Part shown: in pieces, positions 1 through 64,000 of the stretch
Layout: each line of letters opens with the position of its first letter
Position numbering within the stretch: the stretch's first letter is position 1
Assembly (NCBI RefSeq): GCF_030684315.1
Contig: NC_081372.1
Location: 1,367,920 to 1,431,919 of the forward strand
Length of the DNA: 64,000 nucleotides
Direction of reading: 5' to 3'
DNA from: Stegostoma tigrinum
Lineage: Eukaryota
Notes under the pieces: model-generated
Databases searched by the model: none
Seen by the model: the letters and a program-made list of their open reading frames with translations, nothing else
Told to the model about the DNA's origin: nothing
Made by a program: the position numbers and the translations under genes

Positions 1-79
1 TAACCCAGCTAGCCTACAGGTTCACAATTGATTATTATTGAGTCAATGAAGGTTAAAGATCTGTAAAAGAAACATGAAA

Positions 80-935
80 AAAGAACAAAGAACAAAGAAA
101 ATTACAGTGCAGGAACAGGCCCTTCGGCCCTCCAAGCCCTCGCCGATCCAGTTCCTCTGTCTAAACCTGTCATCTATTTTCTAAGGGTCTGTATCCCTTC
201 ACTCCCTGCCCATCCATGTACCTGTCCAGATACATCTTAAAAGACACTATAGTGTCTGCGTCTACCACCTCCACTGGCAACGCATTCCAGGCACCCACCA
301 CCCTCTGCGTAAAGAACTTTCCATGCATATCTCCCTTAAACTCTTCCCCTCTCACTTTGAACTCATGACCCTTAGTAATTGAGTCCCCCAATCTGGGAAA
401 AAGCTTCTTGCTATCCACCCTGTCTATACCTCTCATGATTTTGTAGATCTCAATCAGGTCCCCCCCTCAATCTCCGTCTTTCTAATGAAAATAATCCTAA
501 TCTACTCAACCTCTCTTCGTAGCTAGCACCCTCCATACCAGGCAACATCCTCGTGAACCTCCTCTGCACCCTCTCCAAAGCATCCACATCCTTTTGGTAA
601 AGTGCCGACCAGAACTATAAGCAGTATTCCAAATGTGGCTGAACCAAAGTCTGAAAGAACTGTAACATGACCTGCCAACTCTTGTACTCAATACCCCGCC
701 CAATGAAGGAAAGCATGCCACATGCCTTCTTGACCACGCTATTGACCTGCGTTGCCACCTTCAGGGAACAATGGACCTGAACACCCAGATCTCTCTGTGC
801 ATCAATTTTCTGCAGGGCTTTTCCATTTACTGTATAGTTCGCTCTTAAATTAGATCTTCCAAAATGCATCACCTCGCATATGCCCGGATTGAACTCCATC
901 TGCCATTTACCTGCCCAACTCTCTAATCTATCTAT
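80..935 (-). mobile_element. CR1-group LINE, 5'-truncated 3' fragment (RT C-terminus, 3' UTR and TTCTTTG tail)
   Basis: ORFs 615..899 (MEFNPGICEVMHFGRSN...PHLEYC) and 170..436 (FFTQRVVGAWNALP) are typical CR1 ORF2 C-terminal motifs; a short-repeat tail lies near 80-100. Confidence 0.9.
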
Positions 936-3442
936 ACTTGATTGAGTCTCCCTCTCTCTCTATTCATAAATCACACTGAGATATAAATGAGGCACGCAGG
1001 CTCCTAACTAAATTATGTCTGAAGTGAGGGCAGTGTTTCAGTCAAATAGAAATTGATGGAAATTTCAACACTGGGCCAGAAACACAGTAGCACCGTTATT
1101 CAAAAAAAAAATTGACAACTTAGCTAGTGATGGAAAAAGTCATGTTTCTAAATTTGCTGATGGCATAAGGATCGCCGACATTTGAAGGAACCGTAGATGA
1201 AAATACTGAATTAGACAAGACACTGAGAAAGTGAAAGCTGTGGTTATTGTGAATGTTACCACAAGGTGGCAGCATTGCTACACATGGTGCAGGTAGATTG
1301 GCTTAGATTAGATAAGATTCCCTACACAGGGTCCGGGGGGTCAGCTCCTGAGTGTCTGCTCATTCATATCAGCAACATCCTCTCCTCTTACCGCAATGGT
1401 CAGTACAAAAATCTCAATACAACATTTGAAACTTTGAAAGTAGAGCTTAGACATCACAGGTTAAGCAGTCCCCTGTTACAAACGGGTTCTGTTCTTGAGT
1501 TCATTCTCAAGTCAATTTGTACACAAGTCAGAACACAGCACAGGACGATATAAAACATCCATTCATAAGGACAGGAAACAGTTATATTTTGGATCTTTAA
1601 AGTTACTTCTCTGTATGGGATCACCTTAATTACAAGTGGTTGTAAGTTGATCGTCCATAAAACAGGGGCCCCCTGTAAGTTTTGATGGAGCTCTGGAAGA
1701 CGAGAACATAATGGGATGTACATGACGCTGAGTATGAGATGCTGTCCTTTTAAGGAAGGAAAACTCATTGTAGCAAGCAATCTAACAGCCTGCCCGTGGT
1801 ACAACATCGAGGGCCGAAGGTCCTGTTCTGCGCTGTATTGTTCTATGTTCTAACAGTCTGCCCGTGGTACCCACAGAAATACAAACAGATCTCAGTGAAA
1901 AAAAAGGGCTGTTCTGCAGCAAGAGACATCAGCGGCTGGTGGTTGATTCACCGTTCGGACTAAAAACTACATCAAAGATTAGAAGACACAGGGGTATACC
2001 TCCTGCTGCAGTGATACACAGCACTGGTTAGGCCCCCACACCCTGCTGTCACCGTGGGCTCTGGGCTCCATACCCAGGAAGGAAGGAGAGTCTGACCTGG
2101 GAGGGAGAGATGTATAGATCCCCCAGAATAAAACCTTTACTGCAAACGCTGAAATTACAGGCAGATTACACAAACTACAGTTGTATTCCTTGGAAGTTGG
2201 GAGATTACAGGTAGATTGGATCAAAGTTTTCAAGCCCTGCTTCCCTGCTGTATGACTCTAATGAGAGGAACTAATGGTGTGGGGAGAAACTATTTCTGCT
2301 GGTTGGTAAGTCTAGGATTGTGGGCCACAGTCTGAAAGTGAGAGCCAGTCCTCCCATGAGAGAGATTAAGAAACATTGCTTCACTCAGACCCTCATAGGA
2401 GTTTGGAACTCTCTTCAGCAAAAGGCAATCGATATTAAATCAACTGAAAATATTAAATTTAAGATTGCTATGAGTTTTAGCAACTGAAGGTGTGAAGTGA
2501 TCCTAAGAAGGATATGTGGAGTTAGGACACAGGTCATCCAAGATCTCATTGTATGATGGAACAGGCTAAAGGAGCTGAACGGCCTCCTTCTGTTCCTATG
2601 TCCCGAGAGTAGGGAGGAGTGAGGGCCGGGGAGGGTGTAGATGGGAAGAAGGGGGGAAAAGGAAGGGGAAAGGGGTGGTGTGGTTAGAAGAGTAGGAGGA
2701 AAGGGGAGAGGGATAAAAGGGTGATAGGGAAGAGATCAGGAGGCTGGCTTTATAATGGAGCCAGATGAAGGACAGACAAACCACCGATCACCTTCCAGCT
2801 TCACAACAAAGGAATAAAATGTGGAACTTACCTGTAACATGGGTGATCACCCTTTGTCAAACAGCTCAGGCTGAGACTGGACTCACTCGCAATTCAGTTT
2901 GACAAAGGGACAACAGGAATGTTAGCTTCAGGTTAGAATTCACACAGGCTCCTGAACTGAGGGACTGACTGCACACAGTGAAAAAAACCAGCATTCACTT
3001 CTCAGCCTGAATCAGACCTGTTTATACTCAGTCAGAAAATGCCAAGCACATCCATCAACTCAATCCTTAAGCACTCTAAAGAAATTTTCAAAAAAATCAC
3101 AGGTTACTACTTGACAAGCCTGGACTCTGTTCCAGCAAAGGATCACAGCTTTCAACTTTTAACAGCAAGCCTGTGTTTCCTGCAGCAATGAACAGTTAAT
3201 GCCACGGCTGGGACTGACATATCTGTTTGTTGCCAATGCATGCATAACGGGTTTCGGCAATCCACCCAGCTTTCCCAGGATCCCAGGAGTCTCTCTGCTG
3301 TGAAGGAAATTCACATTCATATGGAGAGACTACATTATTCCAGAGACAACAAGCCTGCCTGCTGTATATTCCTTAAAATACAAGCTCGGTCTCTCTCTGT
3401 GGTCTGTCTGCTTTGAAAGTTCTGTCAATCCAGTAAAACTTT

Positions 3443-3672
3443 ATAACAAATTGTGGAGCTGGATGAACACAGCAGGCCAAGCAGCATCTCAGGAGCACAA
3501 AAGCTGACGTTTCAGGCCTAGACCCTTCATCAGAGAGGCCCATCTCTCTGATGAAGGGTCTAGGCCCGAAACGTCAGCTTTTGTGCTCCTGAGATGCTGC
3601 TTGGCTTGCTGTGTTCATCCAGCTCCACACTTTGTTATCTTGGATTCTCCAGCATCTGCAGTTCCCATTATC
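3443..3672. mobile_element. Palindromic Penelope-like pseudo-LTR-derived element with hammerhead motif
   Basis: Inverted arms centred near 3538, matching the terminus of the GIY-YIG element at 35454-36643; CTGATGA...GAAACGTC at 3548-3575. Confidence 0.85.
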
Positions 3673-4669
3673 ACCAATAAAACATTACTTGCTTTTGTTT
3701 AAGACTGACTGTCACACAACAGTATTTCAAATTAATTTCCCTTTCATTTACCTGATTTTTAGCTGCTACCTGATCTGCTATCAATGGTACAGACTCAATA
3801 TGTTAGCTTGCGCTCTTACACTCCATAATGTACCCCATCACTGAGTATTCTCACCAAGTACCAATGCTTTTGCTGAAAAATATTTTAATATCAATTTGAC
3901 AAAGCTGAAACCAGCTTAGAACAGCTTAGTGCTCATACGTTGTCGCTGCACTCCATGCAAAACCCTGGCCCTGTCTCCAGGTGAAACACAAAAAACAGCA
4001 GGAGACCATTCTGCCCATCAAACCTGTGCCACCATTCAATGTGATCACAGCTGTTCCTCAATCTCAGCAGCATGCTCCTGCTGCGTCCCCTGACCTGCCT
4101 TTCACAGTGTTCTGTGGTTCCACACATTCATCACCTTCCCAGTGGAGGTATCTCTCCTCATCTCCGCTCAAAATGGTCAACCCCATATCCTGAGATTCAT
4201 GACCCCTGCTTCTCGACTCTCCAACCAGGGGAAACATCTTCCCTGGGGCAAATCCGTCTGGGCCTGTTAGAGTTTTATATGTTTTAATTAAATCCTCTCT
4301 TATTCTTCTAAACTCAGCGAATATAGGCCAAGTTGACCCAATCTCTTCTCATCGCTTAGTGCTACCAACCCAGGAGTCAGTTTGCCCAGTTTGTCTCTCA
4401 ATGGCAAATGTATTGTTTCTGTGGTGAAGAGGCTAAAGTTGCACAACACCCAGGGGTGGTCTCGCCAGGGCCCGCTGTAACTTTAATAAGAGTTATTTGT
4501 TTCTCAAGATCTTTTGAATGAAGTGAACAGACTATTTAGCTTCCAACTGCGTGTAACAGTTGCCTGTTTGCTTCCAGTGACAGGTGTACAAGGAGAGCCA
4601 GGTCGCTTCGGGCACTGACCTTTCCCAATCATCACTTCACCAACACTCCGCCATTCTCTATCTCCCTCA

Positions 4670-4681
4670 CGCACACACACA

Positions 4682-4726
<45 letters not shown>

Positions 4727-6373
4727 ACACTTACTCACACACACACTTACTCACACACACAGTTACTCACACACTCACACAAACAGTCACACACACTCAC
4801 TCATACACTTACTCACTAACACACTTATTCACATTCTCACANNNNNNNNNNNNNNNNNNNNNNNNNNNNNNNNNNNNNNNNNNNNNNNNNNNNNNNNNNN
4901 NNNNNNNNNNNNNNNNNNNNNNNNNNNNNNNNNNNNNNNNNNNNNNNNNNNNNNNNNNNNNNNNNNNNNNNNNNNNNNNNNNNNNNNNNNNNNNNNNNNN
5001 NNNNNNNNNNNNNNNNNNNNNNNNNNNNNNNNNNNNNNNNNNNNNNNNNNNNNNNNNNNNNNNNNNNNNNNNNNNNNNNNNNNNNNNNNNNNNNNNNNNN
5101 NNNNNNNNNNNNNNNNNNNNNNNNNNNNNNNNNNNNNNNNNNNNNNNNNNNNNNNNNNNNNNNNNNNNNNNNNNNNNNNNNNNNNNNNNNNNNNNNNNNN
5201 NNNNNNNNNNNNNNNNNNNNNNNNNNNNNNNNNNNNNNNNNNNNNNNNNNNNNNNNNNNNNNNNNNNNNNNNNNNNNNNNNNNNNNNNNNNNNNNNNNNN
5301 NNNNNNNNNNNNNNNNACTTACTCACTCACACACACACACTCACTCACACTCACATTCACACACACACACTTAATCACTTACACTCACACACTCACATTC
5401 ACACACACACACACACACACTCACTCACTCACACACTTACTCACACTCACACACACTTACTCACACACANNNNNNNNNNNNNNNNNNNNNNNNNNNNNNN
5501 NNNNNNNNNNNNNNNNNNNNNNNNNNNNNNNNNNNNNNNNNNNNNNNNNNNNNNNNNNNNNNNNNNNNNNNNNNNNNNNNNNNNNNNNNNNNNNNNNNNN
5601 NNNNNNNNNNNNNNNNNNNNNNNNNNNNNNNNNNNNNNNNNNACACACACACTTACTCTCACATATGCACACACACACACACTTACTCACACACACATAC
5701 ACACACTCACTCACACACACTAACACACACTCACACACACACTCACACTTACTCACTCACACACTTACTCACTCACACACTCACATTCACACACACACAC
5801 TTAATCACTTACACTCACACACTCACATTCACACACACACACTTACACACACATTCACACACACTCACACACACACAATCACTCACACACACATAGGCNN
5901 NNNNNNNNNNNNNNNNNNNNNNNNNNNNNNNNNNNNNNNNNNNNNNNNNNNNNNNNNNNNNNNNNNNNNNNNNNNNNNNNNNNNNNNNNNNNNNNNNNNN
6001 NNNNNNNNNNNNNNNNNNNNNNNNNNNNNNNNNNNNNNNNNNNNNNNNNNNNNNNCACACACACACACTAACACACTCACTCACACACACTCACACATAC
6101 TTAAACACTCACACACACTCACTCACACTCACACACTTACTCACACACACACTCACACACACACTTACACACACTCACATTCACACACACACACACTCAC
6201 TTACACACACACATACTCACTCACACTCACATACACACTTACTCACACACTCACATTCACACACACACACACTCACTTACACACACACATACTCACACAC
6301 TCACACACACACATACTCACTCACACTCACACACACACTTACTCACTCACACACTCACATTCACACACACACT
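4670..6373. repeat. Degenerate (CA)n / CACT-rich microsatellite interrupted by N runs
   Basis: Directly visible low-complexity CA/CT tract with N stretches. Confidence 0.95.
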
Positions 6374-6889
6374 NNNNNNNNNNNNNNNNNNNNNNNNNNN
6401 NNNNNNNNNNNNNNNNNNNNNNNNNNNNNNNNNNNNNNNNNNNNNNNNNNNNNNNNNNNNNNNNNNNNNNNNNNNNNNNNNNNNNNNNNNNNNNNNNNNN
6501 NNNNNNNNNNNNNNNNNNNNNNNNNNNNNNNNNNNNNNNNNCNNNNNNNNNNNNNNNNNNNNNNNNNNNNNNNNNNNNNNNNNNNNNNNNNNNNNNNNNN
6601 NNNNNNNNNNNNNNNNNNNNNNNNNNNNNNNNNNNNNNNNNNNNNNNNNNNNNNNNNNNNNNNNNNNNNNNNAGGCCATTTGGCCCACTGTGTTAGCACC
6701 TGTTCTTCAAACAATTATCATTCCTTGAGGCAACCTTTTGCCATTTCCTCATCCCTACACACCGTTCTGATTCCGAATAATCATCCCATACTTCAACTGA
6801 ACTGCATCCACTGCAATTTCCAGCAGTGCATTCCAGACCCTAACTCTCATAGCGTGAAAACGTTTTTCCTCACTTCATCCTTTAAGACC

Positions 6890-9790
6890 ATAAAAATCAG
6901 GGGCAGGAGGGGGCCATTCAGCCCCGTGAGCCTGCTCTGCTAATCAACAGGATCATGGCTGATCCGACGTTCCTCATGTCCACTTTCCTGCCCTTTCCCT
7001 GTAACCCCTCAATTCTCCACCTGATCAAGAATTTATCTCAGCCTTAAATAGACACAGGGTTCCTGCCCCCAAAGCTCTCTGTGGCAATGAGTTCCATAGA
7101 TTCACAAGTCTCTGAGAGAAGAAACTCCTCCTCATCTCGGTCTTAAATTGATATCCTTTATCCTGAGTCTGTGCCAGCTGGTCCTGGACTCTTCCATGAA
7201 GGGGAACCATCCTCTCAGCATTTACCTGTCAGGGCTCTTAAGACTGTTTCAATCAGATCACCTCTCATTCTTCTAAACTCCAGGGAGTACTGTCCCAAAC
7301 TATTTAATTTTTCGCCACAAGACAATTCCTCCGTCATCCGAGGGAACCTTCTCTGAACTACCTGCAAATGAAACAATATCTTTCCTCAAATAAGGAGACC
7401 AAACCTCAGGGAGCTCTGGATGTGGTCTCACCAGTGCCTTGTACAGCTGCAATAAGGTTTCCTTGTTCTTATACTCCAGCCCCGTCTAATAAGGGTTAGC
7501 ATTCCATTAGCCTTCCTGATTGCCTGCTACTCCCTATGTGCTGGCTTGTGCACTTGTGCATTGGGTGCAGCTTTGGTCTCCCAGTCAGGGAAAGGACATT
7601 CTTGCTATGGCGGGAGTCCAGCGAAGGTTCACCAGACTAATTCCCGGGAAGGCAGGACTGGCATATGAGGAATGGCTGGACTTGTATTCACAGGATTTCA
7701 GAAGAATGAAGGATGAATCTCATAGAAACATAAAATCCTGGTGAGACTGGACAGCCTAGACGTGGGAAGAATATTCCTAATGTTGGAGTAATGCAGAACT
7801 AGGATCATAGTTTGGAAATAAGTAGTAAGCCATTCAGGACTGCGATGAGGAAGAGTTTCCTCACTCAGAGACTTGTGAACCTGTGGAATTCTCTCCCACG
7901 GGAAGCTGTTGGGGCCGGTTCATTAGGTATATTCAAGAGGGAGCTGAATGTGACCCTTGTGGCTAAAGGGATCGAGGGCTATGGAGAGAAAGTGAGAGTG
8001 GGATACTGAAACTGCCTGATCAGTCATGAACATATTGAATAGTGGTGTAGGCTTGAAGGGCCGAGTGGCCTACTCCTGCACCTATTTTCTATGTTTCTAA
8101 GTCCCTATGTGTTGCAGCTTTCTATAGTATCTGTCCACTTATATAATATTCTGTTCTTCTGTTCTCCTTTCCTAAATGAACAATTTCACATTTTCCCACA
8201 TTATACTCCATTTGCCAACATTTTGTCCTCTTACATAACCTATCAATATCTCTCAGTACCACTCTCACAACTTGCCTTTCCACCTGTTGTTGCACTGTTT
8301 GTAAATTCAGCTACAGTACACGCTCTTCCTTCCCCCAAGCCATTAATATACCTTGTAAACAGTTACAGTCCTAGGAACGATCCCTGTGGAACCCACTGGT
8401 TACAGGTAGCCAACCTGAGAAAGAACCCCTTACCCCCACTCGCTGTTTCCTGCCCATGAGCCAATTCTGTAGCCACCTCAATGTACGACCTCCAACATCA
8501 TGGGCTTTTACCTTATGACCTACCCTTGTGCGATGTACCTGGTTAAGTCCAAATACAAAACACCTCTGGGTTTCCCTTCTATCCACACCGATTGAGATTT
8601 CCTCAATAAACGCTAATAAATTAGTCAGACACGATTTCCCTTTCACAAAGCCGTGCTGACTCTGCCTGATTAGATTATGATTTAGTAAATGTTCTGCTAT
8701 TGTTTCTCAATAATTGATCCCAATATTTTTCCAACAAGGAATGGTAGGTTAATCAACCTCTAATTACCTGCTTTTTGCCTCCTCCCCTTTTTGAATAAGA
8801 GTGTTACATTGGCAGCTTCCAAATTCTCCAGTACTTCTCCAGAATCCAAAGATTTTTGGCAAATTACAACCAACTCATCCACAATCTCTGTAACTACCTC
8901 TTTTAGGATCTGAGGAAGCAAGCCATCTGGGCCAGGGGACTTATCTGCGTTTAGCCCCATCAGTTTGTCTAATACTACAGTAACTTCTCTAGCGATGGGG
9001 ATGACTCTTAATTCCTCCCCATTTTCCTCAGTATTAATGGGATTTTCAAAATATCTCCCACTGTAAAGACAGGGGCAAAGTATCTGTTTAGCTGCCCTGT
9101 CATTTCCTTGTTCCCCAAAACCATCTCCCCAGATTCGTTTTCTCATGTTCACTTTGACCTCTCTTTCCTCTTCATATATTTAAAGAGGCTCTTCCTGTCA
9201 GGTTTTTTATTTCTCACTAGTTTTCCCTGGCAGTTTATTTTCTTTGTTTTCATTGTTGTTTAGTTCCCTGTTGGATTACACATCTATCCCAGTCTCCAAA
9301 TTTATCACTGACTGTGACTTCCTTATATATTCTTCTTTTCAACCAACTTCCTTCGTTAGCCATGGGTTAGTTTATTGCCATCTCAGAATCTTTCCTCCTG
9401 ACTGCAATGTATTTTTGCCGAGAGTCATGAGTTACCTGCTTAATTCCATTGCCCGTGCTGCTTACTGTCATTCCTGCTAATCTATCTGTCCAGTTCACTT
9501 CTGTTAACTCAATTCTCATTTCATTGTGATTCTCTTTATTTATGATAAACAGTTATTTCTGACCCAAGTTTTTCACCTCAAACTGAATATTAAATGTTAC
9601 CACATTATGATCACTACTTCCTAAGAGATCTTTCACTCAGGGGTCATTTATTAAACCTGCCTCATTTCCCACTACCATATCCAGAATAGCCCGCTCCCTG
9701 ATTAGCTCCATGGTATATTACCCTAGGAAATTATCCCTAAAGCACTCTACAGATTCATTGTCATAGCTACTCTTTCTAATCAACATGAAG
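6890..9790 (-). mobile_element. Decayed CR1 LINE with a + strand CR1 fragment nested at ~7540-8097
   Basis: Minus-strand ORFs 8760..9152 (DKSPGPDGL), 8371..8646 (KGKSCLTNLL) and 7025..7210 (FFSQRLVNLWNSLP); plus-strand ORFs 7520..7744 and 7812..8009 are CR1 3' motifs in the opposite orientation. Confidence 0.8.
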
Positions 9791-10184
9791 ATTGAAGTCA
9801 TCCATAATTATTGCTCAATTCTTTTTATATGTTCCTATTATTTGTTGATATATTGCCTTTCCCACAGAGTGGTTACTGTTTGAGGACCTGTACACTACTC
9901 CTACCAATGTCTTCTCTGGTGTCAAACCCACACTCAGGTACATCATGTTCCCCCTCCAATAGCTTATCCTTTCACTGCCCCTGTCAATCATATTCTCATC
10001 AATTCAACATCTCTCAGGATCACACTGCCTGGGTCAGTCAGGCCAATTGGTGAGCTTCATGATGGAGTGAGACCATCTCTGCTGACAATGGAAGGTTTTG
10101 TATGATTCCCACTTTCTCTGCAGCACATTCTTCATTTCTGCTCTGTGGAGATGAGAGGAACAGCAGGTGAAATCAATATTCCAT

Positions 10185-10406
10185 GAGATAATGGGAACTG
10201 CAGATGCTGGAGATTCCAAGATGATAAAATGTGAGGCTGGATGAACACAGCAGGCCAAGCAGCATCTCAGGAGCACAAAAGCTGACGTTTCGGGCCTAGA
10301 CCCTTCATCAGAGAGCTCTGATGAAGGGTCTAGGCCCGAAACGTCAGCTTTTGTGCTCCTGAGATGCTGCTTGGCCTGCTGTGTTCATCCAGCCTCACAT
10401 TTTATC
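10185..10406. mobile_element. Palindromic Penelope-derived element with 15-bp TSD and hammerhead motif
   Basis: Near-perfect inverted arms centred near 10315; ATCAATATTCCATGA at 10172-10186 and 10407-10421. Confidence 0.9.
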
Positions 10407-12648
10407 ATCAATATTCCATGATATGGTTTTGCTCTTCCTTTGAAGAGTGCCATTCTCAAATAGGGGAATAATTTCTGATACATTAGATAAGGGAAGTACA
10501 CACTGAGTCACTATGGTTCAGATCTGAACACTATTAAAAAGGCTGAAACTGGGTCTGAGGAAGGGTCATCAAACCTGAAACATTAACTCAGATTTCCCTT
10601 CACAGATGTTGCCAGATCTGCTGAGGTTTTCCAGCAATTTCTGTGTTAGTTTCTGATTTACAGCACCCGCAGTTCTTTCAGTTTTTATTTACTATTGAAG
10701 GGCTGATGTTTGGTTAGGTGTTTTACTGAGTTTCTAAATTGTGAGCAGGAACTGGGAGAAGAATTCTGCAGCAAGATTTGAGATAAACATATTTTACAAA
10801 AATACTGCTCCGGGAGAATTTAATCATATATTTCATATATTGGACAGGGAGGATGCTAATGGAAAACAGGCAATGAAATTTGAAAAGCATGTCTGGAGTC
10901 CTTCCTTAAGGTGGAGAGGCTGGCAGTGCAGAGAAGAGGGTTAATCTGCCTGTTAAAAGTGTATCATTTCTTCCAAAGAGCAATCCAGATAAAGCCACTC
11001 TCCCCCTACCCCCATATTTTCCTAATAACCTTGCAGTTTCTATATTTCCCTCTGTGTGTCCAACACCCTTATGGTTCCAAACCATAATGCAGCGCGAATG
11101 TTAGACCGCGCATTGTGGGATTATCCTTTGACATATTTGTCCTCTGGTCTCAGGATCTTCAGGTACAAAGACCTTATTTGAGGTCAGCAGGAGATGTTCT
11201 TTCAGACAAGATCCTTTGGCTTTCTGCACCTAGACCTCATTTACTTGCTGACCCACCATATCCCTTTACTTAACAAAATGTCATCAACCTCAGGCAGGTG
11301 GGTGATACAGCACCATGGTAACACTGGCATATTTCCACCATCAGGATCACCAACCCCTGACTCACCAATAGGGCACAGGGAGGGCCCTTCCCATCCAGGT
11401 CCCAGGTGAAGCCAGCATTTAATACTCAGCCTACGGGAGGTAGGGCAGGGCAGTGTGTATTGTGGATGGGTTCAGCAGCTTGGACCAAGGTTGGGGTCGG
11501 GGAAGGGCTGGGGGTGACGGATTGCTGGTCAGTGAAAGGTTAAGAGGGGGGGAATGTGTGTTCTCCCCAGGACAACCTCCAACACCCCTGGGTACATTGG
11601 AGAGCCTCACACCCAAGCGTTTGTAACCTGCACCCACCCGGCCCACACCCCTCTATACCTGACACTTCCCCCATCCCTACAAAGTCCATCCTTGCCCCCA
11701 CCCCCACCCTTACACCTCCAGCAAAGTCCTGATTTGGGTAGAGTCTGTGGTTCAGCCACCCCAAGGCCTGCAATACCGGCAGTGGCCACTGATCCTGGGG
11801 TGCTGCTGAGCAGTGACCTCCAATTGGTCAGCAGCTCTACGAGGCGGGGCTCCCTCTTGGAGACAGGTGGAAGCCCCACCTCTTCCATCACCTTAACCAT
11901 TCTGTAAACAGGAGATGACTAACAGGTCCAGGCAGCGGGCTATGGGCGGGATGGAGGGGGAGGTCATTCCTGCCGACTGCCTGTCCACCTTCCACATTAT
12001 GTCCAGGTGTCATTAGAAATGAAGCATGAGTGTCCATCAATGCTCTCAATGCTTTAGAGAGGGGTCTGTAGGGGTTACAGTGCCTTGTCTCCCCCTCCAC
12101 CTCCATTCTGATTTAGCCCCTCCCCATCTCCCTGTCCCCTCCCTCACAGTCAATTGTTCGCATTGCTCCTGTCGGGCTTTGCACGTAAACTATTCAAACG
12201 GAAAAACCAGGTGATTTACTGGTGGTACTCAATGGATGGAAAACAAATCACAGTGACTTGCAGATAGAAACAAATAAATGTTCAGTTGTGTATAAGAGCG
12301 CATCTGGACCTAAAGTGGAGGTGAGCTACTCCCTGAAGCCACACTAGGGAGCAGGGAGACCATCTTCAGCATAACCTCTTTTACCATCAAAACTTCAGGA
12401 AACAAAACTTTAGTTTGTGTAAATTTTCCTCAGAGCTTACCTCTTGGAGTCCAGGTGTCACTCTGGCACGTCAGCTTCCGGCACTCCCTCCAAGGTCACT
12501 ATCTCAGTCCTAAGGCACACTCTCAGAAGGGCTCACAATATCTCCAGTTGTTGTCTAATCTGGGCTTTGTCCTGGTGAAGGAGACATTCTCCAGGAGGCA
12601 GCTGGTCACCATTATCCAGCTGCAGAACAGTGCGGAATGTCTCTATTT

Positions 12649-12747
12649 AAGGTAACACAGTGTAGAGCTGGATGAACACAGCAGGCCAAGCATCATCTTA
12701 GGAGCACAAAAGCTGACGTTTCGGATCTAGACCCTTCATCAGAAAAG
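12649..12747 (-). mobile_element. Solo Penelope pseudo-LTR fragment with 12-bp TSD
   Basis: Same arm sequence as the palindromic copies; ATGTCTCTATTT at 12637-12648 and 12748-12759. Confidence 0.8.
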
Positions 12748-13539
12748 ATGTCTCTATTTGATCAGTTTGATCATCCAAGTGGAGTCTGAAAGGGGTGAGG
12801 GAGTGAAGTCCAGAGTTTGTGTGCAGGGGGAGCCTGTCATCAGTTGCCTCGATGTTCAGGGTCTCCTCTCCCCCCACCCAGTTCCTTGAAGTTGAGGTTC
12901 CCTCTCAGCACACAGTGGGGGCTGGGTCTGGACCCCCTAAGTGTGGGTGATCATGCAAGCATTCTCTGATGATTGATGTCCTGGCCTTCGTGCTGCTCAG
13001 AGAATCCCAATTCTTGTTTCTCCAACGCAGCCAACTCAAAGCAGACCATGATCACTGAGCCAGAACCTTCAGGGAAGTGAAGGAGAAGAGCACATTTATT
13101 CAGATTGTGTCCCGTTAGATTCTCAGACATAGTTCAGGCCCAACACCATCCCATGGAGCCTGCAGTGGCCTTGCTGATATTTGTGAACTACGTGTTCTCT
13201 TGGCAAAATGAAATCAGGCTGTTTCCTTGTGTCAGCAGACACTGATTTTCACTGAATCTCACCAACCCCGGTACATCTCACAGTTAACATCATGTAGCAG
13301 CTTGGGAGCAAAATTGGGAATTCCCGGACTTTAATCCCTTCGCACACTACCTTTTACTGCCCAGTTTGAGGAATGGAGCTCGGTCCATGGAGTTAAAATC
13401 AAGGCTGTGCTATCAGTTCCCACAGCTCTGTCTACAACAGCCGGTTCTATATCTCCACCTCACTTCTCAGCCCCTACAGTGCCTGTGTATTATTAGAACA
13501 TTTGCCTGGCAGCCAGTCCTGGGCAGTCAGCACTGTCAC

Positions 13540-14475
13540 TTATAGAGTCATAGAGCTGTACAGCATGTTAACAGTCCAGGTCTAACTCGTCCATGCTGAC
13601 CAGATATCCTAAATTAATCTAGTCCCATCTCCCAACATTTGGCCCATATCCCTCTAAACCCTTCCTACTCATATACCCATCCAGATGCCTTTTAAATGTT
13701 GTAATTGTACCAGCCTCCACCACATCCTCTGGCAGCTCATTCCATACACACACCACCCTCTGCGTGAAAAAGTTGTCCCTCAGGTCCCTTTTAAATCTTT
13801 CCCCTCTCGCCCTTCCCCTTTTCCCTCCAGCTTCGGACTCCTCGACTCCAAGGAAAAGACTTTGTCTATTTACCCACTCCATGACCTACATGATTAAACC
13901 TCTATAAGGTCACCCGTCAGCCTCCGATGGTCCAGGGAAAATACCCCAGCCTGTTCAGTGTCTCCCTGTAGCTCAAACCCTCCAACCCCTGCAACATCCT
14001 CGTAAATCTTTTCTGAACCCTTTCGAGTTTCACAACATCCTTCCTGTAGCAGGGAGCCCAGAATTGCGCACAGTATTTCAAAGGTGGCCTAACCAGTGTC
14101 CTGTACAGCTATAACATGACCCTCCCAACTCCCATACTCAATGCACTGACCTATAGAGGCAAGCATACCATGCACCTTCTTCACAATCCAATCTACCTGC
14201 AACTCCACTTTCACGGAACTATGAACCTTCACTCCAAGTTCAGCAATACTCCACAGGGCCCTACCATTAAGTGTATAAGTCCTGCCCTGATTTGCATTTC
14301 CAAAATGCAGCACTTCACATTTTTCTAAATTAAACTCCATCTGTCGCTCCTTGGCCCATCTAATCAAGATCCTGTTGTACTCGGAGGTAACCTACTTCAC
14401 TGTTCGTCTGCGAACTTACTAACCATACCTCCTTTGTTCATATACAAATCATTTATATAAATGACAAAAAGCAGT
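13540..14475 (-). mobile_element. CR1 LINE 3' fragment
   Basis: ORFs 14089..14367 (QMEFNLEKCEVLHFG) and 13619..13882 (FFTQRVVCVWNELP). Confidence 0.85.
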
Positions 14476-14811
14476 CTGTCGCAAACTCAGAACCTTTGCA
14501 AACAATTCCACTCTTCTCCATGTTACCGTTTTGGGGTTGAATTAAATTCTCATTCGGTTTTGTGTCCAACTCAATCCTGGGCTGAGGGTCTGAACCCATG
14601 TCCTCCTATTGTGAATGTCACGTCCTAAGTATCTGTCTCCACCTCAGCTCCTGCTGAAACTCTCATCCATCCACGCCTTTGGTGCATCCTAATATGGCCA
14701 TTCTGCAATTTTCAGACAGGCATTCCAGCTTACATCCTCTAGAAAGGGAGGTGGTGTTCTCATGGTAATCCCACTGGACCAGTGATCCATAACCTAACCT
14801 AATAAATTACA

Positions 14812-15030
14812 ATCAGAGATAATGGGAACTGCAGATGCTGGAGAATCTGAGATAACAAAGTGTGGAGCTGGATGAACACAGCAGGCCAAGCAGCATCTCA
14901 GGAGCACAAAAGCTAACGTTTCGGGCCTAGACCCTTCATCAGAGAAGGGTCTAGGCCCGAAACGTCAGCTTTTGTGCTCCTGAGATGCTGCTTGGCCTGC
15001 TGTGTTCATCCAGCTTCACACTTTGTTATC
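14812..15030. mobile_element. Palindromic Penelope-derived element with 10-bp TSD
   Basis: Inverted arms centred near 14942; CTAATAAATT at 14799-14808 and 15030-15039. Confidence 0.85.
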
Positions 15031-15044
15031 TAATAAATTTTAAA

Positions 15045-15715
15045 ATGCCCACATCCAAATTCAACAGGTAACAGGGAAGACAAATTGAACGTTGGCCTTT
15101 ATTTAAAAGGGAACAGAATATAAACACAGGGAGATCTTGCTAAAACCATACAAATTTCTAGTCAGACCTCAACCTAGAATACAGTGAACAAGTTGTGAAT
15201 CTCCTATGGGGATACCTTAGAGATATACCAGTTGTGCAGGAAGTCTGGAGAAGTTTGACTGAGCTGATCCCCGGTATGGAGGGGCGGCCTGACAAGGAGA
15301 AGTTCAGTAGGGTGAGCATGTACTCATTTGAATTGAGAAGAATTAGAGGTGACCTGCTAAAACAAAGAAACTTCTGAGGAGTTTTGGCAGGGGAGATGTG
15401 GAATGGTCATTTTCCCTTTGGGAGTGGCTAGGACCAGAGGGCATAATCTCAGATATGGGGTCACCCGTTGAAGACAGAGATGAGGAGGTTTTTTTTTCTG
15501 ACCGAGGAAGTCAATCTGTGGAATTCTTTATCACAGAGAGCTGTTGAGGCTGGGTCATTCAGCGTATTCAAGGCTGAGACAGACTGATTTTTATGAAGGG
15601 AATCAGAGGCTGTGGGGAGAAGTGGCGTTGACGATTATCAGATTCACCACGATCTCTTTGAATGGCTCAGCAGACTCGATGGGCTGAATGGCCTCCTCCC
15701 TCATCTAATGGTCTG
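15045..15715 (+). mobile_element. Decayed CR1 LINE 3' fragment
   Basis: Remnants such as ELRRIRGDL (ORF 15195..15377), CTGTGGAATTCTTTATCACAGAGAG and a GGGCTGAATGGCCT 3' UTR. Confidence 0.7.
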
Positions 15716-16077
15716 GGACATGGGCAATTGTTGAAGTTTGAATTGAGTAAAAATCCAGAATTTAAAGCTAGATTAATGAGGATTACATTACTTTTGTCAA
15801 TTATCAAGAAAAAACGCCTTCGGATTCACTCTTGTTTACTTAGGAATGCTGTTACATAGCACCTGGCACATCCTGAGAAGCCCTAAAGACCAAAGAGTTC
15901 TTCTGAAGGTAAATGGTCCCTCACTCGGTGTTATTCAGGTTATTCAGGCTATTCCGGGTCACAGCTGCGGCACTCACTGGGCCCAATGGTCACCCCCGAC
16001 CCACTTGGGCTGACTGACCGACAGCATCAGCTCAAATACCGGGCACCAGCAACCTCGACCACTCACAGCACGCGGCT

Positions 16078-16475
16078 CCTCCCAGCCAGCAGGGGCCGCT
16101 ATGGTGAGTCCTCCCAGCCAGCAGGGGCCGCCATGGTGAGTCCTCCCAGCCAGCAGGGGCCGCCATGGTGAGTCCTCCCAGCCAGCAGGGCCCGCTACGG
16201 TGAGTCCTCCCAGCCAGCAGGGCCCGCTACGGTGAGTCCTCCCAGCCAGCAGGGCCCGCTACGGTGAGTCCTCCCAATCAGCAGGGCCCGCTACGGTGAC
16301 TCCTCCCAGCCAGCAGGGCCCGCTACGGTGAGTCCTCCCAGTCAGCAGGGACCGCTACGGTGAGTCCTCCCAGCCAGCAGGGCCCGCTATGGTGAGTCCT
16401 CCCAGCCAGCAGGGGCGGTGCAGTGAATCCTCCCAGTCAAGGGGAGGCGGAACGATGAGACCTCCCAGCCAGTAA
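16078..16475 (+). repeat. 32-bp GC-rich minisatellite, ~12 copies (CCTCCCAGCCAGCAGGGCCCGCTACGGTGAGT)
   Basis: Period measured directly (TGAGTC at 16201 and 16233); the array decays towards ~16570. Confidence 0.95.
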
Positions 16476-16699
16476 GTGGCGATACTGATTCCACCAAGCC
16501 AACAGCGCCCGGTACAGGGACGCTGCCCGGCACACAGGGGGCGGTACCGCGAGTCTTCCCAGCCCACGGGGGCGGTACAGTGAGTTCACCTCCCGAATAA
16601 TCGTGAAACGGGGATTAAATCTGTCTAAAATGATAAACAATTGAATGATATGTGAAAATTGCCGATTTCACGCCGTTTAATTGCTTGTTGGAACAGAGT

Positions 16700-17340
16700 G
16701 CAGACTGGGAGTGAGGGCGGACACTCAAGATGGCGGAGGGCCGCTGCCCCAATGCCGGCTGGGAGTGAGGGCGGGTACTCAAGATGGCGGAGGGCTGCAG
16801 ACGCAGTTTCCGTGGAAGAATCACTGGACCGGAAACGTTAAGTCAGTTTTTTTGCCTTCACAGATGCTGTCAGACCTGCTGAACGTTTCCAGCAACTTTG
16901 TTTTAGTGACGTAGTGCCGGCTGGGAGTGAGGGCGGTCAATCAAGATGGCGGAGGGCCGCTGCCGCAGAGCCGGCTGGGAGTGAGGGCGGGCTGTGGAAG
17001 ATGGCGGCGTTGAGAGCGGCGGCGGGGAGCGGGCGAGGTCTCCTCCAGACCCGCCAGAAAACCTTCCAGCTCTGTAAGGTGAGGGCGGCCCAGGAGCCGG
17101 GCCTTCGGGCACGGACCCTGGGAGCCGGGCCGCGTTCGGGTTTCGGAACGAGCGCCTGGCGCTTCAGACTGCGGCCCGGCCTCGTCTCAAGGTCACCGCC
17201 CCCGGCCCCGAGCGGCTCCGGACACCGCGGGGTCCCGGGGCCTGCGGCTGAACCCGGGGAGCAGCACGAACAGGGAACGGCCGTGAGCACCACCCCCGCC
17301 CCCGATCTCCTCAGGCCTGGGTTGTATGAACCCCCCCCCC
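16700..17340 (+). promoter_or_regulatory. CpG-island promoter of CYC1 with four GC-box/YY1-like modules
   Basis: CpG-rich; CTGGGAGTGAGGGCGG followed by AAGATGGCGG (YY1 consensus) four times, the last overlapping the CYC1 ATG at 17001. Confidence 0.8.
17001..17078 (+). CDS. CYC1: CYC1 exon 1 (mitochondrial presequence [26 protein letters not shown])
   Basis: Kozak-like AAGATGG; Arg-rich and acid-free; donor AAG|GTGAGG; phase 0 matches exon 2. Confidence 0.9.
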
Positions 17341-20300
17341 CCCATCCCCCCCCCATCCCCCGGGCTTCTTTGTAAAGTAGATTGGGGTGAGTGTTCGACC
17401 CCTGAAACCTCCTGCTTTTCATCGTCATCCCGGTTGGCCCGTGGTTTTTAATTGTACTTTTCAAACATCCTGGCTCCCACCTGCCCCAATCCTGCTGCAG
17501 TTACTTCTGACTCTGTCCTGGGTTACACCTGAACTCAGCCTGATGTACGTCCCCTCCTTTCTGAGAAGCACAGAACTAATGACTCTCTGGGAGAGGGGAT
17601 TGCTGGTAATCTCTGTTTCAAGCAGAGGACCCCTTTATTGTCAAACTTGCCGCTTTGTTCTACACAAGCAGCAGCAGTTTCGCTCCATCTACCTGGTGCA
17701 GACCCCACAGTGCTGTCCTTCAGTAAAGTCACTTTTTGTTCTTCCAACTGCTGAGAGTTCAGGCTCCCCCGATCTACCTTTCCTCAACTGCTTCAGCGTA
17801 GGAATGGACCTTCCTGGAAATGCCTCCAGTGCAACCTTCCTTAAACAAGGAGAGTGAAACAACACACAGCTCCACTGTACGGTGGACCTGACCTTTTATA
17901 TTTTATCCCTTGAAATGAAGGCCAATGTTTCATTTACTTTCCTAATTACCTGCTGTCTCTTAGTGCTAAATGTGTGTCTCATGCACAAAGGCACCTAGGT
18001 CTCCCTCTGCCACAGCAACTCAAATAGAGTACACTGCCCAGTTCCCATTTAATCCAGGAACAAAAACAGAAGCTGCTGGAAAAACTCAGCAGGTTTGGCA
18101 GCATCTGTGAAGAAAAGAAAAAAGTCAGAGTTAATGTTTCAGGTCCAGTGACCCTTCCTCAGAACAGTTCTGAAACATTAACTCAGATCTTTTTGTCACT
18201 GCTGCCAGACCTGCTGAGCTTTCCCAGCAGCTTCTGTTTTTGTTCCTGGTTTACAGCATCCACAGTTTTTTTCGTTTTTATTTCCCATTTTATACGACCT
18301 GTTTAATTATATCTTATAAATTTGACAGAAATGGTTTCCCTTTCTCAGAATCATGGTGAGTCTGCCTTGTCATATAGTGGCTTTCTAGAATTTCTGCCAC
18401 AGCCTCCTTAAAACTGAATTTAACTGCCTTCCCAATGACAGGCATTAGGCTAACTGGCCTAAGGTTTCCTGCTTTCTGTGTCTCTATTTGAGAGTGGAGA
18501 TGTTGAACTTTTTTTGAGAGTGGAGAATGTGAGAGATTCCCTAGTTTTGGAAAGGTCTTTGGGAAGATTACAACCAATGTGTCTATTGTCTATTATCTCT
18601 GTAGCTACTTCCTTTTAATGCTGTAGGAAGGAGGCCATCAGGCCTGGGGGCTCTTATCAGATTTTAGTTTTCCCAGCAGCCGCCTTTTGGTTTTGAATAT
18701 TTTTAATTCCTCTCTTCTTTCTCCCCACTTGTGCCACAATTTTCTATTGCTATTGATGCTTTTTGTATTTTCTGCTTATTCAAAGACTCTCTTCTGATGC
18801 CTTGTTTCTATTATTATTAGTTCTGTAAACTTCTCTTCTCTTTTTAATGGATCAACACAAGAATCAGGAGCAGATGTAAATATTTGGCCAGTCAAGCCTG
18901 CTCCACCTTTCAATACGATCATGTCTGATCTGGGGTTTCAGCTCCACTTTCCTGCCTTCTCCCCATCTTCCTCATGTTCCTGAGAGATATCCTAGTGCTA
19001 GACGTAGACAATAATAGAACATCCTCTTGGACAATCCTAAAGATTCACAACTTTCTGAGTCTTAAACGGTTGGCCCCTTGTCCTGATACAGTAACTCCAT
19101 CATTTACCAGAGCAACTCTACCTCCTAGTATATTGTAGAAGCTCTTACCATCTGTGTTTATATTTTTTTGCTAGTTTACACTCATTCTAATTTCTCCATT
19201 CTTCTAATCATCCCTGCTGATTCCCACACTTGCCCCACCTTCTGGCCTGATAATTGTTGTGGCATTTTCCTTCAGTCTGTCTAAGTAAAAGGTCAGTCTG
19301 GGTATTCCAACCTCTAACAAGAGTTACTGGCCTCTGAGGGGGTGGAGAACAGATTATTCACCAGAATAATACTGAGGGGCTGGATTTCTGTGCTTAAAAT
19401 CTAAACTTTGGGAAGGTCTTGGAGCACAAGTGCCTGATTCACCATGATGGGAAAGGCTGTGAATATTGAGTGAAAACCTTTGAAGGAATTTTTCTGTACA
19501 TTCCCTTTAATGTTTATCACAGATTTTTTAAAAGTGGAAAAACGTCTGTCTACTCTGTGGTGTGATTTTTCAGTTGGATTCTGATCAGCATCTCCAGTTT
19601 CAACGTCTGACCTCTTGTGTCTTGTAGGCAAAGATGTCCTTTGCTAACCTGTCCCGTGGGAAGAAGGTAGCTTTATCAACGTTAGGTGTTCTTGCTGCCG
19701 GGGGCAGTGCACTTGCCTTGACGCTGCACCATTCGGTGTATGCAGAGCTGGAACTCCATGCTCCCAGTTACCCCTGGAATCACAGCGGATTCTTGTCTGC
19801 CCTTGATCATGCCAGGTGAGAGAATTACAATCTCTGGGCTGTTTATTTGGGTAAGACTTGATTTTGGTGTTGGATACTAAAATGGCCCTCAGCCACTCGC
19901 TTGGTTTAGACAGTTGGTCAGTGTGAAATTGAACAGTACAAGTTAGGGTTTGGAAAAATACTGTTCAGGTCTTTACAGGGAAAAGACAGGAGGATGGCAG
20001 GAGACAAACTGTTTGCTCAGAGAGCTGGTGCAGACACAGTGGGCCGAATGGCTACTTTCTGCATTGCAACAATTCAGTGGTTCTGTTCCATTGCTGGTCT
20101 GTGCTGTTAATGTATCCAAGTTACTGATGATGCCAGTATCAGGCTGGAAAGTAAGCTGCTAGAATGTGAAGAAGCTGCATAAGAATTCTAACAAATTAAA
20201 TAAATGGGTGAGAACACAGGAAATGGAATAAAATGTAAACATTGTTAAGATTTTTAAGTGAACAGAGTGGATTTTTTCATAGGATCTGAGTACATCTGGC

Positions 20301-23300
20301 AAGGCCATCCCTAATGGCCCAGGAGAAGCTGGTGATGAGCTGCTGCACTCATTGGTGGGGACAGGGACACCTACAATGCCTTTAGGAAACTCCAGGATTT
20401 TGACCCAGCGGCAGTGAAAGAACGGTGATATATTTCCAACTCAGGGTGGTGAGCAGCTTGGATAGGAACTTGCAGGGGGTGGTGTTGCCATGTATGTGCT
20501 GTTCTTGTCCTTCTAGATGGTTGTGGGTTTGGAAGATGCTGTTGAAAGAGCCTTAGTGAATTCTTTGAGTGCATCTTTTATACACTGTGCATTGGTGGTG
20601 AGGGGAGTGAATATTAAAGGAGGTGGGTGGGGTGTAATTCAAGGTGGTTACATTATCCTGGATGGCATTGTGCCTCTTGACAAACCAAAAACATGGGGTG
20701 TGGGAATAAATGGATCTTTTTCTGGCTAGCGGGGTCTATTAGTGGTGTAACACTGAGATCAGTGCTTGGGCCCCAGTTATTAGTTATAAATGACTTGGAT
20801 GAGGGAGCCAAATGACTCAAAATTTTAGGTGGGATTGAGAGTTGAGGGTAACGCAAGGTGGCTTCAAGGTGACTTGTCTAAATCAAATGAATGGGCAAAC
20901 ACATGGCAGCTACAGTACAATGTGGACAAATTTGACATTCTGTACTTCAGTACGAGAAGCAAGATGTTATTTAAACTGTGATATACTGAGCATGTGGATA
21001 TATAAAGGATCTGGTTGTCTTTTCCAGTTGAGGTATGTACACAGGCAGGTGCAGCAAGCAATTAGGAAGGCCAATAAAATACTGGCCTCCATAGTAAGAG
21101 GATTGGAGCTCAGAAGTAGAGATATCCTACTGCAGTTATACAGGGCCCTGGTGAGACCACAGCTGGAGCATTGAGCACAGGTTTAGTCTCCCTACTCTGT
21201 GCAGTGGAGGTTCACTGGGCTGATACTAGGGACTGGGCCTGTACTCACTGGATTTTAGAAGGATCAGAGAAGCCTCTGATTGAAACATCTAACAGGACTA
21301 GACAGACAAGTTGCAGGGAGGATGTTTGCCATGCTTGGGCAGTCTCGAACCAGGGTGTACAGTTTCAGCATATGGGGAAGACCATTTAGGACTGAGACGA
21401 AGAAACGTTTCTTCAGTTGGAAGCCGGTCAGCCTGTGAATTCTCAACCACACGGTGCTGTGGAGACCAAGTCACTGAATAGAGCCAAAGTAAAAATTTAT
21501 TATCGAAGGCATCATGGGGTATTGTGAGAAAGTGGGAATATGGCATTGCAATAGAGGTTCAGCGATGATCATTCTGAATGGCAAAGCATGTTTGAAGGGC
21601 CACACGAACACCTGCTGCTCCTAGCTTCCATGTTGCACTGGTCCAAGCAGACATGGAGCATTCCACCACACTCCTGACCTGTGCCTTGTAGCCAGTAGAC
21701 AGGCTGTGGGCTCACAGGAAGTGACTTCTCCTTCCTGAAGTTCAGGCCTTAACATAGAAGCACAGAAGATTGGATCAGGAATAGGCTATTTGACCCCTCG
21801 AGCCTGCGCTGCTGTCCGTAATGGTCATGGCTGATCATTGAGCTCCATACTCTGACAATGCCCCCGCTCCTCAGCCCTCCATATCCTTGATCCCCGAACA
21901 CTACATCTACCTCCTCCTTGAAAATGTTTTGACTTCAACTATGTTTTGTGGCAGTGATTTTTTCCACAGGTTCATCTTTTTCGGCATGAAGAAATTTCTT
22001 CTGGTCTCAGTCATAAATGGTTTATCCCTTATTCTTAAGCTATGACCCTTGGCTCTGGACTAGCCCACCATTGTGAACATCCTTCCTGCATCTAACCTGT
22101 CTGACCATGTTAGAATTTGATACATTTCATTGAGATCTCCTCCCCCACCGACGTCCCCAATTCTTCTAAGCTCCAGTGAACGCAGTCCTAACTGACTCGA
22201 TCTCTCCTCATGTGTCAGTCCTACCATTTCAGGAATCAATTTGGTAAACCTTTGCTGTGTTCCCTCTGCACCAAGAATATCCTTCCTCAGATAAGGAGAC
22301 CAAAACTGCACATAGTGTCCCAAATGTGGAGACTGAATAGGCTGGGGCTTTTTTCCCTGGAGTGTCGGAGGCTGAGGTTTATAAAATAATAAAGTGAGTA
22401 GATAGGGTGAACAGCTGAGGTCTTTTCCCTGGGGGGGGTAGTGGAGCCCAAAACTAGAGGGCTTTGTTTGAAGGTGACGGGGAAAGATTTAAAAGGGACT
22501 CCGGGGTAACTTTTTCAAGCATGAGGGTGGTACATGATTGGAGCGTGCTGCTAGAAGAAGTGATGGAGGCAGGTAGGATTATAACGCTTACAAGGCATCT
22601 GGGTGGGCACATGGAGGGACCGAATGCAGGCAAATGGGACTAGATCAGTTTAGGATATCTAGTTGGCACAGATGAGTTGGATTGAAGAGCCTGTTTTCTG
22701 TTCTGTATAACTCTCTATGGCCTTACCAATGTCCTGTTTAATTGCAGCAAGACATCCATGTTCCTGTACTCAAATTGTCTCGTTGTGAAGACCAACTTGC
22801 AGTTTACTGTCTTCACTGTCTGCTGCACCTGCACACTTACATTCAGCAACAGATGCGCAAGGACACCCATATCTTATAGCCACTGTGTTTCTGTGGTTGG
22901 TTCATTTCAGTTTCTCGTCAGTAGTAATCCCCAGGATGTTCGCATTCAGAGGGTTCTGGGTGTCCTTTGTAATTAGAAAGTTTACATGCAATTATGATAA
23001 ATAATCGCAAAATCAGAGAACCTTGAAGAGCTGAAGGAGGCCCTTTGGCCCAGAGTCCACATGGACCCTCTGAAGAGCTTCCCACCCAACTTCAAGGGTT
23101 GACCGAGTCCAAGACTTTGTAGTTTTAAAACATTGATACTTTGGTGATTCTCATTGTGGGTGAAAGTTTCTGGCTGGGTTGAGGTGGGTGCTTGGACTAT
23201 TTTCTTTTAATCTTGGAGGATGGTATTAAGGTACACTGATTTGAAATTGCTGTCCTGTTTTATTTCCAGTGTTCGTCGTGGTTACCAGGTCTACAAGCAG

Positions 23301-26300
23301 GTCTGTGCAGCCTGCCACAGTATGGAATACGTGGCCTTTCGGAACCTCATTGGAGCGACACATACCGAGGAAGAGGCCAAGGCTCTAGCCGAGGAGGTGA
23401 GTGTCACAGAGTCATTCTTTACTTCTCTTGTTGAGCTGAGCGATGTGTGCCTGGGTGTTACTCTGATAATACCATCCAGTATTTTAAGCCTCGGGCTGCC
23501 CAGTTGGTGGACAGTGAGAGTTGAATGCAGTGTGAAGATCCTCTGCTTTGCCGCTTAACAGACTGACATTTCCATTTCCTACCACGGCATCTGATTTGTG
23601 ACCCCTGGCCTCGTTAAAGTGAATTAATGTTTGTCTACAATCGTGTCGCTCTCGGGCTTTGTGTCCAGTGGAGTACCATCCCATCAGTCTCAGCTGGATG
23701 AAAAAAACAATCTCCGACCTCTCAGAATCAGAGAGATATTATAGAAAGTTGCCTTTCAACTATTGTGCTAACACTAGCTCTTCAAATGAGCATCATTACC
23801 TTGTACCAATCTCTCCTCATATCCTTGCACGCTACTTTTCTGAAAATAATTAACCAATCCCCTCAAATGCTCCAACTTACAGGCAGTGCAATCCATACCC
23901 TAACAACTCGCTGATAGGAGAAAACCTTTTTTCAATCACCTTTTGCTTTTACAAATCAGTATAAAGCTGTGCTCTCTTGCTCCTTTAACAAGCAGGAATT
24001 GTTTTTCCTTATTTATTCTACGCAGCCTGTTCATATCAAATCTCCTCATAGCCTTTTTCTGTCCAACGAGAACAATTCAAACTTTTTCAATCCATCTTCA
24101 ACTGAATATTCTCACCCTGGAACAGTTCTTGGAAATCACTTCTGCACTCCAGTGTATTCTCACATTTTCCTATAATATGGCACCCACCCTACACCATACT
24201 CCAGCTTGGGTCTAGCAAGTGTCCTATTCAAATGCACCGTCACCTCCTTAACTCCGTATTCTGTCAAAGAGACCAGATTTATTACAGCGTTTTTTTTCAT
24301 TGAAACACCACCTTGTGAAGTAGTTGCTAATGCTGTAACGAACAGGCATAGGCCATTCAGCCCCTGTAGCCTGCTCTGCCATGACTTTCTGATGTCCACT
24401 TTCCTGCCCTTTCCCCATAACTCTTAATTCTCCCAACAATCAAGATTTTTATCTCAGCCTTAAGTATACGTAGGACTCTGCCCCCACAGCTCTCTGGTAA
24501 AGAGTTCTAAAGATTTGCAACCCTCTGAGAGAAGTTCCTTCTTATCTTGGTCTTATATTGGCACCCATTTACTCTGAGACTGTGCTCTCTGGTCCTGATT
24601 CTTTAGGAACATATAACATCAATTGTTCTGAAACAGGAATCATAACATGATACAGCACAGGAAATGACCATTGGACTCATTATACTTTTATATTCCATTT
24701 TCCAACCATATTTTTTTCTTCAAAGTATTTATCCCTTTCCGTTTTGAATATAGTTAGTGAAATTGTTTCCGCTGTCCCTTAAGGCTTTTTTCCCCATTTC
24801 ATTCACGGGATGAGGGTGACCAATTCATTGCCCATCCCTAATTGCCCAGAGGGTAGTTAAGAGCCAACCACGTTGCTGTGGTTCTGGAGTCACATGTAGG
24901 TCAGACCAGGTAAAGATAACAGTTTCCTTCCCTAAAGGACATTAGTGAACCAGATGGGTTTTTCCAACAATGGATTCACAGTCATCATTAGATACTTAAT
25001 ACCAGATATTTTATTGAATTCAAATTCCACCATCTGCCGTGGTTGGATTCAAACCTGGGTCTGCAGAACATTATCTGGGTCTCTGGATCAACAATCCAGC
25101 GATAATATCACTAGATCATTGCCTCCCCTGGACTGTACATTTCCAGGTCGCAACTTGCTAAAATATTAAGTCTGTCCTCTGCCCTCTTTGCCACCTAACT
25201 GTGTTCGATTTGCATTCTGTTCAATCTACTTTATAAAGAAAATTTTAAAGTTTTATGAACATTTAACCACCCACCTCCCGCCTCAAAAAACCACCTTTGC
25301 TCTAAGGAGAACAATCCCAGCTTCTCCACGTCACTGAAGTCCCTCATCCTGATCCCATTCTTGTGAATCACCTCAACTCGAAGACCTTAATATCCTTCCT
25401 CAGAAAAAACCAGTGAACCCAGCACCAACCTCTGGGAATAGCACTGTATATTTCCCTGCAGTGTAGAAACATGGTTGATTCTCAACTACTGTGAAATGGC
25501 CTAACAAGCAACTTAGTTCAAAGGAAATTAAGAATGGGCAACAAGTGCTGGCCATGCCACGATGCCTACATCATTTTTAAAAAAAAATCACAACTGTTCA
25601 ACAACCTTGCTTTCTAGTTTTTATCCCTCAGTGGCTCCTGTATCCAAGCTCCTGTTGCCTGTCACTTTAATGCACCACCCTGTTCCCTGGTTGAAGTCTC
25701 TGTCCCAGGCTTGCTGCAGTGTTCCTGCAAAGTTCAGCACAAGCTGGAAGAACAGCACCTCATTTTCTCTTTAGGGACCCTGCAGCCCTCCAGGACTCAA
25801 TAGTGAGTTCAATGATTTTTGAGCCTGAACTCTTCCCATATCCTAGTTCCCTGTCCCAGACACCAGGCCTTGTTATCTCTCAGCCTGCTATTACACAGAT
25901 AGCCAGATGGTTATCAACTCCTTTGTCTGTCCAGCTGTTTTGTCTCTTTGGGCTCTATCCCCACCAATGGTTTACTCCTTAACCCCATCCTAAGTTCTGC
26001 ATATAAATTGTCATTTTCCAAGCTACCGTCAGTTTTGAGGGAGGGTCACTGGACCTGAAATGTTAACTCTGATTTTTCTTCACAGATGCCTCCAGACCTG
26101 TTGAGCTTTTCCAGCAACTTCTGTTTTTGTTCAAGAAGCCATTGTTGATTGTCAGGGGTAAAAAAGTCCATGTGGTTCACTAGTTCTCCCCTAAAAGACA
26201 TTAGTGTCTTTACCTGGTCTGGCATACATAAGGCAGCAGATCCACAGAAATATGGTTGAGTCTTAACTGCCCCCTGGACAATAAATGGTGCCTAGCCAGT

Positions 26301-29300
26301 GATGCCTTCGAATAAAAACAACATTGCCATTCTTTATTACTGCATCGGTGAACGTGTTCAGGATAGTCAAACACACATTGTCTTTAATGTCTTTGCTGCC
26401 TTTCGTTTATTATCCATATTTTTGCAAATGCCAATTAATTTTGTCCCTAATTAAAGCCTCTGACAATTTCCTCATCACCAACATAAGGTTGCTTGGCTGT
26501 ATTCCTCAGACAGCAGCAAATTGAATGATCAGTCAGTGTGCTTTTAGTTGATGCTTTATGGGGAATGTGAACCTCAGTCCCTAGATAACAGTATGGGGTT
26601 TATAACACCCCCCTGAGCAAGCAGTGCAATGTCAGCTAAGATGATATACTCAAGCCTCAGTCTGGGATGACAGAGGTAGCTGCAGGAAGTGGGATAGCGG
26701 TTAATGGTGACTTGAAAGACAAATACCAAGAGGTCTGATCTCCTGTTGCCATTTCTGAGAGTTGATTCTGAACCCCTGCCTCAGAACTAAAAGTGCAACT
26801 AAATGAGCTAATTTTCAAAAAGTTGAGTTCACACTGCTAACTTCTGTGCATCCTTGTATGTGATCAGCGGTTCTTCACAAGAAAGGCAAGAATTATACAT
26901 TCCTAATGTTTCTTAGCATTTTTCTGTCTCTCCCTGTACTACTTGTAGATTGAAGTGCTGGATGGACCAGATGAAAATGGAGAAATGTTCACTCGCCCTG
27001 GAAAACTCTCTGATTATTTCCCTCACCCATACCCTAATTCTGAGGCCGCAAGAGCAGCAAATAATGGATCTCTTCCACCTGATCTCTCATACATTGCAAA
27101 TGCCAGGTACCTTCCTCATACACTCAGCTGTTGTTTTCTTGTTTGCTTTCGTTGTGATGTTTCCAAGGGTAAAAGCTGTCCACTAATTCCTGTGATTATA
27201 TTTGCTTCCTGTACAAACTTCAAACGTCTTTCATGGAATGTGCGTGTCTCTGGCTTGGCCTGTTTGTTCCGCATTCCTGGTTGTCCTTGAGATGGTGGAG
27301 GTGAACTGCTTTCTTGAACTGTGGCAGTGTTTGAGCTGAAGGTTGACCTACATTGCTGTTTGGGAGGGAGTTCCAGGGTTCTGATTGAATCTGACACTGA
27401 AACAACAGCAATTGTAAGTCGCAAGTCAGGATAATGAGTGGTTGGAAGGGAACTTTTGTGGGGGGGTGGGTAATGTTCCCATGTATCTGCTGTTCTTGTC
27501 GTTCCAGGTAGGAGAGGCTGCGTGCTTTAGAAAGTACAATTGGAAAGGGTCTTGGTGAATTTCTGCAGTGCATCTTCTGGATGAGATGTGTTGTTCTTTG
27601 CTACAACTGAGTATTGGGGAAGGGAAGGAATGCTGAACTTGATGGATAGGGTACCGGTTAACTGGGCTACTTTGTCCTGCATGGTGTCCAGTTTCCTGAG
27701 TCTGGATGGGTGCACCTCCAACCACACAAGTAGGGAGTATTCCATCGCACTCCTGACTTACGCCATGTAGATGGTGGGCAGAATTTGGGAAGACTGGAAG
27801 TAAGTTATTCTCAGTAGAATTCCCAGCCTCTGATGTCTTCATGTAGCCATAGTATTTATTTAGCCTGTTTCTGATCAGTGGTAATCCACAGGTTGTTCTA
27901 ACATTTAGTATTGCTACTAAATGTTACTTTGCACTTCTCGGCTTAAACCTGGATATTCTCCAGATCTTATTGCCTTTGGACACGGACTGCTTCAGTATCT
28001 GAGATCGCAAATGATGCAGAACGTTCAATACTCATCAGTAACAATCCCCGCTGCTGGCCTTATGATGGAGGGAAAGTCATTGATGAGGCAGTTGAAGATG
28101 TTGGGCCTCGGACACTACCCTGAGGAACTCTGCGGAGACATCCTGGCATTGAGATGACTGATCTCCAACAACCAGAACCTTACCTTGTCCTAGATATGAC
28201 ACCAACCAATTGAGAGTTTTTGTCTGATTCCCATTGGTTTCAGTTTTGTTAGGTTTCATTGCTGTCATGTAGCCTCGATGTCAAGGGAAGTTATACTGTC
28301 TGAATCTCTGTGGTGTTCACATCTCTTGTCCGTGATTGGACCGAGGCTCCAGTGAGGTCAGGAGCGAAGGGTCCCTAGTGGACCCCAAACTGAGCATCAG
28401 GGAGGAGGGCTGTTTGATTGCATTATTCCTGATGCAGGTGCTTTGTTGGAAGAGAAGGGACTATGCCCACATCCCAAAGGCAATGAAAATTGCCAGATGT
28501 TTGAGAATGCACAAATGTTGATTTAATGCCGTTCTGTGTGCATGATCTGATAAAAGCGGGAACACTGAAAGTGCAAGTGTTCTGTGTATCAGTTCTATGT
28601 AAGGAGTTTCCCCTTGATTTACTTCACTTGTGTACAGCTGCTCGTTTTCAGACAACGGTGTGGATTCAAATATTTGCAGTTGCTGCCTTTAGTTACTCAG
28701 GATTGTGCTTCGTTGCCAAGATGAGGACTGAGTGCCAGGCACCTGCACCCCTCTGGAGCCCTAAAGCACTCTGGTAAGTGCTTTCTGTGTTCCTCTGGAT
28801 TTATGGTGCCACTTGGTAAGATGCTTTAAGTGATCAGAAATATTTCTGTACACACACAAGGCTTAGATAGGAGATACCTGTTCCTAAACTGCGTTCTTTA
28901 AGCAAACATTTGAGCTTTGGGGAGATGATGCAATCAGTTGAGGATTCATACAGAGCCATCAAGATCGAGTGACACATTAAGCTAAGTTTGGATTGCTACT
29001 GTGCCGAGCCAGGAGAATGGGATTAGCTAGGGATTGGTATTGGGTGATGGGGAGAGAGAGCAGGACATTGTGATTAGTTTGCAACCCATACTGGGTAATG
29101 GGAAGAATACAGGACAGTGAGATTAATTTGTGATTGATATGGGGGATGATAAAAGAGCAGGCAGGGGACAACAGGCTAAATAGTGTCCCCACCTGTGCTG
29201 TAAAATCAATGCTTCTACAAAAAATTAGATTTATGACATCCCACTGTGGATCCAGTTACTCGCCATTCAAAAGCCTGTGCTAGTTTTTACCAAAAAAAAA

Positions 29301-32300
29301 GCCAGATACAGCAGCTTCCAAATACACAACCAATTTCTTCTAGAAAATCAAGGGTAGCAGATCCATGGAAATACTGCCACCTCCACGTTCCACCACCAAA
29401 CCACTCACCATGCTTGGGAATATATCACTGCTCCTTCAGCGTTGCTTGATCAAAATCCTGGAATTCCCACCCTAAGGTCAACTCACAGCTCATGGACTGC
29501 AGCGGTTCAAGAACGCAACTCACCACCACCTTCTCAAGGGACAACTAGGGGTGGGAAATAAATGCTGGGCCAGCCAGCGACACCCATGTCCCACAAGTGA
29601 ATAGTAGAATCAGTTGTGGGATTTTGTAGAAAATTCTTATTGAAATTTTAAAGCCTTGAACTTGCTTGTGAGACAGAGACACTGATTTTCTTCTTTGGTT
29701 ATGTAGGCACGGTGGTGAGGATTACATCTTCACCCTTCTGACTGGTTACTGTGACCCTCCTGCTGGCATCAGTCTTCGAGAAGGTCTGTACTACAACCCC
29801 TACTTCCCTGGTCAGGCTATTGGAATGGCTCCTCCAATCTATGATGAAGCCGTTGAGTATGAGGATGGTAGGACTTGATTTGTATACCTTGAATTTGTAT
29901 TGACTCTCACTGGGCTATCCTAGTCCCACGTTATGACTTTGCTTTCCCTCTAGTGCTTTATTTGGTCATTTGGTGCAATCAAAGTGCTGGTTAACCTAAA
30001 GCTGGAGTCAAATGTATCATTGTGGGCACTGCACCTTAGAAAATAAAGCCTTGGAAAGAATGCAGCACACATTTACCAGTCTGTTACCTCGACCCAAGAA
30101 AAGGTTATGAGAGATTGCACAAACGCTACTGGTATTTAATGAAATATTGAAATTTGAGCTGATTTTGATTGAGGTTTTTAGGATTTTGAAAGTAATTGAT
30201 AGGTAACGAGAGACTGTTTGCTGTTAGGAGCCCAGGACACAGGAAATAAAAGCTCGCTCTGTTCAGTGTGGAAATTAGGATATAGATGAGCCATGATCTG
30301 AATGGTAGAACAGACTCAAAGGGCAGAATGGCCTCCCTCTGATCCTTTTAAAGGTTTGAGAAAGTCCATTAACCAGAGCAGGCAGGCTCCCTGCTGGTTC
30401 AAACGTTGATTGCACTGTTCAGTTTAGAACTGAGCTGATCCCTGGTATATACTAGGTCCTGCAGTAGTTAGGAACAGGATGAGGCCATTCAGCTCCTCAA
30501 GTCTGTTCTATCATTCATTGAAATCATGGTTGATCTGTGGTGTAACTCCATAGATCTGCCTTTGGCCCACATCCCTTAATACCTTTGTTTACCAAAAATG
30601 TATCTGTCTTAGATTTAAGCTCGACAACTGATCCAGCATCCACTGCAGTTGGTGGAAGAGCATTCCAAACCTCTACCACCCTTTGTGTGTAGAAGTGCTT
30701 CCTAACATCGCTCCTGAACTGTCTGCCCTAATTCTCAAACTATGCCCCTGGTTCTGGAGTCTCTAACTAGTGAAGACAGTTTATCTACCCTGTATTCTCC
30801 TGTTAGTATCTTGAAGACATTGATCCCATCATCCCTTCTACATTTGAGGAAAAAATACAGCCTAATCCGTGTAGTCTTTCCTTGTTACTTTAATGCCTGA
30901 AATACAGGTCGTGTTCTTGTAAAGCTATGCTTTACTCCCTCTAAGGCCAATATATTTTTCCTAAGATGTGGTGCCCAGATCTGCTCACAGTGCTCCAAGC
31001 ATGGTCTAACCAAGGTTTTGGTTGACTGCAGCATGACTTCTGCTTCCTTGTACTCTTCCTTTTATATTCAAAGGCCAGCATTTCATTAACTACTTGATTA
31101 TTTTCTGCACTTTTGCATGACACTTTTAAAGTCTGTGCACCTGAATCCTGCTCCCTGCCCAAGTCTCTTTGACATCCACTATATTTAACCCAGTGCTATC
31201 TAGAAAGTACCTTGATCTATCCTTTTCTGTCCAAAGTGGATCTTAGTGCAGTTGAAGGATACAAATGACTAACATTACTGAGATATCTACTGGGAACAGG
31301 ACAATGAGGCAGGAAGATGTCTGTGAATTCAATCCAAGTCTGAGATGAAATAATCATTTTGGTATATTCCAGCTCCACATTTTCCCCTCATCTGTCATAG
31401 GCCTGGGGCTTTGAGAAGCATCTATGGATGGATGTGATGGTGATAACTTGCATTGCTATGTGACTGGCTGCCTATGAAACTGAGTCTGGACATTGCAACT
31501 TCTGTGTTATGAGACTGAGATACCTGGAGCCTGCTGATTTTAGTGTTGAACTCTCCTCATTCACAGGTACTCCAGCCTCGATGAGTCAGATTGCTAAGGA
31601 CGTCTGCACATTCCTGCGCTGGACTGCTGAACCAGAACACGACCAGCGCAAACGCATGGGCCTGAAGGTCAGCTCTGTAACCTAACTTTGTTACAATAAC
31701 AATGTCTGCCTTTACACCCATTCCTGTTGAGATAACTGAGCAATTGTCTGGGCCATTAATGAGGCCACTTGGAAATTAAATATTAGTGTAGGACTAAAAT
31801 CTCACAGGTCCAGTATGGGTAAACACAACATTAATGAACATCAAAGCAAAGCAAAATAACTTAATGCTGGAACTTCTGAAGAGCAGTCACATTTGGCTCA
31901 ACATTAACTCTGTTTCTTTCTTCACAGATGATGCCAGACCCACTGAGTTTCTCCAGCATTCTATGTTTCCATTACAGTAATGAATATAGAATTGATGTTG
32001 GACTAGACTAGCTGATGGAAAGGGCTATAGTGAGTTTTGAGAAGATTTGTAGCTCAGGTTGAGGTTCTGGGTGTGAGTTTGCTCGCTGAGCTGGAAGGTT
32101 AGTTTTCAGATGTTTCGTCACCATTCTAGGTAACATCATCAGTGAGCCTCCGACGAAGCGCTAGTGTTATGTTCCACTTTCTGTTTATCTGGTTAGGTTT
32201 CCTTGGGTTGGTGATGTCATTTCCTGATGTCATTTCCTTTGATGACATCACCAACCCAAGGAAACCCAAACAGATAAACAGAAAGCGGGACATAACACCA

Positions 32301-33605
32301 GCACTTTGTCGGAGGCTCACTGATGATGTTACCTAGAATGGTGACGAAACATCTGAAAACTAACCTTCCAGCTCAGCGAGCAAACTCACACCCGGAAAGG
32401 GCTATGTTTGAATACCTGGGAATGGGGAGGATGTTATTCTGTGCCCTAATGTAATCTCTTTGAGTCAGGGAGCAGCATTACTAGTAAACGTCTTTACAGG
32501 CTGCACTGTCGAAGCCTTTTTTTTTCACAAGAATTCAAAGCAGGAATATTGGTAAAATCAGGAACAAAAACAGAACTTGCTGGAAAAGATCAGCAGGTCT
32601 GGTAGGATCTGTGAAGAAAAATCAGAATTAACGTTTTGAGTCTGGTCACCCTTCCTCGGAACTGTTCTGAGGAAAGGTCACTGGACCCTAAATGTTAACT
32701 CTGATTTCTCTTCACAGATCCTCCCAGACCTGCAGAGCTTTTCCAGCAAGTTCTGTTTTTGTTCCTGATTTACAGCATCTGCAGTTCTTTTAGTTTTTAG
32801 TATTGATAAAGTGATTGGAGCAGGAATTCCACATTCCTGAAGGAACAGAATGTGTGCTCATGTACATCATACAGTGAGAAATGTTACTTCACAACTTTGA
32901 CTGGAGAAAATGGCCACTGTGCTTCCCTGTGGCTCAAAGGGGAAAATACTCATTGTTGCTGATTCTGATAGTATATTGAATATTCTGGTCTCTGCTTAGT
33001 TTGCTGCCTTTTCCTGGAGTGACAGTAAAAAGGATGAAAATAGTGGGCCTATATTTCTCCTCATTGCTTTCTGTGGCCTGGAACTTGCCTGATTCGATGC
33101 TGACTGAGCAGTATTGAACTCAGTCTTACTGTCATCTGTCTACGGGAGGAACAAGAGTCCCTTGGCTACAGGACCAGCCCCAATGTCAGTAACAATGGTA
33201 ACATAGCACAGATTCCTCCCTCTGGGGAGTACTGAGTAACGGGGAGGAGTGGCAGTAGTGACACTTACAATTTGTGTCCCACAGTTTTGCATGACTGAGA
33301 TTTTTATGGTGCCTTTTGCAGTCTCAGTAATCCCAAAATGCTTCACAGTCAATCTAGTGTTTTTGAAATGTTGTCACATGTATTACAGTAGAAGTGGACT
33401 AATTCGGTAGCTCTTTCAAAGAACCACCACAGGAATAATGGGTTGAATGGTTTTGTTCTTTGCGGTAAGGTGCTACAGTTGAGCTTCTTCTCTTTTACAG
33501 ATGCTGATGTTCTCAGCTGTGTTTTGGCCACTGCTTTACTACTTGAAGAGGCACCGATGGTCTGTTTTAAAGAGTAGGAAGATTGCCTACAAACCTCCAA
33601 AATAA
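17001..33605 (+). CDS. CYC1: Cytochrome c1, heme protein, mitochondrial (complex III); 7 coding exons, 918 nt, 305 aa
   Basis: Exons 17001-17078, 19628-19815, 23270-23396, 26949-27106, 29707-29867, 31567-31667 and 33501-33605 join through GT-AG introns with consistent phases; CAACH heme motif, PPDLSYI, GMAPP axial Met, C-terminal TM followed by [12 protein letters not shown]. Confidence 0.98.
19628..19815 (+). CDS. CYC1: CYC1 exon 2
   Basis: TAG acceptor; [16 protein letters not shown]...[21 protein letters not shown]; donor AG|GTGAG. Confidence 0.97.
20670..21635 (+). mobile_element. Decayed CR1 LINE in CYC1 intron 2
   Basis: ORF 20842..21174 ends in [16 protein letters not shown], a CR1 RT C-terminal motif. 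Confidence 0.8.
21750..22870 (-). mobile_element. CR1 LINE with a + strand CR1 fragment nested at ~22330-22717
   Basis: ORF 22060..22323 ([12 protein letters not shown]); an opposite-orientation CR1 3' end interrupts it. Confidence 0.75.
23270..23396 (+). CDS. CYC1: CYC1 exon 3 (CXXCH heme attachment)
   Basis: [18 protein letters not shown]...AKALAEE; TTTCCAG acceptor and GTGAGT donor. Confidence 0.98.
24795..25130 (-). mobile_element. tRNA-derived SINE (second SINE family; a similar copy lies at ~45980-46338)
   Basis: Two closely similar dispersed copies; the minus strand starts GGGGAGGC with a B-box-like GGTTTGAATCC and ends in a LINE-like GAATGAA tail. Confidence 0.7.
26949..27106 (+). 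CDS. CYC1: CYC1 exon 4
   Basis: [25 protein letters not shown]...[10 protein letters not shown]. Confidence 0.98.
27240..28420 (-). mobile_element. Decayed CR1/L2-group LINE
   Basis: ORF 27527..27745 (MEYSLLVW...[10 protein letters not shown]) is an RT C-terminal remnant; related copies lie at ~53440-54180 and ~62350-63330. Confidence 0.7.
29707..29867 (+). CDS. CYC1: CYC1 exon 5
   Basis: [53 protein letters not shown], translated by hand; not in the ORF track. Confidence 0.98.
30470..31240 (-). mobile_element. Decayed CR1 LINE in CYC1 intron 5
   Basis: The reverse strand carries CR1 3' UTR and RT remnants (CTTCTACACACAAAGGGTGGTAGAGGTTTGGAA). Confidence 0.7.
31567..31667 (+). CDS. CYC1: CYC1 exon 6
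   Basis: [33 protein letters not shown]; CAG acceptor and GTCAG donor. Confidence 0.98.
32029..32393. mobile_element. Long palindromic Penelope-type element of a second family, with 12-bp TSD
   Basis: ~160-bp inverted arms (mirror ORFs 32126..32320 and 32142..32336); GGAAAGGGCTAT at 32017-32028 and 32394-32405; hammerhead-like core at 32320-32353. Confidence 0.8.
32555..32800. mobile_element. Older palindromic Penelope-derived element, third family (related copies at ~10550-10690, ~18050-18280, ~26030-26130, ~54260-54390)
   Basis: Inverted arms; CTGAGGAAAGGTCACTGGACCCTAAATGTTAACT core; CAGCATCTGCAGTT terminus shared with the younger family. Confidence 0.75.
33501..33605 (+). CDS. CYC1: CYC1 exon 7, coding part
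   Basis: [34 protein letters not shown], with TAA at 33603-33605. Confidence 0.97.
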
Positions 33606-33889
33606 CTTCTGACCTGGGATGCTCAACTCCAGGACAAGACCTGAATTCTCTGCCAATGTGTACACAACCTGGACTTAACGGGGCTAGTTTCTGGGGCAGG
33701 GGTGGGGAGACAAACAGTTTAAAATACCTGGACATTCTGCAGAGTCTTTACTAAAGCATGGCATTATTAAAAACATCTATTGTCTGATTCCTCAAATCAG
33801 TGGGCGGATTGCTGGCTGTGATTTAAACTATTGATTTGCTCCATTGACTGTCTAACAAAGGGCCTTGATATTTTTTAAAGAGTTTTAGA

Positions 33890-33895
33890 AATAAA
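33890..33895 (+). promoter_or_regulatory. Candidate CYC1 polyadenylation signal (a second AATAAA lies at 34324-34329)
   Basis: AATAAA ~285 nt after the stop codon. Confidence 0.6.
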
Positions 33896-35453
33896 CTTGG
33901 GACAATGCTGCTCTCCGGTGGCTGGTGCATATTGTCTTTCACAAGCAATAACTTGGATACAAGTCCTGATTTTTCCCTTCACAGAATTCAACCTTTAACA
34001 GGGTAGGAATTCTGGAGACCTTACATAACCAAGTCAGTGGGGAAAGAGGTTCTCTGGTCTCACTGGAGACTTTGAGCAGCTCAATGGTCTGGTCCATGGG
34101 GTGTAAATGCTAGACAAAATAGTTAGGAAAACGTACCATTCCGAATGATTTAAGGAGCAGTTGGAATCCCCACATTCTGTCAAATGGCAATTCATCCTCA
34201 TTTTAGTTTACCTCCAAAGACATATTGTTTTGTGGTAACGTGTGTTTGGTCCTACTGTGAGTTGAAGGATTCCTTTCAGTAAATTATTACTGTACACAGC
34301 ATTTGTGTAAATATTTAATGTTTAATAAATAATATGCTACGGACCTGTTCTGCATTAGTTCTCCACCTGTGTCCATCTCTGTCCTGTCTGCACCTTTTGC
34401 CTCAATTTGTAGACATGGGGAATAGAAGCAGGAGTAGAGCATAAGCCCACTGAATCCACTCCACTATCCAAAATTACAGCTGACTCCATTTCACTGTCTG
34501 CTCGTTGTATCCATTTGATTCTGAGAGTCAAACATCATCAATCCTAGCCTCTGTTATATCCAGAATTATATCTGTGGTGCATCTACAAACCCATAGGATT
34601 TAGAATTCTAAATATTCTCAATTTGAATGAAGATAGCTCTCCTCAATCCTAAATATTGGGTCCTTTATCTATGACTAAGCTCCTACATTCTAAGTTCCCC
34701 TGCTAGGTCAAAAGATCTACCCTGTCAAACTCCTTCAGAGAATTTGGACTTCATTTTTCTAAGCTGTACCCTGTTCATGTGGCTTACATATTGCTGAGGA
34801 TTAGTCATTGTAACAGGCACAATATGCTTTATGCTGATTCCACCTCTCTCTTGGGTTAATTAACCAATCCTCCATCCATGTTAATACGTCTCCCCAGCTC
34901 CATGAGCCTTGATCTTCCTTATTAACTTTGTGTCACACCTCATCGAAAGGTATTTGAAAATTCAGGTATACGACATTATTGGTGCGTATTATCTGCCCTA
35001 ACAGTCAGAAAACTCCTTTCAGTTTCCTGATTTTTTTTTTTCTAACCACCTTCAGACTTGTTACTAGATCCCAGCATTTTCTGATGACTGTTGCCATACA
35101 GATTAATGTCTTATTTCACTCTGGATGAAACGGTGTTATGTTGCTAAATTCCAATTTGGTGTTTTACCAAGGTGGAATAATCCACTATCTCTGAATCAAC
35201 ATTAAGGTGGGTAAGTTCCCAGATCCCAACCATATCTACGCCAAGTTACTGAGAGAGAGACAAGACGGGCGATCGCTGGGGCTTTGGCCGAGATCTTTCT
35301 ATCCTCACTAGCCACTGGACAGGTGTTTTTAGATAAACACAGGAATATGCAAGAAATGAAATGATTTGGACCAAGAGCAGGCAGAAGGCATTGGTTTAAC
35401 TCGGCGTCCTGTTCAACACAACATGGTGGGCGGAAGGGGGTTAAAATAGTATC

Positions 35454-36643
35454 AGAGATAATGGGAACTGCAGATGCTGGAGATTCCAAGATAATAAAAT
35501 GTGAGGCTGGATGAACACAGCAGGCCAAGCAGCATTTGACACATCCCTCACACCCCGCCCCCGCCACAACCGCCCCAAGAGGATCCCCCTCGTTCTCACA
35601 CACCACCCTACCAACCTCCGGATACAACGCATTATCCTCCGACACTTCCGCCATTTACAATCCGACCCCACCACCCAAGACATTTTTCCATCCCCACCCC
35701 TGTCTGCTTTCCGGAGAGACCACTCTCTCCGTGACTCCCTTGTTCGCTCCACACTGCCCTCCTACCCCACCACACCCGGCACCTTCCCCTGCAACCGCAG
35801 GAAATGCTACACTTGTCCCCACACCTCCTCCCTCACCCCCATCCCAGGCCCCAAGATGACATTCCACATTAAGCAGAGGTTCACCTGCACATCTGCCAAT
35901 GTGGTATACTGCATCCACTGTACCCGGTGCAGCTTTCTCTACATTGGGGAAACCAAGCGGAGGCTTGGGGACCGCTTTGCAGAACACCTCCGCTCAGTTC
36001 GCAACAAACAACTGCACCTCCCAGTCGCAAACCATTTCCACTCCCCCTCCCATTCTCTTGATGACATGTCCATCATGGGCCTCCTGCACTGCCACAATGA
36101 TGCCACCCGAAGGTTGCAGGAACAGCAACTCATATTCCGCCTGGGAACCCTGCAGCCATATGGTATCAATGTGGACTTCACCAGTTTCAAAATCTCCCCT
36201 TCCCCCACTGCATCCCTAAACCAGCCCAGTTCATCCCCTCCCCCCACTGCACCACACAACCAGCCCAGCTCTTCCCCCCCCACCCACTGCATCCCAAAAC
36301 CAGTCCAACCTGTCTCTGCCTCCCTAACCGGTTCTTCCTCTCACCCATCCCTTCCTCCCACCCCAAGCCGCACCCCCAGCTACCTACTAACCTCATCCCA
36401 CCTCCTTGACCTGTCCGTCTTCCCTGGACTGACCTATCCCCTCCCTACCTCCCCACCCACACCTTCTCCACCTATCTTCTTTACTCTCCATCTTCGGTCC
36501 GCCTCCCCCTCTCTCCCTATTTATTCCAGTTCCCTCCCCCCATCCCCCTCTCTGATGAAGGGTCTAGGCCCGAAACGTCAGCTTTTGTGCTCCTGAGATG
36601 TTGCTTGGCCTGCTGTGTTCATCCAGCCTCACATTTTATTATT
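35454..36643 (+). mobile_element. Penelope-like retroelement, 5'-truncated, with GIY-YIG endonuclease C-terminus, inverted partial pseudo-LTR and 16-bp TSD
   Basis: ORF 35511..36596 contains CNRRKCYTC and VVYCIHC...LYIGETKRRLGDRFAEH (GIY-YIG); ATGGTGGGCGGAAGGG at 35423-35438 and 36644-36659. Confidence 0.93.
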
Positions 36644-36849
36644 ATGGTGGGCGGAAGGGCCTGTTCCTGTGCTGTATTATGCTGCGTTCTAACAGCAGTC
36701 AGTCAGGTTACGGGAATTGCCCTGACTCAGGCACTGTGCGGAAGATACGCTGTTTCTGAAACCCAGAGCTCCACCTGCATCCACTGTGTTCCTGTAAATA
36801 ACCCCCCTCGGTGCACCTCAGCACAGACGCCCATCCCTGATCCCACACT

Positions 36850-38467
36850 GTTACTGCAAATGCCCCCCTCAGCACAGATACCCCCACCCTGTTACTGTAA
36901 ATGCCCCCCTCAGCACAGATACCCCCACCCTGTTACTGTAAATACCCCTCAGCACAGATACCCCCCACCCTGTTACTGTAAATACCTCTCAGCACAGATA
37001 CCCCCCACCCTGTTACTGTAAATACCCCTCAGCAGATACCCCCCACCCTGTTACTGTAAATACCCCTCAGCACAGATACCCCCACCCTGTTACTGTAAAT
37101 ACCCCTCAGCACAGATACCCCCACCCTGTTACTGTAAATACCCCTCGGCACAGATACCCCCACCCTGTTACTGTAAATACCCCTCGGCACAGATACCCCC
37201 ACCCTGTTACTGTAAATACCCCTCAGCACAGATACCCCCCACCCTGTTACTGTAAATACCCCCACTCTGTTACTGTAAATACCCCCACCCTGTTACTGTA
37301 AATACCCCTCAGCACAGATACCCCCCACCCTGTTACTGTAAATACCCCTCAGCACAGATACCCCCCACCCTGTTACTGTAAATACCCCTCAGCACAGATA
37401 CCCCCACACCCTGTTACTGTAAATACCCCCTCAGCACAGATACCCCCCACCCTGTTACTGTAAATACCCCTCAGCACAGATACCCCCACACCCTGTTACT
37501 GTAAATACCCCTCAGCACAGATACCCCCCACCCTGTTACTGTAAATACCCCTCAGCACAGATACCCCCACACCCTGTTACTGTAAATACCCCCTCAGCAC
37601 AGATACCCCCCACCCTGTTACTGTAAATACCCCTCAGCACAGATACCCCCACACCCTGTTACTGTAAATACCCCCTCAGCACAGATACCCCCCACCCTGT
37701 TACTGTAAATACCCCTCAGCACAGATACCCCCACACCCTGTTACTGTAAATACCCCCTCAGCACAGATACCCCCCACCCTGTTACTGTAAATACCCCCTC
37801 AGCACAGATACCCCCCACCCTGTTACTGTAAATACCCCTCAGCACAGATACCCCCACACCCTGTTACTGTAAATACCCCCTCAGCACAGATACCCCCCAC
37901 CCTGTTACTGTAAATACCCCCTCAGCACAGATACCCCCCACCCTGTTACTGTAAATACCCCTCAGCACAGATACCCCCCACCCTGTTACTGTAAATACCC
38001 CTCAGCACAGATACCCCCACACCCTGTTACTGTAAATACCCCCTCAGCACAGATACCCCCCACCCTGTTACTGTAAATACCCCTCAGCACAGATACCCCC
38101 CACCCTGTTACTGTAAATACCCCTCAGCACAGATACCCCCCACCCTGTTACTGTAAATACCCCCTCAGCACAGATACCCCCCACCCTGTTACTGTAAATA
38201 CCCCTCAGCACAGATACCCCCCACCCTGTTACTGTAAATACCCCTCAGCACAGATACCCCCACACCCTGTTACTGTAAATACCCCCTCAGCACAGATACC
38301 CCCCACCCTGTTACTGTAAATACCCCTCAGCACAGATACCCCCCACCCTGTTACTGTAAATACCCCTCAGCACAGATACCCCCCACCCTGTTACTGTAAA
38401 TACCCCTCAGCACAGATACCCCCACACCCTGTTACTGTAAATACCCCCTCAGCACAGATACCCCCAT
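36850..38467 (+). repeat. ~39-41-bp minisatellite, ~40 copies (CAGCACAGATACCCCCCACCCTGTTACTGTAAATACCCCT)
   Basis: Directly visible and highly homogeneous; units vary mainly in C-run length. Confidence 0.97.
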
Positions 38468-38469
38468 CT

Positions 38470-38613
38470 CCACGGGGCAATGGTGACCCCTGACCCTGCC
38501 GACCAGTCCGCTCCAGCCCCTCCTCCCTTCCCGGGGATCCCTTCGTAGTGTCACAGCCAATAGGAGCCGGGCCGGTTTCGCCGGAAGTGCAAGGTTGTCT
38601 TTCCGGGGTCGGG
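38470..38613 (+). promoter_or_regulatory. ERGIC3 core promoter / 5' UTR
   Basis: CpG-rich; CCAAT at 38557-38561; ETS/GABP CCGGAAGT at 38581-38588; TTCCGG at 38601. Confidence 0.7.
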
Positions 38614-38701
38614 ATGGAGGCGCTGCGGAGGTTGCGACGGTTCGATGCTTATCCCAAAACCCTGGAGGATTTCCGAGTGAAAACCTGTGGAGGGGCCCTG
38701 G
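38614..38701 (+). CDS. ERGIC3: ERGIC3 exon 1
   Basis: [29 protein letters not shown]; donor G|GTGAG. Confidence 0.96.
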
Positions 38702-41700
38702 GTGAGGGGATCGGGGGGGTGTAGGGGGAAAGAGGGGACGGGGGGGGTGGTGCAGGGGGAAAGAGGGGACGGGGGGGGTGGTGTAGGGGGGACGGGGGGG
38801 GTGGTGTAGGGGGGACGGGGGGGGTGGTGCAGGGGGGTAGAGGGGACGGGGAGGTGGTGTGGGGGGGGTGGTGTAGGGGGGGCGGGGGGGGACGGGGGGG
38901 TGGTGTAGGGGGGGCGGGGGGGACGGGGGGGTGGTGTAGGGGGGGCGGGGGGGGTGGGGCGGGGGGGACGGGGGGGTGGTGTAGGGGGGGCGGGGGGGGT
39001 GGGGCGGGGGGGACGGGGGGGTGGTGTAGGGGGGGCGGGGGGGGTGGTGCAGGGGGGTAGAGGGGACGGGGAGGTGGTGTGGGGGGGGTGGTGTAGGGGG
39101 GGCGGGGGGGGACGGGGGGGTGGTGTAGGGGGGGCGGGGGGGACGGGGGGGTGGTGTAGGGGGGGCGGGGGGGGTGGGGCGGGGGGGACGGGGGGGTGGT
39201 GTAGGGGGGGCGGGGGGGGGGACGGGGGGGTGGTGTAGGGGGGGCGGGGGGGGGGACGGGGGGGTGGTGTAGGGGCGACGGGGGGGGTGGTGCAGGGGGG
39301 TAGAGGGGACGGGGAGGTGGTGTAGGGGGGGCGGGGGGGGTGGGGTAGAGGGGACGGGGAGGTGGGGTAGAGGGGACGGGGAGGTGGTGTAGGGGGGACG
39401 GGGGGGGTGGTGTAGGGGGGACGGGGGGGGTGGTGTAGGGGGGACGGGGGGGGTGGTGTAGGGGGGACGGGGGGGGTGGTGCAGGGGGGGACGGGGGGGT
39501 GGTGTAAGGGGGGCGGGGGGGTGGTGTAAGGGGGGCGGGGGGGTGGTGTAAGGGGGGCGGGGGGGGGTGGTGTAAGGGGGGCGGGGGGGGGTGGTGTAAG
39601 GGGGGCGGGGGGGGGTGGTGTAAGGGGGGCGGGGGGGTGGTGTAAGGGGGGCGGGGGGGGTGGTGCAGGGGGGACGGGGGGGGTGGTGCAGGGGGGACGG
39701 GGGGGGTGGTGCAGGGGGGTAGAGGGGACGTGGGGGGTGGGCCACGGAAGGAAGGAAGGAGAGTGTGAACGGGATGGGTGAGGGAGAGGAAGCGATATGT
39801 TAGAGCTCTGGCCTTGATGGTCATTGGGTTGTCTGTAGCTGCAGTGTCTTGACCCTCTCTTTCTCTTGTCCCACAGTGACGTTGGTCAGCAGTCTTATCA
39901 TGTTGCTTCTGTTTTTCTCTGAACTCCAGTATTATCTCACAAAGGAGGTGAGTGTCACCTGTAAACGTCTACCCTCATCTGGCCCTCTACCTCTGTCTGA
40001 TGTTATCACTGTTAGTTACTTGTTTCCTAAGTATTACTTTTGGAAATTATTTAACCGTAAGAATATGGATTGAATAATTTGCACTGAGTATCGAATAGAG
40101 CCAAGATCATTCTTTTAATTGTGGAGCCTTATGTGCGGATCACATTCAGTTGCTGGTAACTTTTTTCCCAGTTGTGCGAGATGCTGTGTAGTGGCCCCTT
40201 TTGTACTGTGTTGGAGAGTTCAAGAAACGTTTACACACCGTTGAAGGTGTAAGATCAATCCTTACCGTAGTTGAATTTGATTATAGCTGGACGACGAAGG
40301 GTACCCTGTCGGCCGTATCCCATGCCTGTCTTCTGAGGTAGGTCATTACGGTTTTTCACTGTGGCCCGTCAGAACTGGCAATTGATGTGCTGAACATTGT
40401 ATCCTGCTCCTAAGAGGGCAAGCTTCAGATGTCAGTGCCATCCTCCTCATCTGAATGGATTCTGTGCACGCATAGCGCTTGTCCATAGGGGATTACTCTT
40501 TTAATATGCTTAGGATGAAAGCTAGAGAAGTGCAGCATTGTGAGGTTATGCATAGACTTGCGGTAGAGTGACGTGCCTATCCTTGACGGGAGCAGAGAAA
40601 CTACACCATATTCTTCACAGCCTTCAAAACATCATTGTTGACAATGAGCACCTTGCCAGGATCTCCCGTGTGCTGCAACTTGTTGCCTTCAAACAGCCAC
40701 CAACCCCCTAAACAGACCACTGTTCACAGAAAACTACCAAGCCTTCAGGACTACGTTGGCCACAACACCACACAACCCTCTGTGGCAACCTCTGCAAGAC
40801 ATGTCAGATCGTTAACATGGACACTACCATCACACGTGGGAACACCACCCACCAGGTGTGTGGCGGATATTCATGTGACTCGGCCAACATTATCTATCTC
40901 ATACGCTTCAGGCAAGGATGCTCCAAGGCGTGGTATTTTGGCGAAAAATGCAGACACTATGACAACAGATGAATGGACATTGCGCAACAATTGCCAGACT
41001 GGGATGTTCCTTCCCGGGTGGATGTGGTCAATGACATTCGGCCTCGGATAAACATCCTCCAAGGTGGACTTCGATACACAACAATGCAGAGTTGCCGAGC
41101 AGAGGCTGATAACCAAGCTCCGTACCCATGAGGATGGCCTGAACCAGGATCTTGGGTTCATGTCGCGCTNNNNNNNNNNNNNNNNNNNNNNNNNNNNNNN
41201 NNNNNNNNNNNNNNNNNNNNNNNNNNNNNNNNNNNNNNNNNNNNNNNNNNNNNNNNNNNNNNNNNNNNNNNNNNNNNNNNNNNNNNNNNNNNNNNNNNNN
41301 NTGCATTTGCAGGTTTGTCATTGCAGATACATTCTATTTTGTTCAAAAAGCGCACAATTTGTAGACAGGCCATGTGGCATTTTATAAATTCCTACTTTGG
41401 AAATAAAACCAGTTTGATTCCAAGTTTATAGACAACCAGATTCTGAAAAGGTCTTCCCACCTAAAGTGCATTGTCTTACCTGGAGTATTACCTCTGGTAT
41501 GCTGATAGAACCTTTAGTTATCTCAGGGCAGTGATTGAAAGAAATTCTGGAATTTGCATATTAATCCTTTCTAACTGGTTAAAGATTTAACAGCACCTTA
41601 GGTTTATTCAAGACATTCGCCTGAGTTCTATGACCCTTTGACCTTTGGTTATAAATTCTGTGTCTGATGCTGCCTGTCTCACTGACACCTGAAGAAGGAG

Positions 41701-44700
41701 CAAGACTCCGAATGTTGTGTCTTCAGATAAAGCTGTTGGACTATAACCTGGTGTCTAGGGAAGCTCGGGAGGAGATTGCAGAGCCTTTGGCTTTGATCTT
41801 TGTCATCATTGTTGACAGGAATATTGACAGAAGACTGGAGGATAGCAATTGTTGTCCCCTTGTTCAAGAAGGGGAGGAGGGACAATCCTGGTAATTACAG
41901 ACCAGTTGTGGGTAAAGTGTTGGAAAGGATTATAAGACTTAGATGATTATAAGATTTATAATCATCTAGAAAGGAATAGTTTGATTAGAAATAGTCAACA
42001 CAGTTTTGTGAAGGGTAGGTCGTGCCTCACAAACCTTATTGAGAAGGTGACCAAACAGGTAGATGAGGGTAAACCAGTTGATGCGGTGTATATGGGTTTT
42101 AGTAAAGCATTTGATAAGGTTCCCCATGGTAGGCTAGTGCAGAAAATACGGAGGCATGGGATTGAGGGTGATTTAGTGGTTTGGATCAGAAATTAGCTAG
42201 CTGTAAGATAGAGGATGGTTGATGGGAAATTTTTATCTTGAAGTTCAGTTACTAGTGGTGTACTGAAAGGATCTGTTTTGGGGCCACTGCTATTGTTATA
42301 AGTGGCCTGGATGAGGGCGTAGAAGGATGGGTTAGTAAATTTGCAGATGACACTAAAGTCGGTGGAGTTGTGGATAGTGTGGAAGGATGTTGCAGATTAC
42401 AGAGGGACATAGATGAGCTGCAGAGATGGGCTCAGATGTCGCAAATGGAGTTTAAAGCGGAAAAGTGTGAGGTGATTCACTTTAGAAGGAGTAACAGGAA
42501 TACAGAGTGCTGGACTAACGGTAAGATTCTTGGTAGTGTGGACGGGCAGAGAGATCTCTTGGGGCCGCAGCTGTTCACTTTATATATTAATGATCTGGAT
42601 GAAGGGACTGGGGGCATTCTGGCGAAGTTTGCCGATGATACAAAGATAGGTGGACAGGCAGGTTGTACTGAGGAGGTGGGGAAGCTGCAGAAAGATTTAT
42701 ACAGTTTAGGAGAGTGGTCCAGGTAATGGCTGATGAAATTCAATGTGAGTAAATGTGAGGTTTTGCACTTGGAAAAAAGAATACAGGCATGGACTATTTT
42801 CTAAATGGTGAGAAAATTCGCAAAGCAGAAGTACAAAGGGATCTGGGAGTGTTGATCCAGGATTCTCTAAAGGTTAACTTGCATGTAGAGTCCATGATTA
42901 AGAAAGTGAATGTAATGTTGTTGTTTATCTCAAGAGGGTTGGAATATAAAAGCAACGATGTACTTCTGAGGCTTTATAAAGCTCTAGTTAGGCCCCATTT
43001 GGAATACTGTGTCCAATTTTGGGCCCCACACCTCAGGAAGGACGTACTGGCGCTGGAGCATGTCCAGCAGAGATTCTCACGGATGATCCCTGGAGTGGTA
43101 GGCCTAACATACGATGAACAGCTAAGGATCCTGGGATTGTATTCATTAGAGTTTAGAAGTTTGAGGGGAGATCTAATAGAAACTTACAAGATAATGCATG
43201 GCTTAGAAAGATTGGACGCTGGGAAGACTAGGACCCATGGGCACAGCCTTAGAATTAGAGGGGGTAAATTTAGAATGGAAATGAGACATTTCTTCAGCCA
43301 GAGAGTGGTGGGCCTGTGGAATTCATTGCCACGGAGTGCAGTGGAGGCCGGGACGTTGGATGTCTTCAAGGCAGAGATTGATAAATTCTTGATTTCTCGG
43401 AGAATTAAGGGTTACAGTGCGGGGAAGTGGAGTTGAAATGCCCATCAGCCATGATTAAATGGTGGAGTGGACCTGATGGCCCGAATGGCCTTACTCCCAC
43501 TCTGACGTCTTATGGTCTTATCTTGGTGTCCATGTGCAGAGATCCCTGAAAGTTGCCACCCAGGTTGATAGGGTTGTTAAGAAGGCATACGGTATGTTAG
43601 ATTTTATTGGTAAAGGGATTGAATTTTGGAGCCATGAGGTCATGTTGCAGCTGTACGAGAGTCTGGTGCAGCCGCACTTGGAGTATTGCATACACTTCTG
43701 GTCGCCGCATTATAGGAAGGATGTGGAAGCATTGAAAAGGGTGCAGAGGAGAGTTACCAGGATGTTGATTTAATTTACCAGATTTCAACAGTCCTTGGAT
43801 AAGCATCTGGATAATGATGGGATAGTGTAGGGGGAGGGGCTTAGATTAGTTCACAGGTCAGCACAACATCGAGGACCGAAGGGCCTGCTCTGCGCTGTAT
43901 TGTACTATGTTCTATGTTGCCTGCTCTGGAGGTAAGGTCTAATGACGAAAGCCTGAGGCTGTTTTTTTTAGAGAGAAGCAGGTTGAGGCGACTTAATCGA
44001 GACATACAAGATGATCTGAGGATTAGATAGGGTGGACAGTGAGAGCCTTTTTCCTCGGATGGTGATGGCTATCACGAGGGGGTGTAGCTTTAAATTGAAG
44101 GATGATAGATACAGGACAGATGTCAGAGGTAGGTTCTTTACTCAGAGAGTAGTAAGGGCGTGGAATGCCCTGCCTGCAACAGTAGGAGACTCGCCAACTT
44201 TAAGGGCATTTAAATGGTCAGTGGATAAACATGTGGATGATAACGGAATAGTGTCGGTTAGATGGGCTTCAGGTTGGATTCACAGGTTGGCGCAACATCG
44301 AGGGCCGAAGGGCCTGTACGACGCTGTAATGTTCTATGTTCCCTGGTATTTAATGTACGCAGGTATCACCTTTAATTGCGTGGAAATCAAATACAAGTAA
44401 TCTTGTTAATAGGTGATTTAAACTGTCCTGTGATTATACCCCTCACCCTCTCTCTCCGTGATGATGTTGCTAATATTTTCCTTCCTTCTCCAGATTCATC
44501 CAGAGCTCTACGTCGATACATCGCGAGGTGAAAAGCTAAAAATCAATATTGACACCATTTTCCCACACATGCCCTGCGCTTGTAAGTACTAATGCAAGTT
44601 CTAAAATATACTTTCCATCTCCTTGTCTTTTCTTTCACTGCTTTTCTTCGCCATTTCTTTTGAAATAAAGACCAACTCTTCCACCCCTCTGTCGCCACTG

Positions 44701-47700
44701 TGATCTCTTCGTTTTCATACCTTTCCCTTGTGAATTGGTCCCATTCTTATAGAATCATAACTTCCCTACAGTTTAAAAGCAGGCCATTTGGCCCAACGAG
44801 TCCACACATACCCTGCAAATAACATCCCTCCCAGACACACCCCATTTCCCATAGCTAACCCACATAGCCTGCACATCCCTGAACACTATGGCCAATTTAA
44901 CATGGCGTATCCACCCTAACTTGCACATCGTTGGACTGTGAGAGGAAAGCAGACCACCCAGTGGAAACCCACGCAGACACGGGGAGAATGTGCAAACTCC
45001 ACACAGGCAGTTACCCGAGGGTGGAATTGAATCTGAATCCTTGACGCTGTGAGGCAGCAGTGCTAACCTTGGAGCCACCGTGCCGCCCGAAAATCCTTAA
45101 TGTGTGTTCCTGTGCTTTCATCAGCTTTGTGTTTCTTTTCAAATCTCCTTTATGTCTGCAGGCTTTTGTTATCATCACTCCCTCTCCTTCCCACTGGCTC
45201 ACTTTCTGGTTGCTGGTACATTTACCCTGGGATCTTTATAGAAGCATTATGTAAAGCAAGTTGTTCTCTGAGCTTGCTTTCTGATATGTGATGGTGGCAG
45301 GTTGTATTGAGCCACAACCAACTCCAGAGGTAATCTGTCATCTGTCACTGACTGCAGTGAGCCAAGAAGGGTAGGACAACACTGAGCACCCTGAACTGAG
45401 TCTTTCATACCTCTTCCCCCTCCACTGCCCCGTGACCAAAAACAGATTCCAAGGTGGCATTGCATTAAAAAAAATGTCAAAATGGTAAGAGCTGTCCCTT
45501 CAGGACGTATGTGCCTTGATGTGTGTGTTATGTTTCAGTGTTAATGGTGATGCTCCATGTCCACTGACAGATCTAAGCATCGATGCGATGGATGTGGCTG
45601 GGGAGCAGCAGCTCGATGTGGAGCACAATCTGTTCAAAAAGAGACTGGACCTGGTTGGCAATGTAGTCAGTCCAGAGGTGGAGAAGCACGGTAAGCAAGG
45701 ACTGACGGGGAGCAGAGATGACTGCGACCTGTGCACATAGTTTTTTAACGTGGAGTTACAATATAACTGTTCAGATGGATGCAATGGGAACATTAATCTC
45801 TGCTAAGGATCTGTGTAAATGTTGACGTGACATGTTTGGGGTTCTAAAATAAGCTAGGTGTTGAAAAGAGAACTGTATATCTATATTTCTAACTGTTTCT
45901 GTAACTCTATTTCTATCCATTTCCCATATCGCTCGGTGATTCCATGAGAGCCAATGATCCACAACGCTTTGTATTTTTTTTATTCATTCACGGGGTGAGG
46001 GTGTCACTGGCTAAGCAGCATTTATTGCCAATCCCTAATTGCCCAGAGGGCAGTTAAGAGTCAGCCAGATTGCTGTGGGTCTGGAGTCACATGTAAGCCG
46101 GACCAGGTAGGGATGGTAGTTTCCTTTCCTAAAGGACATTAGTGAATTAGATGGGTTTTCCCGACAACCGACAATAGATTCATGGTCATCATTAGACTCT
46201 TAAATCCAGATTGAATTAATTTTTGAATTCAAATACCACCATCTACTGTGGCAGGATTCGAACCTGAGTCCCCAGAACATTATCTGGGTCTCTGGATTAG
46301 CAGTCCAGTGATAATACCACTAGGCTGTAGCCTCCCCTACTACATCAATGTGCCATTATGAGAACCTAATGTCTCAGATTTTCTTCCAAATGATTGCTCA
46401 GCATTTATGAAGCCAGTATGTAATTCATCAGCTATTCATCGAGGTTTAAGGGTAGCATTTGATCCAGTCCTATCTTCAGTCTGTGCTCATACACACTCCC
46501 TGGAGGTATTGACCATTCTGGGACTGGGTCTAATTTAAAATCAATCCAGTATTGCCCTGACTCTGGCCAAGTAACTAAACATGAATCAAAACCAGAATGT
46601 TATGCTCTGTCTGCCTCAGGATAACTTTGGAACTACTCTCTGATCCTTTGGAATTAAGGGTCATGCTGCACTTCTTTCACATTTGTTTCAATTGAGTTCT
46701 GGCTGTAATCCGTAAATTCCTGATTAATTTCCTGTGATGGTTAATAATGGTAGTCTGGTAGGTAATTTTACATTGTTGAGTGGTGGCACATCTTTGTTTC
46801 ATTCTGTTGTCTCCCCCAAGTGTTTCTTCTACCTTGGTCCATGCCTCATGTATTTCTTCATTCGTATATTCAAGTTGGAGATTGATATTGGATAAAAAGG
46901 AAGCAAGTCACAGACAGACAGGACCAAATAGCGTAACTCAGGTGGAAGATCTTATTGAATGGCAGAGTAACCCAATGGTCAATTGCTGCTTCTATTTTTG
47001 ATTCTCTTTGAGTCTGTTCCATGTGCCATCTCTCTTGTAGAATAATTTGGCCCATTGAATCGATGCTGGCTCCCCAAAACAATCCAGTCAGCCACAATCC
47101 CTCTGGACTCCGTCCCATAGTCTCAGCACATTAATTTCTCTGAAGTGCCTATCCATTTTCCCTTTGAAATCATTGAAGGTTTCAGCTCCCAGGCAGTGTT
47201 CCAGGTCATTACCAGTCGCTGTGTAAAAATGCTGTTCGTCACATCCCTGCCCAGCATCACTTGACCAAAAACCTTAAATCTATATTTCCTGGTCCTTATA
47301 CCACCAACTGGTGGAGCAACTTTTCTTTGTCTAACTAATCCATCATAATCTCATACACTTCAGTTAAATCTCTCTTTAATCTTCTTTGCTCCAAGGAGAA
47401 CCGCCCCAACTTCTCCTTAGAACCCTATCGCTAAAATCCTACTTGCCTGGAACCATTCTGGTAAATCTCTCAAGTACTCTTGGGGATCTTCCGTTCTTTG
47501 TAAAGTGCAGTGACCAGACCTGGATGCAGCACTAATTGGCCTAACAGCTTTATGTAGGTTCAGCTGCTGTCTTTCAATGTGTCTTCCTCCCGTTTCTCTC
47601 TGTCTCTGCATTCCATATTGTTGCTTTTTGCTCTCTTTCCCCCTGTTCCATATGTTATTTCTCTCTCCCAATATGTACTTTATGTGCTGTGCCTCTCTAG

Positions 47701-50700
47701 ATCTGGGTCTGTATTCTGTGTCCGCTGTCTCCAGACCCACGTTTTGTGTTTTGTTTTCCCCCTTCTCCCTTGCTGAGCCCATATTCCTTGTGTTGTCTCT
47801 ATCTGTTTCAGAGTTGGGAAAACAGGAGGAGGTGTTCAATTCCACAAAGCTGGACCCAGACCGATGTGAGAGCTGTTATGGGGCAGAATCTGAGGACATG
47901 AAGTGAGTGGCACTGATCAGTTCTCGGCATAGTTTGAATGAAAGGAAGCCTTCTTTGAGCTGAAACCCAAAAGGATCACAGCTCCAGACCCTGGGGTCAA
48001 GGGGAGTTACAGCACACCCAGGTTGGGAAGGAACATTACCATGTTAACCAGCCCCCCTCAATTACCATCCTGCACTCCCCGGTATCAGACAATGTGATAG
48101 TGCTTTGCTATGTTTCCTTCAGTTGATACCCGCCAACTGCACCTGTCACTGTTCTGTCACTCCCCAGTTAGACCCACTTCACTGATCTTTCTCCTTCACT
48201 GTGCATCGGCTTCTGTGTCCAATTCCCCTTTTGGAAGTTCTTGAATCTCTCTCTACCACATTCTGAGGTGGTGATTTTAAGATTGTTTTCCTTCTATTTT
48301 GCCAATTACTTATCCCTGTTCTTTGGTTACTGACCCTCCAATCAGTAAAATCAATGTCTGTCTTCTTATCAAAACCCCTCAGAATTTTGAACACCTTTAT
48401 GAAATCTCCATGAATCTCCTTTGCTGTCAGGAAAATAGTCCCAAAGCGTTTAGTCTGTCAGTGTAACTCATTGGGACTGTTTTGATAAATCTTGTAGCCT
48501 GAATACTGAAGACCAACTTTTAATGTATATTAAGAAGAACAATTGTCCCAACATTGAGGTTGAGGGATACCACTTTCCCCCAGTCTATGAAGCAGGTTTT
48601 TACTCTAACCCTGGAATCTGAAAAACAGCTCTCAACTTCACACTCCACTTTCTGTCTCTTGACCAAGTGTTTATTTGTGATAGCACTGTTGTTTCGTTTT
48701 GCTAACAAGTCTAATATGTCACACATATTAGCACACACTGCTGTCATTGGCCATTGTTAGTTCTTTGGCCATCCCTAAATGTCCTGGAGAATGTGGTGGT
48801 GAGCTACTTTTATGAGCCAATGCAGTCCATGCTTTGCATTGTCCACTGACTTTGAAGTTGTGCTCCCTGTTCCCAAGTCCAAGTGATGTTTAATATAACA
48901 AAAAAGCATCCGAATATTGACTTCTGGACTCCTGTACCCCTCCCCAAGTCAGAACAATATTTGTTCACCAAACTGTCTATTCCCTTAGCCAATCCTGTTC
49001 CAAGTCGCCATCATCCATTTGGTCCTGTTTGCTTTAGTCTGAGTAAATCTGTATGTATTACTTTATTTAAACCTGTTCTGAAAGTCTACATATATATAAA
49101 ACATCTGCTTGTCACTCAGTGACAAGCCGTATCCTTCATGAAGACAGATGCAGTGATCTGCCCAAATGATGTTCTGGAATGTGCCCCAGGGGAATTGGAG
49201 AGAGATATCCCCCTCCACCTGGAACTGCTGATTTGCAAACTCTGGCTATTGAGAACTCTTGTGTCATTACTTCCCTGTGCAACAGATACCTAGAGTAACG
49301 CATGCTGATTGGTCCATATAGATGCTGCAACACGTGTGCTGATGTACGTGAGGCCTACAGACGGAAAGGCTGGGCATTTAAGAATGTAGACACCATTGAG
49401 CAATGCATGAGGGAAGGATTCACTCAGAAGCTGCAGGAACAGAAGAATGAGGGCTGCCAGGTGTATGGATTCCTGGAGGTCAATAAAGTGAGTCTGCGGT
49501 TGAATGTTGGATTCCAGGGATAGTGGTTGTGGTAAGACATTGGTTATCGGTGACAATTTTTGTGGTGTCTGTGGTTAGCTGTTGGTTATTGGCAATGGGA
49601 GGGGTCTGTCGTTAGATGCCCATTGCATGTTTTTAAACTGATTCCTATCTTTTCATTTCTTGTTAGGTGGCGGGGAATTTCCATTTTGCTCCTGGAAAAA
49701 GTTTTCAGCAGTCACATGTCCATGGTAAGAGAGAGTATTGAATCCTCCCAAAGGGATTTTGGGTCAAAAATGTGAGTGGGTATGTTTGTAAAGGGCTGGG
49801 GGCTGGGGTAAAGTTTGGAAGGGGGGTTTGAAACAATTATTCAAGGAAGGGCAACAAATTACAGCTATTGACTGCCTCAAGAAAGTATCCCAAGGAGCTT
49901 TACAGCATTGCAACACCTGAAGCACATGAGCCAAAGGAGGATGAATTCAAAACAACCCAAATCAAGGATTAGCAAGAGAATTTCAGAGCCTTAGGCTGGT
50001 AAGCATGTTGATCAATGTATAGCAATTAAAATTGCTAATACACCAGAGGCTGGGCTTGAAGGAACGTTGAGTGTTGTCAGTTCAGAAGAGAAATGAGAGA
50101 TAAAAGGGGCTGTACTGTGAATGTATTTGAACACAAAGCTGAGTTTTATCAAATTGTGTCGTCATTAGTTTGTGAGCTTGTGTAGGTCAATGAGCTCGGG
50201 GAATGGGACAACAGGACTCTAAGGGCTAGCATATGAGCACAAATGAGGATATTACAAGGTGAACTTAGCTGGGGTTAGGGATGAACATTTTACAAAAATT
50301 GAACCTTGATAGTGGATTGTGTGGATTTGGAATCTGTGCTCATGGTCAGATAGATTGCATTGTCTAGTTCAGCCTCTCAGTACCAGATTGAGGGGAGAAT
50401 CAGCATCTATTGAACAGACTTTGTGCTGGACACTGAAGACAATGACTTTCTCAACACTTAATTTGGAAATGTCTGACCTGGTATTGCACGTCATGAGAAT
50501 GAGAAATGAGATGGAGAAGGGGTCAAGAGAAGTCATGCTGAGCTACAGCTGGCTGATGTCAGCGTACATTGGAATCTGGTGTGCTTTTGGAGGAGATGAG
50601 GAGAAATGTCTTTACCCAGAGAGTGGGAAACCCATGGAATACGGTTGAGGCCAAAATATTGAATGTTATCAAGAGGAGTTAGATGTAATTCTTAGGACTA

Positions 50701-53700
50701 AAGGAATCAAAGGGTATGGGGTGAAAGCAGGAACAGGGAACGAAAGGTCAGCCCATGATAAGATAGAATTGCTGGGCTGAATGGCCCACTCCTGCTATTT
50801 TCTATGTTTCATATAGCTGCCAGGCATATGTCAATGAGGAATGACAGGGGCCAAAGGATTTGTCTTGAAGGATATCAGCAGTTACTGAGGGAAACCATAG
50901 CAAGACATTTTCTGGCTGTGACTGAATAGAAAATAAGGGGCAGCTGAGAACAGTCCCACCAGCTGAGGGTTGGTCTGAACACATTCATATGTTGCAGACA
51001 GGATGAGAAAGGGTAATTTATATAGTCGTGTAGGATTCCAACAGAGCCGTTTGATACTGTGGCAAGGACAGAATCAGGCGAGGTCAGGGAAAAATGGATT
51101 TGGATTAATGAGATGACAATACAGTGAAAGACCGGAGATGAAGGGGAAGCTGATGATGGGCTGGTAATTTGCGAGAACAGAAGGTCATTGATGGATGTTT
51201 GAAGAGACAGGTGGTGATGGCATAATATTTAAGAAAGGGATAGTATTTGAGCAAAGAGAACTGTTGACAATATTGATTAACATGGGCAGTAGGAGGGGAG
51301 AGTTTCAGGGCTAAGACAGGGCAGTTTTGGTTAACATCTGTTCCTGTGGGTTATTGGAAGGGAGGGACCAACAAAAAGCTGAACTAATGTTTTCTGTCCT
51401 TATAACTAAGGACCCCAGAATTAGGGGCAACTTTCAAGCAGAGGGTGGTGTGAATATGGAATGAATTGCCAGAGGAAGTGGAGGAGTCTGGTACAATTCA
51501 ACATTTAAAAGGCATCTGCATGGGTACATGAATAGGAAGGGTTCAAAGGGATATGGGCCAAATGCTGGCAAATGGGATGAGGTTAATTTAGATATCTGGT
51601 CGGTATGGACGAGTTGGACTAAAGGGTCTGTTTTAGTGCTGTACATCTCCATGCGTGTATGATAGTGGATAGTGGAGTGGCAGGTTTACAAAGACAACTT
51701 ACAGCGAAGTGGCGCCAGTCATTGTCTTTGCATTCTTGACCAATCCTGAAGTACTGAATAGCTTTAGCAGAACCAAAGTGTTACATGTCCAGCCAGATCT
51801 CTTGCTAAATGGCCACGCCAGTTACCCACCTTGCTTCCAAAACTCTGTTCTCTTAGACTTTAGGGAGTGGAGATGGTAGCAGAGTAGCAAGCAAATTTAA
51901 AAAGAACAGATGTTTAACTGGGGACAAGCATCAGGTGAGGGTGCGATTGAACCTATCAACAGCCACAAGTAAAGCTTCAAATGGTGAGCTAAAGGCTGAG
52001 AACTAGAACTATTTTCCTCAGATTTCACACATGAGGAACTGAATTGGAAACAGAAAACTGCAGAATGATCTGTGGGGAAGGATGATCTTATCTGTGATAC
52101 AGACTAATTGTGGACTCAGCAAAAGCTCTGTCTGATTCTGAATGTTTTCCAGTATTTTTACACCTGCGCAAATCTACCTGCATTCTCCGAGATACCGTTG
52201 AATTTTCTGTTTAATGCCCAATGATGCTTCTCTACTTTTAAAAATTGTTTCTTTTCTTCCTTGCAGTCCATGCTGTTGAGAGTAAGTGACTAATTCTCGA
52301 TTCTGTTCCCTCTATGTGCCTTTAATAGTTCTCCACATCTTAAAACCTGATTTGCTGATATGCCTGTTAAACACTATCTTCTGCTGAAGCCCATTTGCTC
52401 TGTCTAGTTCCTCGCCATGCTTTGCATTAATTATGACCATGTTGCATGGCTCTGTAGAATGTAATGGGATTTCAGTAAACCAAATGGACAAGTGCGTGAA
52501 TTCTCTGAGTCACTGACTTGAAAATCACCATTATGAACGTCAACAATTCTGTCCTGCAAACTAACAAGATTACTTATGTAATACTGTAGTTCTGGGACAC
52601 ATCTGCTCATGTATAACACTGGGGTACAGTACTGGTGGGAACAGATATGTTGTGGTCTAACACTGGGGTACAGTACAAGTGGAGATGAGTGTGCCATGAT
52701 ATAATCCTGTGGTGCTATACTAGTGAGGATAAGTCTATCACTAAGGCATAGGTACAAGACTGGTGGAGACCAGTCTGCCACTATCTAAGGAAAGATGTGC
52801 TGGCCTTGGAAGGGGTCCAGAAGTGGTTTACAACCATGATCCTGAGGATGAAGGGCTTGTCATGTGAGGAGCGTTTAAGGACTCTAGGTCTGTACTAGAT
52901 GGGGTTTAGACAGATGACTTGGTATCTGATTTAAATGTACAGAATACAGAGAAGCCTGGAAAAAGTGGACATGGAGAAGACTGGTTCCACTAGTAGGAGA
53001 GACTTTGGCCAAAGGGCACAACCCAAAAGTGAAGGGATGACCCTTTAGAACTGAGATGAAGAATTTCTTCAGGAAGTGGGTGTTGAATCTGTGGCTGTCA
53101 TTGCAACAGAGGACTGTTCTGGCCAAGTCACTAAGTGTGTTTAAGACAGAGATAGATAGTTTCGTGATTTGAAAGGGGATCAAGGATTATGGGGAAAAGG
53201 CAGGAAAATGGGGTTGAGAAATGTATCAGCCATCAAAGGGTGGAGCAGACTTGCTGGGCTTAATGGCCTAATTCTGCTCTTATATCTCTGGTCTTGTGGC
53301 CTTTTAACACAATTACAGTACTGGTGGTTACAGGTCTGTTGTGAATCATACTGGGATACAGTACTGGTAGGTACAAGTTACATTGGAAATGGTATTTCTG
53401 TAAGATGTTAAATTAACGTCAAATCTATATTTTTCATTCATTCCAATAATGAATGTCGCTGATTGGGCCAGTTTTTAATGCCTGTCCCCAGCTGTTCTTG
53501 AGAAGGTAGTGGTCAGCTAACTTCTTGAACTGTTGTACTCCATGTGGTACCAGTACGCCCACAGTGCTGTTCAGGAATTGCAGGATTTTGACCCAGCAAC
53601 AGTGAAAGAAAGGTAATATATTTCCAACTCAGGATGGTGAGTGGTTTGGAGGGGAATTTGCAGGGGACGGTGTTCCAATGTATCTGCTCTCCTTGACCTC

Positions 53701-56700
53701 TTAGATGGAAGTTGGTTGTGGGTTTGGCAAGTGCCAAGTCATGAGTCTTGCCAAGTTTTTGCAGGACATCTTATGGATAGTACAGTGATAATGGGAACTG
53801 CAGATGCTGGGGAATCCAAGATAACAAAGTGTGAAGCTGGGTGAACACAGCAGGTCAAGCAGCATCTCAGGAGCTCCTGAGATGCTGCTTGGCCTGCTGT
53901 GTTCATCCAGCTTCACACTTTGTTATTATGGATAGTACACACTGCTGCCACGAAGTGACAACAGTAGAGGGAGTGGATGCTTATGAATATGGTGTCAGTT
54001 AAGTGGGCTGCTTTGTCCTGGATGGTGTTGAGCTTCTTGAGCGTTGTTATAGCTGCCCCCATCCAGGCAAGTGGGGAGTATTCATCACACTCCTGACTTG
54101 TGCCTTGCAGATGGTGGACAGGCTTTGGGGATTCGGGAGATAAATTAGCCACTGCAGGATTCCTAGCGTCTGACCTGTTCTTTTGTATTACTACTCTAAG
54201 CCGCTGAGCATTAGTGCCCTATGGACCTCTGTATCTGAAAGAGAACTGGGGGTGCTCGAAATCAGAAATAAACACAAAAATTGCTGGGAAAACTCAGCAG
54301 GTCTGGCAGCGTCAGCGAACCACAGAGTTAATGTTTCAGGTCCAGTAACTTTCTTCTAAAGAAAAAGAGTTCTTTCCACAGACCTGCTATTTGTAAACAC
54401 ACTTTCTCTGAATATTTACACCTGGGCATGGAGATGGACAGCCAGAATCTGATTAACTGTGCAGAAGATTTAATTACAATTCTTGTGTTTTATAGATTAT
54501 ATCTTTTATTCCTAGTCATTCACATTTTTTCCTTGGGATGTGGGTATCACTGGCGAGGCTAGCATTTATTACCCATTCCTAATTGTTTTGAGGTGGTGAT
54601 GGTGAGCTGCCTTCTTGAACCACTGCAGTTGATGTGTAGGTACACCCACGATACAGTAAGGGTTTGATCTCCAGGATTTTGACTCAGCAGCTTTTGGTCT
54701 CCTGTAACTGCAACATCATCCTTTGTGCTGAATTTGTCATCAGCCAGTGGAAAGTTTTCCATCATTGACTTCAGTTTAATACATTGGGCAATATTACTCA
54801 CTGTTGCCTCTGGAATTCAATTATTTTCCTCTACGTTTGGATTGAAGTATGGCTGTAATGAGGTCTGGAGCTAACTGGTTGTGGCAAAACCCATTGAACA
54901 TCTTGAATACACCTGCTTGAATCCTCTTTTCATCACTGCCAATCACAATTAACTGTGGACTGGTGGGGAAGTGATTGGCAAATAGGAATTGTCCTGCTTT
55001 TTGCACACATGTCATTTGTGGGCAGTTTTCTACGTTTTGGTGGTTGCTGATGTTATGGCTGTTCTGGAATATGTTGACTCGAAGTACAGCTAGTTAATGG
55101 GCACCTATCTTTACTATAGCTAGGATTAAGTTCAGGCCCATAGCCATTTCCTGCTATCATGTGGATTGAAGAGAATTTGGTGGAGACTGACATCTGAGAT
55201 GGTGTGCAGCTCAGGAAAGGCCAAGATGTATCTTCATCTCAACTGGTGACGATTGTAAATACCATAACCATGTCTTTTTGCACTGGCTTGCTGACATTCC
55301 TGTCAAGGAGAGGATGTTCCATTGAACCATGGTTAATCCTTCTGCTTAATGGTGATGTGAGGAATATGTGTGGTTCAATATTCTATTGCGCTGACGACCT
55401 CTGGTGCCTTGTGGATGTGCACTTTGTTAGATCTGTTCTGAATCTATCCTATTTAGCACATTGTCATAATGAGGATGCCCTCCATCATATCCCAATGTGA
55501 TTTTATTTGTTTATTTTCTGATTCTGTTGCTTGATTAGTCCATGGGTCAGTTCTCTGAAATTTGACACAAGGCAGGGTGCCCCTTTGTTATGTCTGATGC
55601 TCAGGTTGATGCTGGGTATTCATCTTGTATCATTCTTTTAGGTTGTAATAGTGGTTTGGTACAACTGAGTGAGAATTAAAGGTTGCATTTCTGTGGGTCT
55701 GGTGTCATACATGGACCCTACCTGGTACAAACATGAGATTTCTGTCTATGAAGGGATTTGCTGAAGGAGAACTGTAGATATATGGTCACCGTTACTTACA
55801 CTACATTTCTATTCCAGAATTATTCAATTAACTGAATTTAAATTCCCCAGCTCCCATGGCAGAATTTGAACTTGTGCCTGGATTGTTACCCCTGGCTATT
55901 GGTTTAGTAGTTTACTAAAAGCACCTCTATGCAACTATTTCCACTGTAAATTTTTTTTTAAGAAGTCATGTTATTAACTCCTGTTTCTAATTGTTTTCTC
56001 CCCTTTTTCTGTCAGTTCATGACCTGCAAACTTTTGGATTGGACAATGTAGGTATTACTGCAATCTCGTGGAATGCTTTTTATTAAACTATTAAATACTG
56101 ATTCATGTTTCACCTTGGACTGTTAAATCTCAACTCAGATTAGACTAGTACAATATTTCTTTTGCTATGTGATGAAATTTAAAAACATTTAAAAAGGTTT
56201 AAACTGTCTGTACAAGTAGCACAGATGGAAGCAGAAAGTTGCAAAAGGACACATGACTTTTTTAAACATGGCAAAGTGAAAGATCATTCATTTTGGATCA
56301 AAAATGAAGTCAAGGTGCAGATGATCTGGGATTACGATCAGGTTAATTTTTAGAATGGTGAAGGAGACCCTCACACATCAAGCTGTCAGCTTTTATCTAA
56401 TGTCTCGAACTCAATACCACCTGTGCAGGGTGACATGGTGGCTCAGTGGTTAGCACTGCTGCCTCATTCTGCCAGGGATTCGAGTTTGATTCCAGCTTTG
56501 GGTGACTGTCTGTGTGGAGTTTGCACATACTTGCCCCATGTCTGTGTGGGTTTCCTCCAGTAGCTGTGGTTTCTTCCCACCGTTCAAAGATGTGCAGGTT
56601 AGGCACATTGGCTATGTTAAATTGCCCAAAGTGTTGAGGGATGTGCAAGCTAGGTAGATTAGCCATGGGAAATGGGGGATCAGAGGGACAAGGTAGAGGG

Positions 56701-57285
56701 TGGAATGTTCTTCAGAGGGTTGATGTGAACTTTGGGCCAAACGGCCTGCTTCCACACTGTACAGAGATTCTATGATTGGCTTTTGAGAATTCTTTTCAAA
56801 CAGAGTATACAGTTGATGATATGGAATGAAGAATCACTGCTTGTGACATGCTTCACACCTGTATGTCATCAATTCAATACTGGAATTTACTCACTATTCT
56901 TGAACAACTTGCATTAAATACCACATTCCAGGATGTTTCACAGGAGGTGACTTTTGAACAGAATTGATACCAAGCCACCTGTCATTAGGCAGGAATCCAA
57001 AAAATCTTAAGTGCTAAGTTTATGGGGGAATTCCAGAGCTTAAAGCCTAACCACCTAAAGTCGAGTCTGCAGTTGATACAGTGATTAAATGGAGCGCTAT
57101 ACAGGTTTATGGGATATTCACTGGGACACATCTAGAAAAGCATCCTGTTGTGAAATATATTTTTTGAGCAACTTCTCTTCCCCTTCAGATAAACATGACT
57201 CATTATATCAGACACCTCTCCTTTGGGAGCGACTATCCAGGAATCGTGAATCCTCTGGATGGAAGTAATATCACAGCACAACAAG
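38614..57285 (+). CDS. ERGIC3: ER-Golgi intermediate compartment protein 3, partial (exons 1-9 plus microexon; 3' exons outside the window)
   Basis: Exons 38614-38701, 39877-39947, 44494-44581, 45571-45690, 47812-47902, 49322-49487, 49667-49724, [52267-52281], 56016-56047 and 57189-57285 join in phase: [28 protein letters not shown]...CESCYGAE...CCNTC...GNFHFAPG...NPLDG. Confidence 0.97.
38705..39740 (+). repeat. ~1-kb G-run tandem repeat (GGGGGGACGGGGGGGGTGGTGTA-like units) in ERGIC3 intron 1
   Basis: Directly visible; dozens of G5-G10 tracts. Confidence 0.95.
39877..39947 (+). CDS. ERGIC3: ERGIC3 exon 2 (TM1)
   Basis: [23 protein letters not shown]. Confidence 0.96.
40284..41752 (+). mobile_element. 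Penelope-like element of a fourth family with an inverted 5' segment (40284-40587 on the minus strand)
   Basis: The minus part reads SLYRK...[21 protein letters not shown]...RVPFVVQ (RT C-terminal region); the plus part reads GAEKL...CKTCQ...[11 protein letters not shown] (GIY-YIG); it ends in a CTGTTGGACTATAACCTGGTGT terminus. Confidence 0.85.
41755..44340 (+). mobile_element. CR1 LINE with two nested CR1 insertions (~42560-43520 and ~43770-43915)
   Basis: ORFs 41981, 42370, 42789, 43534 and 44032 carry CR1 RT motifs ([23 protein letters not shown]); the host sequence resumes after each insertion. Confidence 0.9.
44494..44581 (+). CDS. ERGIC3: ERGIC3 exon 3
   Basis: [29 protein letters not shown]; donor GTAAGT. 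Confidence 0.96.
44750..45088 (-). mobile_element. HE1/V-SINE-like tRNA-derived SINE
   Basis: The minus strand has a GGCACGGTGGC...GGTTAGCACTGCTGCCTCACAGC head, the GTGTGGAGTTTGCACATTCTCCCCGTGTCTGCGTGGGTTTCC V-SINE core and a CR1-like tail. Confidence 0.85.
45571..45690 (+). CDS. ERGIC3: ERGIC3 exon 4
   Basis: [26 protein letters not shown]...EKH. Confidence 0.97.
47812..47902 (+). CDS. ERGIC3: ERGIC3 exon 5
   Basis: [29 protein letters not shown]. Confidence 0.96.
49322..49487 (+). CDS. ERGIC3: ERGIC3 exon 6
   Basis: [19 protein letters not shown]...[13 protein letters not shown]. Confidence 0.96.
49667..49724 (+). CDS. ERGIC3: ERGIC3 exon 7
   Basis: [19 protein letters not shown]. Confidence 0.97.
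52267..52281 (+). CDS. ERGIC3: ERGIC3 15-nt alternative microexon
   Basis: Polypyrimidine tract + TGCAG|TCCATGCTGTTGAGA|GTAAGT; frame-preserving; gives ...HVH-VHAVEI-HDLQ..., as in the longer mammalian isoform. Confidence 0.9.
52770..53300 (+). mobile_element. CR1 LINE 3' fragment
   Basis: CTAAGGAAAGATGTGCTGGCCTTGGA...GGGCTTAATGGCCTAATTCTGCTC CR1 pattern. Confidence 0.75.
53785..53925. mobile_element. Short palindromic Penelope-derived element with 14-bp TSD, nested in a LINE
   Basis: Inverted arms centred near 53874; TTATGGATAGTACA at 53771-53784 and 53926-53939. Confidence 0.85.
56016..56047 (+). CDS. ERGIC3: ERGIC3 exon 8
   Basis: [10 protein letters not shown]; CAG acceptor and GTAGGT donor. 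Confidence 0.95.
56428..56776 (+). mobile_element. HE1/V-SINE-like SINE
   Basis: GGTGGCTCAGTGGTTAGCACTGCTGCCTCA A-box head, V-SINE core and CR1-like tail. Confidence 0.85.
57189..57285 (+). CDS. ERGIC3: ERGIC3 exon 9
   Basis: [32 protein letters not shown]; donor G|GTAAGT. Confidence 0.97.
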
Positions 57286-57544
57286 GTAAGTGGGACAGTC
57301 TTACAGGAAAACACAAGGTTGCACTGAAAGAATACCATTTGCAAATTTAAGACTCTTGTTTCAAGTCACAAAATCCACACTATAATGTTCCTTATTATTA
57401 TATCATTGAAAATTCAGTTTACTGAAGGTTAAATAGATAGCAGTATGACTTTGGGTATTGCTACCCCACTTGACCTTAAAGTTGCTGATTCATTCACCAG
57501 GAATAAGTCATCACTTCAGAGAATGAGAGGGGAACATACCCACT

Positions 57545-58660
57545 GAAGTCACATGGAGTCCAGGGTGTGCTAGCTAGATGGATAAAAAAACTGGCTGGGC
57601 AACAGGAGACAGAGGGTAGTAATGGAAGGGGGTTTCTCAAATTGGAGACCCGTGACCAGTGGTGTTCCACAGGGATCTGTGCTGGGACCACTGTTGTTTG
57701 TTGATAGACGTCATGATTTGGAGGAAGGTACAGACGGTCTGATTAGCAAGTTTGCAGATGACATGAAGATTGGTGCTGTAGCAGATAGTGAAGGGGACTA
57801 TCAGATTACAGCAGAATATAGATAGATTGGAGAGTTGGGCAGATAAATGGCAGATGGAGTTCAATACGGGCAAATGTGAGGTGATGCATTTAGGAAGATC
57901 TAATTCAAGACCGAACTATACGGTAAATGGAAAAGTCCTGGGGAAAATTGATGAACAGAGAGATCTGTGTGTTCAGGTCCATTGTTCCCTGAAGGTGGCA
58001 ACGCAAGTCGATAGAGTGGTCAAGAAGGCATATGGCATGCTTTCCTTCATCGGACAGGGTGTTGAGTACAAGAGTTGGCAGGTCATATTACAGTTGTATA
58101 GGACTTTGGTTTGGCCACATTTAGAGTACTGTGTACAGTTCTGGTCGCCACATTACCAAAAGGATGTGGATGCTTTGGACAGGGTGCAGAGGTGGTTCAC
58201 CAGGATGTTGCCTGGTATGGAGGGTGCTAGCTATGAAGAAAGGTTGAGTAGATTAGGATTATTTTCATTAGAAAGATGGAGATTGAGGGGGGGACCTGAT
58301 TGAGATCTACAAAACCATGAGGGGTATAGACAGGGTGGATAGCAAAAAGCTTTTTCCCAGATTGGGGGACTCAATTACTTGGGGTCATGAGTTCAAAGTG
58401 AGAGGAGGAAAGTTTAAAGGAGCTATGCGTGGTAAGTTCTTTTCGCAGAGAGTGGTGGGTGCCTGGAATGCGTTACTGGCGGAGGTGGTAGACGCAGACA
58501 CGGTAGTGTCTTTTAAGATGTATCTGGACAGGTACATGGATGGACAGGGATACAGACCCTTAGAAAATAGATTTAAAGGTTTAGAAAGAGGATCTCAATT
58601 GGCACAGGCTTGGAGGGCTGAAGGGCCTGTTCCTGTGCTGTAATTTTCTTTGTTCTTTGA
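57545..58660 (+). mobile_element. Young CR1 LINE 3' fragment, same subfamily as 80-935
   Basis: ORFs 57622, 57788 and 58317 (SGVPQGSVLGP, KFADD, WQMEFN); translation nearly identical to the minus-strand copy at the window start. Confidence 0.92.
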
Positions 58661-59929
58661 TTATCATGGCTTACACTGAATAAACTCACACCCACTCTTA
58701 GAACTAGTGAAGAATGGTCAGAAACACAAAATTAGCCAATTCTTTCTCATCCCACTCCTACTCACCTTGATTAATTACCCCAACACATAAGCCGGGTTAG
58801 AATGCATTTTTTGTTGGATGGCGCGATGGTGAGTTCTTTACATCTGAATAACAGAGCTGTTTATTGCTTCTTCTGAGGCTAAAGACATTACAACCACAAC
58901 AGAACTTAGGTGCAACATAGAATCAGCATTTAATAGGTTATTAAAAAGTAACTGGAGTGGGTACAAGCCCAACTGCCTGAGAATCAAATAGCAAAGGAAC
59001 ACTTTCAGTCACTGTCCTTTGCTCATTTCCCCATATTCATTTTTGAATGTTACTGTTGAATCTGTTTTCACTGTGCTGTCACAACTCAGTTTGGTCATCA
59101 GCCTTACTACTAATTCAAGATTTTTCCTTATTTACTTGACCAAACTCCTTTATTGTGGAATACAACCATCCTTATTCCAAAGAGAACAATCCCAGACTCT
59201 CCACATACGTACAGCCATTCCCATATAGCTCCACACATGCGCACAATAAACTTTTGGATGTTCTTCCTAGATTGTGTTGCCCAAAATTGAACACCTTGAA
59301 CCAGATGTTTTGTTTTATTAAGCCAAAGATTTTATGTGCTTTTTAACAGCATTCTCAACTTTTCCTCCTGGTCCATAGATTTCTGTCCATGCACCCCCTT
59401 TAAATTTTTTTTTCCACGTATTCATTCACGAGATGAGGACATTGCTGACCAGGCAGCATTTGTTGCCATTTAGTTAAGACTGCCTGTAATTTTCCCATTA
59501 AAATGCTCTGCTTCACATTTTAGAAGGATGGCAGCAGACTGCTGAAAATGGATCGACACAAATACAAAACTAAAATGATGTGTGGATACTGGAGAAATTC
59601 AAAAGAAGTCTGGCAGCATCTGGGGAGAAAGAAAGACAGCTTCAGCGCAAGAGTCATATCAGACAGTGTTTTTCTGTCCGCAGATCCTGCCAGACTGTTC
59701 TCCAGCACTTTGTTTTACTTCAGATTTCCAGCATCTACACTTTGTTTTTCCATGTCCTCCTAAATATCACACAGCAAAGGCTTCCCCCACTGGATACATT
59801 TCACTTATACTTCGCTTATGTCCTCTGCTCCTGTTTGTGCTACTAGTAAAGACCTTTTAGAAGTTCACCTACTGGTGGAGAAACATCTCAGTCCATTTTC
59901 AAAACTTGAAGCAACATTAAATCATACAC

Positions 59930-59935
59930 TTTAAT
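59930..59935 (-). promoter_or_regulatory. Candidate ROMO1 polyadenylation signal ATTAAA
   Basis: TTTAAT on + (ATTAAA on -) ~100 nt after the ROMO1 stop. Confidence 0.55.
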
Positions 59936-60034
59936 TTCCATTATTGTACAGCTTGTAATCAGGGGGGCAGAGCCAGTTGGTACATTATCTGCAATATTTG
60001 AAATTTCAACAGAAAGGAAGAAAAAAGAATTGTG

Positions 60035-60143
60035 TTAGCATCTGATTCCCATTCCAATTGCCATGAAGGTTCCAAACGTGCCTCCGCTCTGCATCATGGT
60101 CTTCCCCACACCACCCAGCAGCTCTCGGCCTCTCAGCCCCAAC
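60035..60143 (-). CDS. ROMO1: ROMO1 last coding exon
   Basis: Acceptor TTTGGTTTCCAG; [38 protein letters not shown]. Confidence 0.97.
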
Positions 60144-61229
60144 CTGGAAACCAAATAATGCAATAGTTACTTTGTTGTGGCTGCGAAATGGATAGTAAAA
60201 TCAAAATTCTTGAATACACTTTTCCTAATTCACTGAGGCTAAGGTATTCAAACAGTATAGGTCAAACTCAATTTCAGGGAACAGACGAAACATGTCAGCA
60301 TTTCCACAGTACAGCAATGAAACCAAATTTGTCAGTAGTTACAGCCTGGCTGAGTTACTGTTTCTTTCTGATTAGTGAGATTGTAGACTTGAGCTTAGCT
60401 GTTCCCTCCAATGCTGCACTGGTGGTCTTTTATTTCAATATAACATTAACATGAGGACAACTCCATACATTGCATTGAGAAGAACTTGGTGTTAGCAATA
60501 TCTTCACATGAAATAATAAATAGGAACTGGAGACCCCTTGAGTCTACTTTGCCACTTGCTAAGTTCATGGCTAATATACTTCAAGTCAGCCTTTCACAGG
60601 TACAGCAGTGGATCATACTCATTGTGAGTGTAGTCAGATGCTTAGTAATATCAAAAATCTGTAACCACTTTTACAAACATGATTACTGATCCATAGTCGA
60701 ATCTTTGTTGAATACTTTTGAACTTACGTGATGGAACATTAATCGCGAATGTCTTAACAACTAGTGGTTCAGAAAGTTTTGCTGGGTTAATATTTTATTC
60801 CAACTATGATATCTCTCAGCAGCAAATAATCAGGGTGGTGCCTTTACCGTTCTCAAATTCCTGTGTCCTCCAGAAATCTGAACATCCCACTATTCAGTAG
60901 TATTGTCTAGATTCTCATTGACATATCCGAGCTGGTTATAGTGCCTGTGCAACTGACAGAGCTAACTGATATCAATGGGGGGGGGGGGGGGGGGGGGGGG
61001 CATCTGCATTGGCTCATCTTTGATATTTGGGAATATACATGCAATTACGTTGGTGTTTCCTTTTAACAAAGGTGGAACAGTGAAGTGTTCATACTGACCT
61101 GAGGCATGAGAAACTGCCAAAAAGTGCACCAGCTGCCATGCCAACTGCACAGCCCATCATGAAGCCCATTTTAACCCTGTCAAAGCAGCTGGGCTGTGAC
61201 TGCCCATACGGTCCCACTGTGACTGGCAT
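60035..61229 (-). CDS. ROMO1: Reactive oxygen species modulator 1 (Mgr2/ROMO1 family), 79 aa, two coding exons
   Basis: Exons 61229-61099 and 60143-60035 on the minus strand translate to [79 protein letters not shown]-stop; GT-AG intron in phase 2. Confidence 0.98.
61099..61229 (-). CDS. ROMO1: ROMO1 first coding exon
   Basis: Acceptor TCTTTCTCTGTCTAG directly before the ATG; donor AG|GTCAGT. Confidence 0.97.
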
Positions 61230-63499
61230 CTAGACAGAGAAAGACAGTGATTAAAGAACACCACAACTGATTACTAGCCCATTCTTCTTCCCCCAGTGCT
61301 GTGTGTTATACAGTCATACAGCATGGAAGCAAACCCTTTGGTCCAACGAACCCTCTTGCCTGTGTTTGGCCATATGCACCCCCCCCCCCCCCCCCCCCTT
61401 TCCTAGTCACGCAGTTATCAAATGTCTTTTAAATGTTGCAACTGGACCTGCGTCCACAACTTCCTCTGGCAGTTCATTCCGTGTACTAATCATTATCCTT
61501 TTTAAAACGTTTTCCTCTCACCTTAAAAATATTACCCCGAGTTTTGAAAGCACCCCCCCCCCCCCACCACCACCACCACTTCAGCAAAAGACTCTGCTCT
61601 TCACCTTATCTATGCCTCTCATTTTTATAAATGTCTATAAGATCACCCCTTAATCTTATTCAGCCATTGACATCAATTCCTGTTTTAACAAAATTGGAAC
61701 TACAACTGACAAGATTCCTCCAATCCCTTGCCTTCAACTCTGCTGTTGGTTGGTTTACCATGTTATCTGACAGCTCCTCATCTGGAGCAAAGAAATAACT
61801 ATTTAGAAGATCCATCTCATTTTATGCTGCAATTTCAGCAATTACTATGATTCTAGTTTGTTCAGCCCCATTTATGTTGACAACGATTTTCAAAACCTAA
61901 TGTCAACATAGAACATTACAGCACAGTACAGGCCCTTCAGCCCTCGATGTTGTGCCGACCTGTCATACTGATCTCAAGCCCATCTAACCTACACTATTCC
62001 ATGTACGTCCATATGCTTATCCAATGATGACTTAAATGTACCTAAAGTTGGCAAATCTACTACCGTTGCAGGCAAAGCGTTCCATTCCCTTACTACTCTC
62101 CGAGTAAAGTGTAATATATAGAATTTTGAACTGGTATCAAACAATTTTTAGTTTTAACCCACAGCAGACAGCAAACAAGTCACTTACATCCCTCCGACTC
62201 ATTCCCACAGAGAATATGGGAATGTAACTTGATTAGCAATCCAGAGGTTAAAGTTCTGATGACCTAGATTCAAATTCACACAATGGCACAGCCTTGATTG
62301 ACAAAAGCTCAGAACTGAAAACTAGCGTCAGGAATGGTAACCATGAAATACTTTTAAATGTTGTGTTTCATGATGTAGGTATGGTTGGCTGGCCAGCATT
62401 TATTGTCAACCCTAACTGCCCTGGAAGAAGGGATGGCAAGTGCCTTCTTGACCAGTTACAGGCCTTGAGTTGTAGGTGCACCGACAGTGCAGTTAAGAAC
62501 AGATTTGCAGAATTTCAACCCAGCGACACCAAAGGAACAGTGATATATTTCCAAGTCCCAAGTGGAGTGGATGTTGGAGCTGCTGCTCTTGCCCTAGGTG
62601 GGAGACATCATGCATGACAGATGTTGTCTAAGAAGCCATATGAGTTATTGCACTGCATCTTCTAGATGTTCACTGCTGCTACTGTGTATTGGTGAAGGGT
62701 GTGAATGTTGAAAGTGTTAGATGGGATGCCAATAAAGTGGACTACTTTGTCCTGAGTGGTATTAAACTTCTCACATAAGGAGCACTCATTCAGGTGAGTG
62801 GGTAGTACTACATCACATTTCTGATGCATGCCTTGTAGATAATGGTAGGCATTAGGGAGATGAGTTATTTGCCAGAATTCCTAGCTTCTGACCTGCTGTG
62901 TAGCCACAATATTTATATGTCTGATCCAGTTCAGCTTCTGATCAGTGTTAACCCCTCAGGATATTGGAGATTCGGCATTGGAAATGCCATTGAACATCAA
63001 GGGACAGAGGTTAGACTCTCTTGCTGAAGATAGTCATTGTCTGGTGTGATTGTTACTTTGTTGATGGTAAATGGGACTAAATTAAGTTAGGATATCTGGT
63101 CCGTATTGGATGAGTTGGACTGAAGGATCTGTTGCTATGCTGTACAGCTCTATGACTGTAATGGTCAGCTCCAAACTCGATGTTGTCCAGGTCTTGTTGC
63201 ATTTGGACACGGATTACTTCAGTACCTGAGGAGTTACAAATGGTGCCGAAAATTGCATAATCGACAAACATCCCCAATTCTGACCTTACGATGAAGCAGT
63301 TGGTAATGATGACTGGGCTTGGGACACAAAACCCTGAAGAACCAGGGAACAGTGGAAATATCGGTACCCGAGAGCCACGAGTCCTGGGTTCAAGTCCCAC
63401 CTGTTCTAGGGGTGATTCATAACAAAAACACCTGAAGAACGGCTGCATGATGCCCAAGAGCCGAGACCAAAGCCATCTTCCCCTCTCGGTCAGACAGGG

Positions 63500-64000
63500 C
63501 CTCGATGGCGAGGTCGGTTACTCTTGGACAAACTGTAACGAGGTGAGGAGCCGGATGAACTCTGAGAGTGCAGCTGTATCAGCAGCGTGTAACACCACGG
63601 CAGAGCCAGGCCGGAGTGTTGTCAGGGCCCTCACTCTAATAAGCTCCTGGTCCTCTTTCCCGTTCCCTCTGCCCGCCGCTTACCCCCGCAACCCCCCTGT
63701 CCGGCTCCTCCCGCCGCCTGGGGCCTCACTCACCGTCAACCCCGCACTCGGACTCGGCGTCGGCCCTGGCCCCTCAGACAACCATCTCACCTTCGACCAC
63801 CCGCCCCTCCCCCACGGGAAGTTGCGTGCCAGCCCGGGCCGGAAGTGCGTGTGGAGCAGTCACGTGCCTGTCCACGGGTCATCAACCCGGAAGAGCGCGG
63901 TGTGGTGGGGAGGCCGTGCAGTCTGTGCGAGCAGAAGTCGGGGTGACCGGGCCTGGAGGAACACGGCAGGTCAGGGAATGGCCAGGCGCCGCTCTTCGCA
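63500..64000. promoter_or_regulatory. CpG-island promoter, likely bidirectional (ROMO1 non-coding exon 1 on the minus strand)
   Basis: CpG-rich; ETS CCGGAAGT ~63839 and CCGGAAG ~63887; E-box CACGTG at 63861; GC box; minus-strand donors after 63791, 63734 and 63684; plus-strand donor CAG|GTCAGG after 63969. Confidence 0.75.

Follow-up and report, generated by a model that had tools for sequence, protein, structure and literature searches.

The focal element lies at positions 10185-10409 of the window, by which we mean the whole 64,000-nucleotide stretch of Stegostoma tigrinum DNA that was analysed. It is one head-to-head insertion flanked by a 15-nt target duplication, and its arms (10220-10313 and 10316-10409) form a 94-nt, 100% complementary inverted repeat around a 2-nt centre. 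Positions within the element are given with a plus or minus sign, zero being C3, the first C of CUGAUGA, and the predicted scissile bond lying between +27 and +28. The features of the locus are:

10172-10186, no strand: target-site duplication, left copy, 15 nt, overlapping the element end by 2 nt
10185-10315, minus strand: long arm, the pLTR end over −4 to +126 relative to C3, including a ~35-nt tail (10185-10219)
10284-10311, minus strand: hammerhead core with the parental 2-bp helix I, predicted to be masked by the arm duplex
10314-10315, no strand: head-to-head junction, where the arms start at −4 and −2; likely RNA 5′ end
10311-10352, plus strand: hammerhead with a junction-made 7-bp helix I (10311-10317 with 10346-10352) and core at 10318-10345, predicted to be masked
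10316-10409, plus strand: short arm, the pLTR end over −2 to +91
10407-10421, no strand: target-site duplication, right copy, overlapping the element end

The tail belongs to the long arm only and is missing from the short arm; the cut predicted for the plus-strand hammerhead follows 10345. Further copies of this family (family A), and a pair from a second family that served as a control (family B), were found elsewhere in the window:

3443-3672, no strand: second family A head-to-head pair with the core on both strands, one short and one long arm
12653-12743, minus strand: solo short arm of family A, ending just upstream of the core
14816-15031, no strand: family A head-to-head pair whose plus arm begins at +5, within the core
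32065-32397, no strand: family B head-to-head pair with its own minimal hammerhead
35455-36642, plus strand: 5′-truncated parent copy comprising the GIY-YIG portion of the ORF, the pLTR and a hammerhead at 36552-36579
53787-53932, no strand: family A head-to-head pair from +37, hammerhead-free

An inverted long-tail stub (35455-35535) adjoins the truncated parent copy, which over 35538-36642 is 99% identical to another copy, L008. The family B pair has 156-nt arms that read through beyond the −16 boundary described below, and CATC replaces CGTC in both of its cores. An older, third Penelope-like element (PLE) family is represented at 10548-10687, 18055-18280, 26030-26167 and 32555-32771, one of these relics lying 140 nt from the focal element; it has a CUGAGGA core, a GUU triplet and a (G)TT/AA(C) helix I, and its palindromes, too, have their centres slightly upstream of the core, by a few bases. 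The window contains, in addition, tandem arrays at 4603-5976 (partly N-masked), 16013-16492, 36839-38524 and 38640-39900, with periods of about 8-10, 32, 40-41 and 8/9/14 nt, and a dispersed inverted repeat (203-936 and 57817-58550; 734 nt, 91%) that is probably a LINE piece. A Pfam search of 17 ORFs from the window returned one reverse transcriptase (RT) fragment (42256-42726; RVT_1, E=1.9e-5), probably also a LINE piece, and nothing else, in a search that short exons would escape.

The hammerhead motif and its parent, a Penelope-like element

The core, CTGATGA-A-GGGTC-TA-GGCCC-GAAA-C-GTC, is present on both strands of the focal palindrome, which bears out an earlier note that had placed a minimal type I hammerhead on both strands at 10313-10350. 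Seven matches to the core were found in the window by sequence pattern search, against 0.17 expected, and none of 100 shuffles attained seven. The matches are:

3506-3533, minus strand
3548-3575, plus strand
10284-10311, minus strand
10318-10345, plus strand
12715-12742, minus strand
14915-14942, minus strand, with a GUU triplet
36552-36579, plus strand

All of the further copies that the note had named (at 3548, 12715, 14915 and 36552) are thereby recovered. Its statement that mirrored cores occur on opposite arms holds for two of the four family A head-to-head pairs in the window; in the other two, the plus arm at 14944 begins inside the core, and the 53787-53932 pair is coreless. Across the 3.2 Gb genome, a 31-nt core sequence has 89,060 exact copies. 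The hammerhead search that had been suggested as a check gave a divided answer: no Rfam hammerhead covariance model matched in cmscan at E≤1, and a descriptor search found 100 hammerhead motifs in 1.464 Mb of genome, with 0, 0 and 0 in the Markov controls.

The motif is real and belongs to a known kind, the minimal type I hammerhead of PLEs. It has the CUGANGA, GAAA and UH core elements of that kind in order, a helix II with the G10.1-C11.1 pair and one unpaired base following the core, and it sits in a PLE pLTR. In the isolated RNA, helix II has 4 bp capped by a CUAG loop, the fifth pair having a probability of 0.0, and among the descriptor matches its stems differ in sequence and are paired in each of three families. 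The loopless, palindromic helix III is ACGU, and CGTC is found in 67 of the 100 motifs, the remainder being mostly CpG-decay forms. The first pair of helix I is T-A in 91 of the 100 motifs and A-T in six, and helix I as a whole is CT/AG, TCA/TGA or (G)TT/AA(C) depending on the family. The native helix I of family A is only 2 bp (65 of 71 motifs). For the focal copy the earlier reading of 5 bp has to be replaced: up to 7 bp, two of them G-U, are available on the plus strand. The proposed lengthening of helix I by the palindrome centre, relative to the parent, is correct for the plus strand; the minus strand keeps the parental 2 bp.

Minimal type I hammerheads of metazoan PLEs were described by Cervera and De la Pena 2014 (PMC4209133). 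As presented in that main text, they share with ours the CUGANGA core, the one unpaired base before helix II, the G10.1-C11.1 pair, a palindromic 15.2-16.2 with no loop 3, the pLTR location and tens of thousands of dispersed copies. Native helix I, at 2 bp, is as short here as in D. virilis and differs from the 4-5 bp of schistosomes (PMC4209133), and the focal hammerhead differs from those described there in being masked inside a head-to-head pair. The comparison literature also included the accessible text of PMC2377424 and PMC5753468.

An ORF that carries RT motifs, a CX4CxxC linker and GIY-YIG lies upstream in the longer copies. These parent copies, together with the descriptor search, support the earlier attribution of the hammerhead to the pLTR of a young PLE. 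There is a single ORF, with RT and C-terminal GIY-YIG, seen as open frames carrying DKG, YIDD and YIGET motifs; on partial ORFs, Pfam gave E=0.0011 for GIY-YIG and E=0.0093 for RVT_1, both below the cut-off. Copies L165, L166 and L174 have the order pLTR, hammerhead, tail and ORF, with the ATG about 167 nt downstream of C3, whereas in Poseidon_Ac of Anolis the main text has the hammerhead overlapping the ORF start (Frangieh et al. 2024, PMC11167929). The linker between RT and endonuclease, CNRRKCYTC, fits the Neptune-clade CX2-5CxxC pattern, which is given as common to Neptune and Nematis (main text of PMC8557442) and sets the ORF apart from that of Poseidon_Ac; judged from the linker, the element would be of Neptune type. 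The N-terminal part of the ORF (L022:3645-4100, and L174) contains a tandem, ADGTPPT-like peptide repeat of varying copy number. Three family A palindromes (L002, L020 and L006) are much longer, at 588-1,453 nt, and perfect to near-perfect, with arms up to 99.7% identical.

The element also has the hallmarks of EN+ PLEs, namely partial tandem or inverted pLTRs, a one-sided tail and a target duplication. EN+ insertions are characterised by an inverted, 5′-truncated pLTR and a one-sided 30-40-nt tail (main texts of PMC3846280 and PMC8557442), and the inverted layout, the tail at one end, the target duplication and the partial-tandem parent found here all resemble them. Self-priming or endonuclease resolution is proposed for the layout in those texts; our data go beyond them in the fixed 5′ boundaries, a rule by which long arms pair with short ones, and a class of insertions beginning at the scissile bond.

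Predicted folding of the palindrome

The earlier note held that any transcript crossing the palindrome gains a cleavage site. Folding with ViennaRNA contradicts this, the arm duplex out-competing the ribozyme fold in silico at all lengths folded. The arm hairpin has a predicted energy of −209 kcal/mol, helices I and II have a probability of 0.000 on both strands in the palindrome context, and the arm duplex has a probability of 1.0 at every one of 11 nascent transcript lengths. On the plus strand, helices I and II can be imposed at a cost of 59.1 kcal/mol. Whichever strand is read, the antisense complement is transcribed first and the sense ribozyme follows in the downstream arm, so that the ribozyme fold is predicted to be inaccessible. 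The focal hammerhead is thus likely to be inert, and not to cut transcripts across it.

We give almost no credence to the opposite proposal, that the palindrome is an active double-stranded hammerhead cassette which cuts host transcripts, aided by its longer helix I. The core is indeed intact on both strands, both helix II and the 7-bp helix I form in an isolated 47-mer, and the hammerhead of the family appears to cut some parental RNAs, as discussed below. These points are set against the folding probabilities and the energy penalty just given, and helix III would still require a second, unmasked copy (the ACGU duplex by itself contributes −1.7 kcal/mol; dimer cleavage of minimal hammerheads is credited to Lunse et al. 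in the main text of PMC6765202). Nor are junctions that make a long helix I enriched. Of 6,931 palindromes whose centres fall in the 24 nt upstream of the core, 364 have the focal junction, and in a hand count of 50 palindromes, among the matches listed, four junctions made a long helix I and four destroyed helix I. Hand counts, here and below, were made by eye from the rows listed, which are the first places in the genome and not a random sample. Selection for a long helix I was accordingly rejected; it is a junction accident with no sign of selection. For the host, thousands of perfect hairpins of ~95 bp would more likely be dsRNA substrates than cleavage sites.

Formation of the palindromes and the likely RNA start

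Head-to-head pairs follow a simple rule. Among 90 pairs (from a sample and from collected loci), 81 join a long arm to a short one, five are short with short and four long with long. The arm 3′ ends cluster at +89 to +93 and +125 to +133. This matches Poseidon_Ac, in which the tail has an internal RT start site on each side, and for which the main text also describes cutting and extension of both target strands, a predicted dimer and a template of mostly uncleaved RNA (PMC11167929). We consider it probable, with some confidence, that the focal locus is a single short PLE insertion, twin-primed head to head, whose hammerhead is locked in the 94-bp arm duplex. The two nicked target strands would each prime reverse transcription, at the two internal start sites of the element; the two cDNAs, one from each end of the tail, would run off the RNA 5′ end, and their ends would be joined head to head, bluntly or by 1-4 nt of microhomology. 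In L1 twin priming the second target strand primes a second cDNA, and in retroviral strong-stop DNA a cDNA begun near the RNA 5′ end runs off. The two L1 cDNAs are made from different stretches of the RNA, whereas here a shared stretch of ~95 nt would be copied twice, so that the palindrome is perfect.

The two arms would share their origin, either a single RNA or a single source locus. The arms share 206 variants, compared with 74 ± 9 (maximum 99) in 300 shuffles, and later arm-to-arm conversion could also be a source of such sharing. Twin priming accounts less well for the nine of 90 pairs that are not long with short, and for one locus (L024, G000:C1:5796261-5799292) whose two arms carry different subfamily haplotypes, which suggests two RNA templates or later recombination.

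The 5′ ends of the arms were profiled in 169 young arms of 269, older subfamilies being left out. Of these, 57 read through, five end at −60 to −10, 44 at −9 to 0, 40 at +1 to +14, two at +15 to +27 and 21 at +28 to +49. Genome-wide, against the 6,931 palindromes centred up to 24 nt upstream of the core, only 29 are centred upstream of the TATA-like box in a gap of equal width. In family A this box, TATTTAT, starts at −34, 30 nt above a boundary at −4. In family B an ATAAA(T)A motif starts at −46, so that, if the boundary is an RNA start, it should lie at −16 in that family. There are 290 family B palindromes in this region, with both arms at −16/−17 in about 42 of 50 listed, and six near −4. 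Both boundaries start on a C within a pyrimidine run. As the boundary moves from −4 to −16 with the TATA-like box, it is tied to the promoter-like motif and not to the ribozyme. The pile-up of 5′ ends 30 nt below the box in two families thus likely marks the RNA start, which would put the transcription start of family A at −4. A spacing of 30 nt from a TATA box is not general for such elements, however, as the D. virilis Penelope is described, in the text available, as having an internal promoter without TATA.

G precedes the −4 start 5,035 times, against 2,408 for A and T, about twice A and T together, which hints at a cap-templated G. About seven of 30 inspected G-preceded −4 starts were solo copies in a hand count; in solo copies the G usually lies within the target duplication, as annealing of a cap-templated C to the target would predict.

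The shared arm variants would also be explained by fold-back self-priming of one strand, as Arkhipova et al. 2013 proposed for such junctions in the text available, with −4 as an RT stop at the ribozyme edge instead of an RNA start. We regard this as improbable. The shift of the family B boundary follows the TATA-like box, centres of 0-2 nt leave no loop, and among 31 copies with the focal junction, the −4 arm carries the long tail in 20 and the −2 arm in nine (hand count). It is more improbable still, to the point of being hardly tenable, that the palindrome descends from a single master copy and propagates itself as a non-autonomous element of MITE-like or retrozyme-like kind. The 364 copies with an identical junction would fit such an origin, but they span several parental subfamilies and have the long tail on either side, junctions as a whole vary widely, and the copies are not arrayed in tandem in the retrozyme manner. 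A single master palindrome was rejected on these grounds. Non-LTR retrozymes are defined, in the part of bioRxiv 10.64898/2026.07.22.740005 consulted, by tandem direct repeats with a hammerhead in each; this classification was also rejected, the focal unit being a dispersed inverted pair.

A second class of insertions at the scissile bond

Under twin priming from an RNA start, the focal copy falls in the −4/−2 class, and its template would have been an uncleaved RNA. A second pile-up of 5′ ends lies further downstream. Counting copies in which all three preceding bases are non-parental, family A has 259 ends at +20 and 161 at +24 (both somewhat undercounted, as these patterns include a CpG), 167 at +26, 3,095 at +28, the scissile bond, 481 at +30 and 1,411 at +35. 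The profile is a step plus a spike, and is partly shaped by microhomology. Among 100 listed ends at +35, about 30 follow CAG, forming a small CAGG/CCTG hairpin. Bond-starting arms are a few percent of family A (3,095 against 89,060 cores), a share in line with the mostly uncleaved template described in the main text of PMC11167929.

Family A alone is confounded, because the AGCT that follows the bond is self-complementary. Among 100 listed +28 ends of family A, about 63 belong to the AGCT self-annealing type, and of the 1,477 palindromes centred at about +15 to +32 genome-wide, 50 were listed, with 28 centred on AGCT (+28 to +31), seven on GGCC and two on ACGT (+23 to +26). Microhomology at AGCT, acting in joining or in later deletion, could produce the pile-up, as could an RT stall at the 3′ foot of a hairpin; the parental fold does have a hairpin with its foot at +29, and ends are still frequent at +35. 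We judge these explanations unlikely, though less so than the alternatives weighed above. ACGT, an equal 4-nt palindrome only 5 nt off, was used twice where AGCT was used 28 times, and non-AAA ends at +28, about 37% of the 3,095, still exceed the 161-259 found upstream. In family B the bond is followed by TGAA, which is not self-complementary, and the hairpin foot is missing; blunt or near-blunt joins of both arms nonetheless occur at the bond, and ends do not accumulate at the foot of helix I. Family B ends at −2, 0 and +6 from the bond number 12, 37 and 14. By hand count, 11 of 23 family B palindromes have two arms that end at the bond (four blunt, seven with small insertions), and two of the 23 are ACGT-centred. 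A hand count over a wider span, which favours short arms so that the figures are not population shares, covered 44 insertions: 19 were exactly at the bond (about five of which could start 1 nt downstream) and five more within 1 nt, nine stopped further downstream and 11 passed it. Twenty loci chosen among those listed proved to be separate insertions from several subfamilies, long with short in 19, and most had a target duplication.

A second insertion class thus starts at the scissile bond, as it would if some templates were cleaved beforehand: a minority of template RNAs may already have been cut by the hammerhead, as an ACGU dimer or with the help of the element's protein. That the pile-up reflects cleavage has, in our estimate, a somewhat better than even chance, and the bond-starting insertions are likely fossil evidence of hammerhead cleavage in vivo. 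Several points weigh against cleavage. The family B numbers are small and partly hand-counted, the count at +35 is high, the native family A helix I is just 2 bp with the lowest-energy fold of the parental RNA mispairing the core, and Frangieh et al. report, in their main text, no RNA-seq reads ending at the cleavage site of Poseidon_Ac (PMC11167929), where a few percent of arms begin at the bond here. Taking both pile-ups together, the balance tips modestly towards reading the insertions as a fossil map of RNA 5′ ends, mostly a capped, TATA-positioned start and, in a few percent, the scissile bond; this would imply germ-line cleavage with a helix I of 2-3 bp, retrotransposition of the cleaved RNA, and a head-to-head layout produced by one complex that begins reverse transcription at both ends of the tail, on the two target strands.

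The role of PLE hammerheads is described as unclear, and their cleavage in vivo as not shown, in the main texts of PMC4209133, PMC8557442 and PMC11167929; the end map bears directly on the question left by the first of these, which presents no evidence of cleavage in vivo. In the titles and abstract openings of the openly accessible literature, no description of insertions beginning at the hammerhead bond, or of run-off at an RNA start, was found; the genomic ends in supplementary Fig. S2 of Frangieh et al., and the supplement of Cervera and De la Pena, may bear on how new this is.

The ribozyme itself is of a known kind and is predicted to be inert at this locus, and the interest lies in the end map obtained as a by-product. 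If the cleavage reading is true, thousands of bond-starting insertions in two families would be evidence for cleavage by PLE hammerheads in vivo, and such maps could be read from any assembly rich in young PLEs. The pairing of long with short arms, together with a boundary linked to the TATA-like box, offers a concrete and testable origin for the inverted pLTR and the tail. The end map thus renders both the in vivo cleavage of PLE hammerheads and the origin of the inverted pLTR directly testable.

Follow-up and report, generated by a model that had tools for sequence, protein, structure and literature searches.

In the shark Stegostoma tigrinum, a three-exon ROMO1 gene lies on the opposite strand within intron 9 of an intact ERGIC3 gene. 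In our judgment it is quite probable that this arrangement was inherited from the ancestor of jawed vertebrates, and that it was undone in tetrapods by a move of ROMO1, at the level of DNA, to a place beside NFS1. The window, which is the whole stretch of DNA analysed, is 64,000 nucleotides long. Extended coordinates continue past its end and equal the position on the contig (G000:C23) minus 1367919.

The host gene

The ERGIC3 model has 13 exons, every intron is GT-AG, and the open frame of 382 amino acids is closed by a single terminal stop (Table 1). It contains the Pfam domains ERGIC_N and COPIIcoated_ERV. Over its full length the model shares 85-93% identity with chondrichthyan ERGIC3 proteins P0004-P0007, and residues 1-382 align to P0005, P0007, P0038 and P0109. 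Exon 6 gave 7 matches at 98% identity, named as chondrichthyan ERGIC3, and no sequence match in PDB; of the five paralog loci tested, all on other contigs, three reach only 36-47%.

Table 1. Positions of the ERGIC3 and ROMO1 features in window or extended coordinates
Feature	Position	Strand	Basis or remark
ERGIC3 exons 1-3, coding	38614-38701, 39877-39947, 44494-44581	plus	exon model, GT-AG
ERGIC3 exons 4-6, coding	45571-45690, 47812-47902, 49322-49487	plus	exon model, GT-AG
ERGIC3 exons 7-9, coding	49667-49724, 56016-56047, 57189-57285	plus	exon model, GT-AG
ERGIC3 intron 9, host of ROMO1	57286-65723 (57286-64000 in window)	plus	8,438 nt, largest of the gene
Dispersed repeat, LINE-like (label inferred)	57586-58660, approximate	strandless	between ERGIC3 exon 9 and ROMO1 3' end
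ROMO1 exon 3	59918-60143	minus	coding 60143-60035 including stop; 3' UTR to about 59918
ROMO1 exon 2, 131 nt	61099-61229	minus	starts exactly at ATG; codons 1-43 plus 2 nt
ROMO1 exon 1, non-coding	63684-63767	minus	spliced to exon 2 in runs X1, X3; loose end in X4; all organism A
CpG island	63361-64000 in window, to about 64080	strandless	likely ROMO1 promoter
ERGIC3 exons 10, 11	extended 65724-65788, 67513-67649	plus	beyond window
ERGIC3 exons 12, 13	extended 67871-67926, 74074-74153 (stop)	plus	beyond window

A preliminary description of this DNA had seen a normal donor closing exon 9 at 57285 and no exon 10 in the remainder of the window. The donor is indeed there (GTAAGT, exon 57189-57285). 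A tblastn search of 57286-65723 on both strands found no ERGIC3-like coding piece (best E 0.26), and exon 10 therefore lies outside the window, as had been said, 1.7 kb beyond its end. The same search disposes of the idea that a terminal exon had been overlooked in intron 9, as does the reading frame, since read-through past exon 9 meets a stop after about 21 codons. ERGIC3 is intact and not broken, because exons 10-13, in the right order and likewise on the plus strand, complete the open frame. Intron 9 also carries a repeat that is 90% identical to window positions 86-936, with weaker copies elsewhere and very deep repeat cover.

Structure and identity of ROMO1

The minus strand of intron 9 holds an intact ROMO1 of 79 amino acids, just as the preliminary description proposed: the pieces 61229-61099 (131 nt) and 60143-60035 (109 nt) are joined by a GT-AG splice into an open frame. 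In a profile search both match Pfam Romo1 (PF10247), exon 2 with E 1.2e-10 over profile positions 1-30 and exon 3 with E 1.8e-11 over positions 32-66, at scores of 42.0 and 44.7 bits against a curated cut-off of 27.6. As each of these pieces of just 43 and 35 codons matches the family, the frame is not due to chance. Exon 2 is also similar to Mgr2 chain 9j9b_D (E 6e-8). By analogy with the family, the product would be located and function in the inner mitochondrial membrane. The nested gene is the only intact ROMO1 copy found in this genome. A processed copy on contig C2 ends at 59918; this retrocopy lacks the 5' end and so keeps no record of exon 1.

At the 3' side the polyA signal reported earlier is present, with the qualification that the nearest one, at about 59935, has the variant form ATTAAA and that AATAAA hexamers come only further on (about 59319, 59154 and 58865). 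The 5' end reaches at least about 63767, and the donor of exon 1 is probably at 63684 (GTAAGC), with a second candidate at 63734 (GTGAGT). A CpG island was correctly noticed at this side (about 63361-64080). Its GC content is 0.64 and its CpG observed/expected ratio is 0.74 over 63400-64020. It contains, as motif matches only, ETS-type CCGGAAG at 63839 and 63887 and an E-box at 63861; a motif search of the island gave no TATA match. The island is likely to be the promoter of ROMO1. Among the joints listed, none links a divergent plus-strand exon at the island to ERGIC3 exon 10. Extended positions 63815-64336 have no cover in three of three RNA-like runs, whose contigs cannot demonstrate absence.

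Splicing across the nested gene

Seven of 18 runs guessed to be RNA ("RNA?") and one of four unlabelled runs were compared with the locus; none of those listed is recorded outright as RNA. The RNA-like runs come from related species, and their contigs carry no strand, start or level. ERGIC3 exons 9 and 10 are joined across ROMO1 in five of the seven, which represent three organisms and four studies of relatives. The join is a GT..AG joint in X1, X3 and X6, and appears as loose ends matching the end of exon 9 in X4 and X13; it is absent from the contigs of X2 and X7, both from one study. The joint between ROMO1 exons 2 and 3 is found in four of four RNA-like runs (contigs, related species), and joins of both genes occur within one run in four of the seven (X1, X3, X6 and X4). 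The DNA-like run X19 may come from the very sample that was assembled. Two of its contigs, which overlap and show 1 and 0 differences, tile extended 63380-65981, from ROMO1 intron 1 to ERGIC3 exon 10.

ROMO1 (about 59918-63767) thus lies wholly within one ERGIC3 intron on the opposite strand. The exon model and the joins in relatives' contigs support a nested antisense gene pair, as first suggested, in which ERGIC3 transcription has to traverse the ROMO1 gene and its putative CpG-island promoter. The following picture can be proposed. ERGIC3 would be transcribed through the whole ROMO1 unit, which would leave with intron 9, judging from the relatives' contigs. ROMO1 would be driven in the opposite direction, probably from its own CpG island, and would be spliced and ended inside intron 9; the splices are seen, and the end is predicted. 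In antisense nesting the opposite orientation keeps each gene from reading the splice sites and polyA signals of its partner. Convergent polymerase traffic over about 3.9 kb is likely to be tolerated and not regulatory, and the analysis gave no sign of transcriptional interference or of a regulatory effect of the crossing.

Gene order in other vertebrates

The preliminary description set this arrangement against human, where the two genes are separate, and the implied surprise is not supported. In zebrafish, romo1 (ENSDARG00000038076, chr6:50402401-50405513) is annotated within ergic3 (ENSDARG00000038074, chr6:50393828-50414978; PMC5690287, supplement gene table). These are the same genes, and by coordinates alone the romo1 span is fully contained. 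It begins 1.2 kb past an exon sized like exon 7, a position compatible with intron 9 but likewise with introns 7, 8 or 10 (assembly unstated). The zebrafish counterpart is therefore already in gene tables, visible there only as gene coordinates. Titles and abstracts in the literature searched, outside which most subscription journals fall, include none on ROMO1-in-ERGIC3 nesting. Among metagenome contigs, 33 ERGIC3 relatives (51-79% identity) gave no ROMO1 match (0/33), most being too short or intronless.

The wider neighbourhood in the shark (MTSS1-like, CYC1, ERGIC3, MYC-like) matches that of teleosts: mtss1 is near ergic3 and romo1 in zebrafish, ergic3, romo1, mych and mtss1 are listed at one SNP in salmon, and Cyc1 and Ergic3 share a scaffold in fugu. 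NFS1 and RBM39 are about 8 Mb from ERGIC3 in the shark genome, and a tblastn search of the 50 kb between them found no ROMO1 remnant (best E 1.2). Zebrafish nfs1 is likewise elsewhere and without romo1, 3 kb from rbm39a on chr11 (PMC5690287 supplement).

Tetrapods differ. Mouse Romo1 also has three exons and an antisense partner, and its exon 3 encodes Ile45-Cys79, so that the coding intron sits before residue 45 as in the shark; there, however, the partner is Nfs1, which overlaps Romo1 exon 1, whereas here it is a host intron (PMC13236801). Gene lists, in list order and not by coordinates, give PHF20, RBM39, ROMO1, NFS1, CPNE1, RBM12 and ERGIC3 for turkey and rbm12, nfs1 and romo1 for Xenopus. 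Frog ergic3 was not among the rows listed (PMC12599972), and the salmon and X. laevis supplement files searched gave no coordinate rows for the genes.

Origin and fate of the nesting

Since zebrafish romo1 is also inside ergic3, the tetrapod arrangement is likely the derived one. Nesting is likely ancestral to jawed vertebrates because zebrafish is nested, the neighbours match teleosts and NFS1 is elsewhere without ROMO1 in both; this polarity rests on one chondrichthyan and one teleost against tetrapods. As the coding intron is at the same codon in mouse, the un-nesting was likely a DNA-level event, a duplication or transposition after which the nested copy was lost, and not retroposition.

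Could the arrangement be an artefact, with ERGIC3 mis-assembled or broken? We give this almost no credence. No support for it was found beyond the fact that no single contig covers the whole of intron 9, X19 covering only the 3' 2.6 kb. The split by rearrangement once considered for ERGIC3, or an inversion, is ruled out by exons 10-13, which lie in order on one strand in an extension without N, and by the X19 tiling, and zebrafish has the same nesting annotated. It could also be supposed that a place beside NFS1 was ancestral for ROMO1, or that both copies were, and that cartilaginous and ray-finned fishes each acquired the nesting in ERGIC3 by an insertion of their own. The zebrafish comparison, being one of span containment, would fit separate entries, and nesting was more frequent than un-nesting in human and mouse (56 versus 4 events; PMC8467205). 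But two insertions into one gene would be required, no ROMO1 lies between NFS1 and RBM39 in either shark or zebrafish, and the CYC1/MTSS1/MYC-like neighbourhood is common to shark and teleosts; a two-copy ancestor with reciprocal loss would differ from ancestral nesting in timing only. We regard this alternative as improbable.

More speculative is the suggestion that transcription starting at the ROMO1 promoter lowers ERGIC3 output or cuts its transcripts short, so that isoforms ending within intron 9 arise, and that this conflict expelled ROMO1 in tetrapods. The geometry imposes convergent traffic, and intron 9 has nine plus-strand AATAAA/ATTAAA hexamers (counted without a chance control). 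Two of the seven chondrichthyan ERGIC3 models, P0003 and P0008, diverge from the normal sequence immediately beyond exon 9, a possible hint that transcripts terminate early in intron 9. Among the 120 proteins listed, the match of these shark models ends with exon 9 or slightly beyond it, as does that of one alignment segment of P0001, a duplicated teleost model, and no named tetrapod model stops there. Yet normal exon 9-10 joins co-occur with ROMO1 joins in those four of seven RNA-like runs, and the P0003 and P0008 tails are mutually unrelated and find no match at this locus. Other ERGIC3 models break off where exon 6, 7 or 10 ends, so truncated models of this kind amount to common annotation noise. 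In mammals, nested pairs have no additional divergence in expression (PMC8467205). Such regulation we consider unlikely. The fuller scenario, in which an essential housekeeping ROMO1, in ERGIC3 intron 9 before the split of sharks and bony fishes, cut short some ERGIC3 transcripts and in early tetrapods left, introns included, for a new antisense overlap with NFS1, driven by interference, appears doubtful to the same degree.

Significance

Nested genes make up 4.3-8.7% of vertebrate genes, and 74-78% of simple nested pairs are on opposite strands, with 673 pairs in zebrafish (PMC8467205). The present pair resembles them in having one internal gene on the opposite strand of a host intron. It differs in that the internal genes of that survey are for the most part young, tissue-specific duplicates (PMC8467205), whereas ROMO1 is the sole intact copy found here, carries introns of its own and, in mouse, is essential (PMC13236801). 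The LRRTM genes in alpha-catenin genes offer another opposite-strand nesting across jawed vertebrates with lineage-specific break-up (Uvarov 2014, PMC3933685); in our case both genes persist in tetrapods, and ROMO1 apparently moved. The structure is thus real and ordinary in kind, its one uncommon feature being the probable later un-nesting, an event that the survey found to be rare (PMC8467205).

For work on fishes the nesting suggests that deletion or silencing of romo1 can affect ergic3, and vice versa; the mouse Romo1 knockout had to spare Nfs1 (PMC13236801). Two broadly needed genes have likely stood head-on in one stretch of DNA since early jawed vertebrates, which makes this a worked case of such an arrangement. 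The inner gene then likely left with its introns, in the direction that is rare in the human and mouse survey (4 versus 56; PMC8467205).

ROMO1 within an intact ERGIC3

ROMO1 lies nested, in antisense orientation, in intron 9 of ERGIC3, and the host gene is intact. The two minus-strand coding pieces of ROMO1 join through a GT-AG intron into an open frame of 79 aa, and each separately matches the Pfam family Romo1 (PF10247) above its curated cut-off, which confirms the intact antisense gene of the preliminary description. The polyA signal and the CpG-island first exon claimed with it are also present: the signal closest to the gene is the variant ATTAAA at about 59935, and a CpG island covers the 5' region. 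Exon 2 has the ATG start at its first base and is preceded by a pyrimidine-rich acceptor. The ROMO1 introns carry long G or C homopolymer runs (60977-61001, 61380-61398 and 61553-61566), which may be prone to sequencing error.

A search of the genome with the PF10247 profile gave four matches, namely the two nested exons and two overlapping pieces of a processed pseudogene on contig C2. In this copy 61099 is fused directly to 60143, and the copy ends at the position equivalent to 59918, about 12 nt beyond ATTAAA; no poly(A) tail was seen. It therefore supports, from the same genome, both the ROMO1 splice and the proximal 3' end.

It had also been suggested that ERGIC3, for which no exon 10 was seen in the window, might be split here by rearrangement. 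Exon 10 is indeed outside the window, and no ERGIC3-like piece occurs on either strand of intron 9 (8,438 nt, the largest of the gene), which speaks against an overlooked terminal exon in 57286-59900. A split is not borne out: Pfam matching across the genome placed a 3' piece of ERGIC3 on the same strand, 3.5 kb beyond the window end, exons 10-13 all lie downstream on that strand, and the model has 12 of 12 introns GT-AG and an open frame of 382 aa. The chondrichthyan homologues P0004-P0007 align with it over its length at 85-93% identity. Exon 6 is 98% identical to seven named proteins (sharks, a ray or a chimaera) versus 87-91% for the other 113 listed matches, the named ones being from bony vertebrates; on this ground the genome is treated as that of a cartilaginous fish. 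In some homologues the protein has 5 more residues (387-388 aa), which would be those of a neural microexon in intron 7 (49725-56015); a strict scan of that intron gave no convincing candidate.

Features of the locus and related loci (the window is G000:C23:1367920-1431919, plus strand; positions above 64000 are window-extended, i.e. genome position minus 1367919; C2 and C23 are contigs of the same genome)
Feature	Position	Strand	Remarks
MTSS1-like 3' exons	L041:7640-8303	+	upstream of ERGIC3
CYC1	about 16900-31700	+	directly upstream of ERGIC3; two exons confirmed by Pfam
CpG island, CYC1 region	16-17.5 kb
ROMO1 coding exons	61229-61099, 60143-60035	-
CpG island, ROMO1	about 63361-64080
ERGIC3 exon 10	65724-65788	+
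ERGIC3 exon 11	67513-67649	+
ERGIC3 exon 12	67871-67926	+
ERGIC3 exon 13	74074-74153	+
MYC-family gene	L035/L036, 122700-124900	+	downstream of ERGIC3
CPNE1/RBM12-like	G000:C23:2945349-3021038	-	exons resembling copine genes; open RRM frame of 897 aa; labels inferred
NFS1-like exons	C23 9.28-9.30 Mb		family matches
RBM39-like exons	C23 9.35-9.36 Mb		family matches
Processed ROMO1 pseudogene	G000:C2:119870880-119871215		77-90% identical; intronless, frameshift, 5'-truncated

Transcript joins in relatives

The run data are contigs, which carry no strand, start or level, from seven of 18 sequencing runs presumed, not recorded, to be RNA and one of four unlabelled runs. The intron sequences of organism A diverge from the genome by about 5-8%, which identifies these runs as coming from relatives. 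The join of ERGIC3 exons 9 and 10 (GT..AG, skipping 8,438 nt) is found in five of the seven presumed RNA runs examined. X1, X3 and X6 show it as a joint; in X4 and X13 the letters preceding exon 10 match the last part of exon 9, and the ones that follow match exon 11. None was found in the contigs of X2 or X7, both from one study. ROMO1 exons 2 and 3 are joined in four of four runs, exon 2 is joined to the CpG island in X1, X3 and X4, and joins of both genes occur within one run in four of seven. Judged from the 15 diverged letters of this join, the exon 1 donor would be at 63684; a second good donor sequence is at 63734. Two overlapping contigs of run X19, which may be the assembly's own sample, cover 63380-65981 with 1 and 0 differences.

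One X3 contig of 1,338 nt contains ROMO1 exons 2-3 and extends to about 59030, beyond two AATAAA sites. It possibly represents a longer 3' UTR form (minus strand, 59918 on to about 59030), though contigs cannot show ends; ROMO1 contigs of the other runs stop near 59950.

The geometry makes transcriptional interference between the two genes possible. Against fully neutral coexistence, two of seven chondrichthyan ERGIC3 models (the shark models P0003 and P0008) break off after exon 9 and carry unrelated tails. Since other ERGIC3 models stop at other exon borders, these ends are likelier to be noise than real termination. The shark model P0006 has 25 additional aa where exon 9 meets exon 10; neither this insert nor the two tails map to the ERGIC3 locus of this genome.

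ROMO1 and its neighbours in other vertebrates

The gene order here is MTSS1-like, CYC1, ERGIC3 with ROMO1 inside, and MYC-like, where the first and last labels rest on WH2 and HLH matches plus known motifs. The MYC-family gene is likely the mych orthologue. The MTSS1-like and MYC-like neighbours are those of salmon, in which ergic3, romo1, mych and mtss1 are listed at one SNP, with nearby genes taken within +/-100 kb (PMC12794147). In zebrafish (GRCz10), as here, romo1 (chr6:50402401-50405513) is within ergic3 (50393828-50414978; PMC5690287, supplementary file 8); mtss1 is 167 kb from ergic3, and nfs1 and rbm39a adjoin each other on chr11 (PMC5690287). Zebrafish ergic3 is on the plus strand and has exons of 166 and 58 nt that end at 50401189 (PMC6047831). 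Exons 6 and 7 of this genome have these same lengths, which puts romo1 downstream of exon 7 if the assemblies of both papers agree. Fugu has Cyc1 and Ergic3 on one scaffold, with romo not among the genes listed there (PMC5749833).

In mouse, by contrast, the partner of Romo1 is not the host of an intron but Nfs1, which overlaps its exon 1 on the opposite strand; exon 3 codes residues 45-79, and loss of Romo1 is embryonic lethal (PMC13236801). A turkey list gives the order PHF20, RBM39, ROMO1, NFS1, CPNE1, RBM12, ERGIC3 (PMC8470100), and a Xenopus list, from which genomic order may be read, gives cpne1, slc25a19, rbm12, nfs1, romo1 (PMC12599972). Human ROMO1 and ERGIC3 are in one 470-kb clump, which speaks of clump membership only (PMC8513692). 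Members of this tetrapod cluster are linked but dispersed on C23 here: the stretch labelled CPNE1/RBM12-like by inference lies 1.5 Mb away from ERGIC3 and shares its contig with NFS1 and RBM39. The NFS1 and RBM39 family matches fall below whole-protein cut-offs because they were matched one exon at a time; no trace of ROMO1 was found in the 50 kb between them.

Evolutionary interpretation

The nesting and the intact host are established here, as are the splicing of both genes in relatives, the containment of romo1 in zebrafish ergic3 and another partner of Romo1 in mouse. Of vertebrate protein-coding genes, 4.3-8.7% are nested; antisense pairs account for three quarters of the simple nested pairs, and un-nesting was rare in human and mouse, with 4 events versus 56 of nesting (PMC8467205). 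Cases of ancient opposite-strand nesting that later broke up are already known (PMC3933685). The nesting of ROMO1 in ERGIC3 is already implicit in zebrafish annotation. It was not found in the titles and abstracts searched, while subscription journals and further supplements could hold it; those passages naming both genes that were read are gene lists. ROMO1 would have become nested in ERGIC3 once, before the chondrichthyan/bony fish split, and would have left it once, before the frog/amniote split. The exit was likely a move at the DNA level, because the coding intron persists in mouse, at an unchanged codon position, and would have been lost in a retrocopy such as that on C2. The nesting is real and a member of a common kind; the one uncommon feature of this pair is its likely un-nesting in tetrapods.
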